From Thermodesulfobacteriota bacterium (GTDB lineage: Bacteria; Desulfobacterota; Binatia; Bin18): 64,000 bases of DNA. Location of the stretch: positions 3,648,001 to 3,712,000 of the forward strand of contig OZ219926.1 in assembly GCA_964291405.2 (NCBI GenBank), in the 5' to 3' direction. Positions 1 through 64,000 of the stretch are shown here, piece by piece (positions within the stretch are counted from its first letter, which is position 1; every line of letters starts with the position of its first letter). Both the position numbers and the translations under genes were made by a program. The notes under the pieces are model-generated. The model was not told the DNA's origin and searched no databases. It saw nothing but the letters and a program-made list of their open reading frames with translations.

Positions 1-763
<763 letters not shown>

Positions 764-841
764 GATGAGAAGGGGGCAGGGAACCCACCCCGCCCCTTCG
801 ACTAGGCTCAGGACAGGCGCTAACGCGGCACCTCTCCAGGG

Positions 842-1040
842 CCGTGTTATGTAAATTACATTACCCGGCGGCCCCCCGCCCCTGCGCAGTTCCTGTCCGC
901 AGCAGGGGCTAGGAGTGCGGGCTTCCAGCCCGCAAGCGGCCAAGATGGCCGCTCTCCCAGGAAGCGTGAGGGCAAGCGGCCCGAGGCGGGGGCCGCCGGA
1001 CCGGCCCCGAGAGGCTCACGACACAATGCACATCACACGT
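842..1040 (+). mobile_element. MITE-like ~200 bp non-autonomous element, copy 1
   Basis: Close copy of 21383-21582; imperfect terminal IRs cgtgttatgtaaatt / aatgcacatcacacg; flanking direct repeat ccaggg at 836-841 and 1041-1046. Confidence 0.75.
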
Positions 1041-1061
1041 CCAGGGAGGGGAGCTCTGAAA

Positions 1062-1448
1062 CTAATGGGTTGGCAGGGGAGAAAAGTGGGCGCTGACGAT
1101 CTTCCACTGACCGTCTTCTTTGCCGAAGACGAGGGTGGTCCGTCCGTTTAGGGTGCTGACCTGCCCGTCCTTCCCCACCGAGGTGAAGGTATCATAGCCG
1201 TTTGCCACACCGGCACTCCTGCCAATGGTCCGGCAGGACAGTTGGCGCAGACCGGAGTTGGCCGAGGTAACGCCTGCCATCGCCCCCCGCAAAAACTCGG
1301 CGAACTCCGCCTTGCTGTCAAACCGGTAGGGAACGTGGTCAATCACCTCAAGGTCTTCGGACAACATGCCAATCGCCTTTTCCACGTCCAATTGCGCAAA
1401 GGCGTCAAAGAACCCTCTGGCCGCGGCTTCGATTTCTCGTGCACTCAT
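1062..1448 (-). CDS. NTF2/SnoaL-like (DUF4440-type) protein
   Basis: 128 aa, C-terminal GRTTLVF..DGQWKIVSAHFS; GGAGG RBS upstream. Confidence 0.8.
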   Translation of the reverse strand: MSAREIEAAARGFFDAFAQLDVEKAIGMLSEDLEVIDHVPYRFDSKAEFAEFLRGAMAGVTSANSGLRQLSCRTIGRSAGVANGYDTFTSVGKDGQVSTLNGRTTLVFGKEDGQWKIVSAHFSPLPTH

Positions 1449-1614
1449 AGCTTCCTCCCGTATGGATTATAGTGTCCCGTCTGCTTAGCGGGACCAGGAA
1501 CGGGATGCAAGCCGGTCTGGCCGTTCAGAGGCAGCGGTTGCGGAATTGCGCTTTCTCAGGCAGAAAGAGGCTCGATAACGAAGGCCAGCAGTACCCCGGC
1601 TCCGGAGGGGATGT

Positions 1615-1670
1615 AAAGAGTAAACGTATCCTCCAATAGATATGAGATGCCGGACACGTTTACTCTTTTT
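1615..1670 (+). promoter_or_regulatory. Long inverted repeat in leader of DUF1329-DUF1302 operon (attenuator/terminator or operator)
   Basis: aaagagtaaacgtatcc (1615-1631) pairs 16/17 with ggacacgtttactcttt (1652-1668), ending in a T run. Confidence 0.5.
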
Positions 1671-1698
1671 GGGCTGAGGCTTTCTCAGGAGAAACCGC

Positions 1699-2970
1699 GT
1701 GACAAGTATTTTTCGTGGAGGGTGTGTCCTCCTGTGCTGCCTGGTGTCCTGGGTCGTGTTCGGATCTTTTTCCTCGGTTGCCCAGGCTCAAGAGAACGAA
1801 CGTGAGCGCATTCTTGAAAATTTCTTTCTCTACCGAGACGGGCCGCTACAGGTGGAGGGCATCCAGCCCGGCCTGAAACTTGATGCCACCAACGCCTCAG
1901 TCGCTTCGGCGGTCTTGCCGCCGGAGATTCTGACCTATCTGGCGGCGGGTGACTTTTCGATTACCGTGCAGGAGACCACGGACCTGCCACTTCGACAGTC
2001 CTTTATTGATGCAACGCTTCAACACTACCGTGGAGTCGTGGTCGGGGAGGGCGACCTCCAGAATTATGTGGCCGGCCAGCCTTTTCCCGTGCTTCAGGCG
2101 GACGACCCGCAGGCCGGTCTGAAAGCGGCCTGGAACCTGCGCTACCGCGACCAGGGCGACGACGCGCAAATGTGGGCGACGAACAGCCTGGTCAATGGCA
2201 GTGGCAATACCGAACGCTCGCAGACCTTTGCCTTTTTCTCGCTCTACGGTATGCATCGCCCCGACAGCGCCAGGAATATCGCGCAGTGGGAGAAACACGG
2301 CATCTACACCAAACAATACACCCGTATGCTGGCGCCGTCCGACAGCGAGGGCAATCAGATCCTGGCCGTGCAGCCCGACAACGATTTCCTGCCGCACGAC
2401 CAGTGGGCCTACGATCCAGAGACGCGCCGCACCCGTAAAATTGTCTATATGCCATACATCTCGCCTGGGCGGGGCGTGGTGCTGATTGAGGACCGCTCCG
2501 GCTTCCTTGGCTATATTCACGCCTATGACTGGAAATATCTGCGCGAGCAAACCGTCCTGACACCGGGGCCGATCCGGGCCAGTGCCCCTACCTGGGGCGG
2601 GCGTGGCAATTGGTATCCGGTTGACCCCTGGGAGCTGCGCCGGGCCGTGGTGGTTGAGGCCACGCCGAAAAATTCGCATCCCCTGTACAGCAAGCGCATC
2701 CTGTATATCGATGTTCAGACCTCTCTGCCCTTATTTGCCTTTACGTATGACCACGAGGGGCAGCATAAACGGAGCTTTCTGGTGGTCGCCCGGCACCCCG
2801 AATTCAACCCGTGGGGCAATAAGGACTGGGTGGCGCAGATTGCCGCCCAGGGTTCGATTGACTATCAGCTTGAGCGGGCCAATAATTTTCAGATCACCAA
2901 GATTCTCCTGAATCGGGACCTCCCCCCGAGTCAGTTCACTGTCATGACCCTCATGCTGCGCGGGAAGTAA
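1699..2970 (+). CDS. DUF1329 domain exported protein
   Basis: Signal peptide; GQPFP..DPQAGLKAAWN, WAYDPETRRTRK, HPLYSKRILYID motifs. Confidence 0.8.
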   Translation: MTSIFRGGCVLLCCLVSWVVFGSFSSVAQAQENERERILENFFLYRDGPLQVEGIQPGLKLDATNASVASAVLPPEILTYLAAGDFSITVQETTDLPLRQSFIDATLQHYRGVVVGEGDLQNYVAGQPFPVLQADDPQAGLKAAWNLRYRDQGDDAQMWATNSLVNGSGNTERSQTFAFFSLYGMHRPDSARNIAQWEKHGIYTKQYTRMLAPSDSEGNQILAVQPDNDFLPHDQWAYDPETRRTRKIVYMPYISPGRGVVLIEDRSGFLGYIHAYDWKYLREQTVLTPGPIRASAPTWGGRGNWYPVDPWELRRAVVVEATPKNSHPLYSKRILYIDVQTSLPLFAFTYDHEGQHKRSFLVVARHPEFNPWGNKDWVAQIAAQGSIDYQLERANNFQITKILLNRDLPPSQFTVMTLMLRGK

Positions 2971-2974
2971 GGCA

Positions 2975-4783
2975 GTGGCAATCTCTATTCCAGCGGACGT
3001 TGAGATGTCGGCCGGTCTGCCGAGGAAACAGTTATGGGTCGGCCTGCTGGTGGGCGTATTGCTGGGCCTTCAGTCCGGCCTGGCCTGGGCGGTTTTTCTC
3101 GATCAGGACGAAAGCCTGCGCTTCAGCGGCCGCGTCTACAACCGCACCGCCTTTTCCGTTGAGCGGGCCGCGGAAAATACGCGCCTCCAGACTCCCTATA
3201 ACGACTGGAATATGCTCCAGAACCGGACGTTTATTCAGGGCGAGTTGAGCCATGACCTGACCGGTCTGGTAGCGGGGAACGCGACCGGGCTGCTGGCACC
3301 GTTGCAAGCGCTCCTCGCCCCCCTGCGGCTGCTGAGAGCGGATACTCTCGACTATTTTATGACCTACCGAGGGGAATACGACGGGGTGTGGGACTATGGC
3401 CCGGCGGTTTTTCGGGAACGCTATCCGCTGTTTGCGGACTGCGGCACGCCGACCAAGGCAAAGCGGGCCCACCCCCGGCGCTTTGACTGTCAGCATGCCG
3501 ACCCGCGCCAACGCTTGCGGCATCGGCATCGTTTGTTTGAAGCCTATGTGAACTATGCCTATGGGCCGTTCTTCCTGCGGATCGGACGCCAGAACCTGTC
3601 GTGGGGTGAGACCGATGTGTTTCGCCTCCTGGATCAGATCAACCCACTCGACGCCGGCTTTGGCGGCTTTCTGGTGTCACTCGATGAGCGCCGGGTTCCG
3701 CTCGATATGGCCCGGGTCGTGTATGGCTTCGGCGGCGTGGGTCCGCTGTCCGAGCTCAACCTCGAAGGCTTTCTGGTCTTTGACGATAAAATTGCCGCGC
3801 CCGTGCCGACCGGCTCTCCCTGGTCCACACCCAACCCGCCGGGGGTCACCGGTCTGATCAAAAAACCCTCAAAGAATTTCGCGGACGCGCGTGGGGGCGG
3901 GCGCATTGTTGGCGTGTGGGGCGAGGTCATGTTCAGCCTGGCCCACTACGCCACCTATCTGGATACGCCCGTGCTGCGTATCGTCACGCCGACCAACCGA
4001 CCCGTCAGTCTGGACGCTTTTGAGGCTGCGGTACAGGCCGGCGACACGGGTCGCTTTTTGACCGACCACTTCCGGGCCGAGGCGCTGTATCCGAAAATAC
4101 AGATCAGTGGCGGCTCGCTCACTTTCGGCGTGCCCCGCATCTCGTCCATCCTCCGTAGCGAGTTCGCCTATTTTCACTCTGAGCCGTTTTTTCACAATTC
4201 CGCCTCGGACCAGCTTTTGGGACCGGCCTTAACGGGTGGGATCACACCCGGCTTCCAACAGGTCGGCACCGACCCGGATACGGGTCGCCCTTTGATTCGC
4301 TACCGGAATAAGATCACCCGATCCGATGTGGTGCGCTGGTCTCTCGGGCTAGATATGACCCGCTATATCAGCCTGCTGAACCCGAACGAATCCTTTCTCA
4401 TCAGCAGCCAGATTTTTGGGCGACACATCCTGGATTTTAATGACACGCCGGTCTCGGCGGTGTCGGGCTCGTACGGCTTCGGACACTTTGCCGCGCCGAT
4501 TTACGAGCCCAACCGGGACAATCAGAGCTTTGTCAACATCGACCAGCACCAACTGATTCAAACCCTGTTGATCTCAACCGCCTATTTCTCGGGCAGGGTC
4601 GAGCCCAAGCTGATCTTTTTGTACGACTGGCAAGGGTCCTGGCTGGTCCAGCCCGAAATCACGTTTATCCGCGATCCGTTCCGCTTTACCGTGCAGTATA
4701 ATTATCTGGATGGTCAGTATAACGGCATTGGTTTTCTGCGCGATCGTGACAACGTCATCATCCAGTTAGAGGCGGTTATTTAA
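2975..4783 (+). CDS. DUF1302 family outer-membrane beta-barrel protein (start may be 3005)
   Basis: LFEAYV..RIGRQNLSWGETDVFRLLDQINPLD, C-terminal RDRDNV; adjacent to DUF1329. Confidence 0.75.
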   Translation: MAISIPADVEMSAGLPRKQLWVGLLVGVLLGLQSGLAWAVFLDQDESLRFSGRVYNRTAFSVERAAENTRLQTPYNDWNMLQNRTFIQGELSHDLTGLVAGNATGLLAPLQALLAPLRLLRADTLDYFMTYRGEYDGVWDYGPAVFRERYPLFADCGTPTKAKRAHPRRFDCQHADPRQRLRHRHRLFEAYVNYAYGPFFLRIGRQNLSWGETDVFRLLDQINPLDAGFGGFLVSLDERRVPLDMARVVYGFGGVGPLSELNLEGFLVFDDKIAAPVPTGSPWSTPNPPGVTGLIKKPSKNFADARGGGRIVGVWGEVMFSLAHYATYLDTPVLRIVTPTNRPVSLDAFEAAVQAGDTGRFLTDHFRAEALYPKIQISGGSLTFGVPRISSILRSEFAYFHSEPFFHNSASDQLLGPALTGGITPGFQQVGTDPDTGRPLIRYRNKITRSDVVRWSLGLDMTRYISLLNPNESFLISSQIFGRHILDFNDTPVSAVSGSYGFGHFAAPIYEPNRDNQSFVNIDQHQLIQTLLISTAYFSGRVEPKLIFLYDWQGSWLVQPEITFIRDPFRFTVQYNYLDGQYNGIGFLRDRDNVIIQLEAVI

Positions 4784-4787
4784 CCCC

Positions 4788-5186
4788 TTACGTATCGAAA
4801 TGATACATGTTTTGGTCGAACCGGTCACAGGCGAGGCAGAACACAAAAACCAGCGGCTCGGTACCGGTGCAGCGGATGGTATGCTTCGCGTTAGACGGGA
4901 TATAGACGGCTGAGCCCGGGCCGAGAGATGCTTCGGAATCGTCAATCGCCACGTGACCGGAGCCGCTGACGATATAATAGTTCTCCTCAGGTTCGTGGTG
5001 ATGGAGGGGAAGCGACACGCCGGGCGGCAGTTCCGCTATACCGGTGACGAGTCCGCTACTTGCATCGCGTTCGCCTGTGACGAGAAGCTTCCAGCGGCAT
5101 GGACTCTTCGCGGCAAGGTCCGGGTCCGTCCAGCCTTCCCAGTCCAGCTCGCCTTGATGGCGGATAACAGGTTTCTGTACAGGCAT
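4788..5186 (-). CDS. Cupin protein, DddW/DddK-like
   Basis: Cupin motifs HHHEPEENYY and YIPSNAKH; RWKLLVTGER N-terminal segment resembles DddW. Confidence 0.7.
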   Translation of the reverse strand: MPVQKPVIRHQGELDWEGWTDPDLAAKSPCRWKLLVTGERDASSGLVTGIAELPPGVSLPLHHHEPEENYYIVSGSGHVAIDDSEASLGPGSAVYIPSNAKHTIRCTGTEPLVFVFCLACDRFDQNMYHFDT

Positions 5187-5256
5187 ATTTGGTTAATTGA
5201 CCGTTGTCATGACTTGAATGAGGCATGCCGGGAAAGGTCTACTCTTGTTTCTGCCT

Positions 5257-5709
5257 TTACGCTTCGAGATCCAGTGGATCGAGGGCGTTGGCTTCTCCGC
5301 GCCGCATGCGCTCCAGCCCATCTTCGCCAACATTATAGTACAGCTCGAATTGATTTCCCTCGGGATCAAGAAAATAGATGCTCTTGGTAATACCGTGATC
5401 AATCGTGGCGGTGATCTTCACGTCGTGGGCCTTGAGCGTCTGATAGCTCTCTTTTAACTCGTCGAAGTTCTCGACCTGGAGGGCGACGTGGTGCAGGCCG
5501 ACTTGTTTGTTTTTCACCGGCTCGGCCTCTGGCGGCACTTCCAGGACAGCCAGATCGTGGTGTTGCTCACCCAGGGTGAAGAATACACCCCGTGGCCGTT
5601 TGAGCCGGGTGACAACCTCAAAGCCCAGCACCTCGGTATAAAACTGCTCAGCGCGGACGAGGTCACACGCTTTGAGTACGACATGGCCGACTTTTTTCGG
5701 GCGAATCAT
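5257..5709 (-). CDS. VOC/glyoxalase family protein
   Basis: VGHVVL..FYTEVLGF, HHDLA, GLHHVAL, DHG..SIYFLDPEGNQFELY; GGAGG RBS before ATG 5709. Confidence 0.85.
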   Translation of the reverse strand: MIRPKKVGHVVLKACDLVRAEQFYTEVLGFEVVTRLKRPRGVFFTLGEQHHDLAVLEVPPEAEPVKNKQVGLHHVALQVENFDELKESYQTLKAHDVKITATIDHGITKSIYFLDPEGNQFELYYNVGEDGLERMRRGEANALDPLDLEA

Positions 5710-5841
5710 GGCAGGCCCTCCTTTTTCTCTACACGTCCCCATACCACGGGCATCCCAATACCGTAAAGCTTGCAGCAAAGGCTGAGGTTGACACAGGACA
5801 AAACCCCACGGTATGCCCAGTGCATTATGGAGGAGGGCGGT

Positions 5842-6987
5842 ATGACGACGACGGGGCGCTATGTGTCCGCCGATGGCCATGTGGTGGAACCCGCAGATCT
5901 GTGGACCACCAGAATGGATAGGCAGTTTCGTGACCGGGCGCCACGGGTGGAGTCGCGCCCGGAGGCCGATTACTACATCATTGATGGCTTGTCTCCCTTC
6001 CCGGTCGGTCTTGAAGGCGCGACCATGGAGGACAAGATTGCCGGAGAGATTACCACTGTGGTCGGCCATCGGCATGGCGAAACCCGTCCTGGCGCGTGGG
6101 ACCCCCAAGCCCGCCTTGCGGACCAGGACATGGATCACCTCAAGGCGGAGGTGATTTATCCCGGTCTTTTTGGCTTGCAGTTCTGGACCGCTCCCGACGT
6201 TGTCTACCAACGGGCGTGTTGGCGGGTGTATAACGACTGGCTGAGTGAATTCTGCGCCGCGGCCCCGGAGCGGCTTATCGGGGCCGGATTTTTACCCATG
6301 AAAGGCCCTATGGGGTGGGCGATTGAAGAGGCGCAACGCATTGCTCGAAAGCCGGGTTTGCGTTCGATCTCGATTCCGGCCGAGGTCGCGGACCGCTCAT
6401 ACCGGCATGCGGAATTCGATCTCCTGTGGGAAGTGCTCCAGGATATCGGCCTGCCCGTGTCCATCCATTCCGGGACAAGCACGGGGGAGCCGTTTGCAAC
6501 AAAATTCGAGCGCTTGGGCATGGGTATGGGGGTGGTGAACACCAAGATTTCCTTGCCCATGCACGCCTTGGCCGATCTCATCTGGGGAGCCGTGCCGTGC
6601 CGCTACCCTAAACTCAGGTTTGTTATTGTCGAGGGTGGCATCGGCTGGATTGCCGCCCTCTTGCGGCTGATGGACCACTGGTGGGCCGACCATCATCGCT
6701 GGATGGAGCCGCGGCTGGACGAAGCGCCGAGTACGTATTTCAAGCGGCAGTTCTGGGCCACGTTTGAGGATGACCGGGCCGGTATTCTGACCCGAGAACT
6801 GCTGGGGACGGACCGGCTGATGTGGGGCTCGGACTATCCGCATACCGAGGGAACCTTCCCCCGTTCTCAGCAACAAATCACGCAGGACTTCGCGGGTGTG
6901 CCCGAGTCTGAGGTGCATCAAATGGTGGTCAGTAATGCGGCTGGCCTGTACGGGATTGAGGGAGAGCAACTCATACGCAGGAGTTGA
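5842..6987 (+). CDS. Amidohydrolase_2 family metal-dependent hydrolase, paralog 1
   Basis: SADGHVVEP, YNDWLSEFC, VEGGIGW, MWGSDYPHTEGTFP. Confidence 0.9.
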   Translation: MTTTGRYVSADGHVVEPADLWTTRMDRQFRDRAPRVESRPEADYYIIDGLSPFPVGLEGATMEDKIAGEITTVVGHRHGETRPGAWDPQARLADQDMDHLKAEVIYPGLFGLQFWTAPDVVYQRACWRVYNDWLSEFCAAAPERLIGAGFLPMKGPMGWAIEEAQRIARKPGLRSISIPAEVADRSYRHAEFDLLWEVLQDIGLPVSIHSGTSTGEPFATKFERLGMGMGVVNTKISLPMHALADLIWGAVPCRYPKLRFVIVEGGIGWIAALLRLMDHWWADHHRWMEPRLDEAPSTYFKRQFWATFEDDRAGILTRELLGTDRLMWGSDYPHTEGTFPRSQQQITQDFAGVPESEVHQMVVSNAAGLYGIEGEQLIRRS

Positions 6988-7017
6988 GCGGTTATCTGAA
7001 CGAAGGAGGGAATACTC

Positions 7018-8136
7018 ATGGAAATAAATATCACTGGTGGATATGTGTCGGCTGACGGCCATGTGGTCGAGCCCGCAGACTTATGGACAACCCGGATGGA
7101 TAAACGCTTTCGTGACCGGGCGCCGCGCGTAGAGTCCAAACCGGAAGCCGACTTTTACATTATAGACGGGCTGGAACCCTTACCCGTGGGACTCGAAGGC
7201 GTCTCGATGGAAGACAAGATTGCAGGGGAGATCATCTCGCCGCAGGGCCGTCGGCATGCGGACACGCGGCCTGGGGCGTGGGACCCGCAGGCCCGATTGA
7301 CCGACCAGGAGATGGATCATCTGCGGGCTGAGGTCATGTACCCTGGAGTGGGGCTCTTTCTGAGCGCTGCGCCTGATGCCGAATACCAACGCGAGTGTTT
7401 TCGGGTGTATAACGACTGGCTGAGCGAGTTCTGTGCGGCTGCCCCGGACCGCTTCCTGGGTGTTGGCTTGCTGCCCCTGCGAGGGCCTGTTGAATGGGCG
7501 ATTGAGGAGGCTGGACGCATTGCCCAAAAGGGTCTCCGGTCGATTTCGATTCCGTCTGAGATTGCCGCTCGACCCTATCGGTCAGCCGAATACGATCCCT
7601 TATGGGAGGTGCTCCAGGATATTGGTCTCCCGATTTCGATACACGTAGGCACGGATGAGCCCTTCTATATGAAGGCGGACCGGATGGGAGTGGGCAAAGC
7701 CTTTGTTGACACCAAGATTTGCGCCATGGAGCGGGCCATGGCCGATCTCATCTGGGCCGCTATCCCGCAGCGCTATCCAGGGCTACGCTTTGTCCTGGCC
7801 GAGGGCGGCATTGGCTGGGTCGCCTCGGTGCTGCGCAGCATGGACCACTGGTGGGCCGACCACCGGCACTGGATGGAACCACAGGTCGATGAAGCACCCA
7901 GCTTTTATTTTCAGCGCCAGTTCTGGGCCACGTTTGAGGATGACCGGGCGGGTATTCTGACGCGGGAACTCATTGGCGTTGATCGTTTGATGTGGGGCTC
8001 TGATTATCCGCACACCGAGGGCACGTTTCCGTATTCTCAGGAGCAGATCATGAAAGACTTGCTCGGCGTACCTGAAGACGAAGCCTATAAGATGGTAGCC
8101 GGCAATGCGGCGAGTCTGTACGGTTTGAGTGCCTAG
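7018..8136 (+). CDS. Amidohydrolase_2 family metal-dependent hydrolase, paralog 2
   Basis: Same motifs; tandem paralog of 5842-6987. Confidence 0.9.
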   Translation: MEINITGGYVSADGHVVEPADLWTTRMDKRFRDRAPRVESKPEADFYIIDGLEPLPVGLEGVSMEDKIAGEIISPQGRRHADTRPGAWDPQARLTDQEMDHLRAEVMYPGVGLFLSAAPDAEYQRECFRVYNDWLSEFCAAAPDRFLGVGLLPLRGPVEWAIEEAGRIAQKGLRSISIPSEIAARPYRSAEYDPLWEVLQDIGLPISIHVGTDEPFYMKADRMGVGKAFVDTKICAMERAMADLIWAAIPQRYPGLRFVLAEGGIGWVASVLRSMDHWWADHRHWMEPQVDEAPSFYFQRQFWATFEDDRAGILTRELIGVDRLMWGSDYPHTEGTFPYSQEQIMKDLLGVPEDEAYKMVAGNAASLYGLSA

Positions 8137-8196
8137 AGATGGGGTGCTCCCCATCTGAGCGGGGTGTCCCTCACGGAACATAGAGAGGAGAGAGTA

Positions 8197-8853
8197 ATGG
8201 CAGAAGAAACAGAAGCCGGCATTTTTGAGATCATGTATTCGACCCGCGCAATGCGGCGACTCAAACCTGACCCTATTCCGGAAGAAACCCTCAAGAAGAT
8301 TGTTGACGCCGGTATCCGGGCGCCCAGCGGCGGCAATATGCAGGACTGGGCGTTTATCCTGGTGAGAGACACCGAGCGGAAACGGTTTATCCGCGACTAT
8401 TACTGGAATACCTGGCAGACGCTCATGGGCGAGCGGGGTATCCCTGACGATATGCCTCCGGCGCAGCAACGCATGCTGAACGCGGCCGCGCATTTGGCCG
8501 TGCATCTGGACGAAGCGCCGGTGCTCCTGCTGGCCTGTGCGAAAACGGAATATCCGCCGCTGGCCGCTATGCAGCATGAGCGCGCCAATGCCGCGGTCAT
8601 CCACGGCACGATCTATCCGGCGGTCCAGAACATTCTGCTGGCCTGCCGCGCCCTGGGGGTTGGAGCCACGCTGACGACCATCCATTGTTTCTTTGAGGAA
8701 GAGCTGAAACAGCGCTTCGATATCCCGGAGGACATGGAAGTCTCGGCGCTGATTCCGATGGGTTATCCGCAAGGCAAGTTCGGGCCGGTCTCACGCGCGC
8801 CGGTCGAGGATGTCATCCATTGGGATGCCTGGGAGAGCAAGCAGACAGGGTGA
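8197..8853 (+). CDS. Nitroreductase family protein
   Basis: RAMRRLKPDPIP, APSGGNMQDW, AVQNILLACRALGVG, IPMGYP. Confidence 0.9.
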   Translation: MAEETEAGIFEIMYSTRAMRRLKPDPIPEETLKKIVDAGIRAPSGGNMQDWAFILVRDTERKRFIRDYYWNTWQTLMGERGIPDDMPPAQQRMLNAAAHLAVHLDEAPVLLLACAKTEYPPLAAMQHERANAAVIHGTIYPAVQNILLACRALGVGATLTTIHCFFEEELKQRFDIPEDMEVSALIPMGYPQGKFGPVSRAPVEDVIHWDAWESKQTG

Positions 8854-8868
8854 GAAAAGGAGGAGCGT

Positions 8869-9267
8869 ATGGGAGCTGCCGAAAACAAAAAGCTGATCCA
8901 GGCTGCCTTTGACGCCTGGGCTGATGGAGACGGTGCGGCGTTCTTCAATATTCTGGCCGAGGATGTTCAATGGACGGTGATTGGCTCCGGCCCCGTCTCG
9001 CGGGCCTACACCAGCCGTCAGGCATTTTTGGACGGTGCGGCCAAGCCGTTGAACGCCAAGCTGGCCGGGCCCATTCAGCCCACGGTGGTGAATATCATTG
9101 CCGAAGGAGACAACGTCGTCCTGCAATGGGAAGGTAAGGCCACGGCCAAATCCGGGAAACCCTATAACAACAGCTATTGTTGGGTAATGCGGGTCGCGGA
9201 CGGTAAGGTGCGAGAAGGCACGGCCTATATTGACACGGCGCTGGTGGCCGACTTGTGGCAGTCATAG
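8869..9267 (+). CDS. SnoaL-like / ketosteroid isomerase-related protein
   Basis: IAEGDNVV, GKPYNNSYCWV, YIDTA. Confidence 0.85.
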   Translation: MGAAENKKLIQAAFDAWADGDGAAFFNILAEDVQWTVIGSGPVSRAYTSRQAFLDGAAKPLNAKLAGPIQPTVVNIIAEGDNVVLQWEGKATAKSGKPYNNSYCWVMRVADGKVREGTAYIDTALVADLWQS

Positions 9268-9296
9268 CCAGTGCCTGAAGCTGTCTCTATAGGCGT

Positions 9297-10487
9297 TCAG
9301 GCCCAAATCGCGTCGTCATCCATCAGCGGGATGCCAAAGGCCGTCTTGCCCAGCAGCTCTAAGGTCTGGTCTGTACTAACGGGATGAAACAGGGCGGCCC
9401 GTACGTCGCGGTAATACCGCTCCAAAGGGAAACGCTTAAAATACGAGGCTCCCCCAACAGCTCGTAAGGCCAGATCGACGACCCGGACCGCGTTCTCCAT
9501 CGCAACGGTGCGCGCCGCTACGCTTTTGCGTACCCACATCTGCGGGTCTTCGATGTCCGCCTCGGCTGCGGCCTTCCACACTATGGCACGGGCGCTCTCG
9601 ATCAGCAGGTCCATCTCTCCGACCTTGTTATACACGCTGGGCAGATGACTCATGGGGGTTTTGAGAGGAAAGCGAGGACGGTCACGCATAAATTCGACCA
9701 CGAAATCCCGCGCGGCAACGGCAATGCCGAGGTAGGGCGCAGCAATTGTAAACGGCGCTCTGAGAAAAAGATTCGTAATTCCGCCACGGGTAAAAGCTGG
9801 CCGTTGTAGGGTCACGGCCGACTCTGGAACAAATGCCTGTGTGAGGGTGGTACTCCGTGACGCCGTTGCGCGCATCCCCAGGGTATACCAGTCGTCCTTG
9901 AAGATAAGACCCGGCGTGTCGGGCAGGATGAGGAAGGAGATAATGGTTTCCCCTTCAGGGCCATCTTGCCACAACGCTTCGCTGAAATAGCGGTCCAGCG
10001 CAATACTCTGGGTACTAAAGATTTTCCGGCCACTGACCTGCCAGCCACCGTTTACCCGTTCCGCAACAGCCCGAGGTCGTAAAACAGGAATGGCATTATC
10101 CGGCTCAGATGCCGAACCACCGCAGATCAACCGCTCACGGGCAATGCCCCGCAGGATATCGGCCCGTTTGGAATCGTGGAACCTGCGCCATAAATCGACC
10201 AGCAGGCCAATAACATTAAAGTGCATGTTAATAGCCAGGGCAGTCGGCGCACAGCCTTGGCCGAGACGTTCCTGGGCCTTGATCCGTTCCAACAGACTCG
10301 CGCCACCACCTCCCAGCTCTTCGGGGATAGTCATGATGGTGTAGCCGCTCTCCTTGAGACGAGCGTAGTTTTCGTACGGAAAAGACCCCTCCTCATCATG
10401 CTGGGCCGCACGTTGGGCAAAGTCATCGGCCAGTGATGCCGCCAGGTCAATAAATCGTTGCTCGCGTGGTGTATGGAACTGATTCAT
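9297..10487 (-). CDS. Acyl-CoA dehydrogenase family protein
   Basis: PEELGGGG, VSGRKIFST, LGMRATAS, LERYYRDVRA. Confidence 0.88.
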   Translation of the reverse strand: MNQFHTPREQRFIDLAASLADDFAQRAAQHDEEGSFPYENYARLKESGYTIMTIPEELGGGGASLLERIKAQERLGQGCAPTALAINMHFNVIGLLVDLWRRFHDSKRADILRGIARERLICGGSASEPDNAIPVLRPRAVAERVNGGWQVSGRKIFSTQSIALDRYFSEALWQDGPEGETIISFLILPDTPGLIFKDDWYTLGMRATASRSTTLTQAFVPESAVTLQRPAFTRGGITNLFLRAPFTIAAPYLGIAVAARDFVVEFMRDRPRFPLKTPMSHLPSVYNKVGEMDLLIESARAIVWKAAAEADIEDPQMWVRKSVAARTVAMENAVRVVDLALRAVGGASYFKRFPLERYYRDVRAALFHPVSTDQTLELLGKTAFGIPLMDDDAIWA

Positions 10488-10658
10488 GGCTGTCCCCTTC
10501 CGTACGGCGGCCTGAGCGAATCTGTTTGTTCGGTGCCACACTCTACCAGCCTCAGTCCCGGCTTTGCCATATGTGACCGCCTCTTGTATTCTTGGCGATT
10601 CTCACGGAAAAGGTCTCAAAAGAGAAATATTGCACCGGCGAGAAAAGGAGGCGGGATC

Positions 10659-11576
10659 ATGAAACTCTACCGTTCGACCATGTTTGTTCCGGGGAATCGG
10701 CCCGACTGGATAGACAAGGCGCCCAAATACGGTCCCGATGCGCTGTTGCTGGACCTTGAGGACGCGGTACCGATTGCCAACAAGGTTGAGGCGCGGGATA
10801 TCGTCCGTACCGGCATTGAAGGCTTGCGCGGGAGAGGCGTGGGTGTCTTTGTGCGTCTGAACGGCGTAGATACCGGTCTGACCGGCGAAGATATCGAAGC
10901 CATTGTGGTCGAAGGCCTCGACGCGGTGGCCGTACCCAAGCTGGAGACGGTCGAGGAGGTTCTCAAGGTTGACGCCTGGCTGGAGTTGTTTGAACGCAAA
11001 GCCGGCCTGCCCATCGGCACGGTCGAGATCATGGCCCTGCCCGAAACCGCCCGTGGCATCATGGACGCCTACAAACTGGCCACGGCCTGTCCGCGGGTCG
11101 GGAATATCATCGGCGGCGTTGGTGCCCGGTCCGGAGACGTGACCAAGGCCATTGGCTATAAGTGGACGCGCCAGGGCCTGGAAACGCTGTATATGGCCTC
11201 GCATATTCTCCTGGCCGCGCGGGCCGCGGGCATTGAGTATCCGATCGGCGGCGGCTCGCTCGAAGTCGGCGATATCGAGCTGGTGCGGGCTCAAATTCAG
11301 CGTGGGCGGGAAGTGGGCTTCCGCGGCTGCCTGCTCATTCATCCGTCTGCCGTGCCCATTGCCAACGAGATTTTTGCGCCCTCTCAGGAAGAGATTGAAT
11401 GGAATAAGGGCGTGATGCAGGCCATGGCCGACGCCGAAAAAGCGGGTAAAGCGGCAGTCACGTACGACGGCATGATGATCGACTACGCCCACGTCCGCAA
11501 CGCCCTGGAACTGCTCCAGCAGGCGGAATCGTTCGGGATTGAAGTCGGCGAGTATGCCGATGTAAAGGCGCTGTAG
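10659..11576 (+). CDS. CitE/HpcH-HpaI CoA-ester lyase (citryl/malyl-CoA lyase-like)
   Basis: RSTMFVPGN, LDLEDAVP, PET, LIHPS, DGMMID; AGGAGG RBS. Confidence 0.88.
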   Translation: MKLYRSTMFVPGNRPDWIDKAPKYGPDALLLDLEDAVPIANKVEARDIVRTGIEGLRGRGVGVFVRLNGVDTGLTGEDIEAIVVEGLDAVAVPKLETVEEVLKVDAWLELFERKAGLPIGTVEIMALPETARGIMDAYKLATACPRVGNIIGGVGARSGDVTKAIGYKWTRQGLETLYMASHILLAARAAGIEYPIGGGSLEVGDIELVRAQIQRGREVGFRGCLLIHPSAVPIANEIFAPSQEEIEWNKGVMQAMADAEKAGKAAVTYDGMMIDYAHVRNALELLQQAESFGIEVGEYADVKAL

Positions 11577-11651
11577 GGAGATTGCTATGCGAACGACAAT
11601 TAGGGTATAGCGGGGAATACTTTCTTGGAAAACACATCAGGAATCATAGCG

Positions 11652-11864
11652 ATGAAATCTGACTATACAGCAGTGGTAAAGCGTGATGGCGAATGGTGGA
11701 TAGGGTGGATTGAGGAGGTGCCGGGTGTCAATTCTCAAGGGGCGACCCGAGAAGAACTTTTGGTTAATTTACGGTCAGCGCTACAAGAGGCCCTGGAGAT
11801 GAATCGATCTGATGCTCTTGCCGCTGCTGAAGGGGACTACGAAGAAGAGCGTATTGATCTGTGA
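11652..11864 (+). CDS. hicB: HicB family antitoxin (short)
   Basis: WWIGWIEEVPGVNSQGATREEL. Confidence 0.88.
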   Translation: MKSDYTAVVKRDGEWWIGWIEEVPGVNSQGATREELLVNLRSALQEALEMNRSDALAAAEGDYEEERIDL

Positions 11865-12046
11865 AGCGGCGGGAATTCCTCACACACCTCCGCGCCCACG
11901 GATGTGTGTTGATACGTGAAGGGGCTCGACATTCCTGGTGGGGAAACCCGAGCAACAATCGTCGCTCTTCAATTCCGCGCCACACCGAAATACCAAACGA
12001 ACTGGCAAAAAAGATTTGTCGAGATCTGGGTGTCCCGAAACCTTAG
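11861..12046 (+). CDS. hicA: HicA family toxin
   Basis: LIREGARHSWW..IPRHTEI..KKICRDLG; GTGA overlap with hicB. Confidence 0.9.
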   Translation: MKRREFLTHLRAHGCVLIREGARHSWWGNPSNNRRSSIPRHTEIPNELAKKICRDLGVPKP

Positions 12047-12086
12047 GGGAACTCTCCTCCGTTTTCTTCGGTCAGACGAAGCGGCT

Positions 12087-14090
12087 CTACCCTCCAGCCA
12101 AATACGACCGTGCTCTTCCCAGCGCCATCAGCGGGAAGTAGTGCCGGTACAGATTGTAGTTGATCATAAATCCGCGCTGGAGTTCGGTACCCTGCATGAA
12201 GCGCCTTTTCATCTCCTGGACGTGCAGGTTCGTGCGTGCGCCCGTGCCGTAGCCGGGAAAGCCGGTTCCGGTGTAATAGGGTTCATCCCAGGTGCCGCCC
12301 TGTTGCGTGTGGAGCAGGTAGTCGAGCCCGGTATGAATCGCGTCGTCAAAATGATGATCCTCAATGGACAGCAGGGCCAGTAAGGCCCAGGCCGTCTGCG
12401 AGGCCGTGCTTGGCCCCGTGCCGCGCAAGCGGTCGTCCATATAGGACGCGCAGGTCTCACCCCATCCCCCGTCCGCGTTTTGATGCTCGGCCAGCCACTG
12501 ACCCGCCTTGTTCACATAGGCCGCGCTCATGTCTTGGCCGATGGCTCTCAAGGCCGGCAGGACTGCGGCGGTCCCATAGATATGATTGACCCCCCAGCGG
12601 CCGAACCAACTGCCTTCCGGCTCCTGCTCGGCCAGGACGTAATCGAGCGCACGGCGCAGGGCCGGGTGAGAGCTGTCATATCCGAGGACGCCAAAGGCTT
12701 CGAGCACATGCGCGGTGACATCAACGCTGGGCGGATCGAGCGCCTCGCCAAAATCGCAGAACGGAATCTTGGTTAGCAGGTCTTTATCGTTGTTCTTGTC
12801 AAACGCGCCCCAGCCGCCGTTGTCCGACTGCATGGCCAGGACCCAGGCCTTTGCACGTTCAATCGGCGCGTCAAAACGAGTGTCGCCAGGATTTTGCGCA
12901 CGGAGGTGGGCCAAGACAATCAGGGCCACCGCAGTGTCGTCCACGTCCGGATAGGCGGCGTTCTCATGCTCAAATGCCCAGCCGCCGGGACGGGCGGCGG
13001 GGACTTTGACCTGCCAGTCGCCGACCGTATCCACTTCCTTATTCAACACCCACCGGAGCGCCTGTTGCATGGGTTCCGACTGCTGTAACTGGAAACCGCA
13101 GTCGGTCAGAGCCAGCAGGGCCAGCAGGGTATCCCAGATGGGAGATTCGCTGGCCTGAATGTGCAAGCTGTCATCACGTTCATAGGACCAGTGATCATCA
13201 AGAGCGGATAGACCCTTGGCCATGACCGGATGCGACAGATGATAGCCCTCGACATTGAGGGCCATCAGGCTGTAAATCCACGGCGGCTGAATCCCACCCC
13301 AGGCCCCGTCCGCATCCTGGTGGCGAATAATCCATTCCACACTCTGTCGGATGGCGACCTCGCGACCGGGTATGACTCCGAGATTCTGATAGGCGTGCAG
13401 GAATTTGTCAGCCGCAAAAAAGAACGACTGCCACATACCGCTCCGGGCCGGCAGGTCGTAGTTCATGCGCTCGCGACCCTCGGGAAAAAGCTCGTCCAAG
13501 CGACAGTCCGGCGGCAGGGGACGGACCACGTGCCGGGCGGACAGAATGGTCAGCGGGAGAATCGTCGCCCGCGCCCAGGAGGCAAAATTATAGATGTTAA
13601 ACGGAAACCAGGTGGGGAAGAATATGACCTCGGGCGGCAGGTTGGGGGTCTTCTGCCAGGGCCATTCGCCGATCAGCGCAAACCAGTAGCGGGTAAACAC
13701 CCGCACCGCACTCAAGCCACCGTGGGCAAAGATCCACTCCCGGGCTCTGCGCAGGCGCTCGTCATCCGGGGCAAAGCCGTTCGCGCGCAGGGCTGCATAG
13801 CATTCAACCGTGGTGTTAATGTCTCCATCCGGGGCGTCGTAGTAAGTCTCCCACGAGCCGTCCTCGCGCTGGGCGTTGAGGACGGTCTGAACAATCTGCT
13901 GTTTGCGCGGGTGCTCATAGCTCAGGAAGTGCATGGCCAAAAGCCACTGCGCTTCCATACAGCAGTTGGATTCCAGCATTCCCACCCAGTAGCCGTCCTC
14001 GGCCTGGTCTCGATACAGCCAGGCCGTTGCGGCGTGAATGGCCTCATCGAGACGCGGCACGATATCGGACTCAGCAGCGACGGCAGGCAT
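12087..14090 (-). CDS. shc: Squalene-hopene cyclase
   Basis: DVDD catalytic motif, QW repeats (QDADGAWG, QSDNGGWGAFD, QNADGGWGE), WFGRWGVNHIYGT. Confidence 0.95.
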   Translation of the reverse strand: MPAVAAESDIVPRLDEAIHAATAWLYRDQAEDGYWVGMLESNCCMEAQWLLAMHFLSYEHPRKQQIVQTVLNAQREDGSWETYYDAPDGDINTTVECYAALRANGFAPDDERLRRAREWIFAHGGLSAVRVFTRYWFALIGEWPWQKTPNLPPEVIFFPTWFPFNIYNFASWARATILPLTILSARHVVRPLPPDCRLDELFPEGRERMNYDLPARSGMWQSFFFAADKFLHAYQNLGVIPGREVAIRQSVEWIIRHQDADGAWGGIQPPWIYSLMALNVEGYHLSHPVMAKGLSALDDHWSYERDDSLHIQASESPIWDTLLALLALTDCGFQLQQSEPMQQALRWVLNKEVDTVGDWQVKVPAARPGGWAFEHENAAYPDVDDTAVALIVLAHLRAQNPGDTRFDAPIERAKAWVLAMQSDNGGWGAFDKNNDKDLLTKIPFCDFGEALDPPSVDVTAHVLEAFGVLGYDSSHPALRRALDYVLAEQEPEGSWFGRWGVNHIYGTAAVLPALRAIGQDMSAAYVNKAGQWLAEHQNADGGWGETCASYMDDRLRGTGPSTASQTAWALLALLSIEDHHFDDAIHTGLDYLLHTQQGGTWDEPYYTGTGFPGYGTGARTNLHVQEMKRRFMQGTELQRGFMINYNLYRHYFPLMALGRARSYLAGG

Positions 14091-14282
14091 CGTGATTCCA
14101 CCCCCAGTTTGATCGGTCAGCAAAATGCGAATTATGACATAGCCGTCTGGAGGCTACCAGCACTCAAGACGGCTGTTCGAAGACGCCAACTCCTCTGCGG
14201 AATGGGGCGACCGCGGAGTGTGATGATCTTGCTTCTGCAGAGTAATCCGACGTAACATGCCAGGCGCAGAAAAGGGGGGATT

Positions 14283-15110
14283 ATGACCCGAGCCGCACGA
14301 GAAGCATTCGAGCCGTATCGGTTTCAGACGCGCAATATCAACGAAGGCGAGAATAAGGCGCACACCAGAGAAGGCGCTCAGGCGCTTGGTTTTCGTGGCT
14401 CCATCGTTGGTGGGGCGATTGTGTATGGCCAGATGATTCGCCCGCTCATTGAGCGCTATGGCGAAGCCTGGCTGGGCTGTCACTGGTTTGATTTACGCTT
14501 TACGGCACCGGCTTTTGATGAAGATTGGATCACGTCTCACATTACGCCAGATGCGGAGAGCGACCAGCCGCACGCCTTCTCTGTCCGAGCCAGCAATGAA
14601 GAAGGTCAGGAGCTGATTGTCATGCGGACGCATATGCCTGACAGCCCTCCACCGGTTGATGCGCTGGCGTCGCTGGAGCCTCTTGATTGGGAGGGGGAGC
14701 GGGAGTTGGGTACCTGGGAGCGCATGGAACTCAACACACCGTTTCGTCGCTTTCGCTGGAGGCTCACCATGTCTCAGCATCTCTCGTACTGCGACAAAAC
14801 AAACGAAGCGTTGGAGATATTCCGGCAGGGTGATACTCCACCCGTCCACCCCGGCCTGGTGATGGCTCACGGCAGCTTTGCTGTCCAGAACCAGTTCAAG
14901 ATGCCGTTTTGGATACACGCCGGCAGCACGCTGCTGACCCGTGGCCTGATCCGCGTGGGTGATAAGGTGGAACTGCGCTGTGTACCTATTGAAAAATGGA
15001 AGCGCGGAGAAAACGAGTGGGTCAAATTTTATCAAGTGTATATCGTGAACGATCAACCCGTGGTTGAGGTCTGGAAGTCCTCAATCATAAAATTCGTCCC
15101 GCGTGGCTGA
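14283..15110 (+). CDS. MaoC-like hotdog-fold protein
   Basis: ENKAH..AQALGFRGSIVGG, LRFTAPAF, WIHAGS. Confidence 0.55.
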   Translation: MTRAAREAFEPYRFQTRNINEGENKAHTREGAQALGFRGSIVGGAIVYGQMIRPLIERYGEAWLGCHWFDLRFTAPAFDEDWITSHITPDAESDQPHAFSVRASNEEGQELIVMRTHMPDSPPPVDALASLEPLDWEGERELGTWERMELNTPFRRFRWRLTMSQHLSYCDKTNEALEIFRQGDTPPVHPGLVMAHGSFAVQNQFKMPFWIHAGSTLLTRGLIRVGDKVELRCVPIEKWKRGENEWVKFYQVYIVNDQPVVEVWKSSIIKFVPRG

Positions 15111-15139
15111 GTGACGCAATACGCCTGGTAAAGCAAAGC

Positions 15140-15874
15140 CTACGATCCTCGCTCTTCATCATCGTCCCGCACGGCATGGACAATGTGCAGGCCGACCAGG
15201 CGGGCGACCAGGATAGCGATATACAGCTGGCCCATGACCGCCTCGAAGGCGGCCAGGTTCCGCGCCAGCGGAGTCACCGGCGTAATATCCCCGTACCCGA
15301 GCGTCGTAAGCGTGACCAGGCTGTAGTACATGAAAACGGACAGGCGACGGACCTCCATGGCCGCGAGGTCAATAGGATCGGCCGAAAGCTCCGGAAGATT
15401 GAAAGACCCTGGTTGGAGCACCTCAAGCAGGTCAAACAGGAATGCCCAGGCCAGACCGACCAGCATATAGACACACACCGCGCCATTGACGATGTCTCCG
15501 GTCACGCGGGCCGGGCGCAGCACGTTGAGGAGAATCGCCACTGCCGTAAAGGCTAGAAAGAGGAAGCCGAAACAGTGGCTGAAGACGGACAGCCAGTCGG
15601 TATATACCGCGTATGAGGCCCACCGTCCGGCTATGGCCGGAACGGCCAGGATCACTGCGACGAGCAGTACCTTTTTGCTGCGATGCACATCATAGGTGAC
15701 GACCAACAGGGTGGTGGAGACCAGCAGGTCAAGCAGAATCAGACCCGGACGACTTGAAAAGAATTCCTGAACGAACGGATTGATAATATACAGCGAGAGT
15801 AGCGTGACCAGCAGCACCGCATGCCGAGGCTCTCGGGCCGCCGGTTTCCTTGATGATATAAGCGACTCTGGCAT
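15140..15874 (-). CDS. Potassium channel family (Ion_trans_2) membrane protein
   Basis: YSLVTLTTLGYGDITP selectivity filter; multiple TM helices. Confidence 0.88.
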   Translation of the reverse strand: MPESLISSRKPAAREPRHAVLLVTLLSLYIINPFVQEFFSSRPGLILLDLLVSTTLLVVTYDVHRSKKVLLVAVILAVPAIAGRWASYAVYTDWLSVFSHCFGFLFLAFTAVAILLNVLRPARVTGDIVNGAVCVYMLVGLAWAFLFDLLEVLQPGSFNLPELSADPIDLAAMEVRRLSVFMYYSLVTLTTLGYGDITPVTPLARNLAAFEAVMGQLYIAILVARLVGLHIVHAVRDDDEERGS

Positions 15875-15950
15875 CGAATCCGTCCGTGCTTTAGGCTATG
15901 ACATTGCCAGCAAAAAAGACAGCAAAAAACAGAAGACGAGGAGCTGAACC

Positions 15951-16289
15951 GTGCAGTGTCCAAAATGTCCCAACAGCCCCTTGGTTGCAACGCAGGTGCA
16001 GGCCACTCAAGTGGACCGCTGTAAGGCGTGTGGGGGGATTTGGTTTGACAATCACGAACTTATCTTGCTGCTGCATGAAAGCATATCCGACCTTGCGACC
16101 CTGCGAGGGAAAAGCACTCCACGGGGAGTCAACCAGAAGCATGGCCGGTGTCCGCGCGACAACGCCGAACTGCTGCGCGTGTCAAGCGCACTTGGCCGCT
16201 CGGTCATTCTCGATACCTGTCCCGAGTGCCGGGGAATTTGGCTGGACGGCGGAGAATTTGACACCCTGCTAAAAAGTGTGGCGCGATAA
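15951..16289 (+). CDS. Double zf-TFIIB zinc-ribbon protein
   Basis: CPKC..DRCKACGGIWFD..EL and CPRD..DTCPECRGIWLDGGE. Confidence 0.8.
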   Translation: MQCPKCPNSPLVATQVQATQVDRCKACGGIWFDNHELILLLHESISDLATLRGKSTPRGVNQKHGRCPRDNAELLRVSSALGRSVILDTCPECRGIWLDGGEFDTLLKSVAR

Positions 16290-16294
16290 CGAAG

Positions 16295-16672
16295 ATGGAT
16301 ATGGTTTTCCTTGCCATAGCACTCTCTGTTCTGCTCATCGGTTTCGGCTTATGGGGTATTATGAAACCGGCCACGCTTCTGGCCTTTCTTGCCCGCTGGC
16401 AAACTCGTGAGGGACTCTGGGTAGGGGCGGCCATCCGGCTCATGTTCGGGCTTGCTCTATGGTTTGCTGCCCCCCTCTCACGTTTCCCAACCACCTTACA
16501 TGTAGTCGGCGTGATATTCATTGTGGCGGGCATCGCCATGCCGTTCATCGGACTGGTTCGTTTCACGAGCATGGTTGCCTGGTGGCTCAACAAACCGCCC
16601 TCCTTCACCCGCGTTTGGGCGGTGGCTACGCTTGCCCTGGGAGTATTCTTTGTCTGGGCTGTTGTGGGCTGA
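16295..16672 (+). CDS. Small integral membrane protein
   Basis: Four hydrophobic segments. Confidence 0.65.
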   Translation: MDMVFLAIALSVLLIGFGLWGIMKPATLLAFLARWQTREGLWVGAAIRLMFGLALWFAAPLSRFPTTLHVVGVIFIVAGIAMPFIGLVRFTSMVAWWLNKPPSFTRVWAVATLALGVFFVWAVVG

Positions 16673-16756
16673 GCTAAGTGGTGGAACGTTCTATTGAGGA
16701 GCGAACGCTGGGTTCAGCGCTGCTGTCCAAAAGGTCTGAGGATCAAGGCCCGGGCC

Positions 16757-17206
16757 TCATCCTCCTTCGTCTTGGACATACGCCTCCTGTAACAGCTCGC
16801 CCTCCGTGGCTTCATGTTGGCGGAGCTGGTCGAACAGGCGCTCGACTTTCTCACGAATGGGAAGGAATTGCTGACGACTTGACCCCGCCATCCCTTTCAG
16901 CTCACCGATAGCCTGACCCAGTTGAGCCGATATGGTCTCGTGTTCCGCCTCCAGCCTGTTCACCGCTTGGTGATGTTGCGGTGCGACTTCCAGGACACTG
17001 CCCAGAAATCCCCCTTCCTCTTCCAGGTCAAAATGCTTGTGCAGGTCGTTGGAAAAATCCCGCAGTGCCCAGAGCAGTTCAAGTCGCCAGCTCGAAAAGT
17101 CCGCCTGAGGTACCTCCTTGGAGAGTAAGGCGGTAATTGTGCCAATGTCCGCCTTGAGGGCGGCGTGTTGTTGCCGAAGCTTTGTCCCGACGTCTTGGGA
17201 TTCCAT
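16757..17206 (-). CDS. Hemerythrin-like domain protein
   Basis: QQH, KHFDLEEE, EAEH, QHEATE motif spacing. Confidence 0.75.
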   Translation of the reverse strand: MESQDVGTKLRQQHAALKADIGTITALLSKEVPQADFSSWRLELLWALRDFSNDLHKHFDLEEEGGFLGSVLEVAPQHHQAVNRLEAEHETISAQLGQAIGELKGMAGSSRQQFLPIREKVERLFDQLRQHEATEGELLQEAYVQDEGG

Positions 17207-17381
17207 CAGAATCTCCTCTTCTTCTCTGTGGCTTTTTCCTTATCTCATAACCACCCCTCACACCAGACCATGCTGAGCGGCTTTTTCCACTGCTTCAACG
17301 GTTAGAAGCCCGTCCTCCGACTGATAGAGACTCCCTTGCCAGGAGGTTTGCCTGTCCGATAGTATCCGGTGCCACGACCTT

Positions 17382-17465
17382 GCCGGGATGGCGGAATTGG
17401 CAGACGCAGTGGACTCAAAATCCACCGCTGGCGACAGCGTGCGAGTTCGAGTCTCGCTCCCGGCA
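17382..17465 (+). tRNA. tRNA-Leu(CAA)
   Basis: Acceptor stem gccggga/tcccggc, D-loop ggaattggcagac, anticodon arm gtgga-ctCAAaa-tccac, long variable arm, GTTCGAG T-loop; CCA not encoded. Confidence 0.95.
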
Positions 17466-17524
17466 TATTCCTCTGAATTCTCCAACCCTTGTATGTTAAC
17501 GTAGAGAGGCAAGGGAGCAAAAAA

Positions 17525-17617
17525 TCCCCTCCTCGGAGGGGTGGCCCGAAGGGCCGGGGTGGGTTTTCCCAGGTATGTCCCATTCGTAGAACCCACCCCG
17601 CCGCTGCGCGGCACCCC
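17525..17617. repeat. REP-like palindromic repeat cluster (cccctcc..ggagggg / ggccggggtggg family)
   Basis: Related copies at 21680-21760, 24498-24620, 36621-36720, 781-840. Confidence 0.75.
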
Positions 17618-17693
17618 AAAAGCAGGAGGTTGTCTCTGCGCCGGTTTTACTGTAGGCAAAGAGCCTGTTTTTCTACCGATCTGAGGGTGCGTT

Positions 17694-19361
17694 ATGAGCA
17701 ATGCAAAGACGGTGACAACAGCCCGGAACGCCTGGGAGGACTCCGTTCTCAAGAAGGCTCTGTCGCGGTCTGCGGAGCGTAAGGAACGCTTTGAGACCAC
17801 GTCGGGCATAGAGATCAAGCGGGTGTATACCAGCGAGGATACCCAGGACGGCGACTACCAGGAAAAGCTCGACTTTCCCGGCCAGTATCCCTTTACCCGC
17901 GGCGTTCAGCCCACCATGTATCGCGGTCGTTTCTGGACCATGCGCCAGTACGCCGGTTTTGGCACGGCCGAGGAGTCCAATCAGCGCTACCGCTACCTGC
18001 TTGGGCAGGGCCAGACCGGCCTGTCCGTGGCCTTTGATTTACCGACGCAGATGGGCCGGGATTCCGACCACGCCATGGCCGCCGGAGAAGTCGGGCGGGC
18101 CGGTGTGGCCATCGACTCGTTGGCGGACATGGAAACCCTGCTGGACGGTATTCCGCTGGACAAGGTCAGCACCTCCATGACCATCAACGCCACCGCGTCC
18201 ATTTTGCTGGCGCTCTACCTGGTGGTAGCGGAAAAACAGGGCGTTGGCTGGGATAAGGTCAACGGCACCATTCAGAACGATCTGCTCAAAGAATACATCG
18301 CTCGCGGCACGTATATTTATCCGCCCGGTCCGTCCCTGCGGATCATCACGGATATTTTCGGCTTTTGTGCCGACCAAGTGCCGAACTGGAACACGATTTC
18401 GATCTCCGGCTACCACATTCGCGAGGCCGGCTCGACCGCAGCCCAGGAAATTGCATTCACCCTGGCCGACGGGATCGCCTATGTTGAAGCCGCGCAGTCC
18501 GTTGGCCTCGATGTCGATAAGTTTGCTTCCCGACTGTCGTTCTTTTTCAATGTGCATAATAATTTCTTTGAGGAGGTGGCCAAGTTCCGGGCGGCCCGGC
18601 GGTTGTGGGCCAAGATCATGAAGGAGCGCTTTGAGGCCAAAAACCCGCGCTCGTGGATGCTGCGTACCCATGCCCAAACCGCAGGTTCGACGCTGACCGC
18701 CCAGCAGCCGGACAATAATGTCATCCGTGTGACCCTTCAGGCTCTGGCCGCAGCTCTGGGCGGGACCAACTCGCTGCATACCAACTCAAAGGACGAGGCC
18801 CTGGCGCTGCCTACCGAAGACGCCGTGCGGGTTGCGCTCCGTACCCAGCAGGTTATCGCCCACGAGTCCGGGGCTGGGGATACCATTGATCCCCTGGCGG
18901 GCTCGTATTTTATCGAGTCCCTGACGGACGAGCTGGAGACCAAGGCGGTCGAGTATATCGAGCGGATCGACAAGCTGGGCGGAGCCGTCCAGGCCATTGA
19001 GAACGGCTATCAGCAGCGCGAGATTCACGACGCCGCGTTCCGCTATCAACAGGCGATTGAAACCAAGCAACAGATCATTGTGGGGGTGAACGAGTTCACG
19101 GTCGAGGAAGACCACCACGACGAACTGCTGAAAGTCGACTTGGCCCTGGAGGAACGCCAGAAGGAACGGGTGGCCGGGGTACGCGCCGAGCGCAACCAAG
19201 CCGCGGCCCAGGCTGCGCTCGACCAAGTCGGACAGGTGGCGCGGGATGGGGGCAATCTGATGCCGGCGATTATCGATGCCGTGCGGGCCTACGTCACCCT
19301 GGGTGAGATCTCGGACGCGATGCGCAACGAGTTTGGCGAATATCGACCGCCGACATTCTAA
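17694..19361 (+). CDS. Methylmalonyl-CoA mutase, substrate-binding (large) subunit without B12-binding domain
   Basis: [59 protein letters not shown]. Confidence 0.92.
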
Positions 19362-19399
19362 GACATGCGCGCTCTGCGCATACGAACAGGAGGGGAGCC

Positions 19400-20482
19400 A
19401 TGAAGGGAACTGTCAGTTTTATTCCCAAGGCACGAACCATAGAGTTTTTTGAGTACGACCTGCCGGAGGTCGAAGAGGGCGCTATTCTGGCCGAGGTGAG
19501 TCGGACCAATGTGTGTGGCTCTGAGGTCCATATGTGGCGCGGCGAGTTCGGCAGGCGAGGAGTCATGCCTGGCCATGAAATGGTGGGCCAGGTGTATAAG
19601 CTGGGCAAGGGCGTCACCCACGATACGGCCGGTCAACCCTTAAAAGAGGGCGACCGGATTGCGCCGGTCTATTACGAGACCTGCGGCAACTGTGTGAACT
19701 GTCGGGCCGGAAACGCGGCCGCCTGCGTGGTGCTGGGCATTCGCGCCCGGCGGGTCGGGCCGCACGACCCGCCGCATTTTCACACGCCGTTTGCCACGCA
19801 TTACTACATCCATCCCGGTCAGCACGTCTACAAAGTGCCCGACAACGTGCCCGACCACGCCGCTTCGGCAGCCAACTGTGCCTTGTCCGAGGTTTTCTTT
19901 GGGCTGGATCAAGCCCGGCTCAGCTATGAAGAGACCCTGGTGGTACAGGGTGCCGGCGGCCTCGGCCTGCATGCCATGGCCGTGGCAAAAGCCCGGGGCG
20001 CGCGGGTCATTGCCATTGACGGTGTGGACCTGCGTCTCCAGCGGGCCAAAGCCTTTGGTGCGGACGAGATCGTTGACATGCGCGAGCATACCGACACCAA
20101 AGCGCGGGTCGGGCAGGTGCGAGAGCTGACCGCCGGCCTTGGCGCTGATGTGGTCCTGGAAGTAGCCGGCGTGCCCCAGGCATTTCTGGAAGCCATCAAT
20201 CTGGTGCGCAGCGGTGGGCGGGTCATTGAGATCGGCAATATCTCCCCTGGGCTGACCGTCGAGGTCCCGCCGGCCCTCATTACCTTCAAGTCGCCCCAGA
20301 TCATTGGCGTGGCCACCTATAACCCGCACTACCTGCACAAGGCGCTGAACTTTCTGTCCGCGCATATTGATACCTATCCCTATCACGAGATGGTGGACGC
20401 CGAGTTCCCACTTGCGCAAGCGGGCGAAGCCATGGAAAAATCAGACCGCAAGGAAATTACCCGCGCCTCGCTGCTGCCGTAG
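19400..20482 (+). CDS. Zinc-binding alcohol dehydrogenase (MDR family)
   Basis: CGSEVH, GHE, CGNCVNC..C, GAGGLG. Confidence 0.9.
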   Translation: MKGTVSFIPKARTIEFFEYDLPEVEEGAILAEVSRTNVCGSEVHMWRGEFGRRGVMPGHEMVGQVYKLGKGVTHDTAGQPLKEGDRIAPVYYETCGNCVNCRAGNAAACVVLGIRARRVGPHDPPHFHTPFATHYYIHPGQHVYKVPDNVPDHAASAANCALSEVFFGLDQARLSYEETLVVQGAGGLGLHAMAVAKARGARVIAIDGVDLRLQRAKAFGADEIVDMREHTDTKARVGQVRELTAGLGADVVLEVAGVPQAFLEAINLVRSGGRVIEIGNISPGLTVEVPPALITFKSPQIIGVATYNPHYLHKALNFLSAHIDTYPYHEMVDAEFPLAQAGEAMEKSDRKEITRASLLP

Positions 20483-20507
20483 CCGCGATTCGCGCGTGGA
20501 GGAAGGC

Positions 20508-20888
20508 ATGAAAGACGCACTCAGAACTGGCATGATCTTTGAGCAGACCATTACCACCACGCCTGAGATGGGCATCGTGCATCTCGGGCCGGACGCGCCG
20601 CGCATGTATTCCACGCCGGCCATGATTCAGCTGATGGAAGGCACCTGCGTGCGGTTTCTCACCCCCTACATGAACGAGGGCGAACAGACGGTCGGCTTCC
20701 ACGTGGATGTCCACCATCTGGCGCCTACCCAGATCGGCCAGCGGGTGACCGGCCGGGTCCGCCTGGATGAAATCAAGGGCCGGCGGCTCAAGTTCACGGT
20801 TGAGGTATACAACGAGGATGCCACCAAGATTGGTGAAGGCCTGCACGAGCGCGCGGTGATCGATATCAACCGTTTCTCCAAGTCCTAA
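20508..20888 (+). CDS. FlK-like hotdog thioesterase
   Basis: STPAMIQLME, TVGFHVDVHHLAPT, GEGLHERAVI. Confidence 0.85.
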   Translation: MKDALRTGMIFEQTITTTPEMGIVHLGPDAPRMYSTPAMIQLMEGTCVRFLTPYMNEGEQTVGFHVDVHHLAPTQIGQRVTGRVRLDEIKGRRLKFTVEVYNEDATKIGEGLHERAVIDINRFSKS

Positions 20889-20966
20889 TCTTCATCCCCT
20901 CCCGAGAAGGGATTGGGGTGGTGATGTATCGTTTTGCCTATTCTCCCTCACCACGGCCCTCTCTCC

Positions 20967-21290
20967 CTATCGGACCTGCGAGCCGACCCGGACTCGTTTC
21001 TCCGGGCGTAGGACAATGACCTGCCCGCCATCCGAGGCGGCCAGGAGCATGCCCTGGCTCTCGACCCCGCGCAGTTTTGCCGGCTGAAGATTGGCCACTA
21101 CAACAAGCTGTCGCCCGACGAGTTCCTCCGGGCTGTAATGCGCCCGGATGCCCGCCACGAGTTGGCGTTCTGTTTCTTCGCCAATATCGACCGTGAGGAC
21201 TAGCAGGCGGTCGGCATTCGGGTGGGGCTTTGCCGATGTGACGGTTCCCACCCGCAAATCCATTTTGCTGAACTCTTCAATCGTGACCAT
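20967..21290 (-). CDS. tRNA-binding domain protein (MetRS C-terminal/Trbp111/CsaA-like)
   Basis: DLRVG, HPNADRLL, RQLVAGI, ANLQPAKLRGVESQGMLLAA. Confidence 0.88.
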   Translation of the reverse strand: MVTIEEFSKMDLRVGTVTSAKPHPNADRLLVLTVDIGEETERQLVAGIRAHYSPEELVGRQLVVVANLQPAKLRGVESQGMLLAASDGGQVIVLRPEKRVRVGSQVR

Positions 21291-21382
21291 ACGACTCCGC
21301 TCCTTTTTGAAATGCGTGTCACTATAGCTGGGTCAGAAGAAAGAGCAACGAGGGGAAGTTGCCCTCAGCCCTCTCCCTCCAG

Positions 21383-21582
21383 ACGTGTGCTGCAAATTAC
21401 ATTACTCGGCGGCCCCCGCTCCCCTGCGCCGTTCCGGTCTGCGACAGGGGGCCAGGAGTGCGGGCTTCCAGCCCGCAAGCGGCCAAGATGGCCGCTCTCC
21501 CAGGAAGCGTGAGGGCGAGCGGCCCGAGGCGGGGCCGCCGGACCGGTCCCGGGAGGCTCACGCCACAATATGCATCACACGT
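21383..21582 (+). mobile_element. MITE-like ~200 bp element, copy 2
   Basis: Terminal IRs acgtgtgctgcaaatt / aatatgcatcacacgt (14/16); tccag duplicated on both sides; lies in loop of ccctctccc..gggagaggg palindrome. Confidence 0.8.
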
Positions 21583-21603
21583 TCCAGGGGAGAGGGAGTA
21601 GAG

Positions 21604-21762
21604 AATCTCCTCCTTGGAGGGAAAGAGAAAACGTGTCCTCCAAACAGCCCTCAAGGCGGGACACATTTCCTCTTTGTGCTGCGCAGCGGCGGGGTGGGTT
21701 GTGTGTGCAGGTACGATCAAGGAACCCCCCCGGCCTTCGGCCACCCCTCCCGAGAGGGGATA
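21604..21762. repeat. REP-like repeat cluster
   Basis: ggagggaaagagaaaacgtgtcctcca shared with 36692-36719; ccggccttcggccacccctcccgagagggga is the reverse complement of the 24518-24550 motif. Confidence 0.7.
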
Positions 21763-21830
21763 AGCATTTTGACTTTTCCACGGGAGACAGCCATAATCCG
21801 GGGGTTACGCGACGAGAAGGAAACGCTGGA

Positions 21831-22298
21831 GTGGTACAGCTCACGCCCGAGACACACGCGGCCCTGAGTCAGCACGCGCAGGAGACTTTTCCGGAGGAGT
21901 GCTGTGGAGCTGTTATGCGGGTGGACGGACGTGAGGAAGTCCGCCGTATTGCCAATATTCAAAATGCCATGCATGCCAAGGACCCGCACACCTATCCGCG
22001 GGATGCCACGATTGCGTATCTCATGGAACCCAAAGAACTGCTGGCCGTGCTCAAAGCGATTGATGCCGGGGCCGAGCTGACGGCATTCTACCATTCCCAT
22101 CCCAACCATGACGCCTATTTTTCCGCTGAAGATAAAGCCCAAGCCATGTTCGGGGACGAACCGTCCTACCCGGATGCCTCGTATCTGGTGATCTCCATCT
22201 ATGAGCGTGAGGTCAGAACCATCAAGGCGTTTGGTTGGGACGACACCAGCCAGGATTTTGTTGAAACCGAGTGTCATGTCTTGGAGGAAAACGGGTAG
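21831..22298 (+). CDS. JAMM/M67 (Mec-like) metallopeptidase
   Basis: PEECCG and YHSHPNHDAYFSAED JAMM motif. Confidence 0.88.
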   Translation: MVQLTPETHAALSQHAQETFPEECCGAVMRVDGREEVRRIANIQNAMHAKDPHTYPRDATIAYLMEPKELLAVLKAIDAGAELTAFYHSHPNHDAYFSAEDKAQAMFGDEPSYPDASYLVISIYEREVRTIKAFGWDDTSQDFVETECHVLEENG

Positions 22299-22350
22299 AG
22301 CTTCCGCCTGCTCCAGCCCAAGGAAGGGAATGTAAAAAGGAGAGAACAGC

Positions 22351-22983
22351 ATGACGACAAAACAGGTGAAACGCGGGCTGTGTGCCCTCGTCGCGGTGGC
22401 CGGGATGCTGGGTCTGGTGAGCCCCGCTGTCTGGGCGAACGATTTACCCAAGGCGGGCACATGGTCGCTCGGGATGCAGTCCGGCTATACCATCAGCGCG
22501 GACTCCGGGTCCCGGAAAATTGAAAAAGTTCCAGTGCATTTACGTATTGGCTATACGGCCTTTCAGGGTTCAAAATGGTTTCTGCCCAAAGGCTCGCTCG
22601 AAATCGCCACCGAGCCGTTTGGCTCCATAATAACCCAAAAATCACGGGGCCGGGGGCTTGAGCGCCACAGAGGCTCTTTTGAAGTCGGCCTGATGCTGCC
22701 GGTGCTGACCTATCATTTTGATCTCGGCATCCCGTTCTACCCCTATATCGAGGGCGGCCTGGGCGTCATGTATCACAACCTTCAGGGCTATGATCTCGGA
22801 GGTGGCCTCAATTTTGCCGAAATGGTGGGCGGTGGCGGCACGTATTTTATTGACGACAATCTGGCCATCAATTTCGGCTATCGTTTCCGACACGCCTCGA
22901 ATGCCAGCCTGTATGACGAAAACCGCGGCCTGAATACGCATACCTTTACGGCCGGTTTTTCGTATCTGCTGCCGGCCCAATAA
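22351..22983 (+). CDS. PagL-like acyloxyacyl hydrolase outer-membrane barrel
   Basis: Signal peptide, PYIEGGLG, YRFRHASNA..NRGLN. Confidence 0.78.
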   Translation: MTTKQVKRGLCALVAVAGMLGLVSPAVWANDLPKAGTWSLGMQSGYTISADSGSRKIEKVPVHLRIGYTAFQGSKWFLPKGSLEIATEPFGSIITQKSRGRGLERHRGSFEVGLMLPVLTYHFDLGIPFYPYIEGGLGVMYHNLQGYDLGGGLNFAEMVGGGGTYFIDDNLAINFGYRFRHASNASLYDENRGLNTHTFTAGFSYLLPAQ

Positions 22984-23008
22984 TGGCCAGCGCTGCGGAA
23001 AGAAACGC

Positions 23009-23596
23009 GTGATGGCGGAGCGAAAGAAAAAAAAGCCCAAGGACAGTGAGTGGTGGGTAGAGGAGCACAAAAGCCGTGAGCGGGCAAACCAGTCCGAACG
23101 GCAGGCTCCGGCTGGGGCCTCGTTTTTCAAAACCGTCGAGGATTACGACCAGGTCCAGGCCGAAAAGAATCTGACCGACCTGAATGCGCAACTGTTGGCC
23201 CAGGCCGACCCTGCGCCCGGCGCGTGGGGCTATGTATCCCTGCTTGAAAAAAAATCTTCTCAGCGTGAGATCGAGAAGATCAAACGCGCCATGCCCCTCC
23301 CGTCCAATCTGCGTGGAGCCATTGTGGACTCCGGTCTGTCTTTGCGTGCCATTGTGGCCGATACCCAGGAGCTGGGGCTCCTGATGGAGTTTAATTTTAT
23401 TCAGGAGGCCTCGTTCGACTGTTGGATCCGTAACGAATGGGTGAGCGAACAAGTCTTTCGGGGTAAAAACGAACTGCTCAAGCGTTCCGAGCGACTCCTC
23501 AAGCGCTATCTGCGCCGTGCGTCGCAGGCGGGCGAGGAATTCTTTGACGCCCCTAGTCCGAGTGGGGCTTTACCGCCGGCGCGGACCGAGTGGTAA
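23009..23596 (+). CDS. Hypothetical protein
   Basis: 195-aa ORF filling the gap between co-oriented genes. Confidence 0.6.
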   Translation: MMAERKKKKPKDSEWWVEEHKSRERANQSERQAPAGASFFKTVEDYDQVQAEKNLTDLNAQLLAQADPAPGAWGYVSLLEKKSSQREIEKIKRAMPLPSNLRGAIVDSGLSLRAIVADTQELGLLMEFNFIQEASFDCWIRNEWVSEQVFRGKNELLKRSERLLKRYLRRASQAGEEFFDAPSPSGALPPARTEW

Positions 23597-23649
23597 CCGC
23601 TGGGTGCTGACACGACACACAGAAAAACCGCACTCCCAAGGAGGAAGCC

Positions 23650-24492
23650 ATGCCGAGTACTGCATCCCGCCTGCGTGCCATGCTCAACGGCCCGGAGATG
23701 GTTGTTGCGCCGTTCATCTTTGACGCGTTTCAGGCCAAGATTGCCCAAGCCGCCGGGTTTGAGACCGTGTATATGACCGGATTCGGGACGGCAGCCTCGC
23801 GCGGATTTCCCGATGTGGGGCTGCTGACCATGGCCGAGATGGTCGAGAACGTGCGCGCCATTGCAGGCGCTATTGATATTCCGCTGGTGTGCGATGCGGA
23901 CACCGGCTATGGCAACCCGGTGAATGTGTACCGGACCGTCCGCGAATATGAAGTGGCCGGTGCGGCGGCGCTGCACATGGAAGACCAGGTGTGGCCCAAG
24001 CGGTGTGGATTTTTATCCGGGAAGCAGGTCATCCCCATGGCCGATATGATCCCGAAAGTCAAAGCTGCGTGCGATGCCCGACGCAGTCAGGACTTCGTGA
24101 TTATTGCCCGCACCGATGCCTTGGCGGTCAATGGCTGGGACGATGTTGTCCAGCGTGCCAGGGCGTATAGAGAGGCGGGCGCCGATCTCATCTTTGTGGA
24201 CGGGATTAAAACGCACGACGATATCAAGCGCTACGTCCAGGAACTTGGCGATCTGCCGCTGCTGTACAACGGGCAACTGCTGCCCGTACAGGAACTCGCC
24301 AAATACGGCTTCAAGCTGACGATTTATTCCGCAACCCTGATGGCCGCCTACATCCGCATGCGCGACGCCATGCAGGAACTCAAAACTACGGGCCGTATTG
24401 TGCAGGACGCCGGCTGGGAGTCGTTTGAGGAGCTGACGGCACTGCTCGGTGTGCCGGAAGCCATGGAGCTGGGGAGAAAGTACGAGCAGTAG
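23650..24492 (+). CDS. Isocitrate lyase/PEP mutase family protein (PrpB/dimethylmalate lyase-like)
   Basis: DADTGYG, EDQVWPKRCG, IIARTDA. Confidence 0.9.
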   Translation: MPSTASRLRAMLNGPEMVVAPFIFDAFQAKIAQAAGFETVYMTGFGTAASRGFPDVGLLTMAEMVENVRAIAGAIDIPLVCDADTGYGNPVNVYRTVREYEVAGAAALHMEDQVWPKRCGFLSGKQVIPMADMIPKVKAACDARRSQDFVIIARTDALAVNGWDDVVQRARAYREAGADLIFVDGIKTHDDIKRYVQELGDLPLLYNGQLLPVQELAKYGFKLTIYSATLMAAYIRMRDAMQELKTTGRIVQDAGWESFEELTALLGVPEAMELGRKYEQ

Positions 24493-24497
24493 CGCTC

Positions 24498-24620
24498 ATC
24501 TTCGGAGAGGGATAATCCCTTCCTTGGAGGGGTGGCCGAAGGCCGGGGTGGGTTTCCCCCATGCACGGTCCGGCCGCAGAACCCACCCCACCGCTACGCG
24601 GCATCCCTCCCAAGAGGGGA
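24498..24620. repeat. REP-like repeat cluster between convergent genes
   Basis: cccttccttggaggggtggccgaaggccggggtggg..acccaccccaccgctacgcggcatccctcccaagagggga matches 17525-17617. Confidence 0.75.
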
Positions 24621-24645
24621 TAGGACTGCAATTTTTTCTGTGAGC

Positions 24646-25491
24646 TTAGCCCACCCGCTGAAAACCGAACAGCGACAGCCGCCGGTGGGTCCTGCCGGCT
24701 GGCTTTGCCTTGGAAACCACCTGCTTGAGAGTTACTGAAAAGTTCTCAAGGTCCACGTGCTTCCGCTCCTCAAACTCTTCAAGCTCACGCTGCCGTTTTG
24801 CTTGAAACGCCTCGAAGTCGCTGACCCACTGCGCGTGGAAGCTGTCCAGGGCGGTGGCGACATCCTTGAACATGGAGGAATTGACCACGAGCGAACCGCC
24901 ACAGTGGGTACAGTAGAAGACGATGCCAATCCGAAAATGCCGAAACGGTGCGCTGAATTCTCCGTCGCAACGATGACAGTTAATCGGCACTTCCCATTCG
25001 TCTACGCTCGGAATGGAGAGCGAGACAGAGTCTGCAACCGGGGCCGGTGCGGGGGCAGCGGCTGGGGCGGGTTGTGGAGCCGGTGCTGGAGCGGGTTGCA
25101 CCGCCGGGGCGGCTTCAGCCCCTGGAGCCTCAGCCGGAGCCGGAGCAGCCTCTCCCCCTTCGCCCTTAAAACGAGAGGGGAAATCATCTCCAAACGTCTC
25201 CTCGGGATGGAGCTCCTTGGCCCGGGCCAGTAACACCTCTTCCGTCTCGACGATGTCTGGGTTCGGGATACAGCAGTCAACCGGACACACCGCCGCACAC
25301 GCTTCTTCGTCGAAAAAGCCCACACACTCCGTACATTTATCCGGGACGATATAAAAGATGTCCTCATCAATGGCGGGATTGGTGGCGCCGTTCAATTCCC
25401 ATTCCACCCCGCCTTGATAGATGGCGGTATTGGGACACTCGGGCTCACACGCCCCACAGTTAATACAGTCCTCGGTGATCATCGTCGCCAT
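24646..25491 (-). CDS. YfhL-type 2[4Fe-4S] ferredoxin fused via Pro/Ala linker to a Cys4 zinc-ribbon/coiled-coil domain
   Basis: CINCGACEPECP and CTECVGF..CAAVCPVDCC; APAPA linker; CHRC..CTHC. Confidence 0.85.
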   Translation of the reverse strand: MATMITEDCINCGACEPECPNTAIYQGGVEWELNGATNPAIDEDIFYIVPDKCTECVGFFDEEACAAVCPVDCCIPNPDIVETEEVLLARAKELHPEETFGDDFPSRFKGEGGEAAPAPAEAPGAEAAPAVQPAPAPAPQPAPAAAPAPAPVADSVSLSIPSVDEWEVPINCHRCDGEFSAPFRHFRIGIVFYCTHCGGSLVVNSSMFKDVATALDSFHAQWVSDFEAFQAKRQRELEEFEERKHVDLENFSVTLKQVVSKAKPAGRTHRRLSLFGFQRVG

Positions 25492-25773
25492 TGCCGGTCA
25501 CTCCCTTTGCCCGTCCGCTCTTGCTGGCGTCGGTTTCAGTAGGGGTAGCGACCAGTCAGGCAGCTGTCAATAACCCTGATCCTGACCCGGATAGCGGCAA
25601 GCCCCTCTCTTTAGGTGACCGTCCTTCTTATCCCCTTCAAGGAGGGGAAGTCGTACTTTCCAAATTTCTATGCCTCTCCCGGCCGTCCCGCCTTGCAAAC
25701 CGGAGGGACACAACGGATAATATCACTCACGGTTTGAACCTCGGATTATCAAGAAATAGACTGCACCGCTGCC

Positions 25774-26835
25774 ATGAATCCTGCCTTTGTTCCTCGTTTG
25801 ATAAACGGGCCGTTTGGCGACCCTGGGCTGTATATTCAACTGCGCTGGGAAGGCCGGGCCGTCTTGTTCGACCTCGGTCAGAACGACAGCTTCCCCGCCG
25901 GAGACCTGTGCCGGGTCAGCCACGTATGTGTCTCGCACTGCCATATGGATCACTTCATTGGGTTCGACCGGCTGCTGCGCGTGTTTCTGGGTCGGGACCA
26001 GACCCTGTGGCTGTGTGGGCCACCCGGTATCCTGGACTGTGTTGAGGGCAAACTGCGCGGCTACACCTGGAATCTGGTGGACGGTTATGGGTTCTCGCTT
26101 GAGGTGGCAGAGGTCTGGCCGGATTCAATAAAGCGGGCCGTCTTTCAGGCGGCGGGCGGTTTTCAGCGTGAGGCGCTGCCTGAAAAGCCCTTCCACGGGC
26201 TGGTCGTGGATGAACCGGCATTCTGCATCCGTGCGACCCATCTCGACCACCGCATCTACTCTCTGGCGTTTGCGCTGGAAGAGAAGAGCCATCTGAATGT
26301 GGATACCACCTACTTGGCGCGGCTGGGCGTCCCTCCTGGGCCGTGGCTGTCTGCGCTCAAGAACGCCCTACGCGGGGGAGAGCAGGATAGCGCCGTGGTC
26401 ACGGCCACGTGGCAGGAAAACGGGCAGGACCGTTCCCGGGACTTCAGCCTGGGCGAGGTGCGGGGCTCGCTGGTCAAGGAAACACAAGGACAGAAATTTG
26501 CCTATGTGGTGGATACGCTCTTCAGCCCGGAGAACGTGAAACGCATCGCGGCCCTGGCCCAGGACGCGGATGTCTTCTTTTGTGAATCTCCATTTCTGGA
26601 TTCCGACGAAGATCAAGCCACCAAGCGTTATCATCTCACCGCCAAACAGGCCGGCCTCCTTGGCCGCTCCGCTCGCGTGCGGGAACTGCGAGTCTTTCAC
26701 TTTTCGCCGCGCTACGCTGGCCGAGCCGAGGAATTATACCGTGAGGCCCAGGCGTCTTTTTATAGCGAGTCTCTCCAGGCTGCTCCGCAAGCTGAGCAGA
26801 ACGAGACCGCTGCGCTGACCCCGGCAGGAAGGTGA
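25774..26835 (+). CDS. Ribonuclease Z-like metallo-beta-lactamase
   Basis: NGPFGDPGLY, SHCHMDHFIG, HLTAKQAG, FHFSPRY. Confidence 0.85.
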   Translation: MNPAFVPRLINGPFGDPGLYIQLRWEGRAVLFDLGQNDSFPAGDLCRVSHVCVSHCHMDHFIGFDRLLRVFLGRDQTLWLCGPPGILDCVEGKLRGYTWNLVDGYGFSLEVAEVWPDSIKRAVFQAAGGFQREALPEKPFHGLVVDEPAFCIRATHLDHRIYSLAFALEEKSHLNVDTTYLARLGVPPGPWLSALKNALRGGEQDSAVVTATWQENGQDRSRDFSLGEVRGSLVKETQGQKFAYVVDTLFSPENVKRIAALAQDADVFFCESPFLDSDEDQATKRYHLTAKQAGLLGRSARVRELRVFHFSPRYAGRAEELYREAQASFYSESLQAAPQAEQNETAALTPAGR

Positions 26836-26844
26836 GTCCGCCGT

Positions 26845-27288
26845 ATGCCCGTCGTGATTTCAGAGCCCGTTCAGCGTTTCATCAATGACCACGTGGTTGC
26901 CCGCCTGGCGACCGCCGATGCCGCGGGCCAGCCGCACGTGATTCCGTTCTGTTATGCGTTTGATGGCCAGCATGTTTATTTTGTGGTGGACCAAAAGCCC
27001 AAGCGCCAAACGGGCAAACCCCTCAAGCGCATCCGCAATATGCTGGAAAACCCGCAGGCGGCCATCGTGATTGACGACTATGACGACGACTGGACCCAGC
27101 TCGCCTATGTCCTCATAACCGGCACGACCGCGCTGGTGGATGATGAAACCGAATATACCCGCATACTGATCCGGCTGCGCGAACGCTATCCTCAGTATCG
27201 CGCCATGGACCTGACCTTCGCTGATAACGCCATGGTCCGCATCTCGCCCACCAAGGTGCATGCCTGGGGAAAAATCGAGCAAGACTGA
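26845..27288 (+). CDS. PPOX-class F420-dependent oxidoreductase (TIGR03668-like)
   Basis: VARLAT..PHVIP, VDQKPK..LKRIRN..NP, DDYDDDWTQL. Confidence 0.82.
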   Translation: MPVVISEPVQRFINDHVVARLATADAAGQPHVIPFCYAFDGQHVYFVVDQKPKRQTGKPLKRIRNMLENPQAAIVIDDYDDDWTQLAYVLITGTTALVDDETEYTRILIRLRERYPQYRAMDLTFADNAMVRISPTKVHAWGKIEQD

Positions 27289-27312
27289 GCGCGTCTCGGA
27301 CCGATGTCCCGC

Positions 27313-28509
27313 TTAGAGACGCCCCGGCACCTGTTGCATGACCGACACGGCGCGCTCAATCTCTTCCGAAGAAATCACGAGCGGTGGGGCCAGGCGGACA
27401 ACCGTGTCTTCGTGCAGGGTCCAGCCCAGGACGAGACCCTGGGCAAAGCAGTCCTGAACAAACTGCTGGGTCAGTTGCGGGGTAGGGAAGTCCAGGCCGA
27501 TCAGCAAGCCCCGTCCCCGCACGGCAGTACACCGGCCGGTCTCGACCAGGGTTTCCAGCCTTCGACGGAACTCCATTCCTCTATCCTGGGCCTGCTGTAC
27601 GAGGCCGTCCTGAAGCAGCACGTCGAGTGCGGCCAGCCCTGCGGCGCAGCACACCGGATGCCCGCCAAAGGTCGTGACATGGGCGAGGGCCGGGTCGTGC
27701 GACAGGGTCTCCATAATCTGTGGGGTGCTGATAAACGCCCCGAGGGGCATACCGCCGCCCAGGGCTTTGGCCACCACCAGGATGTCGGGTGTCACCTGCC
27801 AGTGCTCGCTGGCGAACAGCCTGCCGGTCCGCCCGAAGCCGGTAATCACCTCATCAAAAATAAGCAGGGCGCCGACCTCGGAACAGCGCTGCCGGAGCGC
27901 CGGCAGATAGTCGTCGTCCGGGATACGGACGCCACCTTCGCCCTGGATAGGTTCGATAATGACCGCGGCGACGGTCTCGTCGATGGCGTGCAAGGCCGCG
28001 CGGTCGTTAAAGGGCAGAAAGGTCGTGTGTGGCAGCAGGGGTTCAAACGGGTCGCGATAGACCGGATTACCCCCGACCGACACGGAACCGAATGTGTCGC
28101 CGTGAAAGCTGCCGACAAAACTGACAAAACCGGAGCGACCGGTATACTTCCGGGCGGTCTTGAGCGCGCCCTCGACCGCCTCCGTGCCACTATTGGTGAA
28201 ATAGGTCACCGACAACGCGCCGGGAGCCAGTTTGGCCAGTCGGCGCGCCAAATCGACCTGGGGCTGCTGGATATATTCACCGTAGACCATGGCGTGCAGA
28301 TATTGCTCAGCCTGGGCCTGAACGGCCCGGACCACAGCCGGATGGGTATGGCCGATGCCGGTTACGCCAATGCCGGACAGCAGGTCGAGATATTCCCTGC
28401 CACTGGTGTCTGTCACAACGCAGCCGCGCGACCGTGCGACTTCCACGCCCATGGGCGCAGGCGAGGTTTGACTTACATAGCGCAGAAAATCGTCGCGAAG
28501 AGAAGCCAT
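27313..28509 (-). CDS. Class III aminotransferase (ArgD-like)
   Basis: YLDLLSGIGV..GH, NSGTEAVEGALK, EPIQGEGG, FDEVITGFGRTG, AKALGGG; start may be 28521. Confidence 0.9.
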   Translation of the reverse strand: MASLRDDFLRYVSQTSPAPMGVEVARSRGCVVTDTSGREYLDLLSGIGVTGIGHTHPAVVRAVQAQAEQYLHAMVYGEYIQQPQVDLARRLAKLAPGALSVTYFTNSGTEAVEGALKTARKYTGRSGFVSFVGSFHGDTFGSVSVGGNPVYRDPFEPLLPHTTFLPFNDRAALHAIDETVAAVIIEPIQGEGGVRIPDDDYLPALRQRCSEVGALLIFDEVITGFGRTGRLFASEHWQVTPDILVVAKALGGGMPLGAFISTPQIMETLSHDPALAHVTTFGGHPVCCAAGLAALDVLLQDGLVQQAQDRGMEFRRRLETLVETGRCTAVRGRGLLIGLDFPTPQLTQQFVQDCFAQGLVLGWTLHEDTVVRLAPPLVISSEEIERAVSVMQQVPGRL

Positions 28510-28618
28510 AACCGGCAGCATACGTGAGGGAGGTTCGCCCGGCAAGAAATGGACCCTTGACCCTGACCGATAAATTGGTAGCGTGCGCCCTGGGCATATC
28601 AAGGAGGGCAAGGAGGGA

Positions 28619-29713
28619 ATGATGGCCAGGAAGAAAGTTTTAGTTGCGGGTGCCTCCGGTCTGGTTGGGTTTGCGGCCGTGCGCCACTTTGCCAGCCTGG
28701 ACGAATGGGATGTTGTGGGCGTGTCACGCCGCATTCCCGACGGCCTTGAGGGGGCTGCGCTCATATCCGTTGACCTGCAAGACCAGGCCCGTTGCGCCGA
28801 GGTCTTCGGCCAGATGCACGATGTGACCCATGTGGTCTATACCGCGCTGTACGAAAAGCCCGGTGTGGTCCAGGGCTGGCGTGAGCGGGACCAGATGGAA
28901 ACAAATCTGAGGATGCTGAAAAATCTGTTTGAGCCGCTCAAGGCCGCGGCAACCCAGCTCCAGCACGTGTCGCTGTTGCAGGGCACCAAAGCCTACGGCG
29001 CGCATATCGAACCGTTTCCCGCTCCGGCGCGCGAACGCTGGCCACGCCATCAGCACGAGAACTTTTATTTTCTGCAAGAAGACTATCTGCGCGAGCAGCA
29101 GCAGGGCAAGGACTGGCACTGGTCAATCTTCCGGCCTCAGCTCATTTTTGGTGAAGCGCTCAAGGGCAACCTCAACGTGCTGCCCGCCATTTGCGTATAC
29201 GCCGCACTCCGCAAAGAAGCCGGTCTGCCACTCTCATTTCCCGGCGGCCCGTCCTACGTCTTTGAGGCGGTGGACGCCGACCTGCTGGCGCGCTCCTTGG
29301 CCTGGGCTGCCACCAGCCCGAACGCGCGCAACGAGACGTTTAACAGCACCAATGGCGATGTGTTTGTGTGGCAAAACGTCTGGCCGACGATTGCCGATGC
29401 CCTGGGCATGGAAGTCGGTCCGCCCGAGCCGCTATGTCTCACGGAAGAGATGCCCAAGCGCGACGCCGAATGGGCCGCGATTGTCGATAGGTATCAGCTC
29501 AAGGCTCCACGAAAAATGCTGGACTTTGTGGGCGGCTCGTTCGAGCTGACCGACCTGTCTTTTGCCTACGGTGCCTCAGAGCCGCCACCGCCCATCGTCG
29601 TCAGTACGATCAAGATTCGGCAGGCCGGTTTCCACGAGTGTATGGATACGGAGGATATGTTCCGGGACCTGATTAAGCGCTACCAGGATTTGGGCTGGAT
29701 ACCGCCGGTGTAG
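28619..29713 (+). CDS. PRISE-type SDR (progesterone 5-beta-reductase/iridoid synthase-like)
   Basis: GASGLVG, GTKAYG, NFYFLQED, WSIFRP, KIRQAGF. Confidence 0.82.
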   Translation: MMARKKVLVAGASGLVGFAAVRHFASLDEWDVVGVSRRIPDGLEGAALISVDLQDQARCAEVFGQMHDVTHVVYTALYEKPGVVQGWRERDQMETNLRMLKNLFEPLKAAATQLQHVSLLQGTKAYGAHIEPFPAPARERWPRHQHENFYFLQEDYLREQQQGKDWHWSIFRPQLIFGEALKGNLNVLPAICVYAALRKEAGLPLSFPGGPSYVFEAVDADLLARSLAWAATSPNARNETFNSTNGDVFVWQNVWPTIADALGMEVGPPEPLCLTEEMPKRDAEWAAIVDRYQLKAPRKMLDFVGGSFELTDLSFAYGASEPPPPIVVSTIKIRQAGFHECMDTEDMFRDLIKRYQDLGWIPPV

Positions 29714-29746
29714 ACGAGCGAGTGTCACTGAGTGTTTTGTCTCTGA

Positions 29747-29840
29747 TCCCCTCTCCTTTTGGGAGAGGGGCAGGGTGGGGGAAAAAGGGCCCCCAACCGT
29801 CAAAAAAGTTAATTTGCATCACACGTCCAAGGAGGGGATT
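29747..29840. repeat. REP-like hairpin plus solo MITE right end (29811-29826)
   Basis: ccctctccttttgggagaggg hairpin; aatttgcatcacacgt matches the MITE terminal repeat. Confidence 0.65.
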
Positions 29841-29874
29841 TTCTGCTCCTTCCCTATTATCCGAAACCTCCACC

Positions 29875-30081
29875 TCACTCTGTCATGACTATTTCCGCTG
29901 GATGTAAGGATATATATTCCCGCACTTCTAACTGCATGCGGTCGATTTCGGCTAAAAAGCCAGACGCCGAGGCGTGGTAATTTGTCGGATTCGTTTCTAC
30001 TTGACGTAGACGGGCAAGCTGATCTTCAAAACACGCAATCCGCTCACGAGTGATTTGCAATTCTTGATCGTTTTGTATCAT
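29875..30081 (-). CDS. Small coiled-coil hypothetical protein (TA-associated type)
   Basis: 68 aa MIQNDQEL..RERI; GGAGAG RBS. Confidence 0.6.
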   Translation of the reverse strand: MIQNDQELQITRERIACFEDQLARLRQVETNPTNYHASASGFLAEIDRMQLEVREYISLHPAEIVMTE

Positions 30082-30187
30082 TGTGACTCTCCAGTAATCT
30101 CAACAATACCTCTTTGTCCACCAGTGTGTTGATTCTCACTTAATCGTTGCTATACCATCGAGACACCGGTTGAGAGGACTAGGAAAA

Positions 30188-30415
30188 ATGTCGGAACTTG
30201 AGGTAGCCAAAGAGCAAATTGCCTACCTCAAGCTTTGGCTCGGCATCATGGTTGTCACCGATATCAGTCTAATTGGTTGGTTTATCGGGAACTATGGGCA
30301 GGCCTCAGTAAGCCTTTTGACTATGGATCTTGTAGCTGTCGCTGTAGTGAGTGCTGGAATTGCTAGACTTCATCTTCGGATTGATAGTCGGATCAAAGAT
30401 TTGAAAGGACTCTAA
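30188..30415 (+). CDS. Small two-TM membrane protein
   Basis: KEQIAYLKLWLGI; two hydrophobic helices; AGGA RBS. Confidence 0.65.
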   Translation: MSELEVAKEQIAYLKLWLGIMVVTDISLIGWFIGNYGQASVSLLTMDLVAVAVVSAGIARLHLRIDSRIKDLKGL

Positions 30416-30417
30416 CT

Positions 30418-30504
30418 ATGGAATACGTAGCTGCCTTTCTCTTAATCGCCGTCCCCTCCCTATTTGTCTATCTTGCATTTGATGCGGCGCGACGCTCCAA
30501 GTAG
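30418..30504 (+). CDS. Putative 28-aa single-TM peptide
   Basis: MEYVAAFLLIAVPSLFVYLAFDAARRSK; ATG 2 nt after upstream stop, AAAGGA RBS. Confidence 0.45.
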   Translation: MEYVAAFLLIAVPSLFVYLAFDAARRSK

Positions 30505-30524
30505 ATAAGGTGAAGGCATTTCTT

Positions 30525-31298
30525 CTAGCCAGTGTCAAGAAGGTCCACAGCGTCTTTCTTTTGTCTATTTTGTCTGATCGCTTTCTTACGCTTTAACTCC
30601 TGGGCTTTTTCAGGAATTTCATATAATGCATCTAGTGTGTGTTCTATGATCTCAATTGCTAGGGTCAATTCCTCTGACGAGGGCTGACTCAATTTGTGAA
30701 CTGCCTCATTGCCCAGAAATCTGTGCTCATGAAGAATCTCTGAATTTTCTCTGGTTAGGATACCTTTTTCACAAAGACCGGATATTTTTCCTTGGAGATT
30801 CTCTTTTCGTTCGACTTTAGATGAGCCGTCCTTTTTATTTGCAGTTATTGGTCCATCTGTAATCTCCTGATCTTCACATATACCTTCGACTATTGATCTT
30901 AGCCCCGCAGCACACAGCGTATAAACTTCATTATTAAAAGACTCAATCGTTTCGCGGTATATTCTTCGGAGTGAGGGTGGCGCGTTAAAGTAGTTTTTCG
31001 TAGAGCGGCTATTCTCTGATCTTTTTGGATAGAGCTTTTCCGTGGGGCCGTCCCAGTCCTCAGAAAACCAATCAAGCTGCCTAAATGAAATCGTTTCACA
31101 TCCCTGACATTGAATAATTTGGTAATGATTAGCCCAATCTATAGATATGTCGTGTTGTTGATCGAGCAATTCTGAACCTGAAGTATCTACGGATTGAAGG
31201 ACAAGATGCCTCGTATTGCGGTTGCACGCAGTGCACTGAACCTTGAGAGCTCTCCCTTTGGTTTTATTTTCCTCTGTTTGTTCTTTGATTTCGCCCAT
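30525..31298 (-). CDS. DUF4145 (HEPN-like) protein, AT-rich
   Basis: CTAC, CQGC, IYRET..LRSIVEGIC, HRFLGNEAVH (RxxxNxxxH). Confidence 0.85.
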   Translation of the reverse strand: MGEIKEQTEENKTKGRALKVQCTACNRNTRHLVLQSVDTSGSELLDQQHDISIDWANHYQIIQCQGCETISFRQLDWFSEDWDGPTEKLYPKRSENSRSTKNYFNAPPSLRRIYRETIESFNNEVYTLCAAGLRSIVEGICEDQEITDGPITANKKDGSSKVERKENLQGKISGLCEKGILTRENSEILHEHRFLGNEAVHKLSQPSSEELTLAIEIIEHTLDALYEIPEKAQELKRKKAIRQNRQKKDAVDLLDTG

Positions 31299-31428
31299 TT
31301 TGATTTCCTATAAGATACAGCTTTAATTGTACGGCCTGTGACGTATATACAGCTAAAAGTTTTTCTTACTCACCGCCCTGATTCTAATCCTACAGAGAGA
31401 TATGGGTAGACCTCCTATACTCTATAAT

Positions 31429-32739
31429 TCACCCCTCCATCCCAACCCACCACACCAAATCACCAACCCTCGGCCTTCCGCCGTGACGCCAACTCAACGG
31501 CGGACGTTGCATGGTCCCGAGGGGACATACGCGGCTGATACCCAATGCGCCTAATGTATCGGCAAGGGTCGCCAGCCGTTCGGGAGCCGCTGCCACACCC
31601 ACAGCTTCGAGATAGGGTCGCCACGCCTCAAGAATCTTGCCGAGCTGGGCAATGTCCCGTAACGGCTTCACCCGAATCGTCCGATATAAAGGCGATTGGA
31701 CGAAGGTTGGGTCGACATCACACACAACGGTCCAGTCCGTTCCGTTTGGGCTCACGTGCAGGACAACGTCTTTCCCGGCCAACGCCCGCCATTCGGCTTC
31801 GTCTCTCACTTTTCGGATGGCGGTGCTGACTTCCGGTGGGACCGGACCGCGCGGCAGCTCGGTTTGCCAATGGGCCAGGCCCGTGGCGAGCAGAGCCGCG
31901 AACTCTTTTGGGGTGACGGCTCCGCCTTCCTCAACATAGATAAGCTGGGGAGACAGACAGCCCTGCTGGTCGTATAACGCCACGTCATAGGCCGCCTTGT
32001 GAGCGAGTTCTTCCGCATCAGCCAGACTCTCTGTGGTCACCAGACCGAAACTCACTTTGTGGCCGTAGCCGAGGAACTGACCGCGCGTTCGTTTCCGGAT
32101 TGCCGTGAGGCTCGCATCCGAGCCGGAGGCAACAACAATGTCCGCTCGTCCATACGCCAGGTCTTCAAGCTCCATGTTTCCCCCAGGCCAGGAAACGACA
32201 CTGAGACATGCGCCCAGGTTTGGGTCAATGTCCTGAATCGAACGGGCGAACAGGACGGGCAGGACGGGCTCCGCGGACGAGGTTTTGACCAGGGCGGCGG
32301 ATTTCACCAGCAGGGAGAAGATGACGCTGTCGAGCCCTGCTCCGGGTACATTGCCGGCCAGGACGTGCGTAATCAGCGGCGGCCCAGAGGCTCGCTTTTG
32401 TCCAGAGACAGATGGGATAAAGCGGTCGAGGACTTCAAGACGGCCCAACTCGTCAATGCAGAGCGCCTCTATCTCGTCCGCTCGATATTCCCGAAAAATA
32501 AGGGGCAGCACGTGTTGGATCATGGCTGCAGAGAGGCCGGTCGTTTCCGGGAGCCGGGCTTCGGCTTCCTGCCGTTCTGGGGAGTCGGGATCAAGCCAGC
32601 GTTGAACGGCCTGGCCTACGCAATTCAAGATATCTCGGGCTGTTCTGGGGACGAGGTGTTGGACGCGGTTGGCGAGCAGGGCATCCAGCCTGGCGCTCAG
32701 GTCGGTCGGGGAGGGTGACGGCATGCCTATACCCGTCAC
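31429..32739 (-). CDS. LuxC-like acyl-CoA reductase
   Basis: HVLAGNVP, YGHKVSF, YDQQGCLSPQ catalytic Cys, G.MQRPPLSWRHGG. Confidence 0.85.
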   Translation of the reverse strand: MTGIGMPSPSPTDLSARLDALLANRVQHLVPRTARDILNCVGQAVQRWLDPDSPERQEAEARLPETTGLSAAMIQHVLPLIFREYRADEIEALCIDELGRLEVLDRFIPSVSGQKRASGPPLITHVLAGNVPGAGLDSVIFSLLVKSAALVKTSSAEPVLPVLFARSIQDIDPNLGACLSVVSWPGGNMELEDLAYGRADIVVASGSDASLTAIRKRTRGQFLGYGHKVSFGLVTTESLADAEELAHKAAYDVALYDQQGCLSPQLIYVEEGGAVTPKEFAALLATGLAHWQTELPRGPVPPEVSTAIRKVRDEAEWRALAGKDVVLHVSPNGTDWTVVCDVDPTFVQSPLYRTIRVKPLRDIAQLGKILEAWRPYLEAVGVAAAPERLATLADTLGALGISRVCPLGTMQRPPLSWRHGGRPRVGDLVWWVGMEG

Positions 32740-33848
32740 TGGGCGGATAAAAACTCGTCCAGGACCAGCGCGCAGCCGCGTGCTTCCGAGCCTGGGGTGC
32801 GGCCGATAATCTCAAACCCGTCGCCCGTCAGATAGCCTACGTCATCGGTCTGAATCGCCATGACCGAGCCGCAGTTGGCCAGGTCAAAGTGACGCAGGAT
32901 GCCGTGCTCGCCCGGTGGCACTTCTTCCAAGGTTTCAGGATGGACGACCAGCGTGCGTGTCCAGGCCGGGCCGATTTTATACCGCCGCTCGTTGCTCTTC
33001 CGAAAACGGTTGTACAAGACGTGATCGTAAAACTGCGAGGCCATCTCGGTCATGCCGTATTCGTTCACGCAGTAATAGCCGGCGACCTTGAGGTATTTCC
33101 AGCACGACTGCAAATAGCCGTTGCGCGAGAGCGGACGGCCTTTGCCCTTATTGCCGCCCGTATCCATAATGCGGCTACTGGAAGGCAGCGCAAAGGTTTT
33201 CCGATTGGCGGCGCACCAGTCGAAAAAGGCGACCAGGGCCGAGGTAATCGCCAGAACGCAGACCGGCTCGCTCGTCTCCTGGGCATGGGTGACGGCCGCG
33301 GCAAAGGCTTCCAGATGCATGCCGTCCACATCAATAAAATACCGGCTGTCAGAGGTTCCCAGGTCACGCATCACCCATTCGGCCATCTGGGTCAGCGATG
33401 AGTGCGGTTGGGTCTCGGGATCGGGAATCAGACTCAAGACCCGCAGCGGACGCTTTTCAGGCAGTACGCACTGCGAGAAGTGAGCCAGCGCCGAAGCGTG
33501 GTATAACTGCAAATCGGGGACAAGGTGTCGGCCACGCTTTTCCTGTCCCCGCGTGGTGCCACTGGTCAAAAAAATTTTCTCTGGCGGACCGCAGGTCAGA
33601 TCAAGCTCTTTGAAGGCGACAGTGGGGACGGCTGGAATAGCTTTCCAGGTTCGGACGGTCTCTGGGGTCTTGTCTCTGGCCAGGCAGAACCGCTGATATG
33701 AAAGATTATGCTCAAATTGATGGGCGAAGACATCCAGGGCCAAGGCGTTAAAGTCTTTCCCCTCAGGCGTGGCGATGAAATCCAGGACGCGGGCGTCTAT
33801 GTGGTTTCGCGGGGCATTCACGGAAAAAAGAGCATAGGAAGCCGTCAA
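32736..33848 (-). CDS. LuxE-like acyl-protein synthetase (start uncertain)
   Basis: IPAVPTVAFK, FLTSGTT, MDTGGNKG, NEYGMTE, DLANCGS..IQTDD, GRTPGSEARGC. Confidence 0.85.
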   Translation of the reverse strand: MTASYALFSVNAPRNHIDARVLDFIATPEGKDFNALALDVFAHQFEHNLSYQRFCLARDKTPETVRTWKAIPAVPTVAFKELDLTCGPPEKIFLTSGTTRGQEKRGRHLVPDLQLYHASALAHFSQCVLPEKRPLRVLSLIPDPETQPHSSLTQMAEWVMRDLGTSDSRYFIDVDGMHLEAFAAAVTHAQETSEPVCVLAITSALVAFFDWCAANRKTFALPSSSRIMDTGGNKGKGRPLSRNGYLQSCWKYLKVAGYYCVNEYGMTEMASQFYDHVLYNRFRKSNERRYKIGPAWTRTLVVHPETLEEVPPGEHGILRHFDLANCGSVMAIQTDDVGYLTGDGFEIIGRTPGSEARGCALVLDEFLSAQ

Positions 33849-33928
33849 ACCCCTGTCAACGAGAGGCTGACGTGGGGTTGGAGCTGTTTCTGAAATCCGC
33901 TAGGCTGTCCGCACCAAGGAGAACGGCT

Positions 33929-34273
33929 ATGCCATCCATCGAAGCACTGTACGATGAAGCCTACGATTTCCTGTGTGACGGTGAGACCGATCAAGCCATT
34001 ACCGCCTATAAGGCGATTCTGGAGATCGACCCGAACTATGTCGAAGCCGTGCATGACTTGGCCCACGCCTATGCCGATAACGAACAGCTCGATGAAGCCA
34101 TTGAAATGGCAAAAAAGTTGACCGAGCTGAGCCCCGACGACGAGATGAGCTATACGGTCTTATCCCGCCTGTACCAGCAGAAAGGTATGGTCCCGGAGGC
34201 CGAGGCCGTGGCGGCCAAGGCACGCATGCTCGACTGGAAACGCCAATTGCAGGAGCAGAAAGAGAACAGCTAG
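33929..34273 (+). CDS. TPR repeat protein
   Basis: AITAYKAILEIDPNY, SYTVLSRLYQQKG. Confidence 0.8.
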   Translation: MPSIEALYDEAYDFLCDGETDQAITAYKAILEIDPNYVEAVHDLAHAYADNEQLDEAIEMAKKLTELSPDDEMSYTVLSRLYQQKGMVPEAEAVAAKARMLDWKRQLQEQKENS

Positions 34274-34306
34274 CGCGATGAGAACGAGCGAGGATTGCGA
34301 GTTACC

Positions 34307-34579
34307 ATGCCAGAGCGCAGCGATGAAGAAATGGTCTTGCGGCTGATCAAGCAGACCAAACTGCTGATCGCCACCAACGATGAAATTCCGATTGAAACCA
34401 AGCTGCAATCGCAAGGCATGCTGAAAGAATTTGAGAAGCTTTTCACCGTCCCTCAAGACGAACAAGACCCCGATGCAGTCCGCGGCCAGTATAACGATCT
34501 GTATATCGAACTGAGTGAATATGCCGACCTTGAAGCCCTCCTGCTCGCCATGCGGAATTTCAGTCCGTACATCGATTAA
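34307..34579 (+). CDS. Hypothetical protein
   Basis: 90-aa helical ORF co-oriented with neighbours. Confidence 0.6.
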   Translation: MPERSDEEMVLRLIKQTKLLIATNDEIPIETKLQSQGMLKEFEKLFTVPQDEQDPDAVRGQYNDLYIELSEYADLEALLLAMRNFSPYID

Positions 34580-34681
34580 CCCCAACTTCGGACAGTTCGT
34601 TGAGACATCGGTCAGGGCAACCCCCCGCGGTTGCCCTTTTGTGTGCTGCACAACCAAAACGTAGACAAGGAGAAATCATTT

Positions 34682-35494
34682 ATGCCGCATATCGAATCAA
34701 ACGGTATTGAGTTGTACTACGAAGAACAGGGACAGGGTGAACCCCTGCTCCTCATTATGGGCTTCACCGTCAGCTCAATCGGCTGGCACTGGAATGTGGA
34801 CGGCTTTGCCCGGACCTTCAGGACGATTGCCTTTGACAACCGAGGGGTGGGGCAAAGCGAGAAGCCGGATGCACCCTATTCGATGACGATGTTTGCCGAT
34901 GATACCGCCGGCCTGCTGGACCATCTGGGGATCGAGCAGGCCAACGTGTTCGGCATCTCAATGGGCGGTATGATTGCCCAGGAATTTGCCTTGCGTCATC
35001 CGCAGCGGGTCAAAAGCCTGATCCTGGGCTGCACCAACTGTGGCGGAGAAAAAACGCTGTTGTCGCAAGACCCTGAAGTGCTGGACATGCTGAACAATAT
35101 TGCCGACTTCGACGTGGAACAGGCGGCCCTGGCCATGACCAAGGTCGCCGTCACTCCATGGTTTATGCAAAAGCATATGAACACCCTGCTCGAACTCAAC
35201 CAGCTTTCCGGCCGGCATCCGACCCCCAAGCACGGCATGATCAACCAGATGGCCGCGATTCAGGGGCATGATACGTACGAACGCCTGCCGAATATCAGCG
35301 TGCCAACGCTGGTGGTGACCGGTAAAGAGGACGGCCTGGTTCCGCCGCAGAACTCCGTTACCCTGGCCCAGCGGATTCCCAACGCCGACCTGACCATTCT
35401 GTCCAATGCCAGCCATTTGTTTAATATCGAGTTGGCCCAGACCACGGTTGATGTGGTGACGGAATTTATTCGGCGTCAGCACGCCTGGCAGTAG
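34682..35494 (+). CDS. Alpha/beta hydrolase
   Basis: FDNRGVGQS, GISMGG nucleophile elbow, GKED, ASH. Confidence 0.9.
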   Translation: MPHIESNGIELYYEEQGQGEPLLLIMGFTVSSIGWHWNVDGFARTFRTIAFDNRGVGQSEKPDAPYSMTMFADDTAGLLDHLGIEQANVFGISMGGMIAQEFALRHPQRVKSLILGCTNCGGEKTLLSQDPEVLDMLNNIADFDVEQAALAMTKVAVTPWFMQKHMNTLLELNQLSGRHPTPKHGMINQMAAIQGHDTYERLPNISVPTLVVTGKEDGLVPPQNSVTLAQRIPNADLTILSNASHLFNIELAQTTVDVVTEFIRRQHAWQ

Positions 35495-35526
35495 TCGGTC
35501 TTGCTCAAAGTTGCTTCCTGATAGAG

Positions 35527-35556
35527 AAAAGGGGCGCCCGGTCAGACGCCCCTCCT
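35527..35556. terminator. GC hairpin between convergent genes
   Basis: aaaa ggggcg-cccggtcaga-cgcccc; U-tract on minus strand. Confidence 0.45.
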
Positions 35557-35599
35557 ATGACGAAGGGATAAGTGGCTTAAAAAACGCCCGGCAAGCGTA

Positions 35600-35956
35600 T
35601 CAGTTCGCCGCCGCCGGCGCACTTGCCTTGAGCGTCTTCAACTCGGCGTTAATCTCTCTGTTCTCGGCCTGGCAATAATCCAGCGCTTCGGCGGTGGCCC
35701 GCTCGCGGCCAATCAGGCCGTCCAGGCGTTGTTTGGCGTCTTTCAACTCGCGTACCTGTTCGTTGAGCGCAGCGTTGTCGGCCCGCAGGGTGTTGACGGC
35801 ACCCGGCAGGAGGCCGGTGAGAAAGCCGCTGGTCAGATCCAGGCGCTCAAGCGCCATGCCCGATATGATCAGCGCGAGCCATAACACGCCCACGGCAATA
35901 TAACTCCAGGTTGCTTTTTTTAATTCCTCTTCGGCGGATAGTTGTTCCTCTGCCAT
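35600..35956 (-). CDS. Membrane-anchored coiled-coil hypothetical protein
   Basis: One TM helix then heptad-like region; AGGAGG RBS. Confidence 0.65.
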   Translation of the reverse strand: MAEEQLSAEEELKKATWSYIAVGVLWLALIISGMALERLDLTSGFLTGLLPGAVNTLRADNAALNEQVRELKDAKQRLDGLIGRERATAEALDYCQAENREINAELKTLKASAPAAAN

Positions 35957-36023
35957 TCATGTCCTCCTGAAAAATTTGCGACACCCTAACAGAAAAGCCC
36001 CGGTAAAAAAAGTTGGGCTGGCG

Positions 36024-36584
36024 TCAAGCCGGGAGCGGCTTCTCGACACGTGCGAGATACTCGGTCAGCGCGTCCGCCGTGCTGGGAAACGCCAGCTCCG
36101 ACCAGGGGATATCGGTCGGGGCAAAGAGCTGGACGGCCAGCGTCTCGTCCAGGGCCTGGGGCTCGCCGGCGAGCACGGTCGCCGGATACACCAGCACAAC
36201 GACCGGATAGCCGGGGTAGGAGTAAGCATTGAGCAGACGCCCCACCTCCACTGTGAGGCCGGTTTCTTCCAAGGTCTCGCGAATGGCCGCGTCTTCGACG
36301 CGCTCGCCGCGGTCCAGGAAGCCGCCGGGAAAGACCCATTTGCCATAGCCGGGCTCGATCCCGCGCTGCAACAGGAGAATTTTGCCCTGTATGACCGGAA
36401 TGGTACAGGCCGCGACTTTGGGATCGTCATAGAAAATAAACGAACAGCTTTCGCAGACCAGCCGTTTGGGTTCGTTGGGCTTGAGCGCCTGGCGGCTTAA
36501 CGCGCCGCCACACTTCGGGCAGAATCGAAAATGTGGACCGTGGTGATCGTGATGATGATGGTGCTGAGGGTGACTCTCGGCCAT
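36024..36584 (-). CDS. NUDIX hydrolase with N-terminal His-rich tail and zinc ribbon
   Basis: FCPKCG..CESC, PGGFLDRGE..AAIRETLEETG; AGGAGG RBS. Confidence 0.9.
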   Translation of the reverse strand: MAESHPQHHHHHDHHGPHFRFCPKCGGALSRQALKPNEPKRLVCESCSFIFYDDPKVAACTIPVIQGKILLLQRGIEPGYGKWVFPGGFLDRGERVEDAAIRETLEETGLTVEVGRLLNAYSYPGYPVVVLVYPATVLAGEPQALDETLAVQLFAPTDIPWSELAFPSTADALTEYLARVEKPLPA

Positions 36585-36620
36585 ACAGCGACCTCCTTTT
36601 CTGACGTATGATGCCAAAAG

Positions 36621-36720
36621 GAATCCACCCCCGCCTTTCGACAAGCTCAGGGCCACCCTTCCGAGGAGGGGAGCAGAATCCATCCCCTCTTGGGAGGGAA
36701 AGAGGAAACGTGTCCTCCAT
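36621..36720. repeat. REP-like repeat cluster
   Basis: cctttcgacaagctcagg (cf. cccttcgactaggctcagg at 794-812) and cccttcc..ggagggg palindromes. Confidence 0.7.
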
Positions 36721-36801
36721 AATCAGACAAAGCTGGGGACGTTTGCTCTTTTCTATCATGCTGCCTCCAGTGAAAAAACCGCGCGAGAGCATAGTGGCGA
36801 A

Positions 36802-37428
36802 ATGACGACCTGGCAGACCTTTCTCTTTGCTATCAGCCTCGGACTCGGAGCCGGCATCACGCCCGGCCCGCTGTCCAGTCTGGTCATTCAGGAGAGCCTA
36901 CGTAGCGGCTGGAAGAGCGGGGCGTGTGTGGCCCTGGCTCCGCCGGTTGCGGACGTGCTGGTTGTCGGTCTCGTGCTCATGGTGCTGAGTCAACTCCCGC
37001 CCGCGAGCTTTTCGGTCCTCAGCCTCATCGGTGGGTGCTATGTGTGTTTCCTTGGGGGGGAGACTCTACGGACACTGGCACCTATGGGATCGGAGGCGGG
37101 AGGCGCGAGGAGCGTTTTTCTGAGTTTCCGTAAAGGGCTGCTGGTCAACCTGCTGAATCCCCATCCGTATATCTTTTGGCTGACGGTTGGAGGGCCGCTC
37201 GTCACGGACAATGCGCGTCACGATATGTGGTTGCCTATTATGGCTTTTCTGCTCGGTTTCTACGGCTGTCTGGTCGGATCGAAAGTCTTGATTGCCGTGC
37301 TTGTCCACGGCGGACGGGCGCGTCTACAAGGGCGTGGCTATCGGATAGCCCTCCGGTTGAGCGGAGTCTCCCTGCTCCTGTTTGGTCTGCTGTTGATCTG
37401 GGACGGCGTGTCCGCGCTGGTCAGCTGA
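36802..37428 (+). CDS. LysE family translocator
   Basis: GITPGP, KGLLVNLLNPHPYIFW. Confidence 0.88.
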   Translation: MTTWQTFLFAISLGLGAGITPGPLSSLVIQESLRSGWKSGACVALAPPVADVLVVGLVLMVLSQLPPASFSVLSLIGGCYVCFLGGETLRTLAPMGSEAGGARSVFLSFRKGLLVNLLNPHPYIFWLTVGGPLVTDNARHDMWLPIMAFLLGFYGCLVGSKVLIAVLVHGGRARLQGRGYRIALRLSGVSLLLFGLLLIWDGVSALVS

Positions 37429-38479
37429 GCGTGCCTTGCGCTCCCGCGCCGGATCTCGTTTCTACAATCTGCTGCGCCAATTGAACAATAGACAGCGGTG
37501 CGCAGCCCTCGGCTTTATTGTTCACGATCACGTAGCTTGGCTGGCGTCGCACGCTGCTGTCGAGACATAGCTCGGCAATGGCCCGGCGCGACGTAGGGTC
37601 TGCATCGACAATTTGATTAAACGGGGCGTATTTCTGTTTTGCCGCCTGGTAGCTCAGATGGCGCGCCTGCATCCAGCGGATGATAACCGCCCGGCTCCGT
37701 TCCGGTTGAACCAGGCCGGCCTGCTCGCGAACCGGCGGCATGCTGGGATGACCATTCAGGCAATGACACGCGCCGACCGCGGATAAGGCGTCGACATACT
37801 CGGGGGTAAAGAGTGCGGAGTTCCGAAGCTCGACCGCGTAGACCGGGCCGCGTGGCAGCCGGTCCAGAAACTGATACAACCGCTCGACAAAAGAGCCCGA
37901 ACCGGCGAGGCCGGTATGGTCTTGGGGGGAGAATTGGAAGAGCAGGGGACCGGCTCTGTCCTTAAGCCCGTCCGTGAACGGCCCAATCACTTCCTGGGTC
38001 GCGTAGTGTGGGTCGAGAAACAGGTGGTTGGGCTGCCCGCGCCGCGTGCCATACCGGGGATGATCGCCAAAGCCGGCCAGCGTGCAGTATTCATGCGCCT
38101 TGACCAGAAAGCGGAAGGTCTCCGGCACCTGTGCGGCGTAGTCGGCGAATTGGGCCGCGGTCATTGGCCGATAATACGTCCGGTCAACCCCGACGGTCCG
38201 CAAGAGCGGATGCTGGGAGTACAGCGGTAACCCTTCGCGCGACAGTGTTGCCTGTGGGGCCGGGCGGTCATAAATCAAACCCTCCCACCCAGGGAAAGAC
38301 CAGGAAGAGGTCCCGAGTCGAATCGTCTCCGGCAGGGAGGCGGCCAGCGCCCCCACGTCCGGCAGAAGGGGTGCGGGATTAACCTGCTGTGTTCGCCCGG
38401 CTGGTGCTTCGGAAGAAGAGGGCGGGATGAATAAATGCAGTTGCTCATCCTCGGTTGGTCGTTTCTCTGCTCTGGCCAT
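37421..38479 (-). CDS. DUF72 domain protein
   Basis: LGTSSWSFPGW, DRTYY, FRFLVKA, LLFQF, AVELRN, NNKAEG. Confidence 0.88.
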   Translation of the reverse strand: MARAEKRPTEDEQLHLFIPPSSSEAPAGRTQQVNPAPLLPDVGALAASLPETIRLGTSSWSFPGWEGLIYDRPAPQATLSREGLPLYSQHPLLRTVGVDRTYYRPMTAAQFADYAAQVPETFRFLVKAHEYCTLAGFGDHPRYGTRRGQPNHLFLDPHYATQEVIGPFTDGLKDRAGPLLFQFSPQDHTGLAGSGSFVERLYQFLDRLPRGPVYAVELRNSALFTPEYVDALSAVGACHCLNGHPSMPPVREQAGLVQPERSRAVIIRWMQARHLSYQAAKQKYAPFNQIVDADPTSRRAIAELCLDSSVRRQPSYVIVNNKAEGCAPLSIVQLAQQIVETRSGAGAQGTLS

Positions 38480-38583
38480 GAGGAAATATCGTAGCAGGTG
38501 ATGCGTGAAAGGTAACGAACGTCTCCTTGTTTTATTTAGCCAGTATTGCCAGTTCTTATGTATCCTGGGATATTACCGGATAT

Positions 38584-38877
38584 ATGACGAGCCAAACGAC
38601 ACGCAAGAAAGCCGTGCAAGCCTATCGGCAACGCCTGAAAGAACGCGGCTGGGTCCGCCTTGAAGTGCAAACGTCAAAAGAGGATGCGCCCCTGATTCGC
38701 CACCTCACCCAGGCCCTGCGGGGTGATCCAGTTCGCGCGGCCCGGCTTCGCCGGCATCTGCACCGCCTTGTCGATCCGGCCCCACACGCTGACCTGAAGA
38801 CCCTCCTCGCTTCCGCTCCACTCGCCGGTATTGGCCTGTCCCGCCGCCACGATAGGGGCCGTGAGGTCGACCTCTGA
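38584..38877 (+). CDS. Putative type II antitoxin
   Basis: YRQRLKERGWVRLEV N-terminus; C-terminal LLASAPL..RRHDRGREVDL typical of PIN-toxin partners. Confidence 0.55.
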   Translation: MTSQTTRKKAVQAYRQRLKERGWVRLEVQTSKEDAPLIRHLTQALRGDPVRAARLRRHLHRLVDPAPHADLKTLLASAPLAGIGLSRRHDRGREVDL

Positions 38878-38909
38878 ACTCCCTGCTCGACACCGACATT
38901 ATCTCTGAC
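38874..38909 (+). pseudogene. Remnant 5' end of a PIN/VapC toxin gene
   Basis: Frame overlapping the antitoxin stop reads LNSLLDTDIIS (PIN start consensus xLLDTxxxS) then runs into the convergent SDR gene. Confidence 0.5.
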
Positions 38910-38919
38910 AACGCAGGAT

Positions 38920-39690
38920 TTACGTCCGGGCCGTCATGCCGCCATCAACCATATACACGCCACCGCTACAGTAGGAGCTTTCGTCACTGGCCAGAAAGAG
39001 CATGATCCGCGCGACCTCGACGGGGTCGGCGTAGCGTTGCAGCGGCACCATGGCGGATATCGTCTCCTTGGCCCGCCCCGGATCGTCGGGCTCAAAGCCC
39101 TCTTCCAGGGAGCGCATCATCCGGGTATCTACCGGAGCCGGATTGACCGTATTGACCCGAATCTTCTTGTCCGCCATTTCCAGGGCCGCGGTGCGCATCA
39201 GCCCGATCACGGCATGTTTGCTGGCAATATAGGCCGACACCCCGGCCGCGCCGCGCACGCCGGCAACCGAAGAGGTGATCACAATACTGCCGCCGCTCCG
39301 TTTGGCAATCTCCGGCGCGGCGTACTTGAGCCCTAACCACACACCGCGCACATTGACGGCCATGACCTGGTCAAACGTGTCGATCGCATAGTCGGTAATC
39401 GGTTTGACCTCACCTTCAATCCCGGCGTTGGCCAGCAGGATATCGACCCCGCCGAACTGCTCGACCGCGGCCTGAATATACTGCTGTGTCTGGTCGGGCT
39501 GGGTAACATCTGCGGCGCAATAGCGCACCGCATCGCTCCCAATGGTCTGGACCGCTTCTTTGAGCGCGTTCTCGTGCAAATCAACCAACAGGACTTTCGC
39601 GCCCTCCTGGGCAAACAGCCTGCCGGCCTGGAGACCGATTCCGCCCGCGCCTCCGGTGATGATGGCAACTTTATTGTCTAAACGTCCCAT
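38920..39690 (-). CDS. Short-chain dehydrogenase/reductase
   Basis: TGGAGGIG, NAG, YIASKHA, VDGG. Confidence 0.92.
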   Translation of the reverse strand: MGRLDNKVAIITGGAGGIGLQAGRLFAQEGAKVLLVDLHENALKEAVQTIGSDAVRYCAADVTQPDQTQQYIQAAVEQFGGVDILLANAGIEGEVKPITDYAIDTFDQVMAVNVRGVWLGLKYAAPEIAKRSGGSIVITSSVAGVRGAAGVSAYIASKHAVIGLMRTAALEMADKKIRVNTVNPAPVDTRMMRSLEEGFEPDDPGRAKETISAMVPLQRYADPVEVARIMLFLASDESSYCSGGVYMVDGGMTART

Positions 39691-39798
39691 GTGATTCCTC
39701 CTGGTATCTCTCTTTTAGTGGGCCTCGTCTTATGGGGTTTCGCGCGCCTTGGCAAGGGAACGGCAGGTGCGCTATCTCTCGAATCAAAAGGAGGACGT

Positions 39799-41334
39799 AT
39801 GCCATTACAACCACCAACACTGGAAGAGGTCGTCGATATTGCCGAGGGCTATGGTCTGAGCTTGACGGATGCGGATGCGGAGTCGTTTCAAGGCTTGATG
39901 GGCGGGATAATGAAATCCTACGCGCGTCTGGACGCCCTGACCGAGCCTACCCTGCCAGTCAAATATCCCCGCACCCCCGGTTTCCGGCCGCAACCGGAGG
40001 ACAACCCGTACAATGCCTGGTACTGGAAGACCGAGATTGCCGGTGCGCCGTCCGGGCCGTTGGCGGGGAAGACCCTGGCCATCAAGGACAATGTCTGTGT
40101 GGCCGGTGTGCCCATGATGAACGGCAGTAGCGTGCTGGAGGGCTACACCCCGGAAATCGATGCCACCATCATCACCCGGATTCTGGATGCCGGTGGCACG
40201 ATTCTCGGAAAAGCGGTGTGTGAGCATTTCTGTTGGTCAGGGGGAAGCCACACCAGTGATACAGGGCCAGTGCAAAATCCACACGACCCGAGTCGGATGG
40301 CCGGTGGCTCCTCAAGCGGTAGTGCAGCGCTTGTTGCGGCGAGCGAAGTCGATATGGCGATTGGCGGCGATCAGGGCGGCTCGATTCGGATGCCGAGTTG
40401 CTGGTCTGGGATTTATGGCCTGAAGCCCACCTATGGATTGGTTCCCTACACCGGAATTGCTCCCATCGAACTCACCATAGACCATGCCGGACCCATGGCA
40501 CTGACAGTGGCTGATGTGGCCCTGTTGCTGGAGGTGATCGCCGGGCCGGACGGTCTCGACCCGCGTCAGCAGGCCGCTCTGCAAGGCAAAGCGTATACGC
40601 AAGCCCTGTCCGGAAAAATCGATGGGCTGCGCCTCGGGATTGTCCCGGAGGGTTTTGGCTGGGAGGACGTGTCTGAGGCGGAGGTGGATGAGAGTGTAGA
40701 ACAATCCGCCCATGCGTTTGAGAAACTCGGCGCGCGTGTCGAAACCGTTTCCATACCATGGCACCGTCACGGCCGAGACATCCTCTTTGCCATATTTCAA
40801 GAGGGCGCAACCGTGCTGATGGTGCATGGCAACGGCCTGGGCACGAACTGGAAAGGCCACTACACGACAAGTTTGCTTGATGCCATGGCCCGCGGTCTCC
40901 TGACTAAACCAGACGATTTATCAGAGAACGTCAAGCTGACCATGTTGGCCGGCCAGTATATGCAGGAGCGCTACCACGGACGCTATTATGCCAAAGCCCA
41001 AAATTTGGCCCGTTCTTTATCTGCGGCCTACGATGCCGCTTTAGAGAAGTGCGATCTCTTAGTCATGCCTACGCTACCGTTCATGGCACCCAAGATTCCA
41101 CCCGCGGATGTGAGTCGGGAAGAGTATGTGCAGCTGGCGTTCGATCACTTGGTTAACACCTCCCCGTTTGACGCCAGCGGTCACCCGGCCATGAATGTGC
41201 CCTGCGGCATGTCGAATGGTCTGCCGATCGGAATGATGCTGATCGGACGCAGGGGCGACGATGCGACGGTGTTACGTGCGGCAGATGCGTTCCAGCGCGA
41301 GATATTCGATGCCCCGCGACCGCCCGCTGTGTAA
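39799..41334 (+). CDS. Amidase signature family enzyme
   Basis: AIKDN, GGSSSGS, GGDQGGSIRMP, GLKPTYG. Confidence 0.92.
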   Translation: MPLQPPTLEEVVDIAEGYGLSLTDADAESFQGLMGGIMKSYARLDALTEPTLPVKYPRTPGFRPQPEDNPYNAWYWKTEIAGAPSGPLAGKTLAIKDNVCVAGVPMMNGSSVLEGYTPEIDATIITRILDAGGTILGKAVCEHFCWSGGSHTSDTGPVQNPHDPSRMAGGSSSGSAALVAASEVDMAIGGDQGGSIRMPSCWSGIYGLKPTYGLVPYTGIAPIELTIDHAGPMALTVADVALLLEVIAGPDGLDPRQQAALQGKAYTQALSGKIDGLRLGIVPEGFGWEDVSEAEVDESVEQSAHAFEKLGARVETVSIPWHRHGRDILFAIFQEGATVLMVHGNGLGTNWKGHYTTSLLDAMARGLLTKPDDLSENVKLTMLAGQYMQERYHGRYYAKAQNLARSLSAAYDAALEKCDLLVMPTLPFMAPKIPPADVSREEYVQLAFDHLVNTSPFDASGHPAMNVPCGMSNGLPIGMMLIGRRGDDATVLRAADAFQREIFDAPRPPAV

Positions 41335-41356
41335 GGAGGGGTAGGGTAGAAACGAA

Positions 41357-41392
41357 TGGGCGGGCGGCGAGTGTTTCCGTCGCCGCCCTGGA
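41357..41392. terminator. GC-rich hairpin between convergent genes
   Basis: gggcggcg(g)cg..cgccgccc stem. Confidence 0.45.
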
Positions 41393-41445
41393 GCAAGATT
41401 TCCTTTCCTTTAAACCCGCGATCGCTCGGGATTCAGGTTATCACC

Positions 41446-42069
41446 CTACCAACGGGAGGGTTTCCGAATGTTTGTGCCGGGAATTAGGTTTGGCAACTGC
41501 GAGCGCTGTAGAGCATTCGGCCGTATATGTCTTGAGAAGTCCGCATGCACCATGAGCTGGCGCGACGGCCTTCCGGTTCCCGGGGTCACTAAGCCGACGC
41601 GCTTGCCGCAGTGCAATTTCACCAGACGCATCGCTTCGGCGATGTCGCTATCGTTCGTCACCACCACCGCGCAGTCATAGGCATCCAGCCAGCCATCATT
41701 GAGCAGATGCACAGCGAGATTGACATCCGAGCCCTTCTCCTCGGTTCGGATCACCTCCGCCGTGCGCCGGTTTCCCTCTGGCTGCGCGAGCGGCACACGG
41801 ACGGGATGGCTCAGGAAGTGTCCGAAATACACCTCAAACTGGGGCCGGTAGCGCCGCAGCGCGCGGAGATATACGTCCTGTCGCTGGGGCTTCGACGGGT
41901 TTCGGGCCGTACCCGAAACCCGTGCCGTGAAGTACTTGACCGCGAGTATCTGGTGGTGCGGCTGGAGTACCTTCTCGAACAGCGTGACCAGATCCAGCCA
42001 CTTCCATGGCGAGCCCTTGAGGGCTCCGTAGTAGAGATTGAATCCGTCTACATAGACGAATGTACGCAT
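41446..42069 (-). CDS. NYN domain (LabA/DUF88, PIN-like) nuclease
   Basis: VYVDGFNLYYG, YFTA, EEKGSDVNLA, VTNDSD. Confidence 0.9.
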   Translation of the reverse strand: MRTFVYVDGFNLYYGALKGSPWKWLDLVTLFEKVLQPHHQILAVKYFTARVSGTARNPSKPQRQDVYLRALRRYRPQFEVYFGHFLSHPVRVPLAQPEGNRRTAEVIRTEEKGSDVNLAVHLLNDGWLDAYDCAVVVTNDSDIAEAMRLVKLHCGKRVGLVTPGTGRPSRQLMVHADFSRHIRPNALQRSQLPNLIPGTNIRKPSRW

Positions 42070-42089
42070 TGATGCCCGTCGAATAATAA

Positions 42090-42147
42090 AGCAAGGGCCT
42101 CCGAAGAGGCCCCGCGCCCCGCGGTCGAAACCGCAAGGGGTATTGCT
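42090..42147 (-). ncRNA. Putative structured RNA upstream of the NYN gene
   Basis: Closing stem AGCAA/UUGCU enclosing two hairpins, each with a UUCG tetraloop on the minus strand. Confidence 0.55.
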
Positions 42148-42207
42148 AGCAGTCTAGTCACATCGACGACTAGGATCAAGTCGGCCTTATTCGACATGAA
42201 GGATGAT

Positions 42208-42344
42208 ATTCCCCTCTCCCTGGCCAGGAAGAGGGTGAGGGTCGCTCAGATGAATTCCCCCTCATTAATCCTCTCCCCTAAGGGGCGAGGAGAGAAGCCT
42301 TACCCGACATGTCCGTTTGTCGGATTACGCTCCGCTAATCCGAC
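42208..42344. repeat. REP-like palindromes
   Basis: ccctctccc..gaggg motifs and gtcggattacgctccgctaatccgac palindrome (42319-42344). Confidence 0.6.
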
Positions 42345-42349
42345 AAACT

Positions 42350-42451
42350 TACTAAAGATCAAGATAACTCGGTGGGAATGGCACCGGGTAGCGCTGATTT
42401 CATCTAAAAACCTGATCGCCATTCCCGCTCGGGTTCATCGCTTGGTTATCT
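42350..42451 (-). other. Degenerate integron attC-like site
   Basis: Minus strand: AGATAAC (contains gene stop)..gatGaacccgAgcgggaatggc..gccattcccaccgagttatc..TTTAGTA; arms pair with two unpaired bases; R' lacks the G of GTT. Confidence 0.6.
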
Positions 42452-43474
42452 GTTTTCCTTGACCACCCCTTGCTCGTTCATAAGGGAATGCAGTTCGGCG
42501 TTTTTTTCGCGCAAACTTGCTACAATTGTGCTGTAAGCTGCGTAGCGCGCGATCTCTTTTTTCGAGAGTTCGAATGCTCTTTTCATCAGTGTGATCCCAT
42601 TCGCTTCATCGTTTTGTTTGAAAGCCAGAAGAGAACGATTGAATGCAACAATCGCCTGCTCATGTGAGTTTACGTCTGCCCAAAACTCAGCTGCATCAAG
42701 CAACTTCTGAGATTGGGTTGTATCTCCATATAGTCCAAGTGCTAGCCCGTAGTTTGCCAACATGTGCGGCTCTGCACCGGAGTCGTAGATACCCTTAGAG
42801 AGCAGCTCGACTGCTTGCTCCGTAAGACCATTATGCAGAAAGACAAATGCAGTGTTGTTGATGTCACGACCAGTCGGGATAATTCGCCGGAGAGATCGAC
42901 GAACCCCGTGTCGAATGAAGAATAGAAGAATAAATTGAGCAATCAGCGCAATTGGAATGAGTGCGGCAATTACCGCATTTCGCGTTGGGGAGATTCTGAC
43001 AACAGAATTCAATGGAGCACGTTTGCCGGTTGACACGTCGCTCTTTATGCCGACAATCGGGTCTTTCCCGTCGGCAGTGTCGGTGAGGAGGGCAACTGTT
43101 GCAGTTTCATCGGGTGTAAAGACTGCAATCCGGACATCTAGTTTGTTGTCACCGATAGGCTGAATATCAATCTTGCCGGCAGGTCCTGACGACAGTGTTG
43201 CTCGTTTGTCATTGATTTTAACCTTGTTATCAAACTCGACGCCAATAATGACATTTGTCGCCGGTTTCTCACCAGTGTTTTTGACGCGAACATTAACGAA
43301 GGACATCGTGGTTTGGTCAGAGTCAAAGGTAACAGGCTTATCGATGTCGTAGATAAGTTTTTCGGCAAGAGGGGGTGGAGGCGACTCACGAGTCAGATAG
43401 TAGACTATTACACTTGCCACTACCGTGACGATGAGTGTCGCAATCGAGCCAAGGAATACGTCCCGCCATTTCAC
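42446..43474 (-). CDS. AT-richer membrane protein: TM, beta-rich extracytoplasmic domain, TM, TPR-like domain
   Basis: Two hydrophobic helices; INNTAF..LANYGLAL..AFNRS TPR-like repeats; codon usage unlike neighbours. Confidence 0.7.
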   Translation of the reverse strand: MKWRDVFLGSIATLIVTVVASVIVYYLTRESPPPPLAEKLIYDIDKPVTFDSDQTTMSFVNVRVKNTGEKPATNVIIGVEFDNKVKINDKRATLSSGPAGKIDIQPIGDNKLDVRIAVFTPDETATVALLTDTADGKDPIVGIKSDVSTGKRAPLNSVVRISPTRNAVIAALIPIALIAQFILLFFIRHGVRRSLRRIIPTGRDINNTAFVFLHNGLTEQAVELLSKGIYDSGAEPHMLANYGLALGLYGDTTQSQKLLDAAEFWADVNSHEQAIVAFNRSLLAFKQNDEANGITLMKRAFELSKKEIARYAAYSTIVASLREKNAELHSLMNEQGVVKENR

Positions 43475-43624
43475 CGTAGTCCCCCTATGTCACTCTGATC
43501 CGTTTACCCTTTGTAATCCTATTTATTATAGAAACCTAGCTGCCGATAGACTATGATACGGTGGGAAATACGAGACGTTGCATGTTTATTCAAGTTGTGA
43601 CGAAGCGGCAAGGACTTACTACCC

Positions 43625-44815
43625 CTACATTGAGGACATTTCCTCAGAGCGCAGCGAAGAAATCATCAACCAGCACAAAGCGGTGAAAGCGGCACTGATG
43701 AAGACCAGGGGGACGAAGCCGGTCTGATCGTACAGCCAGCCGCCCAGCACTTGAGACCCGCTTCGACCCAGGTTCAGGGCGGACATCAGGAGCGCGAAGA
43801 CCGTTCCTTCGACGCGGGCCGGGCAGGAGCGGGCCGCAAGATCGAGCACGGCCAGATGCGTAATCTGTGAAATCAGGCCGTAGCTGAGAAAAATGATGAC
43901 CGCGGACCGAGGCCCGGTTAAGCCCAGGAAACCGAGTGTTGACAACACGCCGAGCGTCACCGCGATAAAGAGAAGTCGGCGGAGGGAAATATTCCGAAAA
44001 AAGAAAAAAAAGATGACCGCCCCAAGCATGCCGGCCGCGTTGGTCAGCGCGCCGAGGGTGCCGATGTAGATTTTTGAAAATTGGAGAATATCTCGCTCGT
44101 AGTATAAGAGCGGCGTGCCGAACAGTGGGCTGAAATTCCACACAAACAGAAAGCCGGCCACAATCCAGACCGCACGCGACCGGGCGGCTGTTCTGAGCGC
44201 GTGCGCCGTCTCTCGCAACTGCGCCTGTCCCAATGGCCGCGGCGCTTCCCGCACAAAGCAGAGGGTTGCCAGCAAGGTGGCGAGCGGAAAGAATCCACAC
44301 ACGAAAAAAGCGGTGTGCGGAGTCGCGTATTCCGAGAGATAACCGCCACCGAGATGGGCGAGGGTTAAGGCCAGACCCATTGCCGCCCATTGAATCGACT
44401 GAAAACTCCCGGTGAGACCGAGGGGCCGTCCGGTCTCGACCATGAGCGCATCGGCCATGACGTCGGCAAAGGCCAGGGTAAACGAACACGCCATGAGCAG
44501 CACGAGGACGGTGGCGTACGCCGCCGGCGCAACGGACAGGGCCAGCCAGCTTCCCAGACCCAAGGCGCTCATCAACACGAGATAGCCCTTGCGCCGCGAG
44601 CCGCCCAAGGGCAGGAAGTCGGACACCAGGCCGTAGACGGGCTTGATGGTCCAGCCCAAGCCCACCATGGCCCAGACAAAGCCGGCCTGAGCGGCACTCA
44701 GGCTGAGGTCTTCTTTGAGGAGATATTGAATGGGTTGATAGGGCAGCCCGGTTGAGAGATCGATTGTACCCTGAACAAAATAGAGCGCCGCGAAGAACAG
44801 CGCAGACCGCCGCAC
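43625..44815 (-). CDS. MFS transporter, BT1 folate-biopterin-like
   Basis: WTIKPVYGLVSDFLP..RRKGY, DVMADALMVE, CPARVEGTVFALLMS. Confidence 0.85.
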   Translation of the reverse strand: MRRSALFFAALYFVQGTIDLSTGLPYQPIQYLLKEDLSLSAAQAGFVWAMVGLGWTIKPVYGLVSDFLPLGGSRRKGYLVLMSALGLGSWLALSVAPAAYATVLVLLMACSFTLAFADVMADALMVETGRPLGLTGSFQSIQWAAMGLALTLAHLGGGYLSEYATPHTAFFVCGFFPLATLLATLCFVREAPRPLGQAQLRETAHALRTAARSRAVWIVAGFLFVWNFSPLFGTPLLYYERDILQFSKIYIGTLGALTNAAGMLGAVIFFFFFRNISLRRLLFIAVTLGVLSTLGFLGLTGPRSAVIIFLSYGLISQITHLAVLDLAARSCPARVEGTVFALLMSALNLGRSGSQVLGGWLYDQTGFVPLVFISAAFTALCWLMISSLRSEEMSSM

Positions 44816-44909
44816 CCCCTCACGACGGAAAGGGTGGACTGCGTTCCGGAATGACTGGGAGAGAGAGGCGATGTGCTGGTGTCTCCTTTAGGGATCAGGT
44901 TCCCCTCTC

Positions 44910-45030
44910 CCTGGGAGAGCGGCCATCTTGGCCGCTTGCGGGCTGGAAGCCCGCACTCCTGGACCCCTGTCGCAGACCGGCACGGCGCAGGGGAGCGAGG
45001 GGCCGCCGAGTCCTGTCATGTGCATCACCC
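44910..45030 (-). mobile_element. Truncated MITE copy 3 (inverted)
   Basis: Reverse complement of the left ~120 bp of 21383-21582; flanked by REP palindromes. Confidence 0.7.
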
Positions 45031-45059
45031 CTCCCGAGAGGGGACAGGATGAAAAGTCC

Positions 45060-45638
45060 TCACGCCGACGTACTCGGCCGCGCCTTCATGGCATCGTACC
45101 AGCGGACGAGATTATTCCAGGCCGGGTCGAGCTGAAACGTCCCGCGATGATGCGCGGTCTCCAAGCCGATAAACAGCATGATGTCGGCAATTGAGAAATC
45201 CCCGGCCAGCCAGTCTTTGCCCTCCAGGCCGTCGTTGACCAGCGGCAGGCGATGCATCAGGACTCGGCGGGCCTGGTCGGACACGTCGCCCTTGGACAGC
45301 ACCATGCGCGAGGCCGTCAGATACACCCCGATTTCACAGCGCCGTTCCCAGGAACGCACAAGCGCCCGGCTGACGGGGTCGGTGCCGATCAGGGGCGGGT
45401 CGGGATAGAGTTCCTCCAGATATTCCATGATCGGCAGCGTTTCGATCAGGACCGTGCCGTCATCAAGCTCTAAGATGGGAACACCGGCAAACGGATTCTT
45501 GGCCAGAAATTCCGGTGTCTTCTGCTCGCCGGCGTAGAGGTCGATTTCCTTGACCGGAATATCCAGGTTTTTTTCGGCCAGATAGATGCGTACCTTGCGC
45601 GGGTTGGGCGCGCGTTTGGTGTCGAGATAGAGCAGCAT
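45060..45638 (-). CDS. Glutathione S-transferase family protein
   Basis: APNPRKVRIYLAEK, NPFAGVPILELDDG, GDFSIADI. Confidence 0.9.
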   Translation of the reverse strand: MLLYLDTKRAPNPRKVRIYLAEKNLDIPVKEIDLYAGEQKTPEFLAKNPFAGVPILELDDGTVLIETLPIMEYLEELYPDPPLIGTDPVSRALVRSWERRCEIGVYLTASRMVLSKGDVSDQARRVLMHRLPLVNDGLEGKDWLAGDFSIADIMLFIGLETAHHRGTFQLDPAWNNLVRWYDAMKARPSTSA

Positions 45639-45648
45639 GGAGTCCTCC

Positions 45649-46134
45649 TTAAAACTGGGTCGATTCTTCTTTCCGAGTGTGAGTGATCCGCACCGTGGGC
45701 GTCCAGGTCCGCTGGCGTCGGGCAAGACGGCTCTCCGGTGTCTCCCCGCCAAAATTGGTTACGCGGGTGGTGAAATTGGCCGGGTCGATATGCTCAAACG
45801 TATGGACATTGACCACGGCACTTTTTCGCTGGGGAAGTTTCCCCCGAGCCCCCTCACCGCGCCCGGCGATCCGGCTCACCGCAAAGGTGAGCACCTCACA
45901 ACAGGCACAGACGTAGAAGTCGGCTGTCTCATGGCCAAAGCGATAGGTGGGAACGTGCGTGGTATCTGTGATCGTTGCGTTGAGTTCCGCTTGGGGATGC
46001 GAGGTGTAGGTGCCCCGATGCTTCAGGCAGAAGCTGCAACTGCACGCCCGAACCGAAATCTCCGCGGCATCGAGCGGCCACAGGAATTCGTACCGGATCG
46101 TCCCGCAGTGGCATCCGCCCTCGATTCTTTGCAT
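45649..46134 (-). CDS. GFA/CENP-V family zinc protein
   Basis: GGCHCGTIRY, RACSCSFC, YRFG..ADFYVC. Confidence 0.8.
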   Translation of the reverse strand: MQRIEGGCHCGTIRYEFLWPLDAAEISVRACSCSFCLKHRGTYTSHPQAELNATITDTTHVPTYRFGHETADFYVCACCEVLTFAVSRIAGRGEGARGKLPQRKSAVVNVHTFEHIDPANFTTRVTNFGGETPESRLARRQRTWTPTVRITHTRKEESTQF

Positions 46135-46213
46135 GCTGACTCCTTGTCCGTCCCCGGAACGCTTGCTATGCTCGCCGCCTTGAGCAATACCGCAATAATA
46201 GAGGAGAAGATGT

Positions 46214-46666
46214 ATGGCAGCCACACCCTCCGACCGCCGTTTTGATGATCGCAATATCCGGTGGCAAGCGTTGGGAGATTTTGAACACCTTGAGGTCACC
46301 CTGCTCGATGTCGATGAAGAAAATAATATCGTGGACCTGATGGTCAAATTCGCGCCAAACGAGAAGATCTTTCTGCACCGTCATCTGGCGTTGACCAACA
46401 CCCTGGTCGTGGATGGCGAGCATATTATCTACGAAGCCGATGGAAGCGCGGTGAAAGATGTCCGCCCGGTTGGAAAATATACCTCCAGTCCCGCTGGAGA
46501 CGCACATCTCGAAGGGGGCGGCGCCGACGGGGCGATCGTGCACTACAGCGTGCGCGGCGACAGCGACGCCCTGTTCGATGTCCTGAACGACGATATGAGC
46601 GTGGCTGCGACGCTGCGCACCGCCGACTTTAAGGCCGTGCTTGAGGACCAAAAGCAGGCTGCCTGA
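46214..46666 (+). CDS. ChrR-like cupin protein
   Basis: FDDRNIRW, LHRH, GEH, HLEGG. Confidence 0.65.
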   Translation: MAATPSDRRFDDRNIRWQALGDFEHLEVTLLDVDEENNIVDLMVKFAPNEKIFLHRHLALTNTLVVDGEHIIYEADGSAVKDVRPVGKYTSSPAGDAHLEGGGADGAIVHYSVRGDSDALFDVLNDDMSVAATLRTADFKAVLEDQKQAA

Positions 46667-46726
46667 TGTCGCCATGACACCGCCTGTCAGTACATGTGCG
46701 GATGATCCGGTGGAAAAAGAAGGGGA

Positions 46727-47935
46727 GTGGTGGACTTCCTGATTCCATGCCCGTCGCAACGGGACCGTAACGCCCTGGCCGGCATGTCTGAGCATAGATT
46801 TCATCTGCTCGACGCGCCGCTCAATCCACGTACCCCCTCCCCGGAGCTGGACCTGCTGGCGTACACCGACCAGTGCCGCGACTATATCAAGGCCCACTCC
46901 ATTGATGCCGTTTTCTATTCCCGGGATGTGGCTGATATCGTGGCTGCGGTCTTGTGTGAGGAGTTCGGGTTTCCGGGACCCAGCGTGGAGTCCGTCTTTC
47001 TCTGCCTCCACAAGTACTACGGTCGTCAGTATGAACCCCATCCGGTCCGCTGTGAGCCCATCGATCTGGCGGACGAGCAGCCGGCGATTACGCGCTACCC
47101 GTGTTATCTCAAACCGCCCTGGCTGAACCTCGGGATTCTGGGTTTTAAGCTCGACTCGGACGACGACCTCCAGCGGGCGCTGGCGATTGCCCGACGCGAA
47201 TATCCGGCCTGGTCGCCGCTCTATCTGCCGTTTTTCGAGCGCTATATCGACTGCGAGAAGTTCCCGCTGGCCAACCGGGAAATCATGCTGGTCGAAGACT
47301 TTGTTGACGGACCGCAGGTGACGGTCGAGGGCTGGGTCGCCAATGCGCAGCCGGCGCTCTGGGCGATTACGGATACCAATACCTATCCGGGCACCCGGAT
47401 TATTGATAATTTTTCGCTACCGTCCCGGCACCCGGCCCACATCCAGGAACTACTGGCTCAGCAGGCTCTGGAAGCGATCAGCAATATCGGACTGGACAAC
47501 GGCTTCTTCAACATCGAGTTCTGGTGCCATGACAATGCGGTCACCCTGACGGAGGTCAACGGACGGGCGGCCACCTGTTTCTATAATCTGTATCGTCGCT
47601 GTCTCGGAGCGTGTATATACGAAGCCGGACTGAGGCTGGCCGGCGGGCAGTCACCTCTGCCCCCGCCGCGGCCAACCGATGTCGTGGGCGGACAGTTCAA
47701 TTTGATCACTTTTGGTGAGGACCTGGCCGAGAATCTGTTTGATTTCAGGCGCGCCCAGGAAGTGGGTGAGCTGACGATCTATGTCGAGCCGGGACAGGAA
47801 ATCCGTCCGGTGAGCGAGTTTGGGGTGGTGCTGGCCCAAATCGATCTGTTCGGCCCCAGCTATGCGGCGATTCACGCGGAAGCCGAGGCGTTACGCCGCC
47901 GGCTGTTGAAACAGCCGGCCCACTCGCCGTGGTAA
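46727..47935 (+). CDS. ATP-grasp ligase
   Basis: HKYYGR, YPCYLKP, LVEDFVDGPQVTVEG, FNIEFW, TEVNGR. Confidence 0.8.
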   Translation: MVDFLIPCPSQRDRNALAGMSEHRFHLLDAPLNPRTPSPELDLLAYTDQCRDYIKAHSIDAVFYSRDVADIVAAVLCEEFGFPGPSVESVFLCLHKYYGRQYEPHPVRCEPIDLADEQPAITRYPCYLKPPWLNLGILGFKLDSDDDLQRALAIARREYPAWSPLYLPFFERYIDCEKFPLANREIMLVEDFVDGPQVTVEGWVANAQPALWAITDTNTYPGTRIIDNFSLPSRHPAHIQELLAQQALEAISNIGLDNGFFNIEFWCHDNAVTLTEVNGRAATCFYNLYRRCLGACIYEAGLRLAGGQSPLPPPRPTDVVGGQFNLITFGEDLAENLFDFRRAQEVGELTIYVEPGQEIRPVSEFGVVLAQIDLFGPSYAAIHAEAEALRRRLLKQPAHSPW

Positions 47936-47966
47936 GCGCGTCAACCCAAGGGTCTGGACCAAGGGT

Positions 47967-48782
47967 ATGTGTCGTTTTGTTGTGTATCGCGGAAAGCCGG
48001 TCCCGCTCGCCGAGGTTATCAGTGCGCCTGCGCACTCCCTGATAGAGCAGAGTTACCAGCCTAAAGAGATGACCGCCGGAACGGTCAATGTGGATGGGTT
48101 TGGGGTCGGCTGGTATAACCGCGCGCTTGACCCCACGCCGTGTATCTACACCAATATCGTCCCGATCTGGAATGATCGCAATCTGCCCGGCTTGAGCCGT
48201 CATATTGTTTCGGATTGCATTGTCGCCAACGTCCGTAGCGCCACACCGGGTTTCGGACTCGATCAGAGCAACTGCCAGCCGTTTGCCTACGATCGTCTGT
48301 CGTTCATGCATAATGGCTTTATTGAAAAGTCCCGTGATGGCCTGCTGCGCAAAATACGCGAGGCCCTCCACGATGAGTACTATCGCCTTATTCGAGGCTC
48401 GACCGATTCTGAGCACATCTTTGCTCTTCTTCTGAACTTTTTGCACGGTCAGGAACTGACGCCACAGGCATATGTGACCGCTATTCGGCACACGGTTGCC
48501 CAGTTGCTGGACTGGACACGCGGTCAGGCGATTCATATGGCGCTGAATCTGGTGCTGTCCGACGGGGTGCATGTGGTCGCCCTCCGCTTTGCGAATACCT
48601 CGCCGGCGCCGTCGCTGTATTATTTGTGCAACGGTACGGATTTCCCCGACGCGGTGGTCATTGCGTCGGAAAGACTCTCTGCCGATCCGGCCTGGCAGGC
48701 TGTCCCGGAGAGTCATATTGTGACCTGCCGGAACGCCACGGATGTTGATCTTGTCGTCCTTGGCGGCCAGGAGACGGTATGA
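47967..48782 (+). CDS. egtC: Ntn amidohydrolase, ergothioneine biosynthesis protein EgtC
   Basis: N-terminal MCR, HSLIEQSYQP.EM..NVDGFGVGWY, ANVRSATPG, FMHNG, TDSE. Confidence 0.88.
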   Translation: MCRFVVYRGKPVPLAEVISAPAHSLIEQSYQPKEMTAGTVNVDGFGVGWYNRALDPTPCIYTNIVPIWNDRNLPGLSRHIVSDCIVANVRSATPGFGLDQSNCQPFAYDRLSFMHNGFIEKSRDGLLRKIREALHDEYYRLIRGSTDSEHIFALLLNFLHGQELTPQAYVTAIRHTVAQLLDWTRGQAIHMALNLVLSDGVHVVALRFANTSPAPSLYYLCNGTDFPDAVVIASERLSADPAWQAVPESHIVTCRNATDVDLVVLGGQETV

Positions 48783-50017
48783 TCGATATTGCGGACTTCC
48801 GGCAGCGGATGATCGAGGCGCGCGCGTACACGCAGTCGCTGTTCGCGGCGATCGAGCCGGAAGACTTCTGTCGACAAGTGCACGCCGAGTTCAGTCCGGT
48901 CGGCTGGCACCTTGGCCATATTGGGGTGACCGAGGGATTCTGGATTCTGCAACAGTGTCAGCACGCGGCATCGCTGTCGCCTGAGTACGATATGGTTTTC
49001 TCTCCGCTTGACAATCCGAAAGAGAATCGGGTCAATCTCCCCACAGCGCCTGAGATTTTTGCCTATCTGGATGAAGTTCGTGCGCGCGTGTTTGCCTTTC
49101 TGGAGCGGGGCGACTGGTCGGACACCCATCCCCTGCTGGGCGAAGGCCGCCTCCTGAACATGCTCTTCCAACACGAAGAACAACACACCGAGACCATCCT
49201 CCTGATTCTCAATCTGCTTGCAGCCCGGCGATTCGATGTAGGAGATGGGGGCTCGTTCTCTGCCTCCGCCGCGTCGCGCCGGAGCCCTCCTCAGCGTTCC
49301 GACCCAACGACCATGGTCCGGATTCCCACCGGAGCCTACAGCATGGGCAGCGATGACAGCGCGCGTACGCTGGACAATGAACGGCCTGCTCAGCAGGTCT
49401 GGCTTGAGGAATTCTGGATTGATCCCACACCAATCACAAACGCCGATTTCCTGGAGTTCATGGATGCTGGCGGATATCGGAACCCTGCCTGGTGGAGTCA
49501 GCAGGGATGGCGCTGGTGCGAGGAGCATCGTATTGCCCACCCCTTGTACTGGCGTCCTGGGAGTACTCAGGGGCACTGGCTGGAGATTGACCCGTTCGGG
49601 GTAGCGCCGTTGGATCCGGCCCAACCGGTGCGGTGCGTGAGTTGGTACGAGGCCGAGGCCTACGCCCGCTCGGTCGGGAAACGGCTGCCGACCGAGGCCG
49701 AATGGGAAAAGGCGGCTTGGTGGGAGGCTGAACAACAGACCGCGGCAGCACAATCAGACCCTCCGGAGTCCGGTCTCGGGCTGCTCGGCGGTGTCTGGGA
49801 GTGGACCCACACTTGGTTCCACCCTTATCCGGGTTTTCAGGCTTTTCCGTACGACGGCTATTCCGTTCCGTATTTTGATCAACACCACCGAGTCTTACGC
49901 GGTGGGTCGTGGGCAACGCGACGACATGTCCTTCGGCCAACGTTTCGGAACTGGTATCATCCCGGAATGCGGGCCGTCTTTGCCGGCTTGCGGTGTGCAA
50001 AGGACGCCGCGCCCTAG
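48779..50017 (+). CDS. egtB: Sulfoxide synthase EgtB (DinB + FGE-sulfatase domains)
   Basis: FSPVGWHLGH, QHEEQHTET iron ligands, DNERP, RLPTEAEWEKAA, GYS, LRGGSW, RNWY. Confidence 0.85.
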   Translation: MIDIADFRQRMIEARAYTQSLFAAIEPEDFCRQVHAEFSPVGWHLGHIGVTEGFWILQQCQHAASLSPEYDMVFSPLDNPKENRVNLPTAPEIFAYLDEVRARVFAFLERGDWSDTHPLLGEGRLLNMLFQHEEQHTETILLILNLLAARRFDVGDGGSFSASAASRRSPPQRSDPTTMVRIPTGAYSMGSDDSARTLDNERPAQQVWLEEFWIDPTPITNADFLEFMDAGGYRNPAWWSQQGWRWCEEHRIAHPLYWRPGSTQGHWLEIDPFGVAPLDPAQPVRCVSWYEAEAYARSVGKRLPTEAEWEKAAWWEAEQQTAAAQSDPPESGLGLLGGVWEWTHTWFHPYPGFQAFPYDGYSVPYFDQHHRVLRGGSWATRRHVLRPTFRNWYHPGMRAVFAGLRCAKDAAP

Positions 50018-50063
50018 CGCGGCGAGAGGCGGTGGATTGACCGAGTAAGGTAGGTTGTTTTGT

Positions 50064-51050
50064 ATGTCAACACGATTTCGAGAGACTGACCGTTTGCAAA
50101 TTTCTACGGTAGGCAAGGTACGTTCGCAATTGCGGACCGACGTTGCCTTTGGCTTGCAGCAAGACCAGAAAACCTTGCCGCCCAAGTATTTTTATGATGC
50201 CTACGGATCGCAACTGTTTGAGGATATCTGTCAGCAGCCGGAATACTACCTCACCCGGACCGAAGCGCAGATTCTACGGACGCACGCCGCGGATATCGTG
50301 CGACAGACGGCCGGCGCCTCACTGGTCGAGTTGGGAAGCGGCAGTTCGGTGAAAACCCGCCTTCTGTTCGATGAATATCAACGCCGGGATCACCTCCTGC
50401 ACTATGTGCCGATCGATATCAGCGCGTCGATGCTCGAAGAGACCGCGCACGGCCTGCTGGCTGACTACCCCACCATGTCGATTGAGGCCCTGGCGACCGA
50501 CTATCTGGCCGGACTCACCGCCCTGCCCAATACCCGGCCCCGTCTCGTCCTCTTTTTGGGCAGCAATCTGGGTAATTTCAGTCCGACGGAGCAGGCCGAA
50601 CTGTTTCAGCACCTGGCGGCCTACCTCCATCCCGGCGACCAGTTCTTATTGGGGCTCGACCTGCGGAAGTCTGTTGAGATTATAGAAGCCGCATATAATG
50701 ACGTGGCTGGAGTCACGGCCGACTTCAATCTCAATATCCTGCGTCATATCAACCGAGAGCTCCAGGCGGATTTTAATCTCGCGCAGTTCTCTCATCTGGC
50801 CTTTTATAATCGGGAACTGCATCAAATCGAAATGCACCTGAAGAGCGAGGTCGCCCAGGAAGTGACTATCACTGCCCTAGACCTGACCGTCTCGTTTCGA
50901 GTGGGTGAGACCATCCACACGGAGATATCCAGAAAATTCGATGTGCAAGAAGTCAAAGAACAATTGACTGGTCACGGCTTTCAATTCCAATCCCAATGGA
51001 CTGACCCCGACAACCTCTTTCTCCTGAGTCTCTTTCGCTATACGGGCTAA
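50064..51050 (+). CDS. egtD: Histidine N-alpha-trimethyltransferase EgtD
   Basis: LPPKYFYD..GSQLFE..PEYYLTRTE, ELGSG..KT, AYND..GVTA.FNLN, IHTEISRKF. Confidence 0.92.
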   Translation: MSTRFRETDRLQISTVGKVRSQLRTDVAFGLQQDQKTLPPKYFYDAYGSQLFEDICQQPEYYLTRTEAQILRTHAADIVRQTAGASLVELGSGSSVKTRLLFDEYQRRDHLLHYVPIDISASMLEETAHGLLADYPTMSIEALATDYLAGLTALPNTRPRLVLFLGSNLGNFSPTEQAELFQHLAAYLHPGDQFLLGLDLRKSVEIIEAAYNDVAGVTADFNLNILRHINRELQADFNLAQFSHLAFYNRELHQIEMHLKSEVAQEVTITALDLTVSFRVGETIHTEISRKFDVQEVKEQLTGHGFQFQSQWTDPDNLFLLSLFRYTG

Positions 51051-51065
51051 GCGGACGGCACGCGC

Positions 51066-52055
51066 ATGCCGCATGCAGGCAACCGGAGAGAGCTGCTCCT
51101 CATTGCAACCGGCGGGACAATCAGCCAGGGCCGCGCCGAGCCGGGCGGGAAGAGTCGTCCCGTGTTGTCGGCCGCCGATTTATTGGCCCGGACTACAATC
51201 GAGACCGGACATCTGCACTGCCTGGACCTGCCGTATCCTGACGGCGTGATCTCCTCGGGTGCCGAGGTGCTCACACTTGCGCGGACGATTGAGCGGGCGG
51301 CCAAGGAGGGCATGGACGGTATCGTGGTGACGCATGGAACCGATGCCCTGGAAGAGGTGGCGTACGGGATCGATGAAGTGCTCTCCGGGACCGTGCCTAT
51401 TGTCTTTACCGGAGCGATGCGGCCGAGTTGGGCCGCCGACTATGACGGAGTACAAAACCTGGAGAACGCCGTGCGGGTCGCCTCGTGCTTGTTGCCTGAA
51501 TACGGAACGGTGGTCACGCTGCACGGTGACATCTTTGAGGCCTGGAGTGTGTATAAAAGTGATACCGTCGCCCTGGACGCCTTTACGGCTCGTCGCGGAG
51601 CTCCGTCCGGACGCGTCAACGGGCAGCGGGTTGAACTCGGCTGGCAGCCCACGCGCTGGAATCGTCTGGGGTGTCTGCCCCAAGTCATGTCCTACTCAAT
51701 TCCCATCCTCACGCTCGGGGTTGGCGATGACGCTGCCCTTCTCAGGTTGGTAGGCGAACGGGCCGAGCGATCCATAGACGGCCTGGTGGTCGCGAGCATG
51801 GGGGCCGGGAGTATCCCACCAGCAGCACTCGGACAGTTCCGCCGTCTCGCAGATATGGGGCTGCCCGTGGTGTGCTGCTCCGGCGCTCAAAGCGGACCCA
51901 CTGCGGCACCGCAGTATTACCCCGGTATGTATACTGAACTGGTTGAGGCCGGCCTGATTATCGAGAACTTTCTCTCCCCGCGCAAAGCCCGCATACGCCT
52001 GATGCTGAGTCTCGGGCTGAATGTGCCGTATCGTCCGTTTGAGAGTGAGGCGTGA
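51066..52055 (+). CDS. Asparaginase/glutaminase family protein
   Basis: ATGGTI, THGTD.LEE, FTGAMRP, KARIRLML. Confidence 0.82.
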   Translation: MPHAGNRRELLLIATGGTISQGRAEPGGKSRPVLSAADLLARTTIETGHLHCLDLPYPDGVISSGAEVLTLARTIERAAKEGMDGIVVTHGTDALEEVAYGIDEVLSGTVPIVFTGAMRPSWAADYDGVQNLENAVRVASCLLPEYGTVVTLHGDIFEAWSVYKSDTVALDAFTARRGAPSGRVNGQRVELGWQPTRWNRLGCLPQVMSYSIPILTLGVGDDAALLRLVGERAERSIDGLVVASMGAGSIPPAALGQFRRLADMGLPVVCCSGAQSGPTAAPQYYPGMYTELVEAGLIIENFLSPRKARIRLMLSLGLNVPYRPFESEA

Positions 52056-52061
52056 CTCCCG

Positions 52062-53108
52062 CTACGACACTCTGGGCAAGACCTCTTTTCCGAACCGATC
52101 CAGCGAGCCCATGATTTTGTCGTGGGCCAACCCGCCGAAATTTGCCAGCAGACTCACGTTGGTGATGCCCATGGCCTGGATTTCCTTGATGCGCTCGACG
52201 CACTGGTCCGGATCACCAAATATGACTTTATGCGGGTACAGATAGCCCTCATAGTCAAAAGTCTTGAAGGCGTCCTTGAGGCCCTGGTACGGCCGATACT
52301 GATCGGAGTAGGCGGCTTCCTGGTTGGAGGCGGCCACTGCGTTTATATAGCGCATCATGGCCTCGCGGGGCTCTTCCTTCGCCTTTTCCGCGGTCTCGCC
52401 GCAATAAAAATGGTACACCCCGAGGATTTCCGGAGCGTCCGCGTAGCCATGTGCCTGCCGGGTCTGGGTGAAGAGTTGGAGGCGGCCCACCAGGACTTCC
52501 GGATTGGGTTGGGCATAGGGGACGACCATTAAATGATAGCCCATCTTGCCGGCCCATTCGAACGATTCCGGCGTAAAAATACAGGCAACATAGACGGGTG
52601 GTGGTTTCTGAACGGGTTGCGGAATGACCTGGAGATTGCGAACCTTGCGGAATTTGCCGTCGTGAGAGACCCGTCTTTCCGCCCAGGCTTGCATGATGAT
52701 GGCGTGCGCTTCTTCAAACAGCGCCCGACTGTCACCCATATTGCGCTCAAAGGCGTCGTACTCGCCCTTTTGAAATCCCCGTCCAATCCCGAACTCCAAT
52801 CGCCCGCCCGATAAGCAGTCGAGCATGGCATACTCCTCTGCCAGCCGAATCGGGTCCTGGAGCGGCAGGAGGGCAATCCCGGAGCCAATGCGGATGTTCT
52901 TCGTACGTTGGGCAACCGCAGCCCCAATCACCGGAACGGAGGGCAGATGGCCGCCGTAATTATAAAAATGGTGTTCCGCAAACCAGACGGAGTGAAAGCC
53001 GAGAGCCTCAGCCTGGTCGGTCTCCGTGAGCATGTCCAGGTAGAATTGCTCATCGCTGGTATGAAATTCCGGGAAAAAGCTGGGTAAATGAAAGAGTGAG
53101 ATTCGCAT
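52062..53108 (-). CDS. LLM-class flavin-dependent oxidoreductase
   Basis: WFAEHH, RIGSG, PIRLAEE..LD.LSGGRLEFGIGRG; AGGAGG RBS. Confidence 0.9.
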   Translation of the reverse strand: MRISLFHLPSFFPEFHTSDEQFYLDMLTETDQAEALGFHSVWFAEHHFYNYGGHLPSVPVIGAAVAQRTKNIRIGSGIALLPLQDPIRLAEEYAMLDCLSGGRLEFGIGRGFQKGEYDAFERNMGDSRALFEEAHAIIMQAWAERRVSHDGKFRKVRNLQVIPQPVQKPPPVYVACIFTPESFEWAGKMGYHLMVVPYAQPNPEVLVGRLQLFTQTRQAHGYADAPEILGVYHFYCGETAEKAKEEPREAMMRYINAVAASNQEAAYSDQYRPYQGLKDAFKTFDYEGYLYPHKVIFGDPDQCVERIKEIQAMGITNVSLLANFGGLAHDKIMGSLDRFGKEVLPRVS

Positions 53109-53781
53109 ACCGCCTCCTATGGTTCCTCTGTGCGACATGAAGTCGCTTAGAAAGATGGTTCAGATTATTTCTGTGTGAAAGAAAGGACACACAGACAGAG
53201 CCCTGTGAGTGTACACACAGGCATCATATCCCACATGCGTGCTGAGTAATTAGCAGGTGTGAAGCTGGGATAAAAGCCTAATGGGAAGGTAAATCATATA
53301 CCAACCCTGGGCCAGATGCAGACTGGTACGGTGAACGAAAGTGAACCCTTATTTGAAGCGTCGTGACGTAGGACTTCCGAAAGATGATTGATACGGAAGA
53401 ATGAGGCAAATGAACCCCTGCTGTTGATATAGGGGTGAGAGGTCGTAGTAGAGGATTATGGCCCGCGTACACCACAGCCTCCGGCGTAAAGAGGGCACCT
53501 ACCCCAGTCGTCTAACTTTCTATGCGGAACATGGTAAACCCGATGGGGTCTCAGACGAGCATGAGTAAGCCGACCGTAAGGAAGGCCGAATCCCTCAGCG
53601 GGAATGAGAGGTCTCAAGAAGCGAATGCCAGCAGCCGAAAGGTAACGGGAAAAGACCATCACACCCCAAGTGCACCACCCATTACTGCCACAATATGTGG
53701 AAAGCGGGAGGGCACATCATTGAATGGGGTGATCCGGGAAAAAAAAGGTTTTGAGTCCAAGAAAAGGGGTTCAAGGCAGGA

Positions 53782-53970
53782 CTATCCCAGGGACGATAAC
53801 ACAACCTGAATGACAACGGCACAAGAGACTGCAATCTCAGCACCAGTTGTCATCCAAGAAGCTACACGGGAATTCCGTGACTTGAAAAACTTAGCACCTT
53901 GTTTGCACACTGCCTCAGCAGCTTTGCAAAAACGATGGGCGCTTCGTAAAAACTTCTTGAACTTCTTCAT
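53782..53970 (-). CDS. Small basic amphipathic peptide with hydrophobic C-terminus, antisense within the intron
   Basis: 62 aa MKKFKKFLR..IAVSCAVVIQVVLSSLG; GGAGA RBS. Confidence 0.5.
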   Translation of the reverse strand: MKKFKKFLRSAHRFCKAAEAVCKQGAKFFKSRNSRVASWMTTGAEIAVSCAVVIQVVLSSLG

Positions 53971-54160
53971 AACATTCTCCATTTGGTTATGAGGTGAACA
54001 ACACAGGGCGTGAAGTCATCCGGGATAAGAAATCCCAAAGCCTCCTTTCTGTCTCCCTTGTCGCGATCAAGAGAAGACGGGATAAAGACCAAAACTTCCC
54101 AATGGCCTAATAACCGGCTGGATAAAGAGGGAAGGCATCCCCGCCGAAACGGGAAACAGT

Positions 54161-54346
54161 TTAACGTCGTGGACTAGATTCATAGGAACCTGGTAGCACG
54201 TAATTCATGGCATCCTCCGATGGAGGGTAGCTGCTCTGTAGATCATCATCCATAGATGAACTTCCCGGAGAGTCCTTCTCCGAAGCAGCGATAGCCAGAA
54301 GAACGACGGCACCAACACCAAGCCAAAACCAATCTTTGGCCCTCAT
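54161..54346 (-). CDS. Small N-anchored acidic/Ser-rich peptide, antisense within the intron
   Basis: 61 aa MRAKDWFWLGVGAVVLLAIAA..; GGAGG RBS 8 nt upstream. Confidence 0.55.
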   Translation of the reverse strand: MRAKDWFWLGVGAVVLLAIAASEKDSPGSSSMDDDLQSSYPPSEDAMNYVLPGSYESSPRR

Positions 54347-54633
54347 ACGAATAACCTCCAATTCTCAGTTGTGTGAAAAGTATGAGAAACAAGGAAATTA
54401 AGGGGATAGAATACTGGAAGGACTGGTAGTGACAGTCCCAAAAACCTCCTTTCTCCTGGTAAGGCAAGGAAGAAGTGACCAAAGCACAGGAAAGATTGGC
54501 TGGCCCACCCAGCCATGACACCAAAAGAATCAAAACCATGACGGAAAAACAACCTTCCAATCTCTCAGGGTGAAAACCCGCTGACGTGAGACTGGTAGTC
54601 TGTCCAAAAATCTTTGAAGAAAGGACGCACATC

Positions 54634-56310
54634 ATGGCTGACGTGATGATCCAGGCAACTGGAAACGAGGTCGTGACGCGACAATGGCAAGACATCGATT
54701 GGTGTCACAACGCCAAAATCGTGCGCGACCTTCGACACCGTATTTTTCGGGCTTCGCGGCTAGGGGACCGGAGGAAACTTCGGAACCTGCAACGCCTCAT
54801 GCTGAAATGCCGAGCCAATCATGAGATGAGTATCAGACAGGTTACGCAAGTAAGCACAGGGCGCAATACGCCAGGTATTGACAAGGTGATAGTCAAAACG
54901 CCGGCAGCGCGAACCGAGCTAATGGAAGCAATCGCAACCTACAAGCCGGAAAGAGCGCAGCCGGTCAAACGGGTCTTTATTCCCAAACGCAACGGTAAAC
55001 AGCGACCCCTCGGTATCCCGACCATCATGGATAGGGTGATGCAGGCAATTGTCAAGAACGCCTTAGAACCCGAATGGGAAGCCAGGTTTGAATCAAGCGT
55101 CTACGGCTTTCGCCCAGGGCGCAGTTGCCATGATGCCATTCAACGCATCTATGCAAATGTCAAACCGAACTTGAAGAAACATTGGGTCGTTGACGCCGAT
55201 ATCGTTGGAGCCTTCGACAACATCCCCCACGAAACCGTGCTGAACGCAATCCAGGGATTCCCAGGAAAAGCACTCATTCACGCATGGTTACAATCCGGCA
55301 TCCTGGAAGGCACAACACAGAAGCCAACACTCCTGGGAACTCCCCAAGGCGGTGTAATCTCGCCATTACTGCTCAACATTGTCCTGCATGGACTCGAACA
55401 GGCTCTTGATATCCGATACCAGAAAAGTGGAAACCGATACCGGAACATCAGCAACCGAACCCTGGTTAGATATGCAGACGATTTTGTCATCCTCACGGAG
55501 ACAAAAGAAGACGCCGACGCAGCGCAAAAACGAGCAGCAGAATGGCTACAAGAGCGCGGGCTGGAACTCTCACCAGAGAAGACCAGTATCCGACACCTGA
55601 CAGAAGGATTCGACTTTCTCGGATTCCATGTCAGACACTATCCTGACACAAACGTGAAAACAGGATGGAAGCTCTTAATAAAACCCAGCAAGGAAACGGT
55701 CAAAGCTTTCCGATACCGACTCAAACAAGAATGGACGGCTTTAGTCGGACATAACGCAGAGTCAGTCGTAAGAAGGCTGAACCCAATTCTGAGAGGATGG
55801 GGGTATTACTTCCATACGCAAGTATCAAAGGCCATCTTTCAGGACATCGACAACTGGATGTTTCAGAGGGTGTACCGATGGTGTAAGCGGACCCATCCAC
55901 AGAAAAGCTGGGAGTGGATCAAAAACACCTACTTCGGAAAGGCAAAAACCAACAGTCAGGCAAAATGGTACTTCGGAGGAACAGAAGGGCGTCTGCTGAA
56001 ACTCTCAGAGATTCCCATCCAACGACATATCCTAGTCTGGCATACCGCATCACCGGATGATCCACGGCTTGCAACATATTGGGAAGAACGTCGAAAGAAG
56101 GCTTGGAAGAACCTCCCTTCACCACGTCAACGGGATTTGGCCAGAAGGCAAAAGGGGCTCTGCTCGCACTGTCGAGTGAGTCTGTATACTGGTGAGGAAT
56201 TACACACCCACCACCATATCCCAAGGAAAAAGGGCGGAACTGACAAGCGCGAAAATCTGAGACTCGTACACCTCTATTGTCACCAGCAGATACATGGTAA
56301 ACGATGTTGA
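54634..56310 (+). CDS. ltrA: Group II intron reverse transcriptase/maturase with HNH endonuclease
   Basis: TPGID, RPLGIPT..DR, YGFRPGRS, GTPQGGVISPLL, RYADDF, FDFLGF, LNP.LRGW, CSHC..HH..GG..NL..H..CH. Confidence 0.95.
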   Translation: MADVMIQATGNEVVTRQWQDIDWCHNAKIVRDLRHRIFRASRLGDRRKLRNLQRLMLKCRANHEMSIRQVTQVSTGRNTPGIDKVIVKTPAARTELMEAIATYKPERAQPVKRVFIPKRNGKQRPLGIPTIMDRVMQAIVKNALEPEWEARFESSVYGFRPGRSCHDAIQRIYANVKPNLKKHWVVDADIVGAFDNIPHETVLNAIQGFPGKALIHAWLQSGILEGTTQKPTLLGTPQGGVISPLLLNIVLHGLEQALDIRYQKSGNRYRNISNRTLVRYADDFVILTETKEDADAAQKRAAEWLQERGLELSPEKTSIRHLTEGFDFLGFHVRHYPDTNVKTGWKLLIKPSKETVKAFRYRLKQEWTALVGHNAESVVRRLNPILRGWGYYFHTQVSKAIFQDIDNWMFQRVYRWCKRTHPQKSWEWIKNTYFGKAKTNSQAKWYFGGTEGRLLKLSEIPIQRHILVWHTASPDDPRLATYWEERRKKAWKNLPSPRQRDLARRQKGLCSHCRVSLYTGEELHTHHHIPRKKGGTDKRENLRLVHLYCHQQIHGKRC

Positions 56311-56957
56311 GAAAGGTGTTGAAAAGGGGCGCAAAAGGATAATCCAAAGAAAAGAATACAGGGTCCGGTGTGAGCCTTGGCCCACACCGGAGGTCCTGCA
56401 TCCTAGCTTGCCAGCTCTAGGATAATCCACACGGCTACCAAGAAACGGTAGTCAATACGGAGATGCATGGTAAAATCCATACAAACACCTATTTTTGTGG
56501 CTCAAAGGCCGAAGCTGAGTCAGCCGTAAAGGTAGGACGGTAGGATTGAAAATCCCTACCAACTGTGTAGGATTTACCAGCACACCGTCAGCGCTGATAA
56601 GCCACCAACTGTTTGCAGCAGTTGGTGGCGGCTTCAAAGCCCGTCCCTTGCGGACGGGCTTCCCTTATTTTCCAGCACAAACAACACAAGCCGTAAAGTA
56701 CGACAGACTGCTTGAGCCGTGTGCGGTGAAAGTCGCACGCACGGTTCTTAGGGGGGAAGGGCCTTGTGAGGGGCCTGACCTACCCGATTCATAGCCGACT
56801 TTCCCCCTGGAAAGAAGGCGGGAGAGGCGGAGTCTGCCTCTGGGGGTACGTTGAACTGGATGCGTGGGTTTGCTAGTTGGAGAGCTTATTTACTATTATA
56901 GAGAAAGCGCAGATAGACGGTCTGCATAAGAGTTGGTCGGTGTTATAGCAGGAGAGG

Positions 56958-58721
56958 GTGGTGATGCAGGCAAAATGTCCGGGATGGCGTGCGGCGCTCT
57001 TGTTCGTCGTTTTGTTCGTCGGAGTGTGGTCCGGCTCTGCGTTTGGAAACGTTGATAAGCACGCGTCTCCCGCGTTTTCTCCGCTCCCCTATCCACAAGC
57101 CCTCCGACCCCAGGTCGAGTTCTGGACCAAGATTTTCGCCACCTACTCGGAATACCAGGTCGTCGTTCACGACGCGGTCTATTTGGACAAGGTGTACGCC
57201 GTCCTCGATTTTCGACCGCTCTTAAAGAAGCATAGCGAAGCCAAGGCCCGGAAGCTGAAAGCCAAGCGGACCAAGCAGGAACTCAGAAAAATTCGGGCCA
57301 CCCTGCGGAAACTCCATAAACACGGTGCAAAAGGGCGAACGCTGAGTACGCGTGAGAAAAAAATTCGGGCGCTCTTCAGAGATGTCAAGGAACGCCACAA
57401 GTTCCGTAAGGCCGCGGCCAAAGGGCGACTGCGGGCACAGTCCGGGATACGGGAGCGCTTTCACCAGAGCCTGCGCCTTTCCGGTCGGTATCTGCCCAGG
57501 ATGGAAAAGATATTCCGTCAAAAAGGACTCCCGGTTGTCCTGACTCGCCTCCCACTGATCGAATCGTCTTTCAATATTGAGGCCTATTCAAAAGTTGGTG
57601 CGGCCGGCATTTGGCAATTCATGCCCGCGACCGGGCGCTTGTTTCTGACGATTAACCATGTGGTTGACGAGCGCCTTGACCCCATCATTGCCACCCGGGC
57701 TGCCGCCGACTTGCTCAAGTCAAATTATGACAGGTTGCAAACCTGGCCGCTTGCAGTCACGGCCTATAACCATGGCCCGTCCGGCATGGCGCGCGCCGTT
57801 CGGAAAGTCGGCACGCGCGATATTGTTCCCATTATCCGCCGCTACAAAAGCCGGACGTTCGGGTTTGCTTCGCGGAATTTCTATGCCGAGTTGCTGGCGG
57901 CCATTGAGGTTGAGAAAAACAGCGCCAAATATTTCGGCCCCATCAAACGCGACCCTCTCCTCCGGTATGATGAAGTTGATCTTCAGCATTTTGTTTCCCT
58001 CGAAAATCTGGCCAGAGCTGCCAACACCAGTACCGAGCGGTTAGTGGCGCTCAACCCGGCCTTTGGGTCACTGGTTCGGAACGGGAAACTCCACGTCCCA
58101 CGCGGCCACCGTTTACGTATCCCGGCCGGTGCTCGGAAAGACTTCGACCGGCGTTACGCCGCGCTCAGCCCTCGGGCCAAGGCCGACCAACAGGCCGCTG
58201 CCTTTGCTTTTCATAAGGTCCGGCGTGGGCAGACGCTGGGTGGTATTGCGCAGCGCTACGGGACGAGCGCTCGAACTCTGCAACGCCTGAACGGACTCAG
58301 AAGCGCGCATTTCATCCGCATCGGACAACGTCTGCGCGTCCCTCTGAGAGGGAAGGGCAGACGGTCGACGACCCGATCCGTCCAGGTGGCACGGGCAGCT
58401 TCGCAGGACGGGACGCATACCGTACGTCGGGGAGAATCGCTCGGAAAGATCGCCCAGCGCTACAACACAACCGTGGCGGCGCTCCAACGGCTCAACGACA
58501 TTAAAAACGCCGCGCTGATACCGGTCGGGAAAAAACTGCGCCTCTCGGCTGACTCTCCTGGTAAAGCACGGTATGTCAAACACCGGGTCCGGCGTGGCCA
58601 AACGCTCGGTAGCATTGCCCGCCGCTACGGCACAAAGGTGTCCATTCTGAAGCGTCTGAATGGTGTGAAGAACGTCAGACGCCTGCAAATCGGCCAGGTG
58701 TTGCGTATTCCAACGGGCTGA
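56958..58721 (+). CDS. MltD-like lytic transglycosylase with three LysM domains
   Basis: IESSF..AAGIWQFM, TAYNHG, three H.VRRG.TL..IA.RY repeats. Confidence 0.9.
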   Translation: MVMQAKCPGWRAALLFVVLFVGVWSGSAFGNVDKHASPAFSPLPYPQALRPQVEFWTKIFATYSEYQVVVHDAVYLDKVYAVLDFRPLLKKHSEAKARKLKAKRTKQELRKIRATLRKLHKHGAKGRTLSTREKKIRALFRDVKERHKFRKAAAKGRLRAQSGIRERFHQSLRLSGRYLPRMEKIFRQKGLPVVLTRLPLIESSFNIEAYSKVGAAGIWQFMPATGRLFLTINHVVDERLDPIIATRAAADLLKSNYDRLQTWPLAVTAYNHGPSGMARAVRKVGTRDIVPIIRRYKSRTFGFASRNFYAELLAAIEVEKNSAKYFGPIKRDPLLRYDEVDLQHFVSLENLARAANTSTERLVALNPAFGSLVRNGKLHVPRGHRLRIPAGARKDFDRRYAALSPRAKADQQAAAFAFHKVRRGQTLGGIAQRYGTSARTLQRLNGLRSAHFIRIGQRLRVPLRGKGRRSTTRSVQVARAASQDGTHTVRRGESLGKIAQRYNTTVAALQRLNDIKNAALIPVGKKLRLSADSPGKARYVKHRVRRGQTLGSIARRYGTKVSILKRLNGVKNVRRLQIGQVLRIPTG

Positions 58722-58749
58722 AGAGCAGCATTACTGTATCCTGCCCTCT

Positions 58750-59151
58750 CTACACGCTCCTCACCAGATGCGTCCAAACGAGTCCCGCTACGAACCGAAA
58801 GTGCTGATCGTAAGATAATAAATCCGTGCCGGTTTCCATGGCGTGGGCAGCAATCCATACATCATTCGTTGGAATGGGTGTTCCTGCTTGTCGCAGTGCT
58901 GCTGCAAGTCGGCCAAAGCGGTCTGCCGTTGTGAGGGTAACGGGCAGGAGGCTCACGTAGGAGTTTGCCAGAAAATCGTCTAATTCCTGCTGATTCCTCT
59001 CGTAATGTGAACCATTGCGGAAGCCAAACAAGAGCTCTCCCACGACTATGGTCGAGAGGAAAATGTGTTGTGCGGGCCGGATTCGTTCCGCGACTTCAGA
59101 CCTGCCCCGCAGCAGAGCAGAATAGGCGTTTGTATCAAGGGCGACCTTCAT
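58750..59151 (-). CDS. vapC: PIN domain VapC toxin
   Basis: ALDTN, VGEL..G, PIPTNDVWIAA, SYDQHF. Confidence 0.92.
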   Translation of the reverse strand: MKVALDTNAYSALLRGRSEVAERIRPAQHIFLSTIVVGELLFGFRNGSHYERNQQELDDFLANSYVSLLPVTLTTADRFGRLAAALRQAGTPIPTNDVWIAAHAMETGTDLLSYDQHFRFVAGLVWTHLVRSV

Positions 59152-59411
59152 GACCAGAAAGTTTTGTCAATCTGCTCAAGTGGAGCGAGCGTGTGTAGAA
59201 ACGCTTCTTCCTCTTCTTGAGACCAGGTCCCAATGAGATGGTCTAAAGTGTCCCCCACCGTGTTTGCACTCTGCTTTGGAGAATCAAGCCCCGCTCCACG
59301 TCTGAGCAGCAGCAGCGCTGCCTTATTAAGGGAGAGGCCTTCCTCTTGGGCCAGCTTGTGTAAATGTCGCTGGAGGGCGGAGTCGAATCCACGAATCGTT
59401 AATTGTTTCAT
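59148..59411 (-). CDS. RHH-type antitoxin (FitA/VapB-like)
   Basis: MKQLTIRG..A.EEG.SLN; LDHLIGTW; ATGA overlap with vapC. Confidence 0.8.
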   Translation of the reverse strand: MKQLTIRGFDSALQRHLHKLAQEEGLSLNKAALLLLRRGAGLDSPKQSANTVGDTLDHLIGTWSQEEEEAFLHTLAPLEQIDKTFWS

Positions 59412-59440
59412 TGTGTACACTCTTTACTTTCTTGCTTCAA

Positions 59441-59475
59441 AGATGACTCATTCCGAGTCACATTATGAGTCATCT
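59441..59475. promoter_or_regulatory. Probable TA operator (11-bp perfect inverted repeat)
   Basis: agatgactcat-N13-atgagtcatct with an extra gagtca half-site in the spacer, just upstream of the antitoxin. Confidence 0.65.
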
Positions 59476-59566
59476 GCGCCTTCGTCAAGTTCGTAGACGG
59501 TGCTCCGATTCCCCCACCTCTCACCGGTATGCTACGATTTGAATCGGGTACGAGAGGGAGGGCCGT

Positions 59567-60229
59567 GTGGGCTATTACCCTGTTTTTCTCGATTTGGACA
59601 AGGCTCGCTGTCTGGTCATTGGCGGGGGGACGATTGCCGAGCGCAAGGTGGAGGCGTTGCTTGCGGCCGGCGGGGAGGTGACGCTTATCAGTCCTGAGCT
59701 GACAGCCGCTCTGCGCGTCCTTGAAGCCGCCGGTCGGCTGACAGTTCAGCAACGCCCTTATCAACGGGGGGATCTTAAAGCCGTTTCGCTGGTGATTGCA
59801 GCTACGGATGACCCTGCCTTACAGCGGCAGATTGCCGTGGATGCCAAACAGGCCAATATCTTGTGCAATATCGTCGATCAGCCTGCATTATGCTCGTTTA
59901 TCGTGCCGGCAGTGGTACAGCAGGGCGACCTGACGATTGCGGTTTCAACCAATGGGGCAAGTCCCGCCCTGGCAAAAAAGATTCGACAAGACCTGGCTGA
60001 ACAATTCGGGCCGGAATATGCGGTGGCGCTCCGATTGTTGCGCCGGATTCGTGAACGCCTGATGCACGAACAACGCAGCGCGGAAGACCGCCAGCGCCTA
60101 TTGACCGGACTGGCCGAATCATCCTTGCTGGACTATCTTCGAGACCGCCAAACCGATAAATTAGATGCACTCCTACAGCGGACGCTGGGGGAGGCGTATA
60201 CCCTGGAGCGTCTCGCCTTTTCGTGGTGA
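59567..60229 (+). CDS. Precorrin-2 dehydrogenase/sirohydrochlorin ferrochelatase (SirC/CysG-N)
   Basis: YYPVFL, IGGG.IAERK, AATDD, NIVD, STNGASP. Confidence 0.9.
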   Translation: MGYYPVFLDLDKARCLVIGGGTIAERKVEALLAAGGEVTLISPELTAALRVLEAAGRLTVQQRPYQRGDLKAVSLVIAATDDPALQRQIAVDAKQANILCNIVDQPALCSFIVPAVVQQGDLTIAVSTNGASPALAKKIRQDLAEQFGPEYAVALRLLRRIRERLMHEQRSAEDRQRLLTGLAESSLLDYLRDRQTDKLDALLQRTLGEAYTLERLAFSW

Positions 60230-60237
60230 GTAACGGT

Positions 60238-61053
60238 ATGGAAGTCTGGCTGCTGACACTGACCCTGTTATTGTACCTGCTCAGCACGGCAAGCTTTATT
60301 GTCGGGCTGCTTTCCGCCCGGCCCGTCGTGCGGACGGTAGCGCCGAGTTGCCTGCTGGCCGCCTGTGTGTGCCATGCCGGCGCTATTGCGGTTCGGTCTC
60401 TCACAGTTGGCTATTTTGCGGTCACAGATCTGTATGAAGCCCTCTCCTTTTTTGCCTGTCTCACTGCGGCAATGGGGCTGCTGGTACAATGGCGGCTGCC
60501 AGTTTCCATTTTGGGCGCTATTGTGAGTCCCATCGGGTTTATCCTGACCCTGGGTGTGTATGTCTTTTACACCCAGGCGGGGGCGCTGCCGCCGACGCTG
60601 CAAAGTGCCTGGCTGCCCATTCATGTGACTGCCGCCTTTCTTGGGTATGCCGTCTTTGTCGTCGCGTTCAGTGCCAGCCTGATCTACCTGGTCCAAGAAA
60701 AGCAGCTCAAACAGAAAAAAGCCTCTTCGTTTCTCCGCCGTCTGCCCTCACTGGAAACTCTCGATCATTTGAATTATCGGTCCCTAGCCTGGGGCTTTTT
60801 ACTCTTGACTCTCGGCTTGTTGAGCGGCGCGGTCTGGGCCGGGTATGCCTGGGAACACTTCTGGATATGGGAGCCCCGGCTTATCTTGTCCGTGCTGACC
60901 TGGATTTTCTACGCGCTGCTGCTTCACTACCGGAGCGCCGGCTGGCGTGGCCGACGGGCGGCAACGCTGACGATTGTATGCTTTGCCGTGCTGGTAGTGT
61001 CCTTTGTAGGGGTCCAGTTTTTCCCCGGACGACACGGAGGTCAGTTTGGCTAG
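60238..61053 (+). CDS. ccsA: Cytochrome c biogenesis CcsA/HemX-like membrane protein
   Basis: WLPIH, LPSLETLD, GAVWA..W..FWIWEP, GWRGRR. Confidence 0.8.
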   Translation: MEVWLLTLTLLLYLLSTASFIVGLLSARPVVRTVAPSCLLAACVCHAGAIAVRSLTVGYFAVTDLYEALSFFACLTAAMGLLVQWRLPVSILGAIVSPIGFILTLGVYVFYTQAGALPPTLQSAWLPIHVTAAFLGYAVFVVAFSASLIYLVQEKQLKQKKASSFLRRLPSLETLDHLNYRSLAWGFLLLTLGLLSGAVWAGYAWEHFWIWEPRLILSVLTWIFYALLLHYRSAGWRGRRAATLTIVCFAVLVVSFVGVQFFPGRHGGQFG

Positions 61054-62368
61054 TCTTGTCCAGTCGGCCTCCTCGCTCATGGTGGTAGGCCTCAACCACC
61101 ATACCACGCCGGTCGAACTTCGGGAGCAGTTAGCGTTCAATGACGGGGCATTGGATGCGTCTTTACCACGGCTCGTGGATGCGGAGACCATCCGAGAAGG
61201 GGCCATTCTCTCCACCTGTAATCGCGTTGAGGTGGTTGCCCATACACCGAATCTGGATGCGGCGAATGAGAAGATTTGCGCGTTTTTAGCCGAAGAGCAG
61301 CGCGTGGCGCTGCCCCGCTTTGCGCCCTACCTCTACACCCATATCAATCAGGAGGCGATCAGCCATTTGTTTCGCGTTGCCTCAAGTCTCGATTCTCTGG
61401 TGGTCGGTGAGCCTCAGATTTTGGGCCAGGTGAAAGACGCCTATAACACTTCTTCCGCACTCGGTACCCTGGGAACGGTGTTGCACCGCTGTTTTCACAA
61501 GTCGTTCTCGGTGGCGAAGCGGGTGCGAACCGAGACCAGCATCGCGGCCAAAGCCGTGTCGGTAAGCTCTGCGGCCATTGATCTGGCCTGTACGATTTTT
61601 GACCGCCTGGAAGACAAGACCGCCATGGTCATTGGTGTGGGTGAGATGGGCGAACAAGCCGTTCGGCATCTACGCGGACGCGGGGTCGGCACCATTATGG
61701 TGACCAATCGTACCTTTCGTCGCGCGGTTGAACTCGCCCGAACCTGCAATGGAACCGTCGTACCGTTTGATCAACTGGACAAACACCTCCACCTCACCGA
61801 TGTGGTGATAGGCTCTGCCAGTAGCCCGCACTATATCCTGCATTCCGGCATGATCGAAGAGGCGCTTGAGGAACGTAAACGCAGTCCCATGTTTCTGATC
61901 GACCTGGGGGTGCCGCGCAACTTTGACCCGCGTCTGAACAATCTGGATAATGTCTTTTTGTACGACATCGATGATCTGGAGCAGGTGGTTGAAGATAATA
62001 GAGGAGAGCGACAAGTTGAGGCGGTCAAGGCCGAAGCCATCGTGGCCGAGGAAGTGGAAAAATTCTGGCGCTGGTTTGTCAACCAGGAGGTGACCCCCAC
62101 GATTGTGGCGCTCCGAGAACAGGCCGAGACGATCCGCACGCGCGAAGTGGAAAAAACCCTGGCCGGACTTGCCGATCTCTCACCGCAGGCAAAGGAATCG
62201 ATCGAAGCCCTCACCCGCTCCCTGACGAACAAGCTCCTCCATCCACCTCTGGCGTATCTCAAACAGCGTCACCACAACAGTGTCAAGCGTGAAGCTGAAT
62301 ACGCTAAAGAAATCGCTTCTCCTCACGTCATTCGTCAAATATTCGGTCTTGATGCCCACGAAGAATAG
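61046..62368 (+). CDS. hemA: Glutamyl-tRNA reductase
   Basis: GLNH.T.PVELRE, STCNRVE, LDS.VVGEPQILGQVK, DLGVPR. Confidence 0.96.
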   Translation: MASLVQSASSLMVVGLNHHTTPVELREQLAFNDGALDASLPRLVDAETIREGAILSTCNRVEVVAHTPNLDAANEKICAFLAEEQRVALPRFAPYLYTHINQEAISHLFRVASSLDSLVVGEPQILGQVKDAYNTSSALGTLGTVLHRCFHKSFSVAKRVRTETSIAAKAVSVSSAAIDLACTIFDRLEDKTAMVIGVGEMGEQAVRHLRGRGVGTIMVTNRTFRRAVELARTCNGTVVPFDQLDKHLHLTDVVIGSASSPHYILHSGMIEEALEERKRSPMFLIDLGVPRNFDPRLNNLDNVFLYDIDDLEQVVEDNRGERQVEAVKAEAIVAEEVEKFWRWFVNQEVTPTIVALREQAETIRTREVEKTLAGLADLSPQAKESIEALTRSLTNKLLHPPLAYLKQRHHNSVKREAEYAKEIASPHVIRQIFGLDAHEE

Positions 62369-62388
62369 GCAATAGCCGCTCGCAGGTT

Positions 62389-63315
62389 ATGCGCACCATC
62401 ATCCGGATCGGAACGAGAAGCAGCCCCCTTGCGCTGTGGCAGGCGCAGTGGGTGAAAGATCGGTTGGAGCAGCAGTGGCCGGCCCTCAGGGTTGAGTTGG
62501 TTCCAGTCAAAACCTCCGGTGACCGGTTCCAAAATATCTCGTTGTCCCGTATTGGCGGCAAAGGGCTGTTTGTCAAGGAAATTGAAGAGGCGCTTCAGGC
62601 GGGCCGGGTTGATCTGGCGGTCCATTCGGTCAAAGACGTACCGGCCATCTTGCCTGCCGGACTCACCTTGAGTGTGATCCCGCAACGGGAAGATCCGCGG
62701 GACGTCCTGATCGCGTCCAATGGGGAAAGCCTGGATGAGCTGCCTGCGGGCACCCGAGTCGGGACGAGTAGCCTGCGCCGTCAGGCTTTACTGCTCCATC
62801 TCCGGCCCGATCTCCACATCGAAATGCTGCGCGGTAATGTCGAGACCCGCTTGCGTAAACAGCGTGACGGAGAGGTCGATGCGACGATTCTGGCCGCGGC
62901 CGGCCTCAAGCGACTCGGTCTCATGCCCGCACAGAGCCATATTCTGGATGAGCAGACCTTTGTCCCGGCCGTCGGACAGGGGGCACTCGGTATTGAAACG
63001 CGCGCCGAAGCCGAGATTGAAACACTTCTCCGACCGCTGCACCATGTTGAAACCGCGCTGGCCGTCGCGGCTGAGCGAGCGTTCTTAGGCCGGATGGGCG
63101 GTAGTTGTCGCACGCCGCTTGCAGCCCTGGCCACCGCCCGGACTGAAAGCATCAGGCTTGTAGCCCTGATCGCCAGCCCGGACGGACAAATCGTGCTACG
63201 CGGGCATGAGCACGGCCCCGCCGAAATCGCCGAGCAACTGGGTATCAGGCTTGCTGAGCGCCTGTTGGCCCAGGGCGGAAACGAGATCCTCGCTCGGTTG
63301 GAACAGGAAGGTTGA
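62389..63315 (+). CDS. hemC: Porphobilinogen deaminase
   Basis: GTRSSPLALWQA, GKGLFVKE, AVHS.KD, GTSSLRR, GSC. Confidence 0.96.
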   Translation: MRTIIRIGTRSSPLALWQAQWVKDRLEQQWPALRVELVPVKTSGDRFQNISLSRIGGKGLFVKEIEEALQAGRVDLAVHSVKDVPAILPAGLTLSVIPQREDPRDVLIASNGESLDELPAGTRVGTSSLRRQALLLHLRPDLHIEMLRGNVETRLRKQRDGEVDATILAAAGLKRLGLMPAQSHILDEQTFVPAVGQGALGIETRAEAEIETLLRPLHHVETALAVAAERAFLGRMGGSCRTPLAALATARTESIRLVALIASPDGQIVLRGHEHGPAEIAEQLGIRLAERLLAQGGNEILARLEQEG

Positions 63316-63326
63316 GGGGAGCGGGT

Positions 63327-64000
63327 ATGCCGACTGGGAAGGTATACTTGGTCGGAGCGGGGCCGGGCGACCCCGGGCTGCTGACCCTCAAAGGCAAACG
63401 CTGCCTCGAAGAGGCTGATGTTATCATCTACGACTATCTGGTCGATATCCGCCTGCTGGATTATGTCCGGCCCGAAGCCGCCCTGCTCTACGCCGGAAAA
63501 CGGGGAGGGGGTCGAGCCGTTCCGCAGCAGACTATTAATGAACTGATGCGTGAGCATGCTGTAAACGGCAAAGTCGTTGTCCGGCTCAAGGGTGGTGACC
63601 CGCTACTGTTCGGCAGAGGCGGTGAAGAGGCGGAGGAACTGGTCGCGGCCAATATCTCGTTTGAAGTTGTTCCCGGTGTCTCCTCGGCCACTGCCGTGCC
63701 CGCCTATGCCGGCATTCCCTTGACCCACCGCGATCATGCCTCTGCGGTTGCGATCGTCTCCGGGCATAAAGAGGTGTGGGAAACCGCACCCCATCTGAAT
63801 TGGGCTACTCTGGCTGGAGTGGGTGGAACCCTGGTTTTCCTGATGGGGACACGGCAACTGCAAAACAATATGAGACGCCTGATGGAGTTCGGCCTGCCGG
63901 CCGAGACCCCGATTGCGCTGATCCGATGGGGAACAAAGGCTGAGCAGGAAGTACTCACCGGAACGGTGGGGCGCATTGCCGGGCAGGCAGCCGCACAGGG
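63327..64000 (+). CDS. cobA: Uroporphyrinogen-III C-methyltransferase (3' truncated by window; possibly CobA-HemD fusion)
   Basis: MPTGKVYLVGAGPGDPGLLTLKG, VRLKGGDP..FGRGGEE, VPGVSS..AGIPLTHR; absent from ORF track because no stop in window. Confidence 0.92.
   Translation, partial: MPTGKVYLVGAGPGDPGLLTLKGKRCLEEADVIIYDYLVDIRLLDYVRPEAALLYAGKRGGGRAVPQQTINELMREHAVNGKVVVRLKGGDPLLFGRGGEEAEELVAANISFEVVPGVSSATAVPAYAGIPLTHRDHASAVAIVSGHKEVWETAPHLNWATLAGVGGTLVFLMGTRQLQNNMRRLMEFGLPAETPIALIRWGTKAEQEVLTGTVGRIAGQAAAQ

What the first reader, a model, noticed from the sequence alone, without database searches (positions are those of the whole stretch)
42069..42175. Three-way-junction RNA with two UUCG tetraloops directly upstream of an NYN nuclease
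Seen on the minus strand: AGCAA UA CCCCUUGCGGU-UUCG-ACCGCGGGG CGCG GGGCCUC-UUCG-GAGGCCC UUGCU, ending 20 nt before the ATG, plus an upstream hairpin ctagtc..gactag (42154-42173). Both UUCG loops read in the NYN sense direction, and there is no clear SD and no protein antitoxin adjacent. Known: NYN domains are PIN-fold RNases; type III TA systems pair an RNase with an upstream structured RNA. Inference: an RNA-antitoxin or autoregulated NYN module, possibly anti-phage.
Basis: partly seen in the sequence, partly recalled or inferred. Interest (0 to 1): 0.7.

Follow-up and report, generated by a model that had tools for sequence, protein, structure and literature searches.

The report
Hairpin RNA partner of NYN nuclease
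A roughly 60-base RNA made of two hairpins, with its own promoter and terminator, travels together with a NYN-family RNA-cutting enzyme through many bacterial phyla, plasmids and phages, and most likely holds that enzyme in check like the RNA antidote of a toxin-antitoxin pair.

Summary
The two UUCG hairpins are real (window 42138-42117 and 42115-42091, minus strand) and strongly conserved. The proposed three-way junction and the extra upstream hairpin are not supported. The element reads as a small gene: a conserved -35/-10 pair, a 63-nt RNA (42144-42082) and an intrinsic terminator formed by hairpin 2, ending 12 nt before the start of a 207-aa NYN protein (PADLOC HEC-09, E 1e-42). The same cassette lies in 80 of 80 related loci from at least eight differently named bacterial groups. 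The RNA core is 89% identical to the window copy, against 53% at third codon positions. A covariance model finds the same RNA beside distant NYN genes in three gene orders (tandem, divergent, convergent), each with its own promoter, so it is a separate gene and not only a leader. On an E. coli plasmid, four tandem copies of the hairpin-1 unit plus a terminator precede NYN, as in type III toxin-antitoxin loci. NYN is often broken or deleted while the RNA stays intact, and four phage loci carry the RNA without NYN. Best reading, at about 55%: an RNA antitoxin-like partner of a NYN RNase. Nothing has been tested at the bench. No Rfam family matches, and no paper on this RNA was found.

The parts
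42174..42179 (-). -35 hexamer TTGATC of the RNA's promoter
   Evidence: TTGA is nearly invariant (90% or more) across 79 leaders while the following 17-nt spacer is free. It is also kept in the orphan copy of the same genome. The generic promoter scan did not list it because it matches only 8 of 12 consensus positions.
42151..42156 (-). -10 hexamer TAGACT
   Evidence: TA at its first two positions is nearly invariant and lies 17 nt after the -35. Conservation of the RNA starts 7-9 nt downstream of it.
42082..42144 (-). Predicted small RNA, about 63 nt: a short 5' tail ending in CCCC, hairpin 1, a one-base linker, hairpin 2 and a U-rich tail
   Evidence: MFE -32.7 kcal/mol, z -4.8. Covariance model R1 scores it at 86 bits. 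89% mean identity to 77 related loci. The 5' end is inferred from the promoter and the 3' end from the terminator; neither has been mapped.
42117..42138 (-). Hairpin 1 (9 pairs, UUCG loop)
   Evidence: 94.7% of cells paired, and 5 of 9 pairs show changes on both sides in the close family; 9 of 9 do so in the broad alignment. This is the unit that is tandemly repeated on an E. coli plasmid.
42091..42115 (-). Hairpin 2 (10 pairs with a bulged U, UUCG loop), the stem of an intrinsic terminator
   Evidence: Listed as terminator-like. 98.9% of cells paired. 8 of 10 pairs show changes on both sides in the broad alignment. Pair probabilities are 0.96-1.0 except the G-U pair at 0.5.
42082..42090 (-). 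U-rich tract after hairpin 2 (UUUAUUAUU here; a run of five or six U in most relatives)
42070..42081 (-). 12-nt spacer with a weak SD-like ACGGG, between terminator and start codon
   Evidence: This stretch is 35% conserved. An SD-like tract occurs in 46 of 72 relatives.
41446..42069 (-). NYN-domain protein, 207 aa (PADLOC candidate family HEC-09)
   Evidence: Pfam NYN E 2.4e-7. PADLOC HEC-09 E 1.1e-42 over the full length. AlphaFold2 pLDDT 92. Nearest solved folds are 2qip and the MARF1 NYN domains. Invariant acidic residues are D8, E110, E111, D115, D132, D140 and D142.

Best explanation
The locus is a two-gene module: a small structured RNA and a NYN-fold ribonuclease. A promoter (42179-42151) drives a 63-nt RNA of two stable hairpins. 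The second hairpin is an intrinsic terminator, so most transcripts should stop 12 nt before the NYN start codon, and only read-through transcripts would encode the enzyme. Those transcripts carry a roughly -17 kcal/mol hairpin abutting the ribosome-binding region. The abundant short RNA is inferred to bind NYN and keep it inactive, in cis and in trans, as in type III toxin-antitoxin systems and the AbiF/RCd22 pair. Loss of the RNA supply, for example when a phage shuts off host transcription or when the cassette or plasmid is lost, would free the nuclease. Shown by computation: the anatomy, the conservation, the covariation, the independent RNA gene in three gene orders, the tandem array in a relative, the frequent loss of NYN with the RNA retained, and RNA-only copies in phages. 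Inferred: transcription start and stop, RNA-protein binding, toxicity of NYN, and any role in phage defence or plasmid maintenance.
For: (1) The RNA is its own gene. Model R1 finds the same RNA with its own -35/-10 in three arrangements (gene order checked). Tandem upstream: the sponge-type family, a Leptospira plasmid at E 3.7e-8, and L180 at 3.6e-16. Divergent: L179 at 4.7e-10, L025, L026 and a Streptomyces plasmid. Convergent downstream: a Paenarthrobacter plasmid at 2.2e-13 and a Mycobacterium prophage at 1.5e-12. (2) The sequence is under stronger constraint than the protein. The RNA core is 89% identical, against 86% at codon positions 1+2, 53% at position 3 and 34-35% in the adjacent spacers. 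(3) The structure is supported. In the close family, 96.9% of cells are paired, 6 of 19 pairs change on both sides, 0 of 500 shuffles reach this, and slid controls give 37-58%. In the broad alignment the figures are 96.7%, 17 of 19 pairs, 79 cells, and 38-53% for slid controls. G-U pairs occur in 47 and 36 of 79 sequences at two positions, which fits an RNA of this strand. (4) Type III-like layout. A strict-criteria terminator lies within 75 nt of the start in 78 of 80 close loci and 9 of 16 distant loci, against 20 of 1500 long ORFs of the same genome. An E. coli 4.6-kb plasmid has four tandem hairpin-1 units (period 33), then a terminator, then NYN. (5) NYN is expendable and the RNA is kept. 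In the genus, 8 RNA copies score 83-89 bits, but only 3 have an evidently intact NYN. Eight of 11 multi-copy genomes hold RNA copies without an intact NYN. The orphan in the window's own genome keeps promoter hexamers, RNA and terminator while the spacer and the NYN remnant have diverged. (6) Four distinct phage loci carry the full RNA (66-79 bits) directly after phage genes, without NYN. This recalls phage pseudo-ToxI mimics (PMC3475682; listing and start of abstract seen). (7) The family sits on 454 plasmid records, many of them 3.4-5.7 kb. (8) NYN has an intact acidic active site and a confident NYN fold.
Against: No experiment bears on binding, toxicity or defence. The one HEC-09 representative tested was cloned with about 150 bp upstream plus a T5/lac promoter. 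It gave no defence against the phages tried and was not among the constructs noted as toxic. The window RNA is a single unit, not a repeat array, and there is no sign of processing. An RNA with two GC-rich UUCG hairpins should be long-lived, whereas classical antitoxins are labile. RNA copies persist in genomes with no intact NYN of this type (G041, G002, G006). That could mean an NYN-independent function, or only that these losses are recent, since the RNA is a roughly six-fold smaller mutational target. Covariation within the close family is modest because the sequence barely varies, and the broad alignment was fitted to the model. The phage copies could simply be captured terminators. No RNA-seq data were available.
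Confidence: 0.55

Rival explanations
1. Purely cis-acting leader. The promoter-terminator pair is an attenuator or insulator that keeps expression of a harmful nuclease very low, perhaps with NYN cleaving or binding its own leader for autoregulation. The short RNA itself would have no function in trans.
For: In the window and in most relatives the terminator ends 10-13 nt before the start codon. The hairpin abuts the ribosome-binding region. Many RNases regulate their own leaders (established knowledge).
Against: The same RNA occurs divergent from NYN or convergent with it, with its own promoter, where it cannot be a 5' leader. Orphan copies keep promoter and RNA after NYN is lost. No competing antiterminator fold exists, and hairpin 2 and the core of hairpin 1 are near probability 1. 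Loops, linker and the 5' CCCC are conserved well beyond what a terminator needs. A cis role probably coexists with a trans role in the tandem arrangement.
Confidence: 0.15
2. The RNA is a required cofactor, scaffold, activator or specificity subunit of NYN, forming a ribonucleoprotein nuclease, and not an inhibitor.
For: Tight genetic linkage in any gene order, and co-variation of RNA type with NYN subfamily: the own-genome paralog has its own version of the RNA. Strong sequence constraint at the helix junction.
Against: The RNA is almost fully base-paired, with only a short 5' tail, so it makes a poor guide. RNA-only copies are common in genomes and in phages, while intact NYN without the RNA was not seen in the close family. 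That is the asymmetry expected of antidote and poison, not of enzyme and cofactor. The tandem array followed by a terminator is the type III antitoxin layout.
Confidence: 0.15
3. The element acts as DNA or is generic: a recombination or mobility site of the cassette, or just an efficient terminator that hitch-hikes with NYN.
For: The cassette sits at different chromosomal sites within one genus, and empty sites exist. No mobility gene lies nearby. The phage copies lie exactly where a terminator would lie.
Against: The conserved -35/-10 pair at fixed spacing and the U-tract are transcription signals. G-U pairs are strand-specific. Hairpin 1 is not needed for termination, yet it is as conserved as hairpin 2 and is the unit repeated on the E. 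coli plasmid. Nothing is conserved past the NYN stop codon across phyla.
Confidence: 0.05

Closest known systems
Type III toxin-antitoxin systems (ToxIN, CptIN, TenpIN)
   Same: The order is promoter, small structured RNA, Rho-independent terminator, then an endoribonuclease gene. A relative on an E. coli plasmid has tandem 33-nt repeats before the terminator. The family is carried on plasmids and prophages. Phage-borne RNA-only copies recall pseudo-ToxI (PMC3475682, listing and start of abstract).
   Different: The toxin fold is NYN/PIN-like, not ToxN-like. The window RNA is a single unit ending in the terminator hairpin, not a repeat array. The RNA gene can also be divergent or convergent, which I do not recall being described for type III loci. 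Binding and processing are untested.
AbiF (Abi_2) with the ncRNA RCd22 of Clostridioides difficile (PMC12373285; abstract and outline read)
   Same: A non-repeat structured ncRNA encoded just upstream of a toxic RNA-targeting protein. It is reported to lower expression in cis and to neutralise the toxin in trans by direct binding.
   Different: A different protein family (Abi_2/HEPN-like against NYN) and an unrelated RNA motif. No Rfam family, abiF motif included, matched here.
HEC-09, a PADLOC candidate defence gene (Payne et al. preprint 10.1101/2024.01.29.577857; passages read)
   Same: The window protein matches the HEC-09 profile end to end (E 1.1e-42). It shares the MARF1-like NYN fold and conserved aspartates.
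   Different: HEC-09 is described as a single gene embedded in Hma systems. No RNA partner appears in the passages retrieved, and the term 'non-coding' has 0 occurrences in the main text. The window copy lies among ordinary metabolic genes, not inside a defence system.
NYN domains of MARF1 (5yaa, 6fdl) and VPA0982 (2qip)
   Same: Best structural matches: E 1.9e-8 to 2.2e-5, TM-score normalised to the target 0.68-0.73.
   Different: Only 12-19% identity. The window protein is about 50 residues longer, with a long beta-ribbon (residues 84-112) and a C-terminal extension. No RNA partner gene is known to me for these proteins (recalled).
Terminator-based transcription attenuators and riboswitch leaders
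   Same: An intrinsic terminator lies between a promoter and the start codon.
   Different: No alternative antiterminator pairing exists, and both hairpins are capped by extra-stable tetraloops. The RNA also occurs outside the leader position.

Membership tests
Pfam NYN (PF01936) | Profile match above the curated gathering score | tested here: met
   31.8 bits against a cut-off of 24.2, residues 2-171.
Pfam NYN (PF01936) | PIN-like fold with conserved acidic metal-binding residues | tested here: met
   AlphaFold2 pLDDT 92. Top PDB matches are 2qip and the MARF1 NYN domains. D8, D115, D140 and D142 are invariant in 43 sequences. Catalysis itself cannot be tested here.
PADLOC HEC-09 | Full-length match to profile PDLC04163 | tested here: met
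   E 1.1e-42, profile positions 3-202 of 203.
PADLOC HEC-09 | Embedded within an Hma or other defence system (the context in which the candidate was found) | tested here: not met
   Neighbours within about 10 kb are an amidase, a BT1 transporter, an SDR, GST, DUF72, LysE and similar genes. Only a weak PDC-M71B match (6.7e-8) was found, on the 342-aa neighbour.
[quoted passage not shown]
   The NYN nuclease fold and active-site residues are present. Neither activity nor toxicity was measured.
Type III toxin-antitoxin | The antitoxin is a non-coding RNA encoded upstream of the toxin and separated from it by a Rho-independent terminator | tested here: met
   terminator-like hairpin in 78 of 80 loci. 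The RNA has not been detected experimentally.
Type III toxin-antitoxin | The antitoxin gene is an array of tandem direct repeats | tested here: not met
   The window has one unit. A homologous locus on an E. coli plasmid has four units of period 33.
Type III toxin-antitoxin | The RNA binds and inhibits the toxin protein, and the toxin processes the RNA precursor | not testable with these tools
   Needs co-expression, co-purification or EMSA, and cleavage mapping.
Type III toxin-antitoxin | Toxin of the ToxN/AbiQ-like fold (the three described families) | tested here: not met
   The fold is NYN/PIN-like. So this is not a member of ToxIN, CptIN or TenpIN, although it may work like them.
Any Rfam 15 RNA family | Covariance-model match | tested here: not met
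   No match in 42070-42200 at E up to 10. No match on any of 11 related leaders at E up to 0.1.
Riboswitch or attenuator leader | Mutually exclusive terminator and antiterminator folds | tested here: not met
   The ensemble is dominated by the two hairpins. Hairpin 2 and the inner five pairs of hairpin 1 have pair probabilities of 0.85-1.0, apart from one G-U pair at 0.5.

The most novel reading that the evidence does not exclude
NYN (HEC-09) genes and this two-hairpin RNA form a previously unrecognised, very widespread class of RNA-protein toxin-antitoxin or abortive-infection modules. The class has a PIN-like toxin and a compact RNA antidote whose gene can sit in any orientation. It moves between at least eight named bacterial groups that include marine sponge symbionts, rides small plasmids of enterobacteria, and is countered by phages that have captured the RNA alone and express it behind late genes.
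Probability: 0.4. Interest if true: 0.85.

Novelty: new variant of a known kind. Interest (0 to 1): 0.75.

Why it matters
The result gives a concrete, testable partner to HEC-09, a candidate defence gene that so far has no phenotype. It could also explain why that gene looked inert when cloned together with its upstream region. If the RNA is an antitoxin, it would add a toxin fold (NYN/PIN-like) and a new RNA family to the RNA-antitoxin systems, of which three type III families and AbiF/RCd22 are described. The family is common: 454 plasmid records, including small plasmids of Klebsiella and E. coli, plus prophages. The near-identical cassette in many phyla whose record titles point to sponge symbionts is a clean marker of cross-phylum gene flow in that habitat. 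The RNA-only copies in phages offer a natural counter-defence hypothesis to test. The RNA is also a well-defined new candidate for Rfam.

Tried and rejected
Rfam scans of the window region and of 11 related loci found no family for the RNA.

The PDB sequence search with NYN gave no hit at E up to 10, and NCBIfam gave none.

RNA-seq: no RNA holder was listed for the stretch, so no reads were laid.

Three-way junction: rejected, because the closing stem is paired in 70% of cells and lies at or before the predicted transcription start.

Upstream hairpin 42154-42173: rejected as the non-conserved promoter spacer.

Leader peptide: the 49-aa ORF 42048-42197 (-) spans the variable spacer and is not conserved.

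Mimicry of a host RNA: short-word BLAST of the element against the whole genome found only the two copies plus chance 13-20-nt matches.

Antiterminator fold: none was found.

Conserved element after the NYN stop codon across phyla: none.

Defence-island context in the window: not found.

The generic promoter scan did not list the promoter. The promoter call rests on conservation instead.

Literature searches with the terms HEC-09; NYN domain + sponge + symbiont; NYN + type III toxin-antitoxin + antitoxin RNA; NYN domain + RNA motif + upstream + terminator; and NYN domain + toxin-antitoxin + noncoding RNA gave no paper describing an RNA partner of NYN/HEC-09.

L226 from the second viral pattern scan is a chance match inside coding sequence.

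Leaders of the Klebsiella, Pseudomonas, Thiothrix and Xanthomonas plasmid homologs show a terminator hairpin before the start but did not reach significance with model R1. Their homology to the window RNA is therefore open.

Full report
OBSERVATION. Hairpin 1 spans 42138-42117 and hairpin 2 spans 42115-42091, both capped by UUCG. The UUGCU ends 20 nt before the ATG at 42069. The ORF 41446-42069 is a NYN-domain protein (Pfam PF01936, 31.8 bits against a cut-off of 24.2). The 63-nt stretch 42144-42082 folds at -32.7 kcal/mol, with z -4.8 and 0 of 500 shuffles as stable. Hairpin 2 and the inner five pairs of hairpin 1 are near probability 1, and no competing fold appears. Two parts of the description fail. 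The AGCAA/UUGCU stem that would close a three-way junction is paired in 70.2% of cells across relatives, against 94.7% and 99.6% for the hairpins in the same structure. The 'upstream hairpin' 42154-42173 is a non-conserved promoter spacer.

ANATOMY. Aligning 79 distinct leaders shows four conserved blocks separated by free sequence (window, its second copy and 77 loci; 3 exact duplicates dropped). The first is a -35 hexamer whose TTGA is nearly invariant. Then, after a 17-nt unconstrained spacer, comes a -10 hexamer starting with TA. About 7 nt later the RNA begins. It ends in hairpin 2 followed by a run of U, which is a canonical intrinsic terminator (also flagged). The start codon follows 10-13 nt later. 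In the window these parts are TTGATC 42179-42174, TAGACT 42156-42151, the RNA 42144-42082, and a 12-nt spacer with only a weak SD. With two extra G-C pairs across a bulged U, hairpin 2 starts one base after hairpin 1. The RNA is therefore essentially two helices joined end to end, with a short 5' tail ending in CCCC.

SPREAD. The NYN protein has 181 confirmed relatives in the species-representative genome collection. The best 80 are 65-97% identical. Their record titles name Binatia, Alpha- and Gammaproteobacteria, Longimicrobiales/Gemmatimonadetes, Dehalococcoidia, Nitrospirales, Entotheonella, Bryobacterales/Acidobacteriota and Spirochaetia. Several names (Entotheonella, Palauibacter, Porisulfidus, 'Spongia_Bin9') are, from my recollection, sponge symbionts; at least one title is groundwater. 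All 80 carry the element directly upstream, and 78 of 80 have a strict-criteria terminator within 75 nt of the start. The corresponding figure for long ORFs of the window's own genome is 20 of 1500. Conservation stops at the -35 on one side and at the stop codon on the other. Relative to the window copy, the RNA core is 89% identical. Codon positions 1+2 are 86% identical and position 3 is 53% (56 loci with an uninterrupted 207-codon frame). The two spacers are 34-35% identical. Within the window's genus the cassette lies between the BT1 transporter and amidase genes in some genomes and elsewhere in others, and empty BT1-amidase sites exist. The window's neighbours are ordinary metabolic genes.

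STRUCTURE SUPPORT. On the close family, 96.9% of 1501 cells are paired and 6 of 19 pairs (17 cells) change on both sides. No shuffle out of 500 reaches this, and slid controls give 37-58%. G-U pairs at two positions, in 47 and 36 of 79 sequences, fit an RNA of this strand. A covariance model (R1) then found much more diverged members. On 26 sequences aligned to the model, 96.7% of 484 cells are paired and 17 of 19 pairs (79 cells) change on both sides. Slid controls give 38-53%. That alignment is fitted to the model and so leans towards the structure.

THE RNA IS ITS OWN GENE. R1 hits lie beside distant NYN genes (30-48% identical) in three orders, each preceded by a good -35/-10 pair (orders verified by translation). 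Tandem upstream: a Leptospira plasmid at 3.7e-8, L180 at 3.6e-16, the window genome's own NYN paralog at 1.4e-4 and its ortholog at 5.4e-6, and E. coli plasmids. Divergent: L179 at 4.7e-10, L025, L026 and a Streptomyces plasmid. Convergent, just past the NYN stop: a Paenarthrobacter plasmid at 2.2e-13 and a Mycobacterium prophage at 1.5e-12. On a 4.6-kb E. coli plasmid the hairpin-1 unit with its CCCC-ending 5' tail occurs four times in tandem (period 33; Tandem Repeats Finder reports 2.6 copies at 96% and 3.3 copies at period 29). A terminator, GGAG and the NYN start follow. This plasmid type is present in 10 of 5426 complete E. coli genomes. Other homologs (Acetobacter, Phaeobacter, Granulicella, Klebsiella, Pseudomonas, Thiothrix, Xanthomonas plasmids, L176, L178, L035) show the same layout by eye: promoter, hairpin(s), then a terminator just before the start. 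Their sequences are too far from the window RNA for R1 to reach significance.

ASYMMETRIC LOSS. The window's genome has a second RNA copy (86 bits) outside the window, 140 nt after an antiporter-like gene. It keeps the promoter hexamers and the terminator, but its spacer and the roughly 30-nt NYN remnant have diverged. In the genus, 8 RNA copies in 7 of 28 genomes score 83-89 bits. NYN is evidently intact next to 3 of them. In 2 the start codon is ACG, and one of these is also cut to residues 2-112. One is truncated at residue 150, one is deleted right after the start codon, and one has decayed. Among the 80 loci, 5 have premature stops at 21-139 codons and 1 is a deletion-fusion, all with near-consensus RNA. 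All 50 genomes searched behind those loci hold the RNA. Eleven hold two or more copies, and in 8 of those 11 at least one copy lacks an intact NYN. Exact-pattern scans of IMG/VR found 7 contigs (4 distinct loci) with the full RNA at 66-79 bits. None has NYN downstream, and none shows an evident promoter of the conserved kind. One copy lies directly after an endolysin-like gene and one directly after a head scaffolding/assembly gene next to the portal gene. The protein scan of the same collection found only one 41% relative. That scan sees close relatives only.

PROTEIN. The protein matches the PADLOC candidate HEC-09 end to end (1.1e-42). The AlphaFold2 model is confident (pLDDT 92) and is closest to 2qip and the MARF1 NYN domains. 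D8, E110, E111, D115, D132, D140 and D142 are invariant in 43 sequences. The preprint that defined HEC-09 reports a MARF1-like NYN fold and no defence against the phages tested. Its constructs carried about 150 bp of upstream sequence plus a T5/lac promoter. No RNA appears in the passages I retrieved, and 'non-coding' occurs 0 times in the main text.

MECHANISM. Most likely (about 0.55): a strong promoter makes an abundant, very stable short RNA. The terminator, and the hairpin abutting the ribosome-binding site, keep NYN synthesis low. The RNA binds NYN and silences it in cis and in trans. When RNA supply fails, NYN is freed. This works like type III toxin-antitoxin systems and like AbiF/RCd22 (PMC12373285, abstract and outline). 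The anatomy and the comparative pattern are shown here; binding, toxicity and the trigger are inferred. Rivals are a purely cis attenuator (0.15; contradicted by the divergent and convergent genes and by the orphans), an RNA cofactor or scaffold (0.15; disfavoured by the RNA-only copies and the array layout), and a DNA-level or generic terminator element (0.05; contradicted by the promoter, the G-U pairs and the conservation of hairpin 1).

KNOWN OR NEW. The protein family is known as a candidate. The RNA matches no Rfam 15 family, and five literature searches found no description of it. It is not a member of ToxIN, CptIN or TenpIN, because the toxin fold differs and the window has no repeat array. 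It is best filed as a new variant of the RNA-antitoxin kind.

LIMITS. There are no expression data. The bioRxiv supplement naming the tested HEC-09 representative was not readable. The counts of gene orders come from a small hand-picked set of distant loci, not a survey. The sponge-symbiont reading of the record titles rests on my recollection.

Noticed in passing
window 42302-42353: A REP-like palindrome (a 13-nt perfect inverted repeat around an 8-nt loop) in the spacer upstream of the cassette. At least 15 further partial copies are scattered over the same genome.
   Followed up: partly
window 42446-43474 (-): A 342-aa ORF with no Pfam family and a weak match to the PADLOC candidate PDC-M71B (6.7e-8) lies between the BT1 gene and the cassette. 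At the same site in a related genome (G002) it is absent and BT1 abuts the cassette.
   Followed up: partly
own genome outside the window, locus L032 1419-2130 (G000:C3 about 1,005,000): A second NYN gene, 34% identical, with its own promoter and a diverged two-hairpin RNA (R1 E 1.4e-4) ending in a terminator 10 nt before its start. It lies next to a tRNA gene (L032 1186-1258). The genome therefore holds two different RNA-NYN pairs plus one orphan RNA.
   Followed up: partly
window 42185-42195 and 42078-42086: A 9-nt complement between sequence just upstream of the -35 and the stretch running from the end of the U-tract into the spacer. It dominates the 151-nt MFE fold. The upstream arm lies before the predicted transcription start and probably has no RNA role.
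   Followed up: no
relatives L038 and L037 (cassette ends within the genus); window about 42207-42222 and 41395-41415: Within the genus, shared sequence runs from about 45 nt before the -35 to about 65 nt past the stop codon. A GGGAGAGGG(G)AAT-like direct repeat sits near both ends in some genomes. It may be a recombination or target-site feature.
   Followed up: no
loci L215 (324-1148) and L182 (371-1069): The annotated NYN coding sequences in these plasmid records start inside the RNA region. The real starts are probably at L215 501 and at the ATG just before residues MRTII in L182. Several Klebsiella and Xanthomonas plasmid records label the NYN gene '6-hydroxy-3-succinoylpyridine 3-monooxygenase HspA' or '6-hydroxy-3-succinoylpyridine hydroxylase', probably a mislabel.
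   Followed up: no
window 48779-51047 (+): An adjacent gene pair, FGE-sulfatase+DinB_2 and histidine-specific methyltransferase (Methyltransf_33). From my recollection it looks like an ergothioneine EgtB/EgtD pair.
   Followed up: no
window 31429-33845 (-): LuxC-like acyl-CoA reductase and LuxE-like acyl-protein synthetase genes lie side by side.
   Followed up: no
locus L170 (E. coli/Serratia 3461-bp plasmid): This tiny plasmid carries little besides NYN, a VbhA-family antitoxin gene and RNAI. Its NYN leader is longer (3-4 hairpins) and only weakly matches R1 at 0.0056.
   Followed up: partly

Follow-up and report, generated by a model that had tools for sequence, protein, structure and literature searches.

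An ergothioneine-type locus of Binatia combining an ATP-grasp ligase and an asparaginase-family hydrolase with an EgtB of altered donor pocket

How is a sulfur donor supplied in an ergothioneine-type gene cluster that opens with an ATP-grasp ligase and closes with an asparaginase-like gene? The question is raised by positions 46727–52055 (+) of a 64 kb stretch of DNA (the window) from an uncultured Candidatus Binatia, whose habitat is soil and sediment; loci 96–97% identical support this assignment. The genes there and in the flanks are as follows.

43625..44815, minus: MFS transporter of the BT1 family that may export or import the product (PF03092, 153 bits, and MFS_1)
45060..45638, minus: GST-like protein of 192 aa, encoded divergently from the operon (Pfam GST_N and GST_C)
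45649..46134, minus: small Cys-rich GFA-family protein, glutathione-dependent formaldehyde-activating enzyme-like (PF04828, 25.2 bits, cut-off 24.3)
46214..46666, plus: ChrR-type cupin (Cupin_7), directly 5' of the ligase (PF12973, 31.1 bits)
46727..47935, plus: ATP-grasp ligase, proposed cysteine-peptide (sulfur-donor) ligase (ATP-grasp_4, PF13535, 28.9 bits, cut-off 27)
47967..48782, plus: EgtC, Ntn (class-II glutamine amidotransferase-type) amidohydrolase (TIGR03442, 273.9, cut-off 218.65)
48779..50017, plus: EgtB-type non-haem iron sulfoxide synthase, a distinct subtype (TIGR03440, 375.2, cut-off 360)
50055 (TTG) or 50064 (ATG)..51050, plus: EgtD, histidine N-alpha-trimethyltransferase (TIGR03438, 384.8, cut-off 290.9)
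51066..52055, plus: asparaginase-family amidohydrolase, apparently a cluster-specific subfamily (PF00710 and PF17763)
52062..53138, minus: luciferase-like monooxygenase, cluster membership uncertain (PF00296, 203.5 bits)

Gene content and conservation of the locus

The ligase, EgtC, EgtB, EgtD and asparaginase-family genes are co-directional, with intergenic gaps of 31, −4, 46 and 15 bp when egtD is counted from the ATG at 50064; egtC thus overlaps egtB by 4 bp. Recomputing the ORFs and gaps returned the order, direction and spacing of the original prediction. Its claim that egtA and egtE are absent from the window also holds, as Pfam scans of 10 + 6 + 55 ORF translations from the 64 kb found no GCS2/EgtA, GshA, GshB or class-V aminotransferase of the EgtE type. 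The sole PLP enzyme found by these scans is a class-III aminotransferase at 27313–28764.

The mycobacterial egtABCDE cluster, which uses the γ-Glu-Cys route and an EgtB-I enzyme, likewise consists of five co-directional genes with the ligase gene first, and the Binatia EgtD, EgtB and EgtC all score above the NCBIfam equivalog cut-offs. EgtD matches the M. smegmatis enzyme (4pim) with E = 5.1e-81. In contrast to the mycobacterial cluster, the Binatia window contains neither a GCS2-family EgtA nor a PLP-dependent EgtE, its ligase is an unrelated ATP-grasp protein, its fifth gene encodes an asparaginase-family hydrolase, and GST-like and MFS genes are linked to it. The locus is an ergothioneine set from which two standard enzymes are missing, with unrelated enzymes in place and the EgtB donor pocket altered.

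The original prediction had proposed a survey of gene neighbourhoods, and the linkage of the ATP-grasp gene with egtC, egtB, egtD and the asparaginase gene proves to be conserved. Among 48 genome loci with an ATP-grasp protein at least 68% identical, 41 carry the other four genes 3' of the ligase in the same order and on the same strand. Four loci stop at a contig end with the order intact as far as the cut, and one stops 280 bp past the ligase. In locus L062 egtB alone is missing from the five-gene set, and in locus L032 all four partner genes are absent within 10 kb of the ligase. Where the DNA reaches far enough downstream, then, the full order is found in 41 of 43 loci, and it persists though ATP-grasp identity drops to 68% and EgtB identity to 46%. 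An arrangement kept in this way is far beyond chance.

Of the partners of the ATP-grasp gene, the GST-like gene upstream is conserved best, being 72–98% identical in 39 of the 46 egt-linked loci and present also in L029 and L032. Its start was set at the ATG at 45638 by reading the sequence, and its nearest solved relatives are 4n0v and yeast Gtt2 (3erf). A Glu-Thr/Ser pair, which we take to be the γ-glutamyl-binding site of GSTs, is kept in 29 of the 40 copies matched by the search pattern. In 29 of the 46, a BT1/MFS homologue (56–95% identity) is encoded upstream, on the other strand.

EgtB, EgtC and the asparaginase-like enzyme

Among solved structures, EgtB comes nearest to its M. thermoresistibile counterpart (4x8b, E = 3.1e-61), and its similarity to the EgtB-II structure 6o6l is comparable (E = 3.3e-51); the SenA model scores 302.6, below its cut-off of 420. 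EgtB was aligned to both structures and compared with the composite motif classes of bioRxiv 10.1101/2024.04.10.588772. Its active-site motif reads SHH--KRHQHYYNWYM, against SDH--RRHQHYYNWDR for EgtB-I. The four changes relative to the M. thermoresistibile enzyme, D48H, R87K, D416Y and R420M/V/I/T, all fall on donor-binding positions and occur without exception in the locus copies (46 of 46). The KENR and RNWYHPGMR segments singled out by the original prediction are present in the translation and align with R87-x-x-R90 and N414-W415-D416...R420, described as substrate-binding residues in PMC4768315; the changed positions are those assigned to γ-Glu-Cys binding (PMC4768315, PMC11237966, bioRxiv 2022.04.13.486033). 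The predicted pocket changes are thus real and subtype-wide. Among 120 database homologues, RNWY occurs in 117 and PK..R in 119. Judged by these residues, EgtB is a distinct subtype; it probably takes an undescribed sulfur donor, or else the cluster yields an ergothioneine derivative.

The substitutions partly resemble EgtB-II, for which the composite motif is xSHHYYRRHQHxYNFFx (bioRxiv 10.1101/2024.04.10.588772). EgtB-II enzymes of the Chloracidobacterium thermophilum type, which use free cysteine, have His48 and an aromatic 416 in common with the Binatia enzyme. The latter, however, is without the two-tyrosine insertion, retains the Tyr377 and Trp415 found in EgtB-I and carries Lys at position 87. 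It is also encoded beside EgtC, an enzyme that the EgtB-II route from free cysteine does not need, as PMC11993508 describes it. This partial likeness opens a rival reading, considered below, in which the enzyme uses free cysteine.

Across 47 of 47 EgtC copies, C2, R90, N116, G117 and D147 do not vary, so that the nucleophile and all glutamine-binding residues are intact. To our knowledge, the only role of EgtC is the removal of the γ-glutamyl group from the EgtB product.

The asparaginase-like protein scores under every NCBIfam asparaginase and GatD cut-off. All copies (43 of 43) carry T18, T92, D93 and K164, while residues 55–66 vary. The 120 database homologues listed are all at least 51% identical, several of them lie on contigs equal in length to those of ligase and EgtB hits, and the subfamily appears confined to the Binatia cluster type. 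In L062, which lacks egtB, the gene stays beside egtC and egtD, and in L032, with its ligase and GST-like genes alone, it too is gone; it thus tracks the egt part of the locus, not the ligase. The idea that the ligase and asparaginase-like genes stand instead of egtA and egtE is weakened on the egtE side, since there is no indication that a hydrolase of asparaginase fold could do the work of a PLP C–S lyase, and since the thiohistidine clusters of PMC13674229 borrow a C–S lyase encoded elsewhere.

The ATP-grasp ligase and its relatives

The PF13535 score of the ligase is weak, but its AF2 model is a confident ATP-grasp fold (pLDDT 97.3). The closest folds are those of the dipeptide-forming L-amino-acid ligases BL00235 (3vot), BacD/YwfE (3vmm, 3wnz) and RizA (4wd3), which Foldseek matches with E values of 2e-22 to 7e-20, TM scores of 0.62–0.76 and 12–17% identity. 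A profile search of solved structures returned BL00235 at E = 0.17 and, within an E limit of 1, neither GshB nor GshF. Unlike these structural relatives, the ligase family has thiol-using iron enzymes as genomic partners, not antibiotic pathways.

A tree of the ligases places the egt-linked ones in a single clade (SH-aLRT 93) that is essentially co-extensive with egt linkage; its sister clade (support 85) comprises 23 PCO/ADO-linked ligases (100). All sister loci having flank (22 of 22) carry a PCO_ADO (PF07847) thiol dioxygenase gene beside the ligase, and in one 591 aa protein (P0126) the two are fused. At 94 of the 402 ligase positions both clades share the same residue, conserved to 95% or more, and 12 others are clade-specific, which argues for closely related chemistry. 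The only substrates of the PCO/ADO family known to us, from PMC8503633, are cysteamine and N-terminal cysteine. The ligase family is thus coupled in two settings to thiol-binding iron enzymes that depend on O2. The sister-clade link ties it to small cysteine-type thiols, which fits the predicted substrate.

A possible donor-ligase pathway and its alternatives

We infer the substrates and the order of all the following steps. The reading that we prefer, at a probability of about 40%, is that this conserved locus makes an acyl-cysteine donor with its ligase, uses it in EgtB and unmasks the product with EgtC. The locus is a five-gene operon, usually joined by the divergent GST-like gene and the MFS transporter. 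EgtD, given its strong family membership, would trimethylate histidine to hercynine. The ligase would join an amino acid to cysteine, most likely by acylating the cysteine nitrogen with a glutamyl-type group, and so replace EgtA non-orthologously in supplying the thiol donor, possibly with a different acyl group. EgtB, with its re-modelled pocket, would attach this donor at hercynine C2, giving a sulfoxide, from which EgtC would then take off the acyl group. The asparaginase-family enzyme, with its catalytic Thr/Thr-Asp-Lys set complete and its substrate region diverged, may hydrolyse a second amide, in the donor or in an intermediate. C–S cleavage would fall to a PLP lyase encoded elsewhere, and the GST-like protein may handle a γ-glutamyl thiol or sulfenic-acid intermediate. 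The MFS protein would transport the end product, either ergothioneine or a closely related derivative.

Several observations speak against this donor-ligase reading. L-amino-acid ligases usually form α-peptide bonds, not γ-glutamyl bonds. The known substrates of PCO/ADO enzymes require a free N-terminal amine, which an N-acyl-cysteine does not have; the sister-clade link would thus favour a Cys-X ligase product, which in turn fits EgtC poorly. Finally, with the His48 and aromatic 416 typical of EgtB-II, EgtB may accept cysteine itself, in which case neither the ligase nor EgtC would have the role proposed for it.

The last point is the basis of an alternative that we regard as unlikely, in which EgtB uses free cysteine and the ligase, EgtC and asparaginase-like enzyme act after the C–S bond has formed. 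An amide would be built and trimmed on hercynylcysteine sulfoxide or ergothioneine, giving a new ergothioneine-derived peptide or amide in place of ergothioneine; since the α-amine is trimethylated, only the carboxylate would be open to ligation. Besides the pocket residues, including the absence of the D416 and R420 of EgtB-I, the retention of all five genes would be expected if all contribute to one distinct product. Precedent comes from the ash and tgi clusters (Abbott et al., J Am Chem Soc 2026; PMC13674229), in which NHISS and ATP-grasp enzymes make thiohistidine dipeptides. There too, sulfoxide synthase and ATP-grasp genes are co-located, an MFS gene is often linked, as in ash, and the C–S lyase lies elsewhere. 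However, by the account in PMC13674229 their NHISS belongs to an OvoA-like branch that takes histidine and not hercynine, EgtD and EgtC are absent, and the ligases are RimK-like (one YbdK-like) and acylate the free α-amine of 2-thiohistidine, a position that EgtD blocks here. The Binatia NHISS is on the EgtB branch, with EgtD and EgtC present and a PF13535 ligase of L-amino-acid-ligase fold. The main text of PMC13674229 does not contain Binat*, asparaginase or amidohydrolase, and one of its 16 ligase subfamilies may be the Binatia ligase; compared by that main text, the published clusters are of a different kind. The one known task of EgtC, for which its glutamine-binding residues are intact, also counts against late tailoring, as does the sister-clade dioxygenase, which points to a thiol substrate and not a thione betaine. 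Adding and then removing amides after the key step has, moreover, no evident logic.

It is rather improbable that the ligase and GST-like protein are a general low-molecular-weight-thiol module beside an ordinary egtCBD set that makes plain ergothioneine from the γ-Glu-Cys of the cell. The ligase would then be, for example, a glutathione-type or γ-Glu-Cys synthetase, and the asparaginase-like protein an accessory enzyme of nitrogen or glutamate recycling. Bacterial glutathione synthetase is indeed an ATP-grasp enzyme, and a GST gene also follows a distant ligase homologue in Roseateles (L074). In the same loci the ligase (68–97% identity) and GST-like protein (72–98%) are more conserved than EgtB (46–91%), as expected of a general thiol-metabolism pair. 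This difference, the pairing of ligase and GST-like genes in L032 where egt genes are absent within 10 kb, and the loss of egtB in L062 weigh against the donor-ligase reading as well. Against a neighbouring module, the ligase is the first operon gene, 31 bp from egtC, in 41 loci, and its clade nearly matches egt linkage. The search of solved structures that gave no GshB or GshF match, an EgtB pocket unlike that of a γ-Glu-Cys user and the apparent confinement of the asparaginase subfamily to the cluster point the same way.

It is very improbable that the asparaginase-like protein, EgtC or both generate ammonia, as GatD does in GatDE, for an ATP-grasp enzyme that amidates a carboxylate, such as that of cysteine, γ-Glu-Cys or hercynine, in a pathway via or ending in a carboxamide: ATP-grasp enzymes do activate carboxylates as acyl phosphates, the asparaginase-like catalytic residues are intact and GatD models match (78.6, below the cut-off of 310; 2d6f, E = 5.8e-14), but the 329 aa protein covers 75–391 of the 420-position model without the extra N-terminal domain, its gene goes with the egt genes and not with the ligase, as L062 and L032 show, and the sister-clade ligases work without any amidohydrolase neighbour.

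The original prediction did not mention the GST-like gene, the MFS transporter or the partial EgtB-II likeness of the EgtB residues. Among the other flanking genes, the GFA-family gene occurs in 20 of the 46 egt-linked loci (19 at 68–83% identity and L013, a weak match, at 43%) and the ChrR-type cupin gene in 15; both are lineage-specific inserts. The luciferase-like monooxygenase gene is convergent, 6 bp from the asparaginase stop, and has a homologue in 21 of the 46; its best NCBIfam match is the MupA/Atu3671 family (181.6, cut-off 244.45).

A conserved five-gene operon

The operon comprises five co-directional genes, and the ORF coordinates bear out the arrangement in the original prediction, with gaps of 31, -4, 46 and 15 bp when the egtD start is taken as ATG 50064.

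Genes of the operon (window coordinates) with family scores
46727-47935, +, ATP-grasp ligase (ATP-grasp_4, 28.9 bits; cut-off 27)
47967-48782, +, EgtC (TIGR03442, 273.9; cut-off 218.65)
48779-50017, +, EgtB (TIGR03440, 375.2; cut-off 360)
50055/50064-51050, +, EgtD (TIGR03438, 384.8; cut-off 290.9)
51066-52055, +, asparaginase-family two-domain protein (under every curated asparaginase and GatD cut-off)

EgtD is near kin of the solved M. smegmatis enzyme (4pim, E = 5.1e-81). Pfam scans of 71 ORF translations from the window reveal no GCS2/EgtA, GshA, GshB, class-V aminotransferase, SenB or SenC, in agreement with the predicted absence of egtA and egtE from the window. An EgtE-type PLP C-S lyase (class-V aminotransferase/beta-lyase) is missing both from these ORFs and from the scanned flanking sequence of 10 related loci. 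A scan of 43400-53400 returned 5 promoter-like sites, with 3.8 expected, and 20 terminator-like sites, with 8.6 expected, the majority of the latter within genes.

A ligase profile built from 15 ATP-grasp homologues was scanned against one genome per species, yielding 74 loci (L numbers below), and conservation of the operon was assessed by tblastn with the window proteins on the 48 loci with a ligase at least 68% identical. The nearest loci, with 96-97% ligase identity, are in MAGs of Candidatus Binatia. In 41 of the 48, egtC, egtB, egtD and the asparaginase gene follow the ligase in unchanged order and strand; in four, a contig end interrupts the operon, with the order intact as far as it is visible, and one locus stops 280 bp past the ligase. 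At L062 (311-4499) the sole gene missing from a ligase-egtC-egtD-asparaginase series is egtB, for which no match at E <= 1e-3 is seen across the 8.8 kb contig; the egtC-egtD gap there is 135 bp. L032 (9281-11206) carries none of egtC, egtB, egtD and the asparaginase gene within 10 kb of its ligase. Identities fall as low as 46% for EgtB and 47% for the asparaginase-like protein, and the unit has therefore been retained over considerable divergence. Protein searches with the ligase, EgtB and the asparaginase-like protein each return at least 120 clusters, with identities of at least 47% among the matches listed, and the ligase clade is carried by 48 species-level genomes. The locus is real and conserved, and the predicted linkage of the ATP-grasp gene to egtC, egtB and egtD holds across genomes.

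Reading the upstream region on both strands revealed two minus-strand genes in addition to a cupin gene upstream of the ligase.

Upstream genes (window coordinates)
45060-45638, -, GST-like gene
45649-46134, -, small gene of the GFA family
46214-46666, +, cupin gene

The GST-like protein occurs at 39 of 46 egt-linked loci with 72-98% identity, which exceeds the conservation of every Egt protein. Of the seven loci where it is missing, six extend less than 1.4 kb upstream; the other, L004, has the full 10 kb. It also accompanies the ligase at L029, and a partial match is present at L032. Beyond it, a BT1-family MFS transporter is found at 29 of the 46 loci; the two proteins could contribute thiol chemistry and transport. 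The GFA-like (20/46) and cupin (15/46) genes are mostly restricted to close relatives, and a luciferase-like monooxygenase is a frequent downstream neighbor (21/46).

A plus-strand ORF of 202 codons at 45637-46245, which has no family match, was rejected as an antisense artefact of the minus-strand GFA-like gene. Its frame matched related loci by tblastn at 43-81% because the real gene on the opposite strand is conserved, and an out-of-frame query was also matched, at 31-88% identity. Long ORFs and tblastn matches thus call for caution in this G+C-rich genome. Six of the loci (L019, L029, L038, L041, L042 and L062) come from MAG records titled 'uncultured Enterobacteriaceae' or 'Klebsiella pneumoniae'; since these fall among Binatia in the ligase tree, the records seem to have been misbinned or mislabelled.

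A candidate pathway, the EgtB subtype and two hydrolases

The most economical reading of the operon, to which we assign a probability of roughly 0.4, is that the ligase would furnish EgtB with an acyl-cysteine donor. EgtD would form hercynine, while the ligase would make the acyl-cysteine as a non-orthologous replacement for EgtA, perhaps with another acyl group. A re-modelled EgtB would take this donor, EgtC would strip the acyl group, and the asparaginase-fold enzyme would cleave a second amide. A C-S lyase encoded elsewhere would complete the pathway, as the available text describes for published thiohistidine clusters (PMC13674229).

The closest solved relatives of the window EgtB are those from M. 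thermoresistibile (4x8b, E = 3.1e-61), the numbering of which is used here, and Chloracidobacterium (6o6l, E = 3.3e-51). According to the accessible parts of the structural reports, gamma-Glu-Cys is contacted in mycobacterial EgtB by S43, D48, R87, R90, D416 and R420, with D416 at the glutamyl part and R90, D48 and S43 at the cysteinyl part (PMC4768315; PMC11237966; bioRxiv 2022.04.13.486033). A preprint on ovoselenol, in its available portion, condenses 17 active-site positions to class motifs: xSDH--RRHQHYYNWDR for EgtB-I, xSHHYYRRHQHxYNFFx for EgtB-II, YY insertion included, and xNEH--HRHxHYYN(F/Y)(F/Y)R for SenA, with 4,580 sulfoxide-synthase sequences of its census left unassigned as 'Other' (bioRxiv 10.1101/2024.04.10.588772).

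Alignment to 4x8b gives SHH--KRHQHYYNWYM for the window EgtB. It retains the iron triad, Tyr377 and Tyr380, and, on the hercynine side, N414 and W415. The composite EgtB-I motif is not matched: the differences D48H, R87K, D416Y and R420M all lie on the donor side, where the original prediction had pointed to deviations. All 46 locus copies carry the pattern PK..R / RNWY / hydrophobic 420 / R421; among the database homologues listed (at least 120, all at least 47% identical), RNWY is found in 117 of 120 and PK..R in 119 of 120. A donor-site pattern fixed in the one set and dominant in the other marks a distinct, populated subtype that falls outside all published motif classes. The locus offers a candidate, testable account of part of the 'Other' sulfoxide synthases.

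Compared with EgtB-II, the window EgtB lacks the YY insertion and has K87, W415 and Y416; only His48 and the aromatic residue at 416 are common to the two. That these two positions copy an enzyme that uses free cysteine is the main reason to take seriously a strong rival, in which EgtB would accept free cysteine and the product would then be tailored to a new derivative. We consider this rather unlikely. A selenoneine cluster was rejected: the SenA model NF041186 scores 302.6 bits, with a cut-off of 420, SenA has N43/E48/H87 where the window EgtB has S43, H48 and K87, and neither senB nor senC is in the window, which contains no glycosyltransferase or selenophosphate synthetase gene.

Among solved structures, EgtC is nearest to the uncharacterised 3mdn (E = 1.3e-39); M. 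smegmatis EgtC scores lower (3.2e-23). The nucleophile C2 and residues R90, N116, G117 and D147 are invariant in 47 of 47 copies; in class-II amidotransferases, R90, N116-G117 and D147 bind glutamine and form the oxyanion site. The group cleaved by EgtC is therefore probably still a side-chain-linked amino acid, e.g., gamma-glutamyl.

In the asparaginase-like protein, T18, T92, D93 and K164 are invariant in 43 of 43 copies. These positions were set by alignments to 9d91 and 8h49 and by the E. coli asparaginase numbering. The Thr nucleophile and Thr-Asp-Lys triad are thus common to this protein and type I/II L-asparaginases, whereas the NCBIfam asparaginase scores (133.3 and 85.2) lie below the cut-offs (314.3 and 260.5). 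The stretch 55-66, the counterpart of the region with the substrate-binding Ser-Gln in the E. coli enzyme, is variable, with no evident lid tyrosine, and the two printed alignments set the asparaginase substrate Ser opposite Asp or Tyr. GatD models also score low (78.6 vs 310 and 65.2 vs 324), with the match beginning at model position 75 and lacking the N-terminal GatE-binding domain. At least 120 homologues exist, all at least 51% identical among the matches listed, and several lie on contigs equal in length to those of ligase and EgtB matches; the subfamily thus looks specific to this cluster type. The gene is present with egtC and egtD at L062 and missing at L032, and so tracks the egt part rather than the ligase. 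The suggestion that it stands in for egtE is rejected as a mechanism, since it has the fold and the catalytic residues of an amide hydrolase and C-S lyase chemistry is without support. To our knowledge, this hydrolase class has never before been linked to the ergothioneine pathway.

The ATP-grasp ligase and its sister clade

Solved sequence relatives of the ligase are remote (4dim, E = 4.7e-13; BL00235, E = 0.17), and in the Atlas both this protein and the asparaginase-like one carry generic family names only. The AF2 model of the ligase (pLDDT 97.3, from a 133-sequence alignment) has as its top Foldseek matches 3vot (BL00235), 4dim, 3vmm and 3wnz (BacD/YwfE) and 4wd3 (RizA). The structural-genomics protein 4dim ranks among the L-amino-acid ligases, and purine/biotin carboxylase-type ATP-grasp enzymes come next. 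The model thus predicts an ATP-grasp fold nearest to characterised dipeptide (L-amino-acid) ligases.

An exhaustive profile search returned 237 cluster representatives at E <= 1e-30. The second-best match, P0126 (591 aa), is a ligase fused to a PCO_ADO thiol-dioxygenase domain. Egt genes are missing from the loci of ~50%-identical ligases in Thermoanaerobaculia and other Acidobacteriota, and at 22 loci (L047-L061, L063-L068 and L073) a PCO_ADO gene adjoins the ligase. A protein of ~418 aa lies beside the pair at 21 of these 22; it has no Pfam or NCBIfam family, and its AF2 model (pLDDT 85) bears a weak fold likeness to class-I aminoacyl-tRNA synthetases and the bacillithiol enzyme BshC (TM 0.30-0.35). 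The ligase and dioxygenase, with the ~418-aa protein, form a conserved module of Acidobacteriota that is seen in two gene arrangements (e.g., L048:9956-13029). No description of a bacterial ATP-grasp/PCO-ADO system appears among the best 10 of 30 literature matches.

In a maximum likelihood tree (quick search, 88 rows), the PCO-linked ligases fall in a single clade (SH-aLRT 100), and the egt-linked ligases with L029 and L032 form its sister (support 93; joining branch 85). L032 branches from inside the egt-linked clade, so the absence of egt genes at this locus is secondary. When 46 egt-linked and 10 sister full rows are compared, 12 sister rows having been dropped for missing N-terminal halves, 94 of 402 positions have the same residue in the two clades at a conservation of 95% or more, and only 12 are clade-specific, five of them in one loop (64-69).

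A further rival is that a housekeeping thiol module merely lies adjacent to the egt genes; we find this slightly less credible still than the use of free cysteine. An amidoligase reading is highly improbable.

The ligase family is thus tied, in two contexts that arose independently of each other in the loci examined, to mononuclear-iron enzymes that need O2 and act on a thiol. This coupling is the best evidence available here that the substrate or product of the ligase would be a cysteine-type thiol. The N-terminal amine is free in the known PCO/ADO substrates, as far as the accessible text of one report goes (PMC8503633), which favors Cys-X ligation; EgtC favors X-Cys.

A tentative broader reading, which we regard as doubtful, covers both clades. 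The L-amino-acid-ligase-fold enzyme would make an undescribed small Cys thiol, which two unrelated iron enzymes that depend on O2 would have come to use. In Binatia, the new EgtB subtype would take it as thiohistidine sulfur donor, and EgtC and the asparaginase-fold enzyme would unmask the product, either a new derivative or ergothioneine reached through a new donor chemistry; the PCO/ADO-type dioxygenase of Thermoanaerobaculia would oxidise the same thiol to a sulfinate. Three donor logics are known for aerobic ergothioneine synthesis, namely gamma-Glu-Cys with EgtA and EgtC, free cysteine, and a selenosugar for selenoneine. If true, the broader reading would add a fourth to these, along with a new low-molecular-weight thiol.

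In Roseateles sp. (L074:2487-15243), a distant homologue of the ligase (34% identity) belongs to a different cluster, with an NRPS module, flavin monooxygenase, GST, aminotransferase, methyltransferase and a peptidase C26 of the gamma-glutamyl hydrolase type. There too, a ligase and a GST occur together.

Relation to known systems and other features of the window

EgtD and EgtC, both over their family cut-offs, are common to the window and mycobacterial egtABCDE, whereas the GCS2-family EgtA and PLP EgtE of that pathway are missing from the cluster. By gene content, the nearest published systems are the NHISS/ATP-grasp clusters of Abbott et al., in the available part of their report (PMC13674229). 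As described there, the ash/tgi NHISS lies on the OvoA branch and acts on histidine, with no EgtD or EgtC, and RimK-like ligases acylate 2-thiohistidine at its amine (PMC13674229). In contrast, the window has an EgtB-branch NHISS, EgtD and EgtC, and a ligase that matches only PF13535. Membership of the ash/tgi group was rejected on three defining features: an OvoA N-terminal score of 135.8 against a cut-off of 400, with the EgtB cut-off exceeded, the presence of EgtD, and the L-amino-acid-ligase-like fold.

The literature searched, which leaves out most subscription journals, neither describes nor accounts for the present arrangement, and no paper in it joins ergothioneine and EgtC with an asparaginase. 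From its sequence, the locus appears to be a new variation within the ergothioneine pathway and not a system of a new kind. In this variation EgtC is kept, the donor pocket of EgtB is re-modelled and a hydrolase class is added, and the donor-making enzyme would be replaced. Were the donor new, the enzyme pair could serve biocatalytic thiohistidine production and give entry to an unfamiliar thiol; were it ordinary gamma-Glu-Cys, the ligase would still be a clean non-orthologous replacement of EgtA. The host phylum is uncultured and globally distributed. The Binatota genome paper, in its accessible text, mentions glutathione only for dcmA and a glutathione-independent formaldehyde dehydrogenase and is silent on glutathione synthesis.

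Elsewhere in the window, a group II intron (53201-56788) has Rfam matches to domains 1-4 (53201-53288) and to the catalytic 3' part (56712-56788). Its neighbors on the two sides are the luciferase-like monooxygenase gene and, at 56958-58721, a LysM/SLT transglycosylase gene; these two are adjacent in L038, and the intron is therefore an insertion in the window genome. G+C content dips to 0.48 at 30001-32000, compared with about 0.59 elsewhere, and the dip takes in a DUF4145 gene that has an acyl-CoA reductase/acyl-protein synthetase pair beside it.

Genes of the intron and of the G+C-dip region (window coordinates)
54586-56310, RT/maturase/HNH ORF inside the group II intron
30525-31298, DUF4145 gene in the G+C dip
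31429-33848, -, LuxC-type acyl-CoA reductase and LuxE-type acyl-protein synthetase pair

Follow-up and report, generated by a model that had tools for sequence, protein, structure and literature searches.

A mobile group II intron whose domain IV insert probably carries antisense genes for small proteins

To our knowledge, bacterial group II introns are regarded as minimal retroelements with no gene besides the one for their reverse transcriptase (RT), and cargo in domain IV is known to us from engineering, not from nature. The loop of domain IV is dispensable for catalysis, as has been established from engineered targetrons. Fungal mitochondrial group II introns encode LAGLIDADG proteins, which are sense-oriented homing endonucleases, and group IIC-attC introns associate with integron cassettes, which lie outside the intron. 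Regarding mRNA leaders, a structured leader with a distant Shine-Dalgarno (SD) sequence resembles those of type I toxin mRNAs, and the STAB-SD of Bacillus thuringiensis cry3A, a perfect SD sequence that sits within the 5' leader well away from the start codon, acts as a stabiliser of the mRNA. Our literature search did not find natural antisense cargo in group II introns described; subscription journals and supplements were outside its coverage, so an earlier description is possible. The passages of PMC6907783 that deal with group II introns describe no natural antisense cargo, a section of PMC8524655 reports that an engineered group II intron with exogenous cargo has a lower insertion efficiency, and according to a passage of PMC5961336 type I systems adjoin CRISPR arrays.

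The intron described here lies in a window of 64,000 nucleotides, which is the whole stretch of DNA that was analysed and to which all positions refer (related genomes are given as G numbers). Its parts are the following.

53130-56788, plus strand: complete mobile group II intron of 3659 nt, recognised from its 5' end GTGCG, Rfam matches and an intron-less allele
53130-53652, plus strand: domains I-III; DNA homology to related introns stops at 53651/53652 (blastn against G018, G023 and G010)
53653-54565, no strand assigned: V2, a lineage-variable 912-nt insert with two putative opposite-strand cassettes, without a DNA match in the other genomes of the genus searched and unalignable in G018, G023 and G010
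54566-54633, plus strand: conserved pre-RT region with the SD sequence of the RT gene, where homology to relatives starts again
54634-56310, plus strand: intron-encoded protein of 558 aa with reverse transcriptase, maturase and HNH endonuclease (Pfam)
56311-56711, plus strand: V3, the variable stretch from the RT stop to domain V, unconserved among relatives and used as an internal control
56712-56788, plus strand: domains V and VI with the intron 3' end (Rfam RF00029; joint at 56788)

The element combines a 5' GUGYG sequence, a domain V/VI core, an RT-maturase-En protein and a polymorphic insertion site, which together mark a mobile group II intron. Domain V matched RF00029 (Rfam; 56712-56788) with 68.6 bits, the gathering score being 40, RF02012 was matched with 39.8 bits against a gathering score of 34, and an Rfam D1-D4-7 match was obtained at 53201-53288. 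All Pfam matches of the RT gene were above the cut-offs (RVT_N, 9e-24; RVT_1, 4.3e-47; GIIM, 3.5e-18; HNH, 1.6e-08). By comparison with other introns, the conserved region at 54566-54633 would correspond to domain IVa, the RT-binding site. The genome holds one copy of the intron, and no integrase lies near it in the window's list of open reading frames (ORFs). In the public runs X1 and X2, contigs that join 53128 to 56788, skipping 3659 nt, were found beside intron-bearing contigs; in run X1 the depth of the empty-site allele was 44.6 versus 28.9. Because the intron-less allele joins these two positions, the boundaries of the intron are fixed to within 1 nt, and because this allele is present in two public runs, the intron (53130-56788) is judged to be mobile, its splicing and retrohoming activity being predicted only. 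Since it is mobile in the population, its cargo would travel with it.

The first-pass annotation had noted that roughly 1 kb separates domain III from the RT start and had proposed that this intron bears cargo in cassette-like units. The gap is indeed 981 nt (homology ends at 53652, the RT gene starts at 54634), and the comparison of domain IV across homologous introns that the annotation had suggested bore out the proposal: V2 is absent in some relatives and replaced by unrelated sequence in others, ORF-B (see below) is conserved, and G594 holds a different combination of cassettes. By blastn against G018, G023 and G010, homology to the relatives breaks off at 53652 and starts again at 54565; V2 has a GC content of 47% versus 58% for the genome, and a DNA search of 27 other genomes from the genus returned no match to it. 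The equivalent stretch measures 452 nt in G018, 420 nt in G023 and 206 nt in G010, all unalignable to the V2 described here; G604, G615 and G603 have some 26-33 nt there. In introns without V2, domain III is followed directly by a conserved ATAACC motif, which lies some 95 nt ahead of the RT start. Six intron copies from five genomes have 26-112 nt at the V2 site, with the ATAACC motif 3-40 nt past domain III, and in run X1 loose ends of related contigs go from 53642/53651 straight into the ATAACCGGCTGGATA motif. The 102-nt end of domain III had matches in 12 of the 401 genomes of the class, and an insert with one or two opposite-strand, strong-SD ORFs is present in 6 of the 12 genomes that hold this intron lineage. 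Scans with the RT protein over genome contigs and metagenomes returned relatives only at identities of at most 57% (5 and 22 loci, respectively), and introns with these more distant RTs (35-57% identity; 24 loci) had no consistent antisense SD-led ORF.

Our preferred explanation, to which we assign a probability of roughly 0.7, is that the 912 nt consist of two antisense gene cassettes in two slots flanking the conserved ATAACC motif, and not of ribozyme structure. The features within the insert are these.

53782-53970, minus strand: ORF-A, 62 aa plus stop, slot 1; GGAG 6 nt before its ATG, alternative ATG at 53982
53967-54038, minus strand: putative short frame 1, 23 aa from a TTG start; its TGA overlaps the ORF-A ATG as ATGA
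54033-54050, minus strand: leader motif copy 1, reading AGAAAGGAGG and then the first hairpin arm
54111-54125, plus strand: ATAACCGGCTGGATA motif, which divides slot 1 from slot 2 and in relatives stands after domain III or at the end of V2
54129-54142, minus strand: weak terminator-like hairpin after the ORF-B stop, of 5 pairs only, with a 7-bp hairpin beside it
54161-54346, minus strand: ORF-B, 61 aa plus stop, slot 2; GGAGG 8 nt before its ATG, homologues in G594 and G042
54343-54441, minus strand: putative short frame 2, 32 aa from a TTG start; its TGA overlaps the ORF-B ATG as ATGA
54436-54454, minus strand: leader motif copy 2, reading AGAAAGGAGG and then the first hairpin arm

The two minus-strand ORFs with good ribosome-binding sites, the repeated motif at 54033-54050 and 54436-54454 with a hairpin adjoining each copy, and the short frame overlapping each ATG had all been reported in the first-pass annotation and are present as described. 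The combination of ORFs differs between introns: ORF-A and ORF-B occur together here, a glycine-zipper gene (slot 1) is paired with an ORF-B homologue (slot 2) in a second intron, the relic of G594, and the glycine-zipper gene stands alone in V2 of G018 and G456. The cargo ORFs are still open in the decayed, RT-less intron relics of G594 and G456, the latter of which has also lost most of the ribozyme.

ORF-B at least is very probably a genuine cargo gene. Its product has an N-terminal hydrophobic helix and an acidic tail with a conserved C-terminal motif. The homologue in G594, which belongs to another genus, is 53% identical (E 7.2e-13) and is likewise antisense within the intron relic; 31 of the 61 columns are invariant (alignment A2), and the sole gap comprises three codons, in frame. 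The dN/dS value for this pair was 0.31, with codon-position identities of 69/64/52%, the third position being lowest. A third member was found in G042 (E 8.7e-10), in a non-intron operon where it begins on the stop codon of an ORF for a 142-aa membrane protein. In these three known members, a hydrophobic N-terminal helix is followed by an acidic linker and by a C-terminal block that is conserved, with 17 invariant columns across them (alignment A4). Judging by these sequence comparisons, the ORF-B family is under purifying selection and is also present outside introns. In the Atlas, ORF-B had matches below 0.9 only, to unnamed clusters. A 69-aa upstream frame was rejected as a counterpart of the G042 142-aa protein, as the two gave no alignment, and the 142-aa protein was itself rejected as a glycine-zipper member (profile probability 9.3%).

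For slot 1, the picture depends on the intron. The ORF-A product has a basic N-terminal half and a hydrophobic C-terminal segment, which, like the hydrophobic segments of all cargo peptides, was assigned by eye from the translation. A search of 5.77 billion proteins returned only ORF-A itself, a six-frame search of 201 genomes of the class gave noise (best non-self E 0.0017 per genome, inside longer unrelated frames), and no Pfam, PADLOC or usable Atlas match was obtained. Since it is without a homologue in any search, ORF-A could be a chance frame; on balance we lean towards it being a genuine gene. Peptide conservation, which the first-pass annotation had put forward as a check, was thus borne out for ORF-B and not for ORF-A. 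The slot of ORF-A is held in G018, G594 and G456 by the glycine-zipper gene, which encodes 67-102 aa, has a dN/dS of 0.18-0.28 and whose peptide has the homologues P0004 and P0005. In terms of its substitution pattern, the slot-1 glycine-zipper peptide of these three relatives is the product of a real conserved gene. One homologue is encoded within a type III CRISPR-Cas locus in G019; under the widest version of the model, given below, this would point to the family acting in abortive infection or mobile-element conflict. The proteins of the G018 cassette and the G019 locus share 72% identity, although their DNA gave no match in blastn. Membership of ORF-A in the glycine-zipper family was rejected (profile comparison probability 1.2%).

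Pfam, NCBIfam and PADLOC contained no family for ORF-A, ORF-B or the peptides of the relatives; short toxins are often missed by libraries of this type. Neither the two ORF products nor the glycine-zipper peptides, the peptide of G023 or the V1 protein matched a PADLOC model at E values of up to 0.1, and a Foldseek search with the model of the V1 protein gave no match at E values of up to 0.001. For a defence module, the other role suggested in the first-pass annotation, PADLOC and Pfam thus returned nothing.

An alternative explanation is that V2 is a fast-evolving, non-coding filler of domain IV, that its ORFs are by-products of a T-poor strand, and that the role of the CCUCC tracts lies in the sense RNA, where they would for instance mask the SD sequence of the RT gene. 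The sense strand has 19.6% T and the longest minus-strand ORF in shuffles averages 89 aa; because the sense strand is T-poor, minus-strand ORFs of the length seen here, and of about 60-90 aa generally, are expected by chance. ORF-A is an orphan, the minus strand between 53000 and 57000 yielded no sigma-70-like promoter (none of the three sites found lies there), and in the predicted minimum-energy and centroid folds of the sense RNA the complement of leader motif copy 2, an anti-SD tract, pairs with the SD sequence of the RT gene. However, the ORF-B and glycine-zipper families have dN/dS values of 0.18-0.31 with synonymous change near-saturated or saturated, and both occur outside introns too. 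In 1.8% of dinucleotide shuffles the minus strand had two or more ATG ORFs that were preceded by an SD core and reached 40 aa, criteria that were chosen after the pattern was seen. All four V2 regions compared (this intron, G018, G023 and G010) contain such an ORF in antisense and none on the sense strand, and the dinucleotide-shuffle chance for each V2 was 0.018, at most 0.001, 0.009-0.032 and 0.004, respectively; G594 and G456 also have antisense SD-led ORFs in V2. By contrast, no antisense SD-led ATG or GTG ORF of at least 40 aa was found in the V3 control of like composition (0/4 introns). In addition, introns without V2 have no such tract yet keep an open RT frame (G603), and the fold of the sense-strand stretch is no more stable than that of shuffles (z = 0.00). 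The non-coding reading is largely refuted for ORF-B, and for V2 as a whole we consider it very improbable. As a separate observation on composition, the T-poor sense strand biases minus-strand ORFs towards hydrophobic residues.

The same architecture had been claimed in the first-pass annotation for the regions upstream of both ORFs. This was confirmed for the 18-19-nt SD motif, the hairpin next to it and the coupled short frame, but the two units are not duplicates. The leader motif is their sole alignable part (score 26 versus 19.1 +/- 2.2 for shuffles, 1 of 100 of which reached 26), and an origin as diverged tandem duplicates was rejected, as only the 19-nt motif aligns and the peptides are dissimilar. 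The motif core CCTCCTTTCT has only 11 copies on both strands of the 4.95-Mb genome, two of them in this insert; one further copy sits in the context ggatcaCCTCCTTTCT, which is presumably the 3' end of the 16S rRNA. If this is indeed that 3' end, AGAAAGGAGG is a perfect complement to it; each main ORF has a copy some 70-95 nt ahead of it, and at both perfect SD motifs a TTG alone stands at 2-3 nt, with no ATG at a working distance. Minus-strand folds of the leaders and of the regions after the ORFs were no more stable than those of shuffles. Terminator-like elements are weak in this window; G018 and G023 have terminator-like hairpins of 11 bp and 12 bp, respectively, no more than 10 nt past their antisense stops.

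Such leaders could also be read as signs of cargo in decay, in which a frameshift would have broken one longer gene into each pair of short frame and main ORF. Translation would originally have begun at the perfect SD motifs, and at most ORF-B would still be functional. It fits this reading that the perfect SD motifs lack a proper ATG, that the short frames end exactly on the next ATG, and that in G018, G023 and G594 a strong SD sequence immediately precedes the main ORF's ATG. However, ORF-B is not truncated at its N-terminus, since its start aligns with that of the G594 homologue, and the ATGA overlap is the same coupling as in the G042 operon. The intron copy is also young and mobile, being identical in two runs with an empty-site allele beside it. 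Taken together, we regard decay as improbable.

If V2 indeed consists of antisense cassettes, as we prefer, the domain IV loop would accept inserts because it is dispensable for catalysis, and cassettes would persist in antisense orientation only, because a terminator in sense orientation would truncate the intron RNA. ORF-A would also be expressed, as the slot-1 counterpart, and translation of each main ORF may be driven or stabilised by the perfect SD motif and the coupled short frame upstream of it. Sense transcription of the intron and antisense expression of the cassettes would be mutually antagonistic. The products may act in the membrane as a pair, in which a basic tail-anchored or glycine-zipper peptide would be joined by an ORF-B partner, for example as toxin and immunity protein or regulator; that they form a toxin/partner pair is a tentative proposal, which we place below even odds. 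We are more doubtful that the intron RNA is an antisense repressor of the cargo ORFs. Similarly speculative is the widest version of the model, a retro-mobile cassette platform whose two domain IV slots would take, swap and spread antisense genes for small membrane-acting proteins. Slot 1 would then hold a pore-former or toxin and slot 2 the partner encoded by ORF-B, the intron transcript would be a built-in antisense regulator, and the genes would persist as domesticated relics once the intron itself has gone.

An addiction module similar to type I toxin-antitoxin systems, as the first-pass annotation had proposed, would be a special case within the cargo explanation and not an alternative to it. 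ORF-A and/or ORF-B would then encode membrane toxins, the complementary intron RNA (precursor or lariat) would block or destroy their mRNA, and silencing or loss of this RNA would harm the cell. Both ORFs are small with one hydrophobic segment each, both are fully overlapped by the intron transcript, by construction, and both have structured 5' leaders with the SD motif far from the ORF start; the predicted pairing of the leader-motif complement with the RT SD sequence additionally suggests cross-talk between the strands. Nevertheless, the 35-aa acidic soluble tail of ORF-B with its conserved motif and the glycine-zipper gene, at 67-102 aa, are atypical of type I toxins, and no Pfam toxin family was matched. 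The cargo ORFs are moreover intact in the G594 and G456 relics, where a full intron antitoxin is impossible because the RT gene, and in G456 most of the ribozyme, is missing, and the homologues in G042 and G019 are ordinary operon genes with no intron opposite. We therefore consider this special case unlikely.

If the cargo explanation is true, the locus is a retroelement ferrying extra antisense genes, which such introns are not known to carry, and group II introns can spread accessory genes horizontally. It would also provide natural design rules for cargo, namely site, orientation, handling of terminators and a size of up to about 0.9 kb in a still-mobile intron, as well as a testable case of a ribozyme transcript that doubles as an antisense regulator. 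Two or more unannotated families of small membrane proteins would be added, one of them linked to type III CRISPR-Cas.

Compared with described systems, the leader shares with STAB-SD a perfect AGAAAGGAGG about 70-95 nt upstream of the main ORF with no ATG at a working distance; it differs in the TTG at 2-3 nt and the coupled short frame, so that the motif may be a true start site. Integron gene cassettes are similar only in that exchangeable units occupy a set position. LAGLIDADG-encoding and IIC-attC introns are a precedent for unusual ORFs or cassette association in group II introns, whereas neither has exchangeable antisense small-protein genes inside domain IV. Tn3-family transposons with toxin-antitoxin passengers, as presented in parts of bioRxiv 10.1101/848275, are alike in carrying accessory modules inside a mobility unit, but they are DNA transposons with protein-protein type II pairs, while the element described here is a retroelement with antisense small ORFs inside a ribozyme. 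Type I toxin-antitoxin systems, as covered by passages of PMC2887945, PMC8309996 and PMC5961336, resemble this locus in having small single-helix membrane proteins under an opposite-strand transcript, and one cargo family here lies in a CRISPR-Cas locus, a likeness that follows the passage of PMC5961336; in contrast, the partner here is a 3.7-kb catalytic intron and not a small RNA, the putative toxins show no homology to described ones, and the soluble tail of ORF-B is long and conserved. Mobile bacterial group II introns such as Ll.LtrB and targetrons (PMC8524655, PMC3898094) share with this element the ribozyme domains, an RT gene located in domain IV, insertion at a specific site for which an empty allele exists, and tolerance of extra sequence in the domain IV loop. 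Unlike in targetrons, the candidate cargo here is natural, varies from relative to relative, lies on the opposite strand and would encode small membrane proteins with SD sequences of their own.

A single complete group II intron lies on the + strand of the window, and its 4.95-Mb genome has no other copy. Every element listed in the first-pass annotation was found in place: the gap ahead of the reverse transcriptase (RT) gene, two minus-strand ORFs led by a Shine-Dalgarno motif (SD), a doubled motif and short frames.

53130, +, intron 5' end (GTGCG), read from sequence
53201-53288, +, D1-D4-7 match (Rfam)
53653-54565, V2, the 912-nt variable insert
53782-53970, -, ORF-A, 62 aa (slot 1, domain III side)
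54111-54125, ATAACC motif dividing slots 1 and 2
54161-54346, -, ORF-B, 61 aa (slot 2)
54634-56310, +, intron protein gene (RT) with RVT_N, RVT_1, GIIM and HNH domains
56712-56788, +, domain V/VI match (Rfam)

When contigs of two public sequencing runs (X1 and X2) were mapped onto the region, both an intron-bearing allele and an allele joining 53128 to 56788 were seen, with depths for the intron-less vs intron allele of 44.6 vs 28.9 in X1 and 5.64 plus 2.41 vs 2.6 in X2. The intron-bearing contigs showed zero differences across 3634 and 2871 nt. The coexistence of both alleles indicates that the intron spans 53130-56788 (3659 nt) and is a recent, polymorphic insertion. It lies in a divergent intergenic region, roughly 170 nt ahead of a transglycosylase-like gene on the + strand; its start is 21 nt upstream of where a minus-strand oxidoreductase gene probably begins (ATG at 53108). 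The oxidoreductase gene is thereby cut off from the intergenic region expected to hold its promoter (53108-53130 and 56789-56957), so in intron-bearing cells its transcription would have to cross 3.7 kb of intron in antisense or begin at a promoter within the intron, which might belong to the cassettes; the same samples also contain the empty-site allele. The sense strand 5' of domain V (56601-56671) carries a terminator-like 10-bp GC-rich hairpin with a T-rich tail (56637-56661), preceded by a second, perfect hairpin, and such a terminator ahead of domain V would be odd in a functional intron.

From domain III to the RT start the intron measures 981 nt. Three congeneric genomes (G018, G023 and G010) carry related introns with RT proteins 60-65% identical. 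Their DNA alignment with this intron stops at 53651/53652 and resumes at 54565-54568, 68 nt ahead of the RT ATG; the stretches between (452, 420 and 206 nt, respectively) aligned neither with the window nor with one another. With the final 102 nt of domain III as query, a search across 401 genomes of the class recovered the lineage in a small sample of 12, half of them (6/12) with cargo.

Lineage members with little, short or protein-less domain IV content
G601, G604, G615 and G603 (two copies): little or no insert; ATAACC motif 3-4 nt past domain III and, in G604, G615 and G603, RT start ~95-100 nt past it (the contig with the G601 locus runs out before an RT is reached)
G593: short insert; ATAACC motif 40 nt past domain III; V2 112 nt
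G496 (L080): RT-less mini-intron; domains I-III and V, without protein gene

Related X1 contigs pass from 53642/53651 directly into the ATAACC motif. Because relatives lack this stretch or differ there, we regard the 912 nt as an insertion in a permissive part of domain IV and not as conserved ribozyme structure, and the variable cargo that the first-pass annotation proposed to look for was seen across homologous loci. Several metagenome loci (L033, L035, L036, L038, L043 and L044) have more than one RT match (two or three), and in some cases one match interrupts another, pointing to nested introns (twintrons) among relatives.

Little weight can be put on ORF length by itself, because the T-poor sense strand (19.6% T) yields long minus-strand ORFs in shuffles, the longest averaging 89 aa. 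Each V2 of G018, G023 and G010 contains one minus-strand ATG ORF behind a strong SD, of 81 aa (glycine/alanine-rich), 94 aa and 43 aa (hydrophobic C-terminus), respectively. With criteria set after the pattern was seen (as many or more SD-led ATG ORFs of >=40 aa on the same strand), dinucleotide shuffles matched the two ORFs of the window's V2 in 1.8% of cases, and the V2 of G018, G023 and G010 in 0.1% or less, 0.9-3.2% and 0.4%, respectively. No such ORF was found on the sense strand of any of these V2, nor in the other variable stretch, from RT stop to domain V, in any of the four introns. Among 24 more distant loci (RT 35-57% identical) the pattern was not shown. The ORFs of G018 and G023 are followed within 10 nt of the stop by an 11-bp and a 12-bp hairpin with T-rich tail; such hairpins in the window are weak, and none follows the antisense ORF in G010 or in G594, a genome of the same family and a different genus. 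No minus-strand promoter was recognised, and the cargo had no family or defence-system match.

A word-indexed protein search with ORF-B returned only itself, and a six-frame search of 201 genomes identified a 58-aa homologue in G594 (E 7.2e-13, 53% identity). Of the 61 columns of their alignment 31 are invariant, with a single gap of three codons, a Nei-Gojobori dN/dS of 0.31 (dS 1.3) and codon-position identities of 69%, 64% and 52%; judged by this comparison, ORF-B is a real gene. The homologue, too, is antisense and sits in an intron relic, past domain III and the ATAACC motif. Just one RT remnant was recovered from G594; it lies on another contig (C39), contains two stop codons and is succeeded by an intact domain V. 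When 55 genomes of the family were searched with a profile, G042 yielded the third member (81 aa, E 8.7e-10); no intron surrounds it, and its ATG overlaps the stop codon of an ORF for a 142-aa membrane protein. The operon there (L069:687-2156, -) comprises the membrane protein, the ORF-B member and a 278-aa ankyrin-repeat protein with a weak PADLOC match (PDC-M72A, 2.3e-08).

Slot 1 of G594, beside domain III, is taken by a glycine-zipper gene homologous to that of G018 and led by the SD AGAAAGGAG; in G456 this gene is intact, antisense and adjoins domain III in a ~0.8-kb relic. In comparisons not saturated at synonymous sites, the gene has a dN/dS of 0.18-0.28. A 72-aa homologue in G019 (L056:1489-1707, -) is an ordinary gene of a type III CRISPR-Cas locus, flanked by a Csm6-family ring-nuclease gene (NE0113, 5.5e-71) on one side and Cas6-like and Cas10-like ORFs on the other, both weak matches under curated cut-offs. 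Conservation as a protein holds for ORF-B; for ORF-A, no homologue was found among 5.77 billion proteins or in the Atlas, and no credible one in the six frames of 201 genomes. Membership of ORF-A in the glycine-zipper family was considered and rejected, the two being unrelated. By eye, it resembles other slot-1 products in having a basic N-terminal part followed by a hydrophobic segment. Given this general likeness, its position, its own SD and the duplicated leader shared with ORF-B, we lean towards ORF-A being genuine.

The leader motif reads AGAAAGGAGG on the minus strand, followed by the first hairpin arm. Its core occurs 11 times genome-wide on both strands, two copies lying within these 404 nt of V2; since one further copy sits in what we take to be the 16S rRNA 3' end, the minus-strand motif would be a perfect SD for this organism. 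The short frames upstream of both ORFs end in a TGA overlapping the main ATG as ATGA. The proposed repeated units therefore stand as far as motif, hairpin and short frames go; they are not duplicates, as only the 19-nt motif aligns, with a score reached by 1 in 100 shuffles. The fold predicted for the sense RNA pairs the complement of the slot-2 motif with the SD of the RT gene itself; the stability of this fold does not exceed that of shuffled sequences.

The slot order is glycine-zipper gene, ATAACC motif, ORF-B homologue in G594 and ORF-A, ATAACC motif, ORF-B in the window. Two fixed places are filled, in varying combinations, by members of two small-protein families that are conserved and by three or more orphans, which supports the term cassette-like. 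The RT-less relics of G594 (L064/L070) and G456 (L072) retain only accessory ORFs and domain III, with cargo reading frames that remain open despite the decay of the intron. That the intron RNA serves as a type I antitoxin against the peptides it is antisense to is possible though improbable, and fits poorly with these relics and with the non-intron homologues because the full intron RNA cannot be made there. As a tentative best guess, the slot-1 peptide and its ORF-B partner may form a membrane-acting pair, since both families adjoin in G594 and the G042 member is translationally coupled to a membrane protein.

A second cargo site, absent from the window, was observed at the equivalent of 53551-53563, before the domain III end, with a sense-strand gene of ~140 aa.

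L002:3811-4251, -, second-site gene in G018
L004:2949-3380, -, second-site gene in G010
L064:297-716, +, second-site gene in G594
L072:1624-1830, -, fragment in G456

The G018 and G010 proteins are 45% identical (E 1e-41). At E <= 1e-3 their family numbers 56 representatives; it matches nothing in Pfam. AlphaFold predicts the structure with confidence (pLDDT 94.5), and the model most resembles, at a borderline level (Z 8-9.2), frataxin/CyaY-like alpha-beta sandwiches.

Overall, the cargo is real, variable, antisense and borne by a mobile intron; the insert, the conserved families and the modular slots support the first-pass reading of a cargo-bearing intron with cassette-like antisense small-protein genes. 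The perfect SD motif and the TTG frame ending in ATGA would couple or stabilise translation of the main ORF, and sense and antisense transcription would mutually interfere. Cassette orientation would be constrained, because a terminator in a sense-direction cassette would truncate the intron RNA and an antisense one would be harmless to it. In freely accessible full-text literature, we found no report of natural antisense cargo of this kind, and the intron merits experimental follow-up. Work with engineered introns has established that catalysis does not need the domain IV loop, which would make this loop the place where inserts survive.
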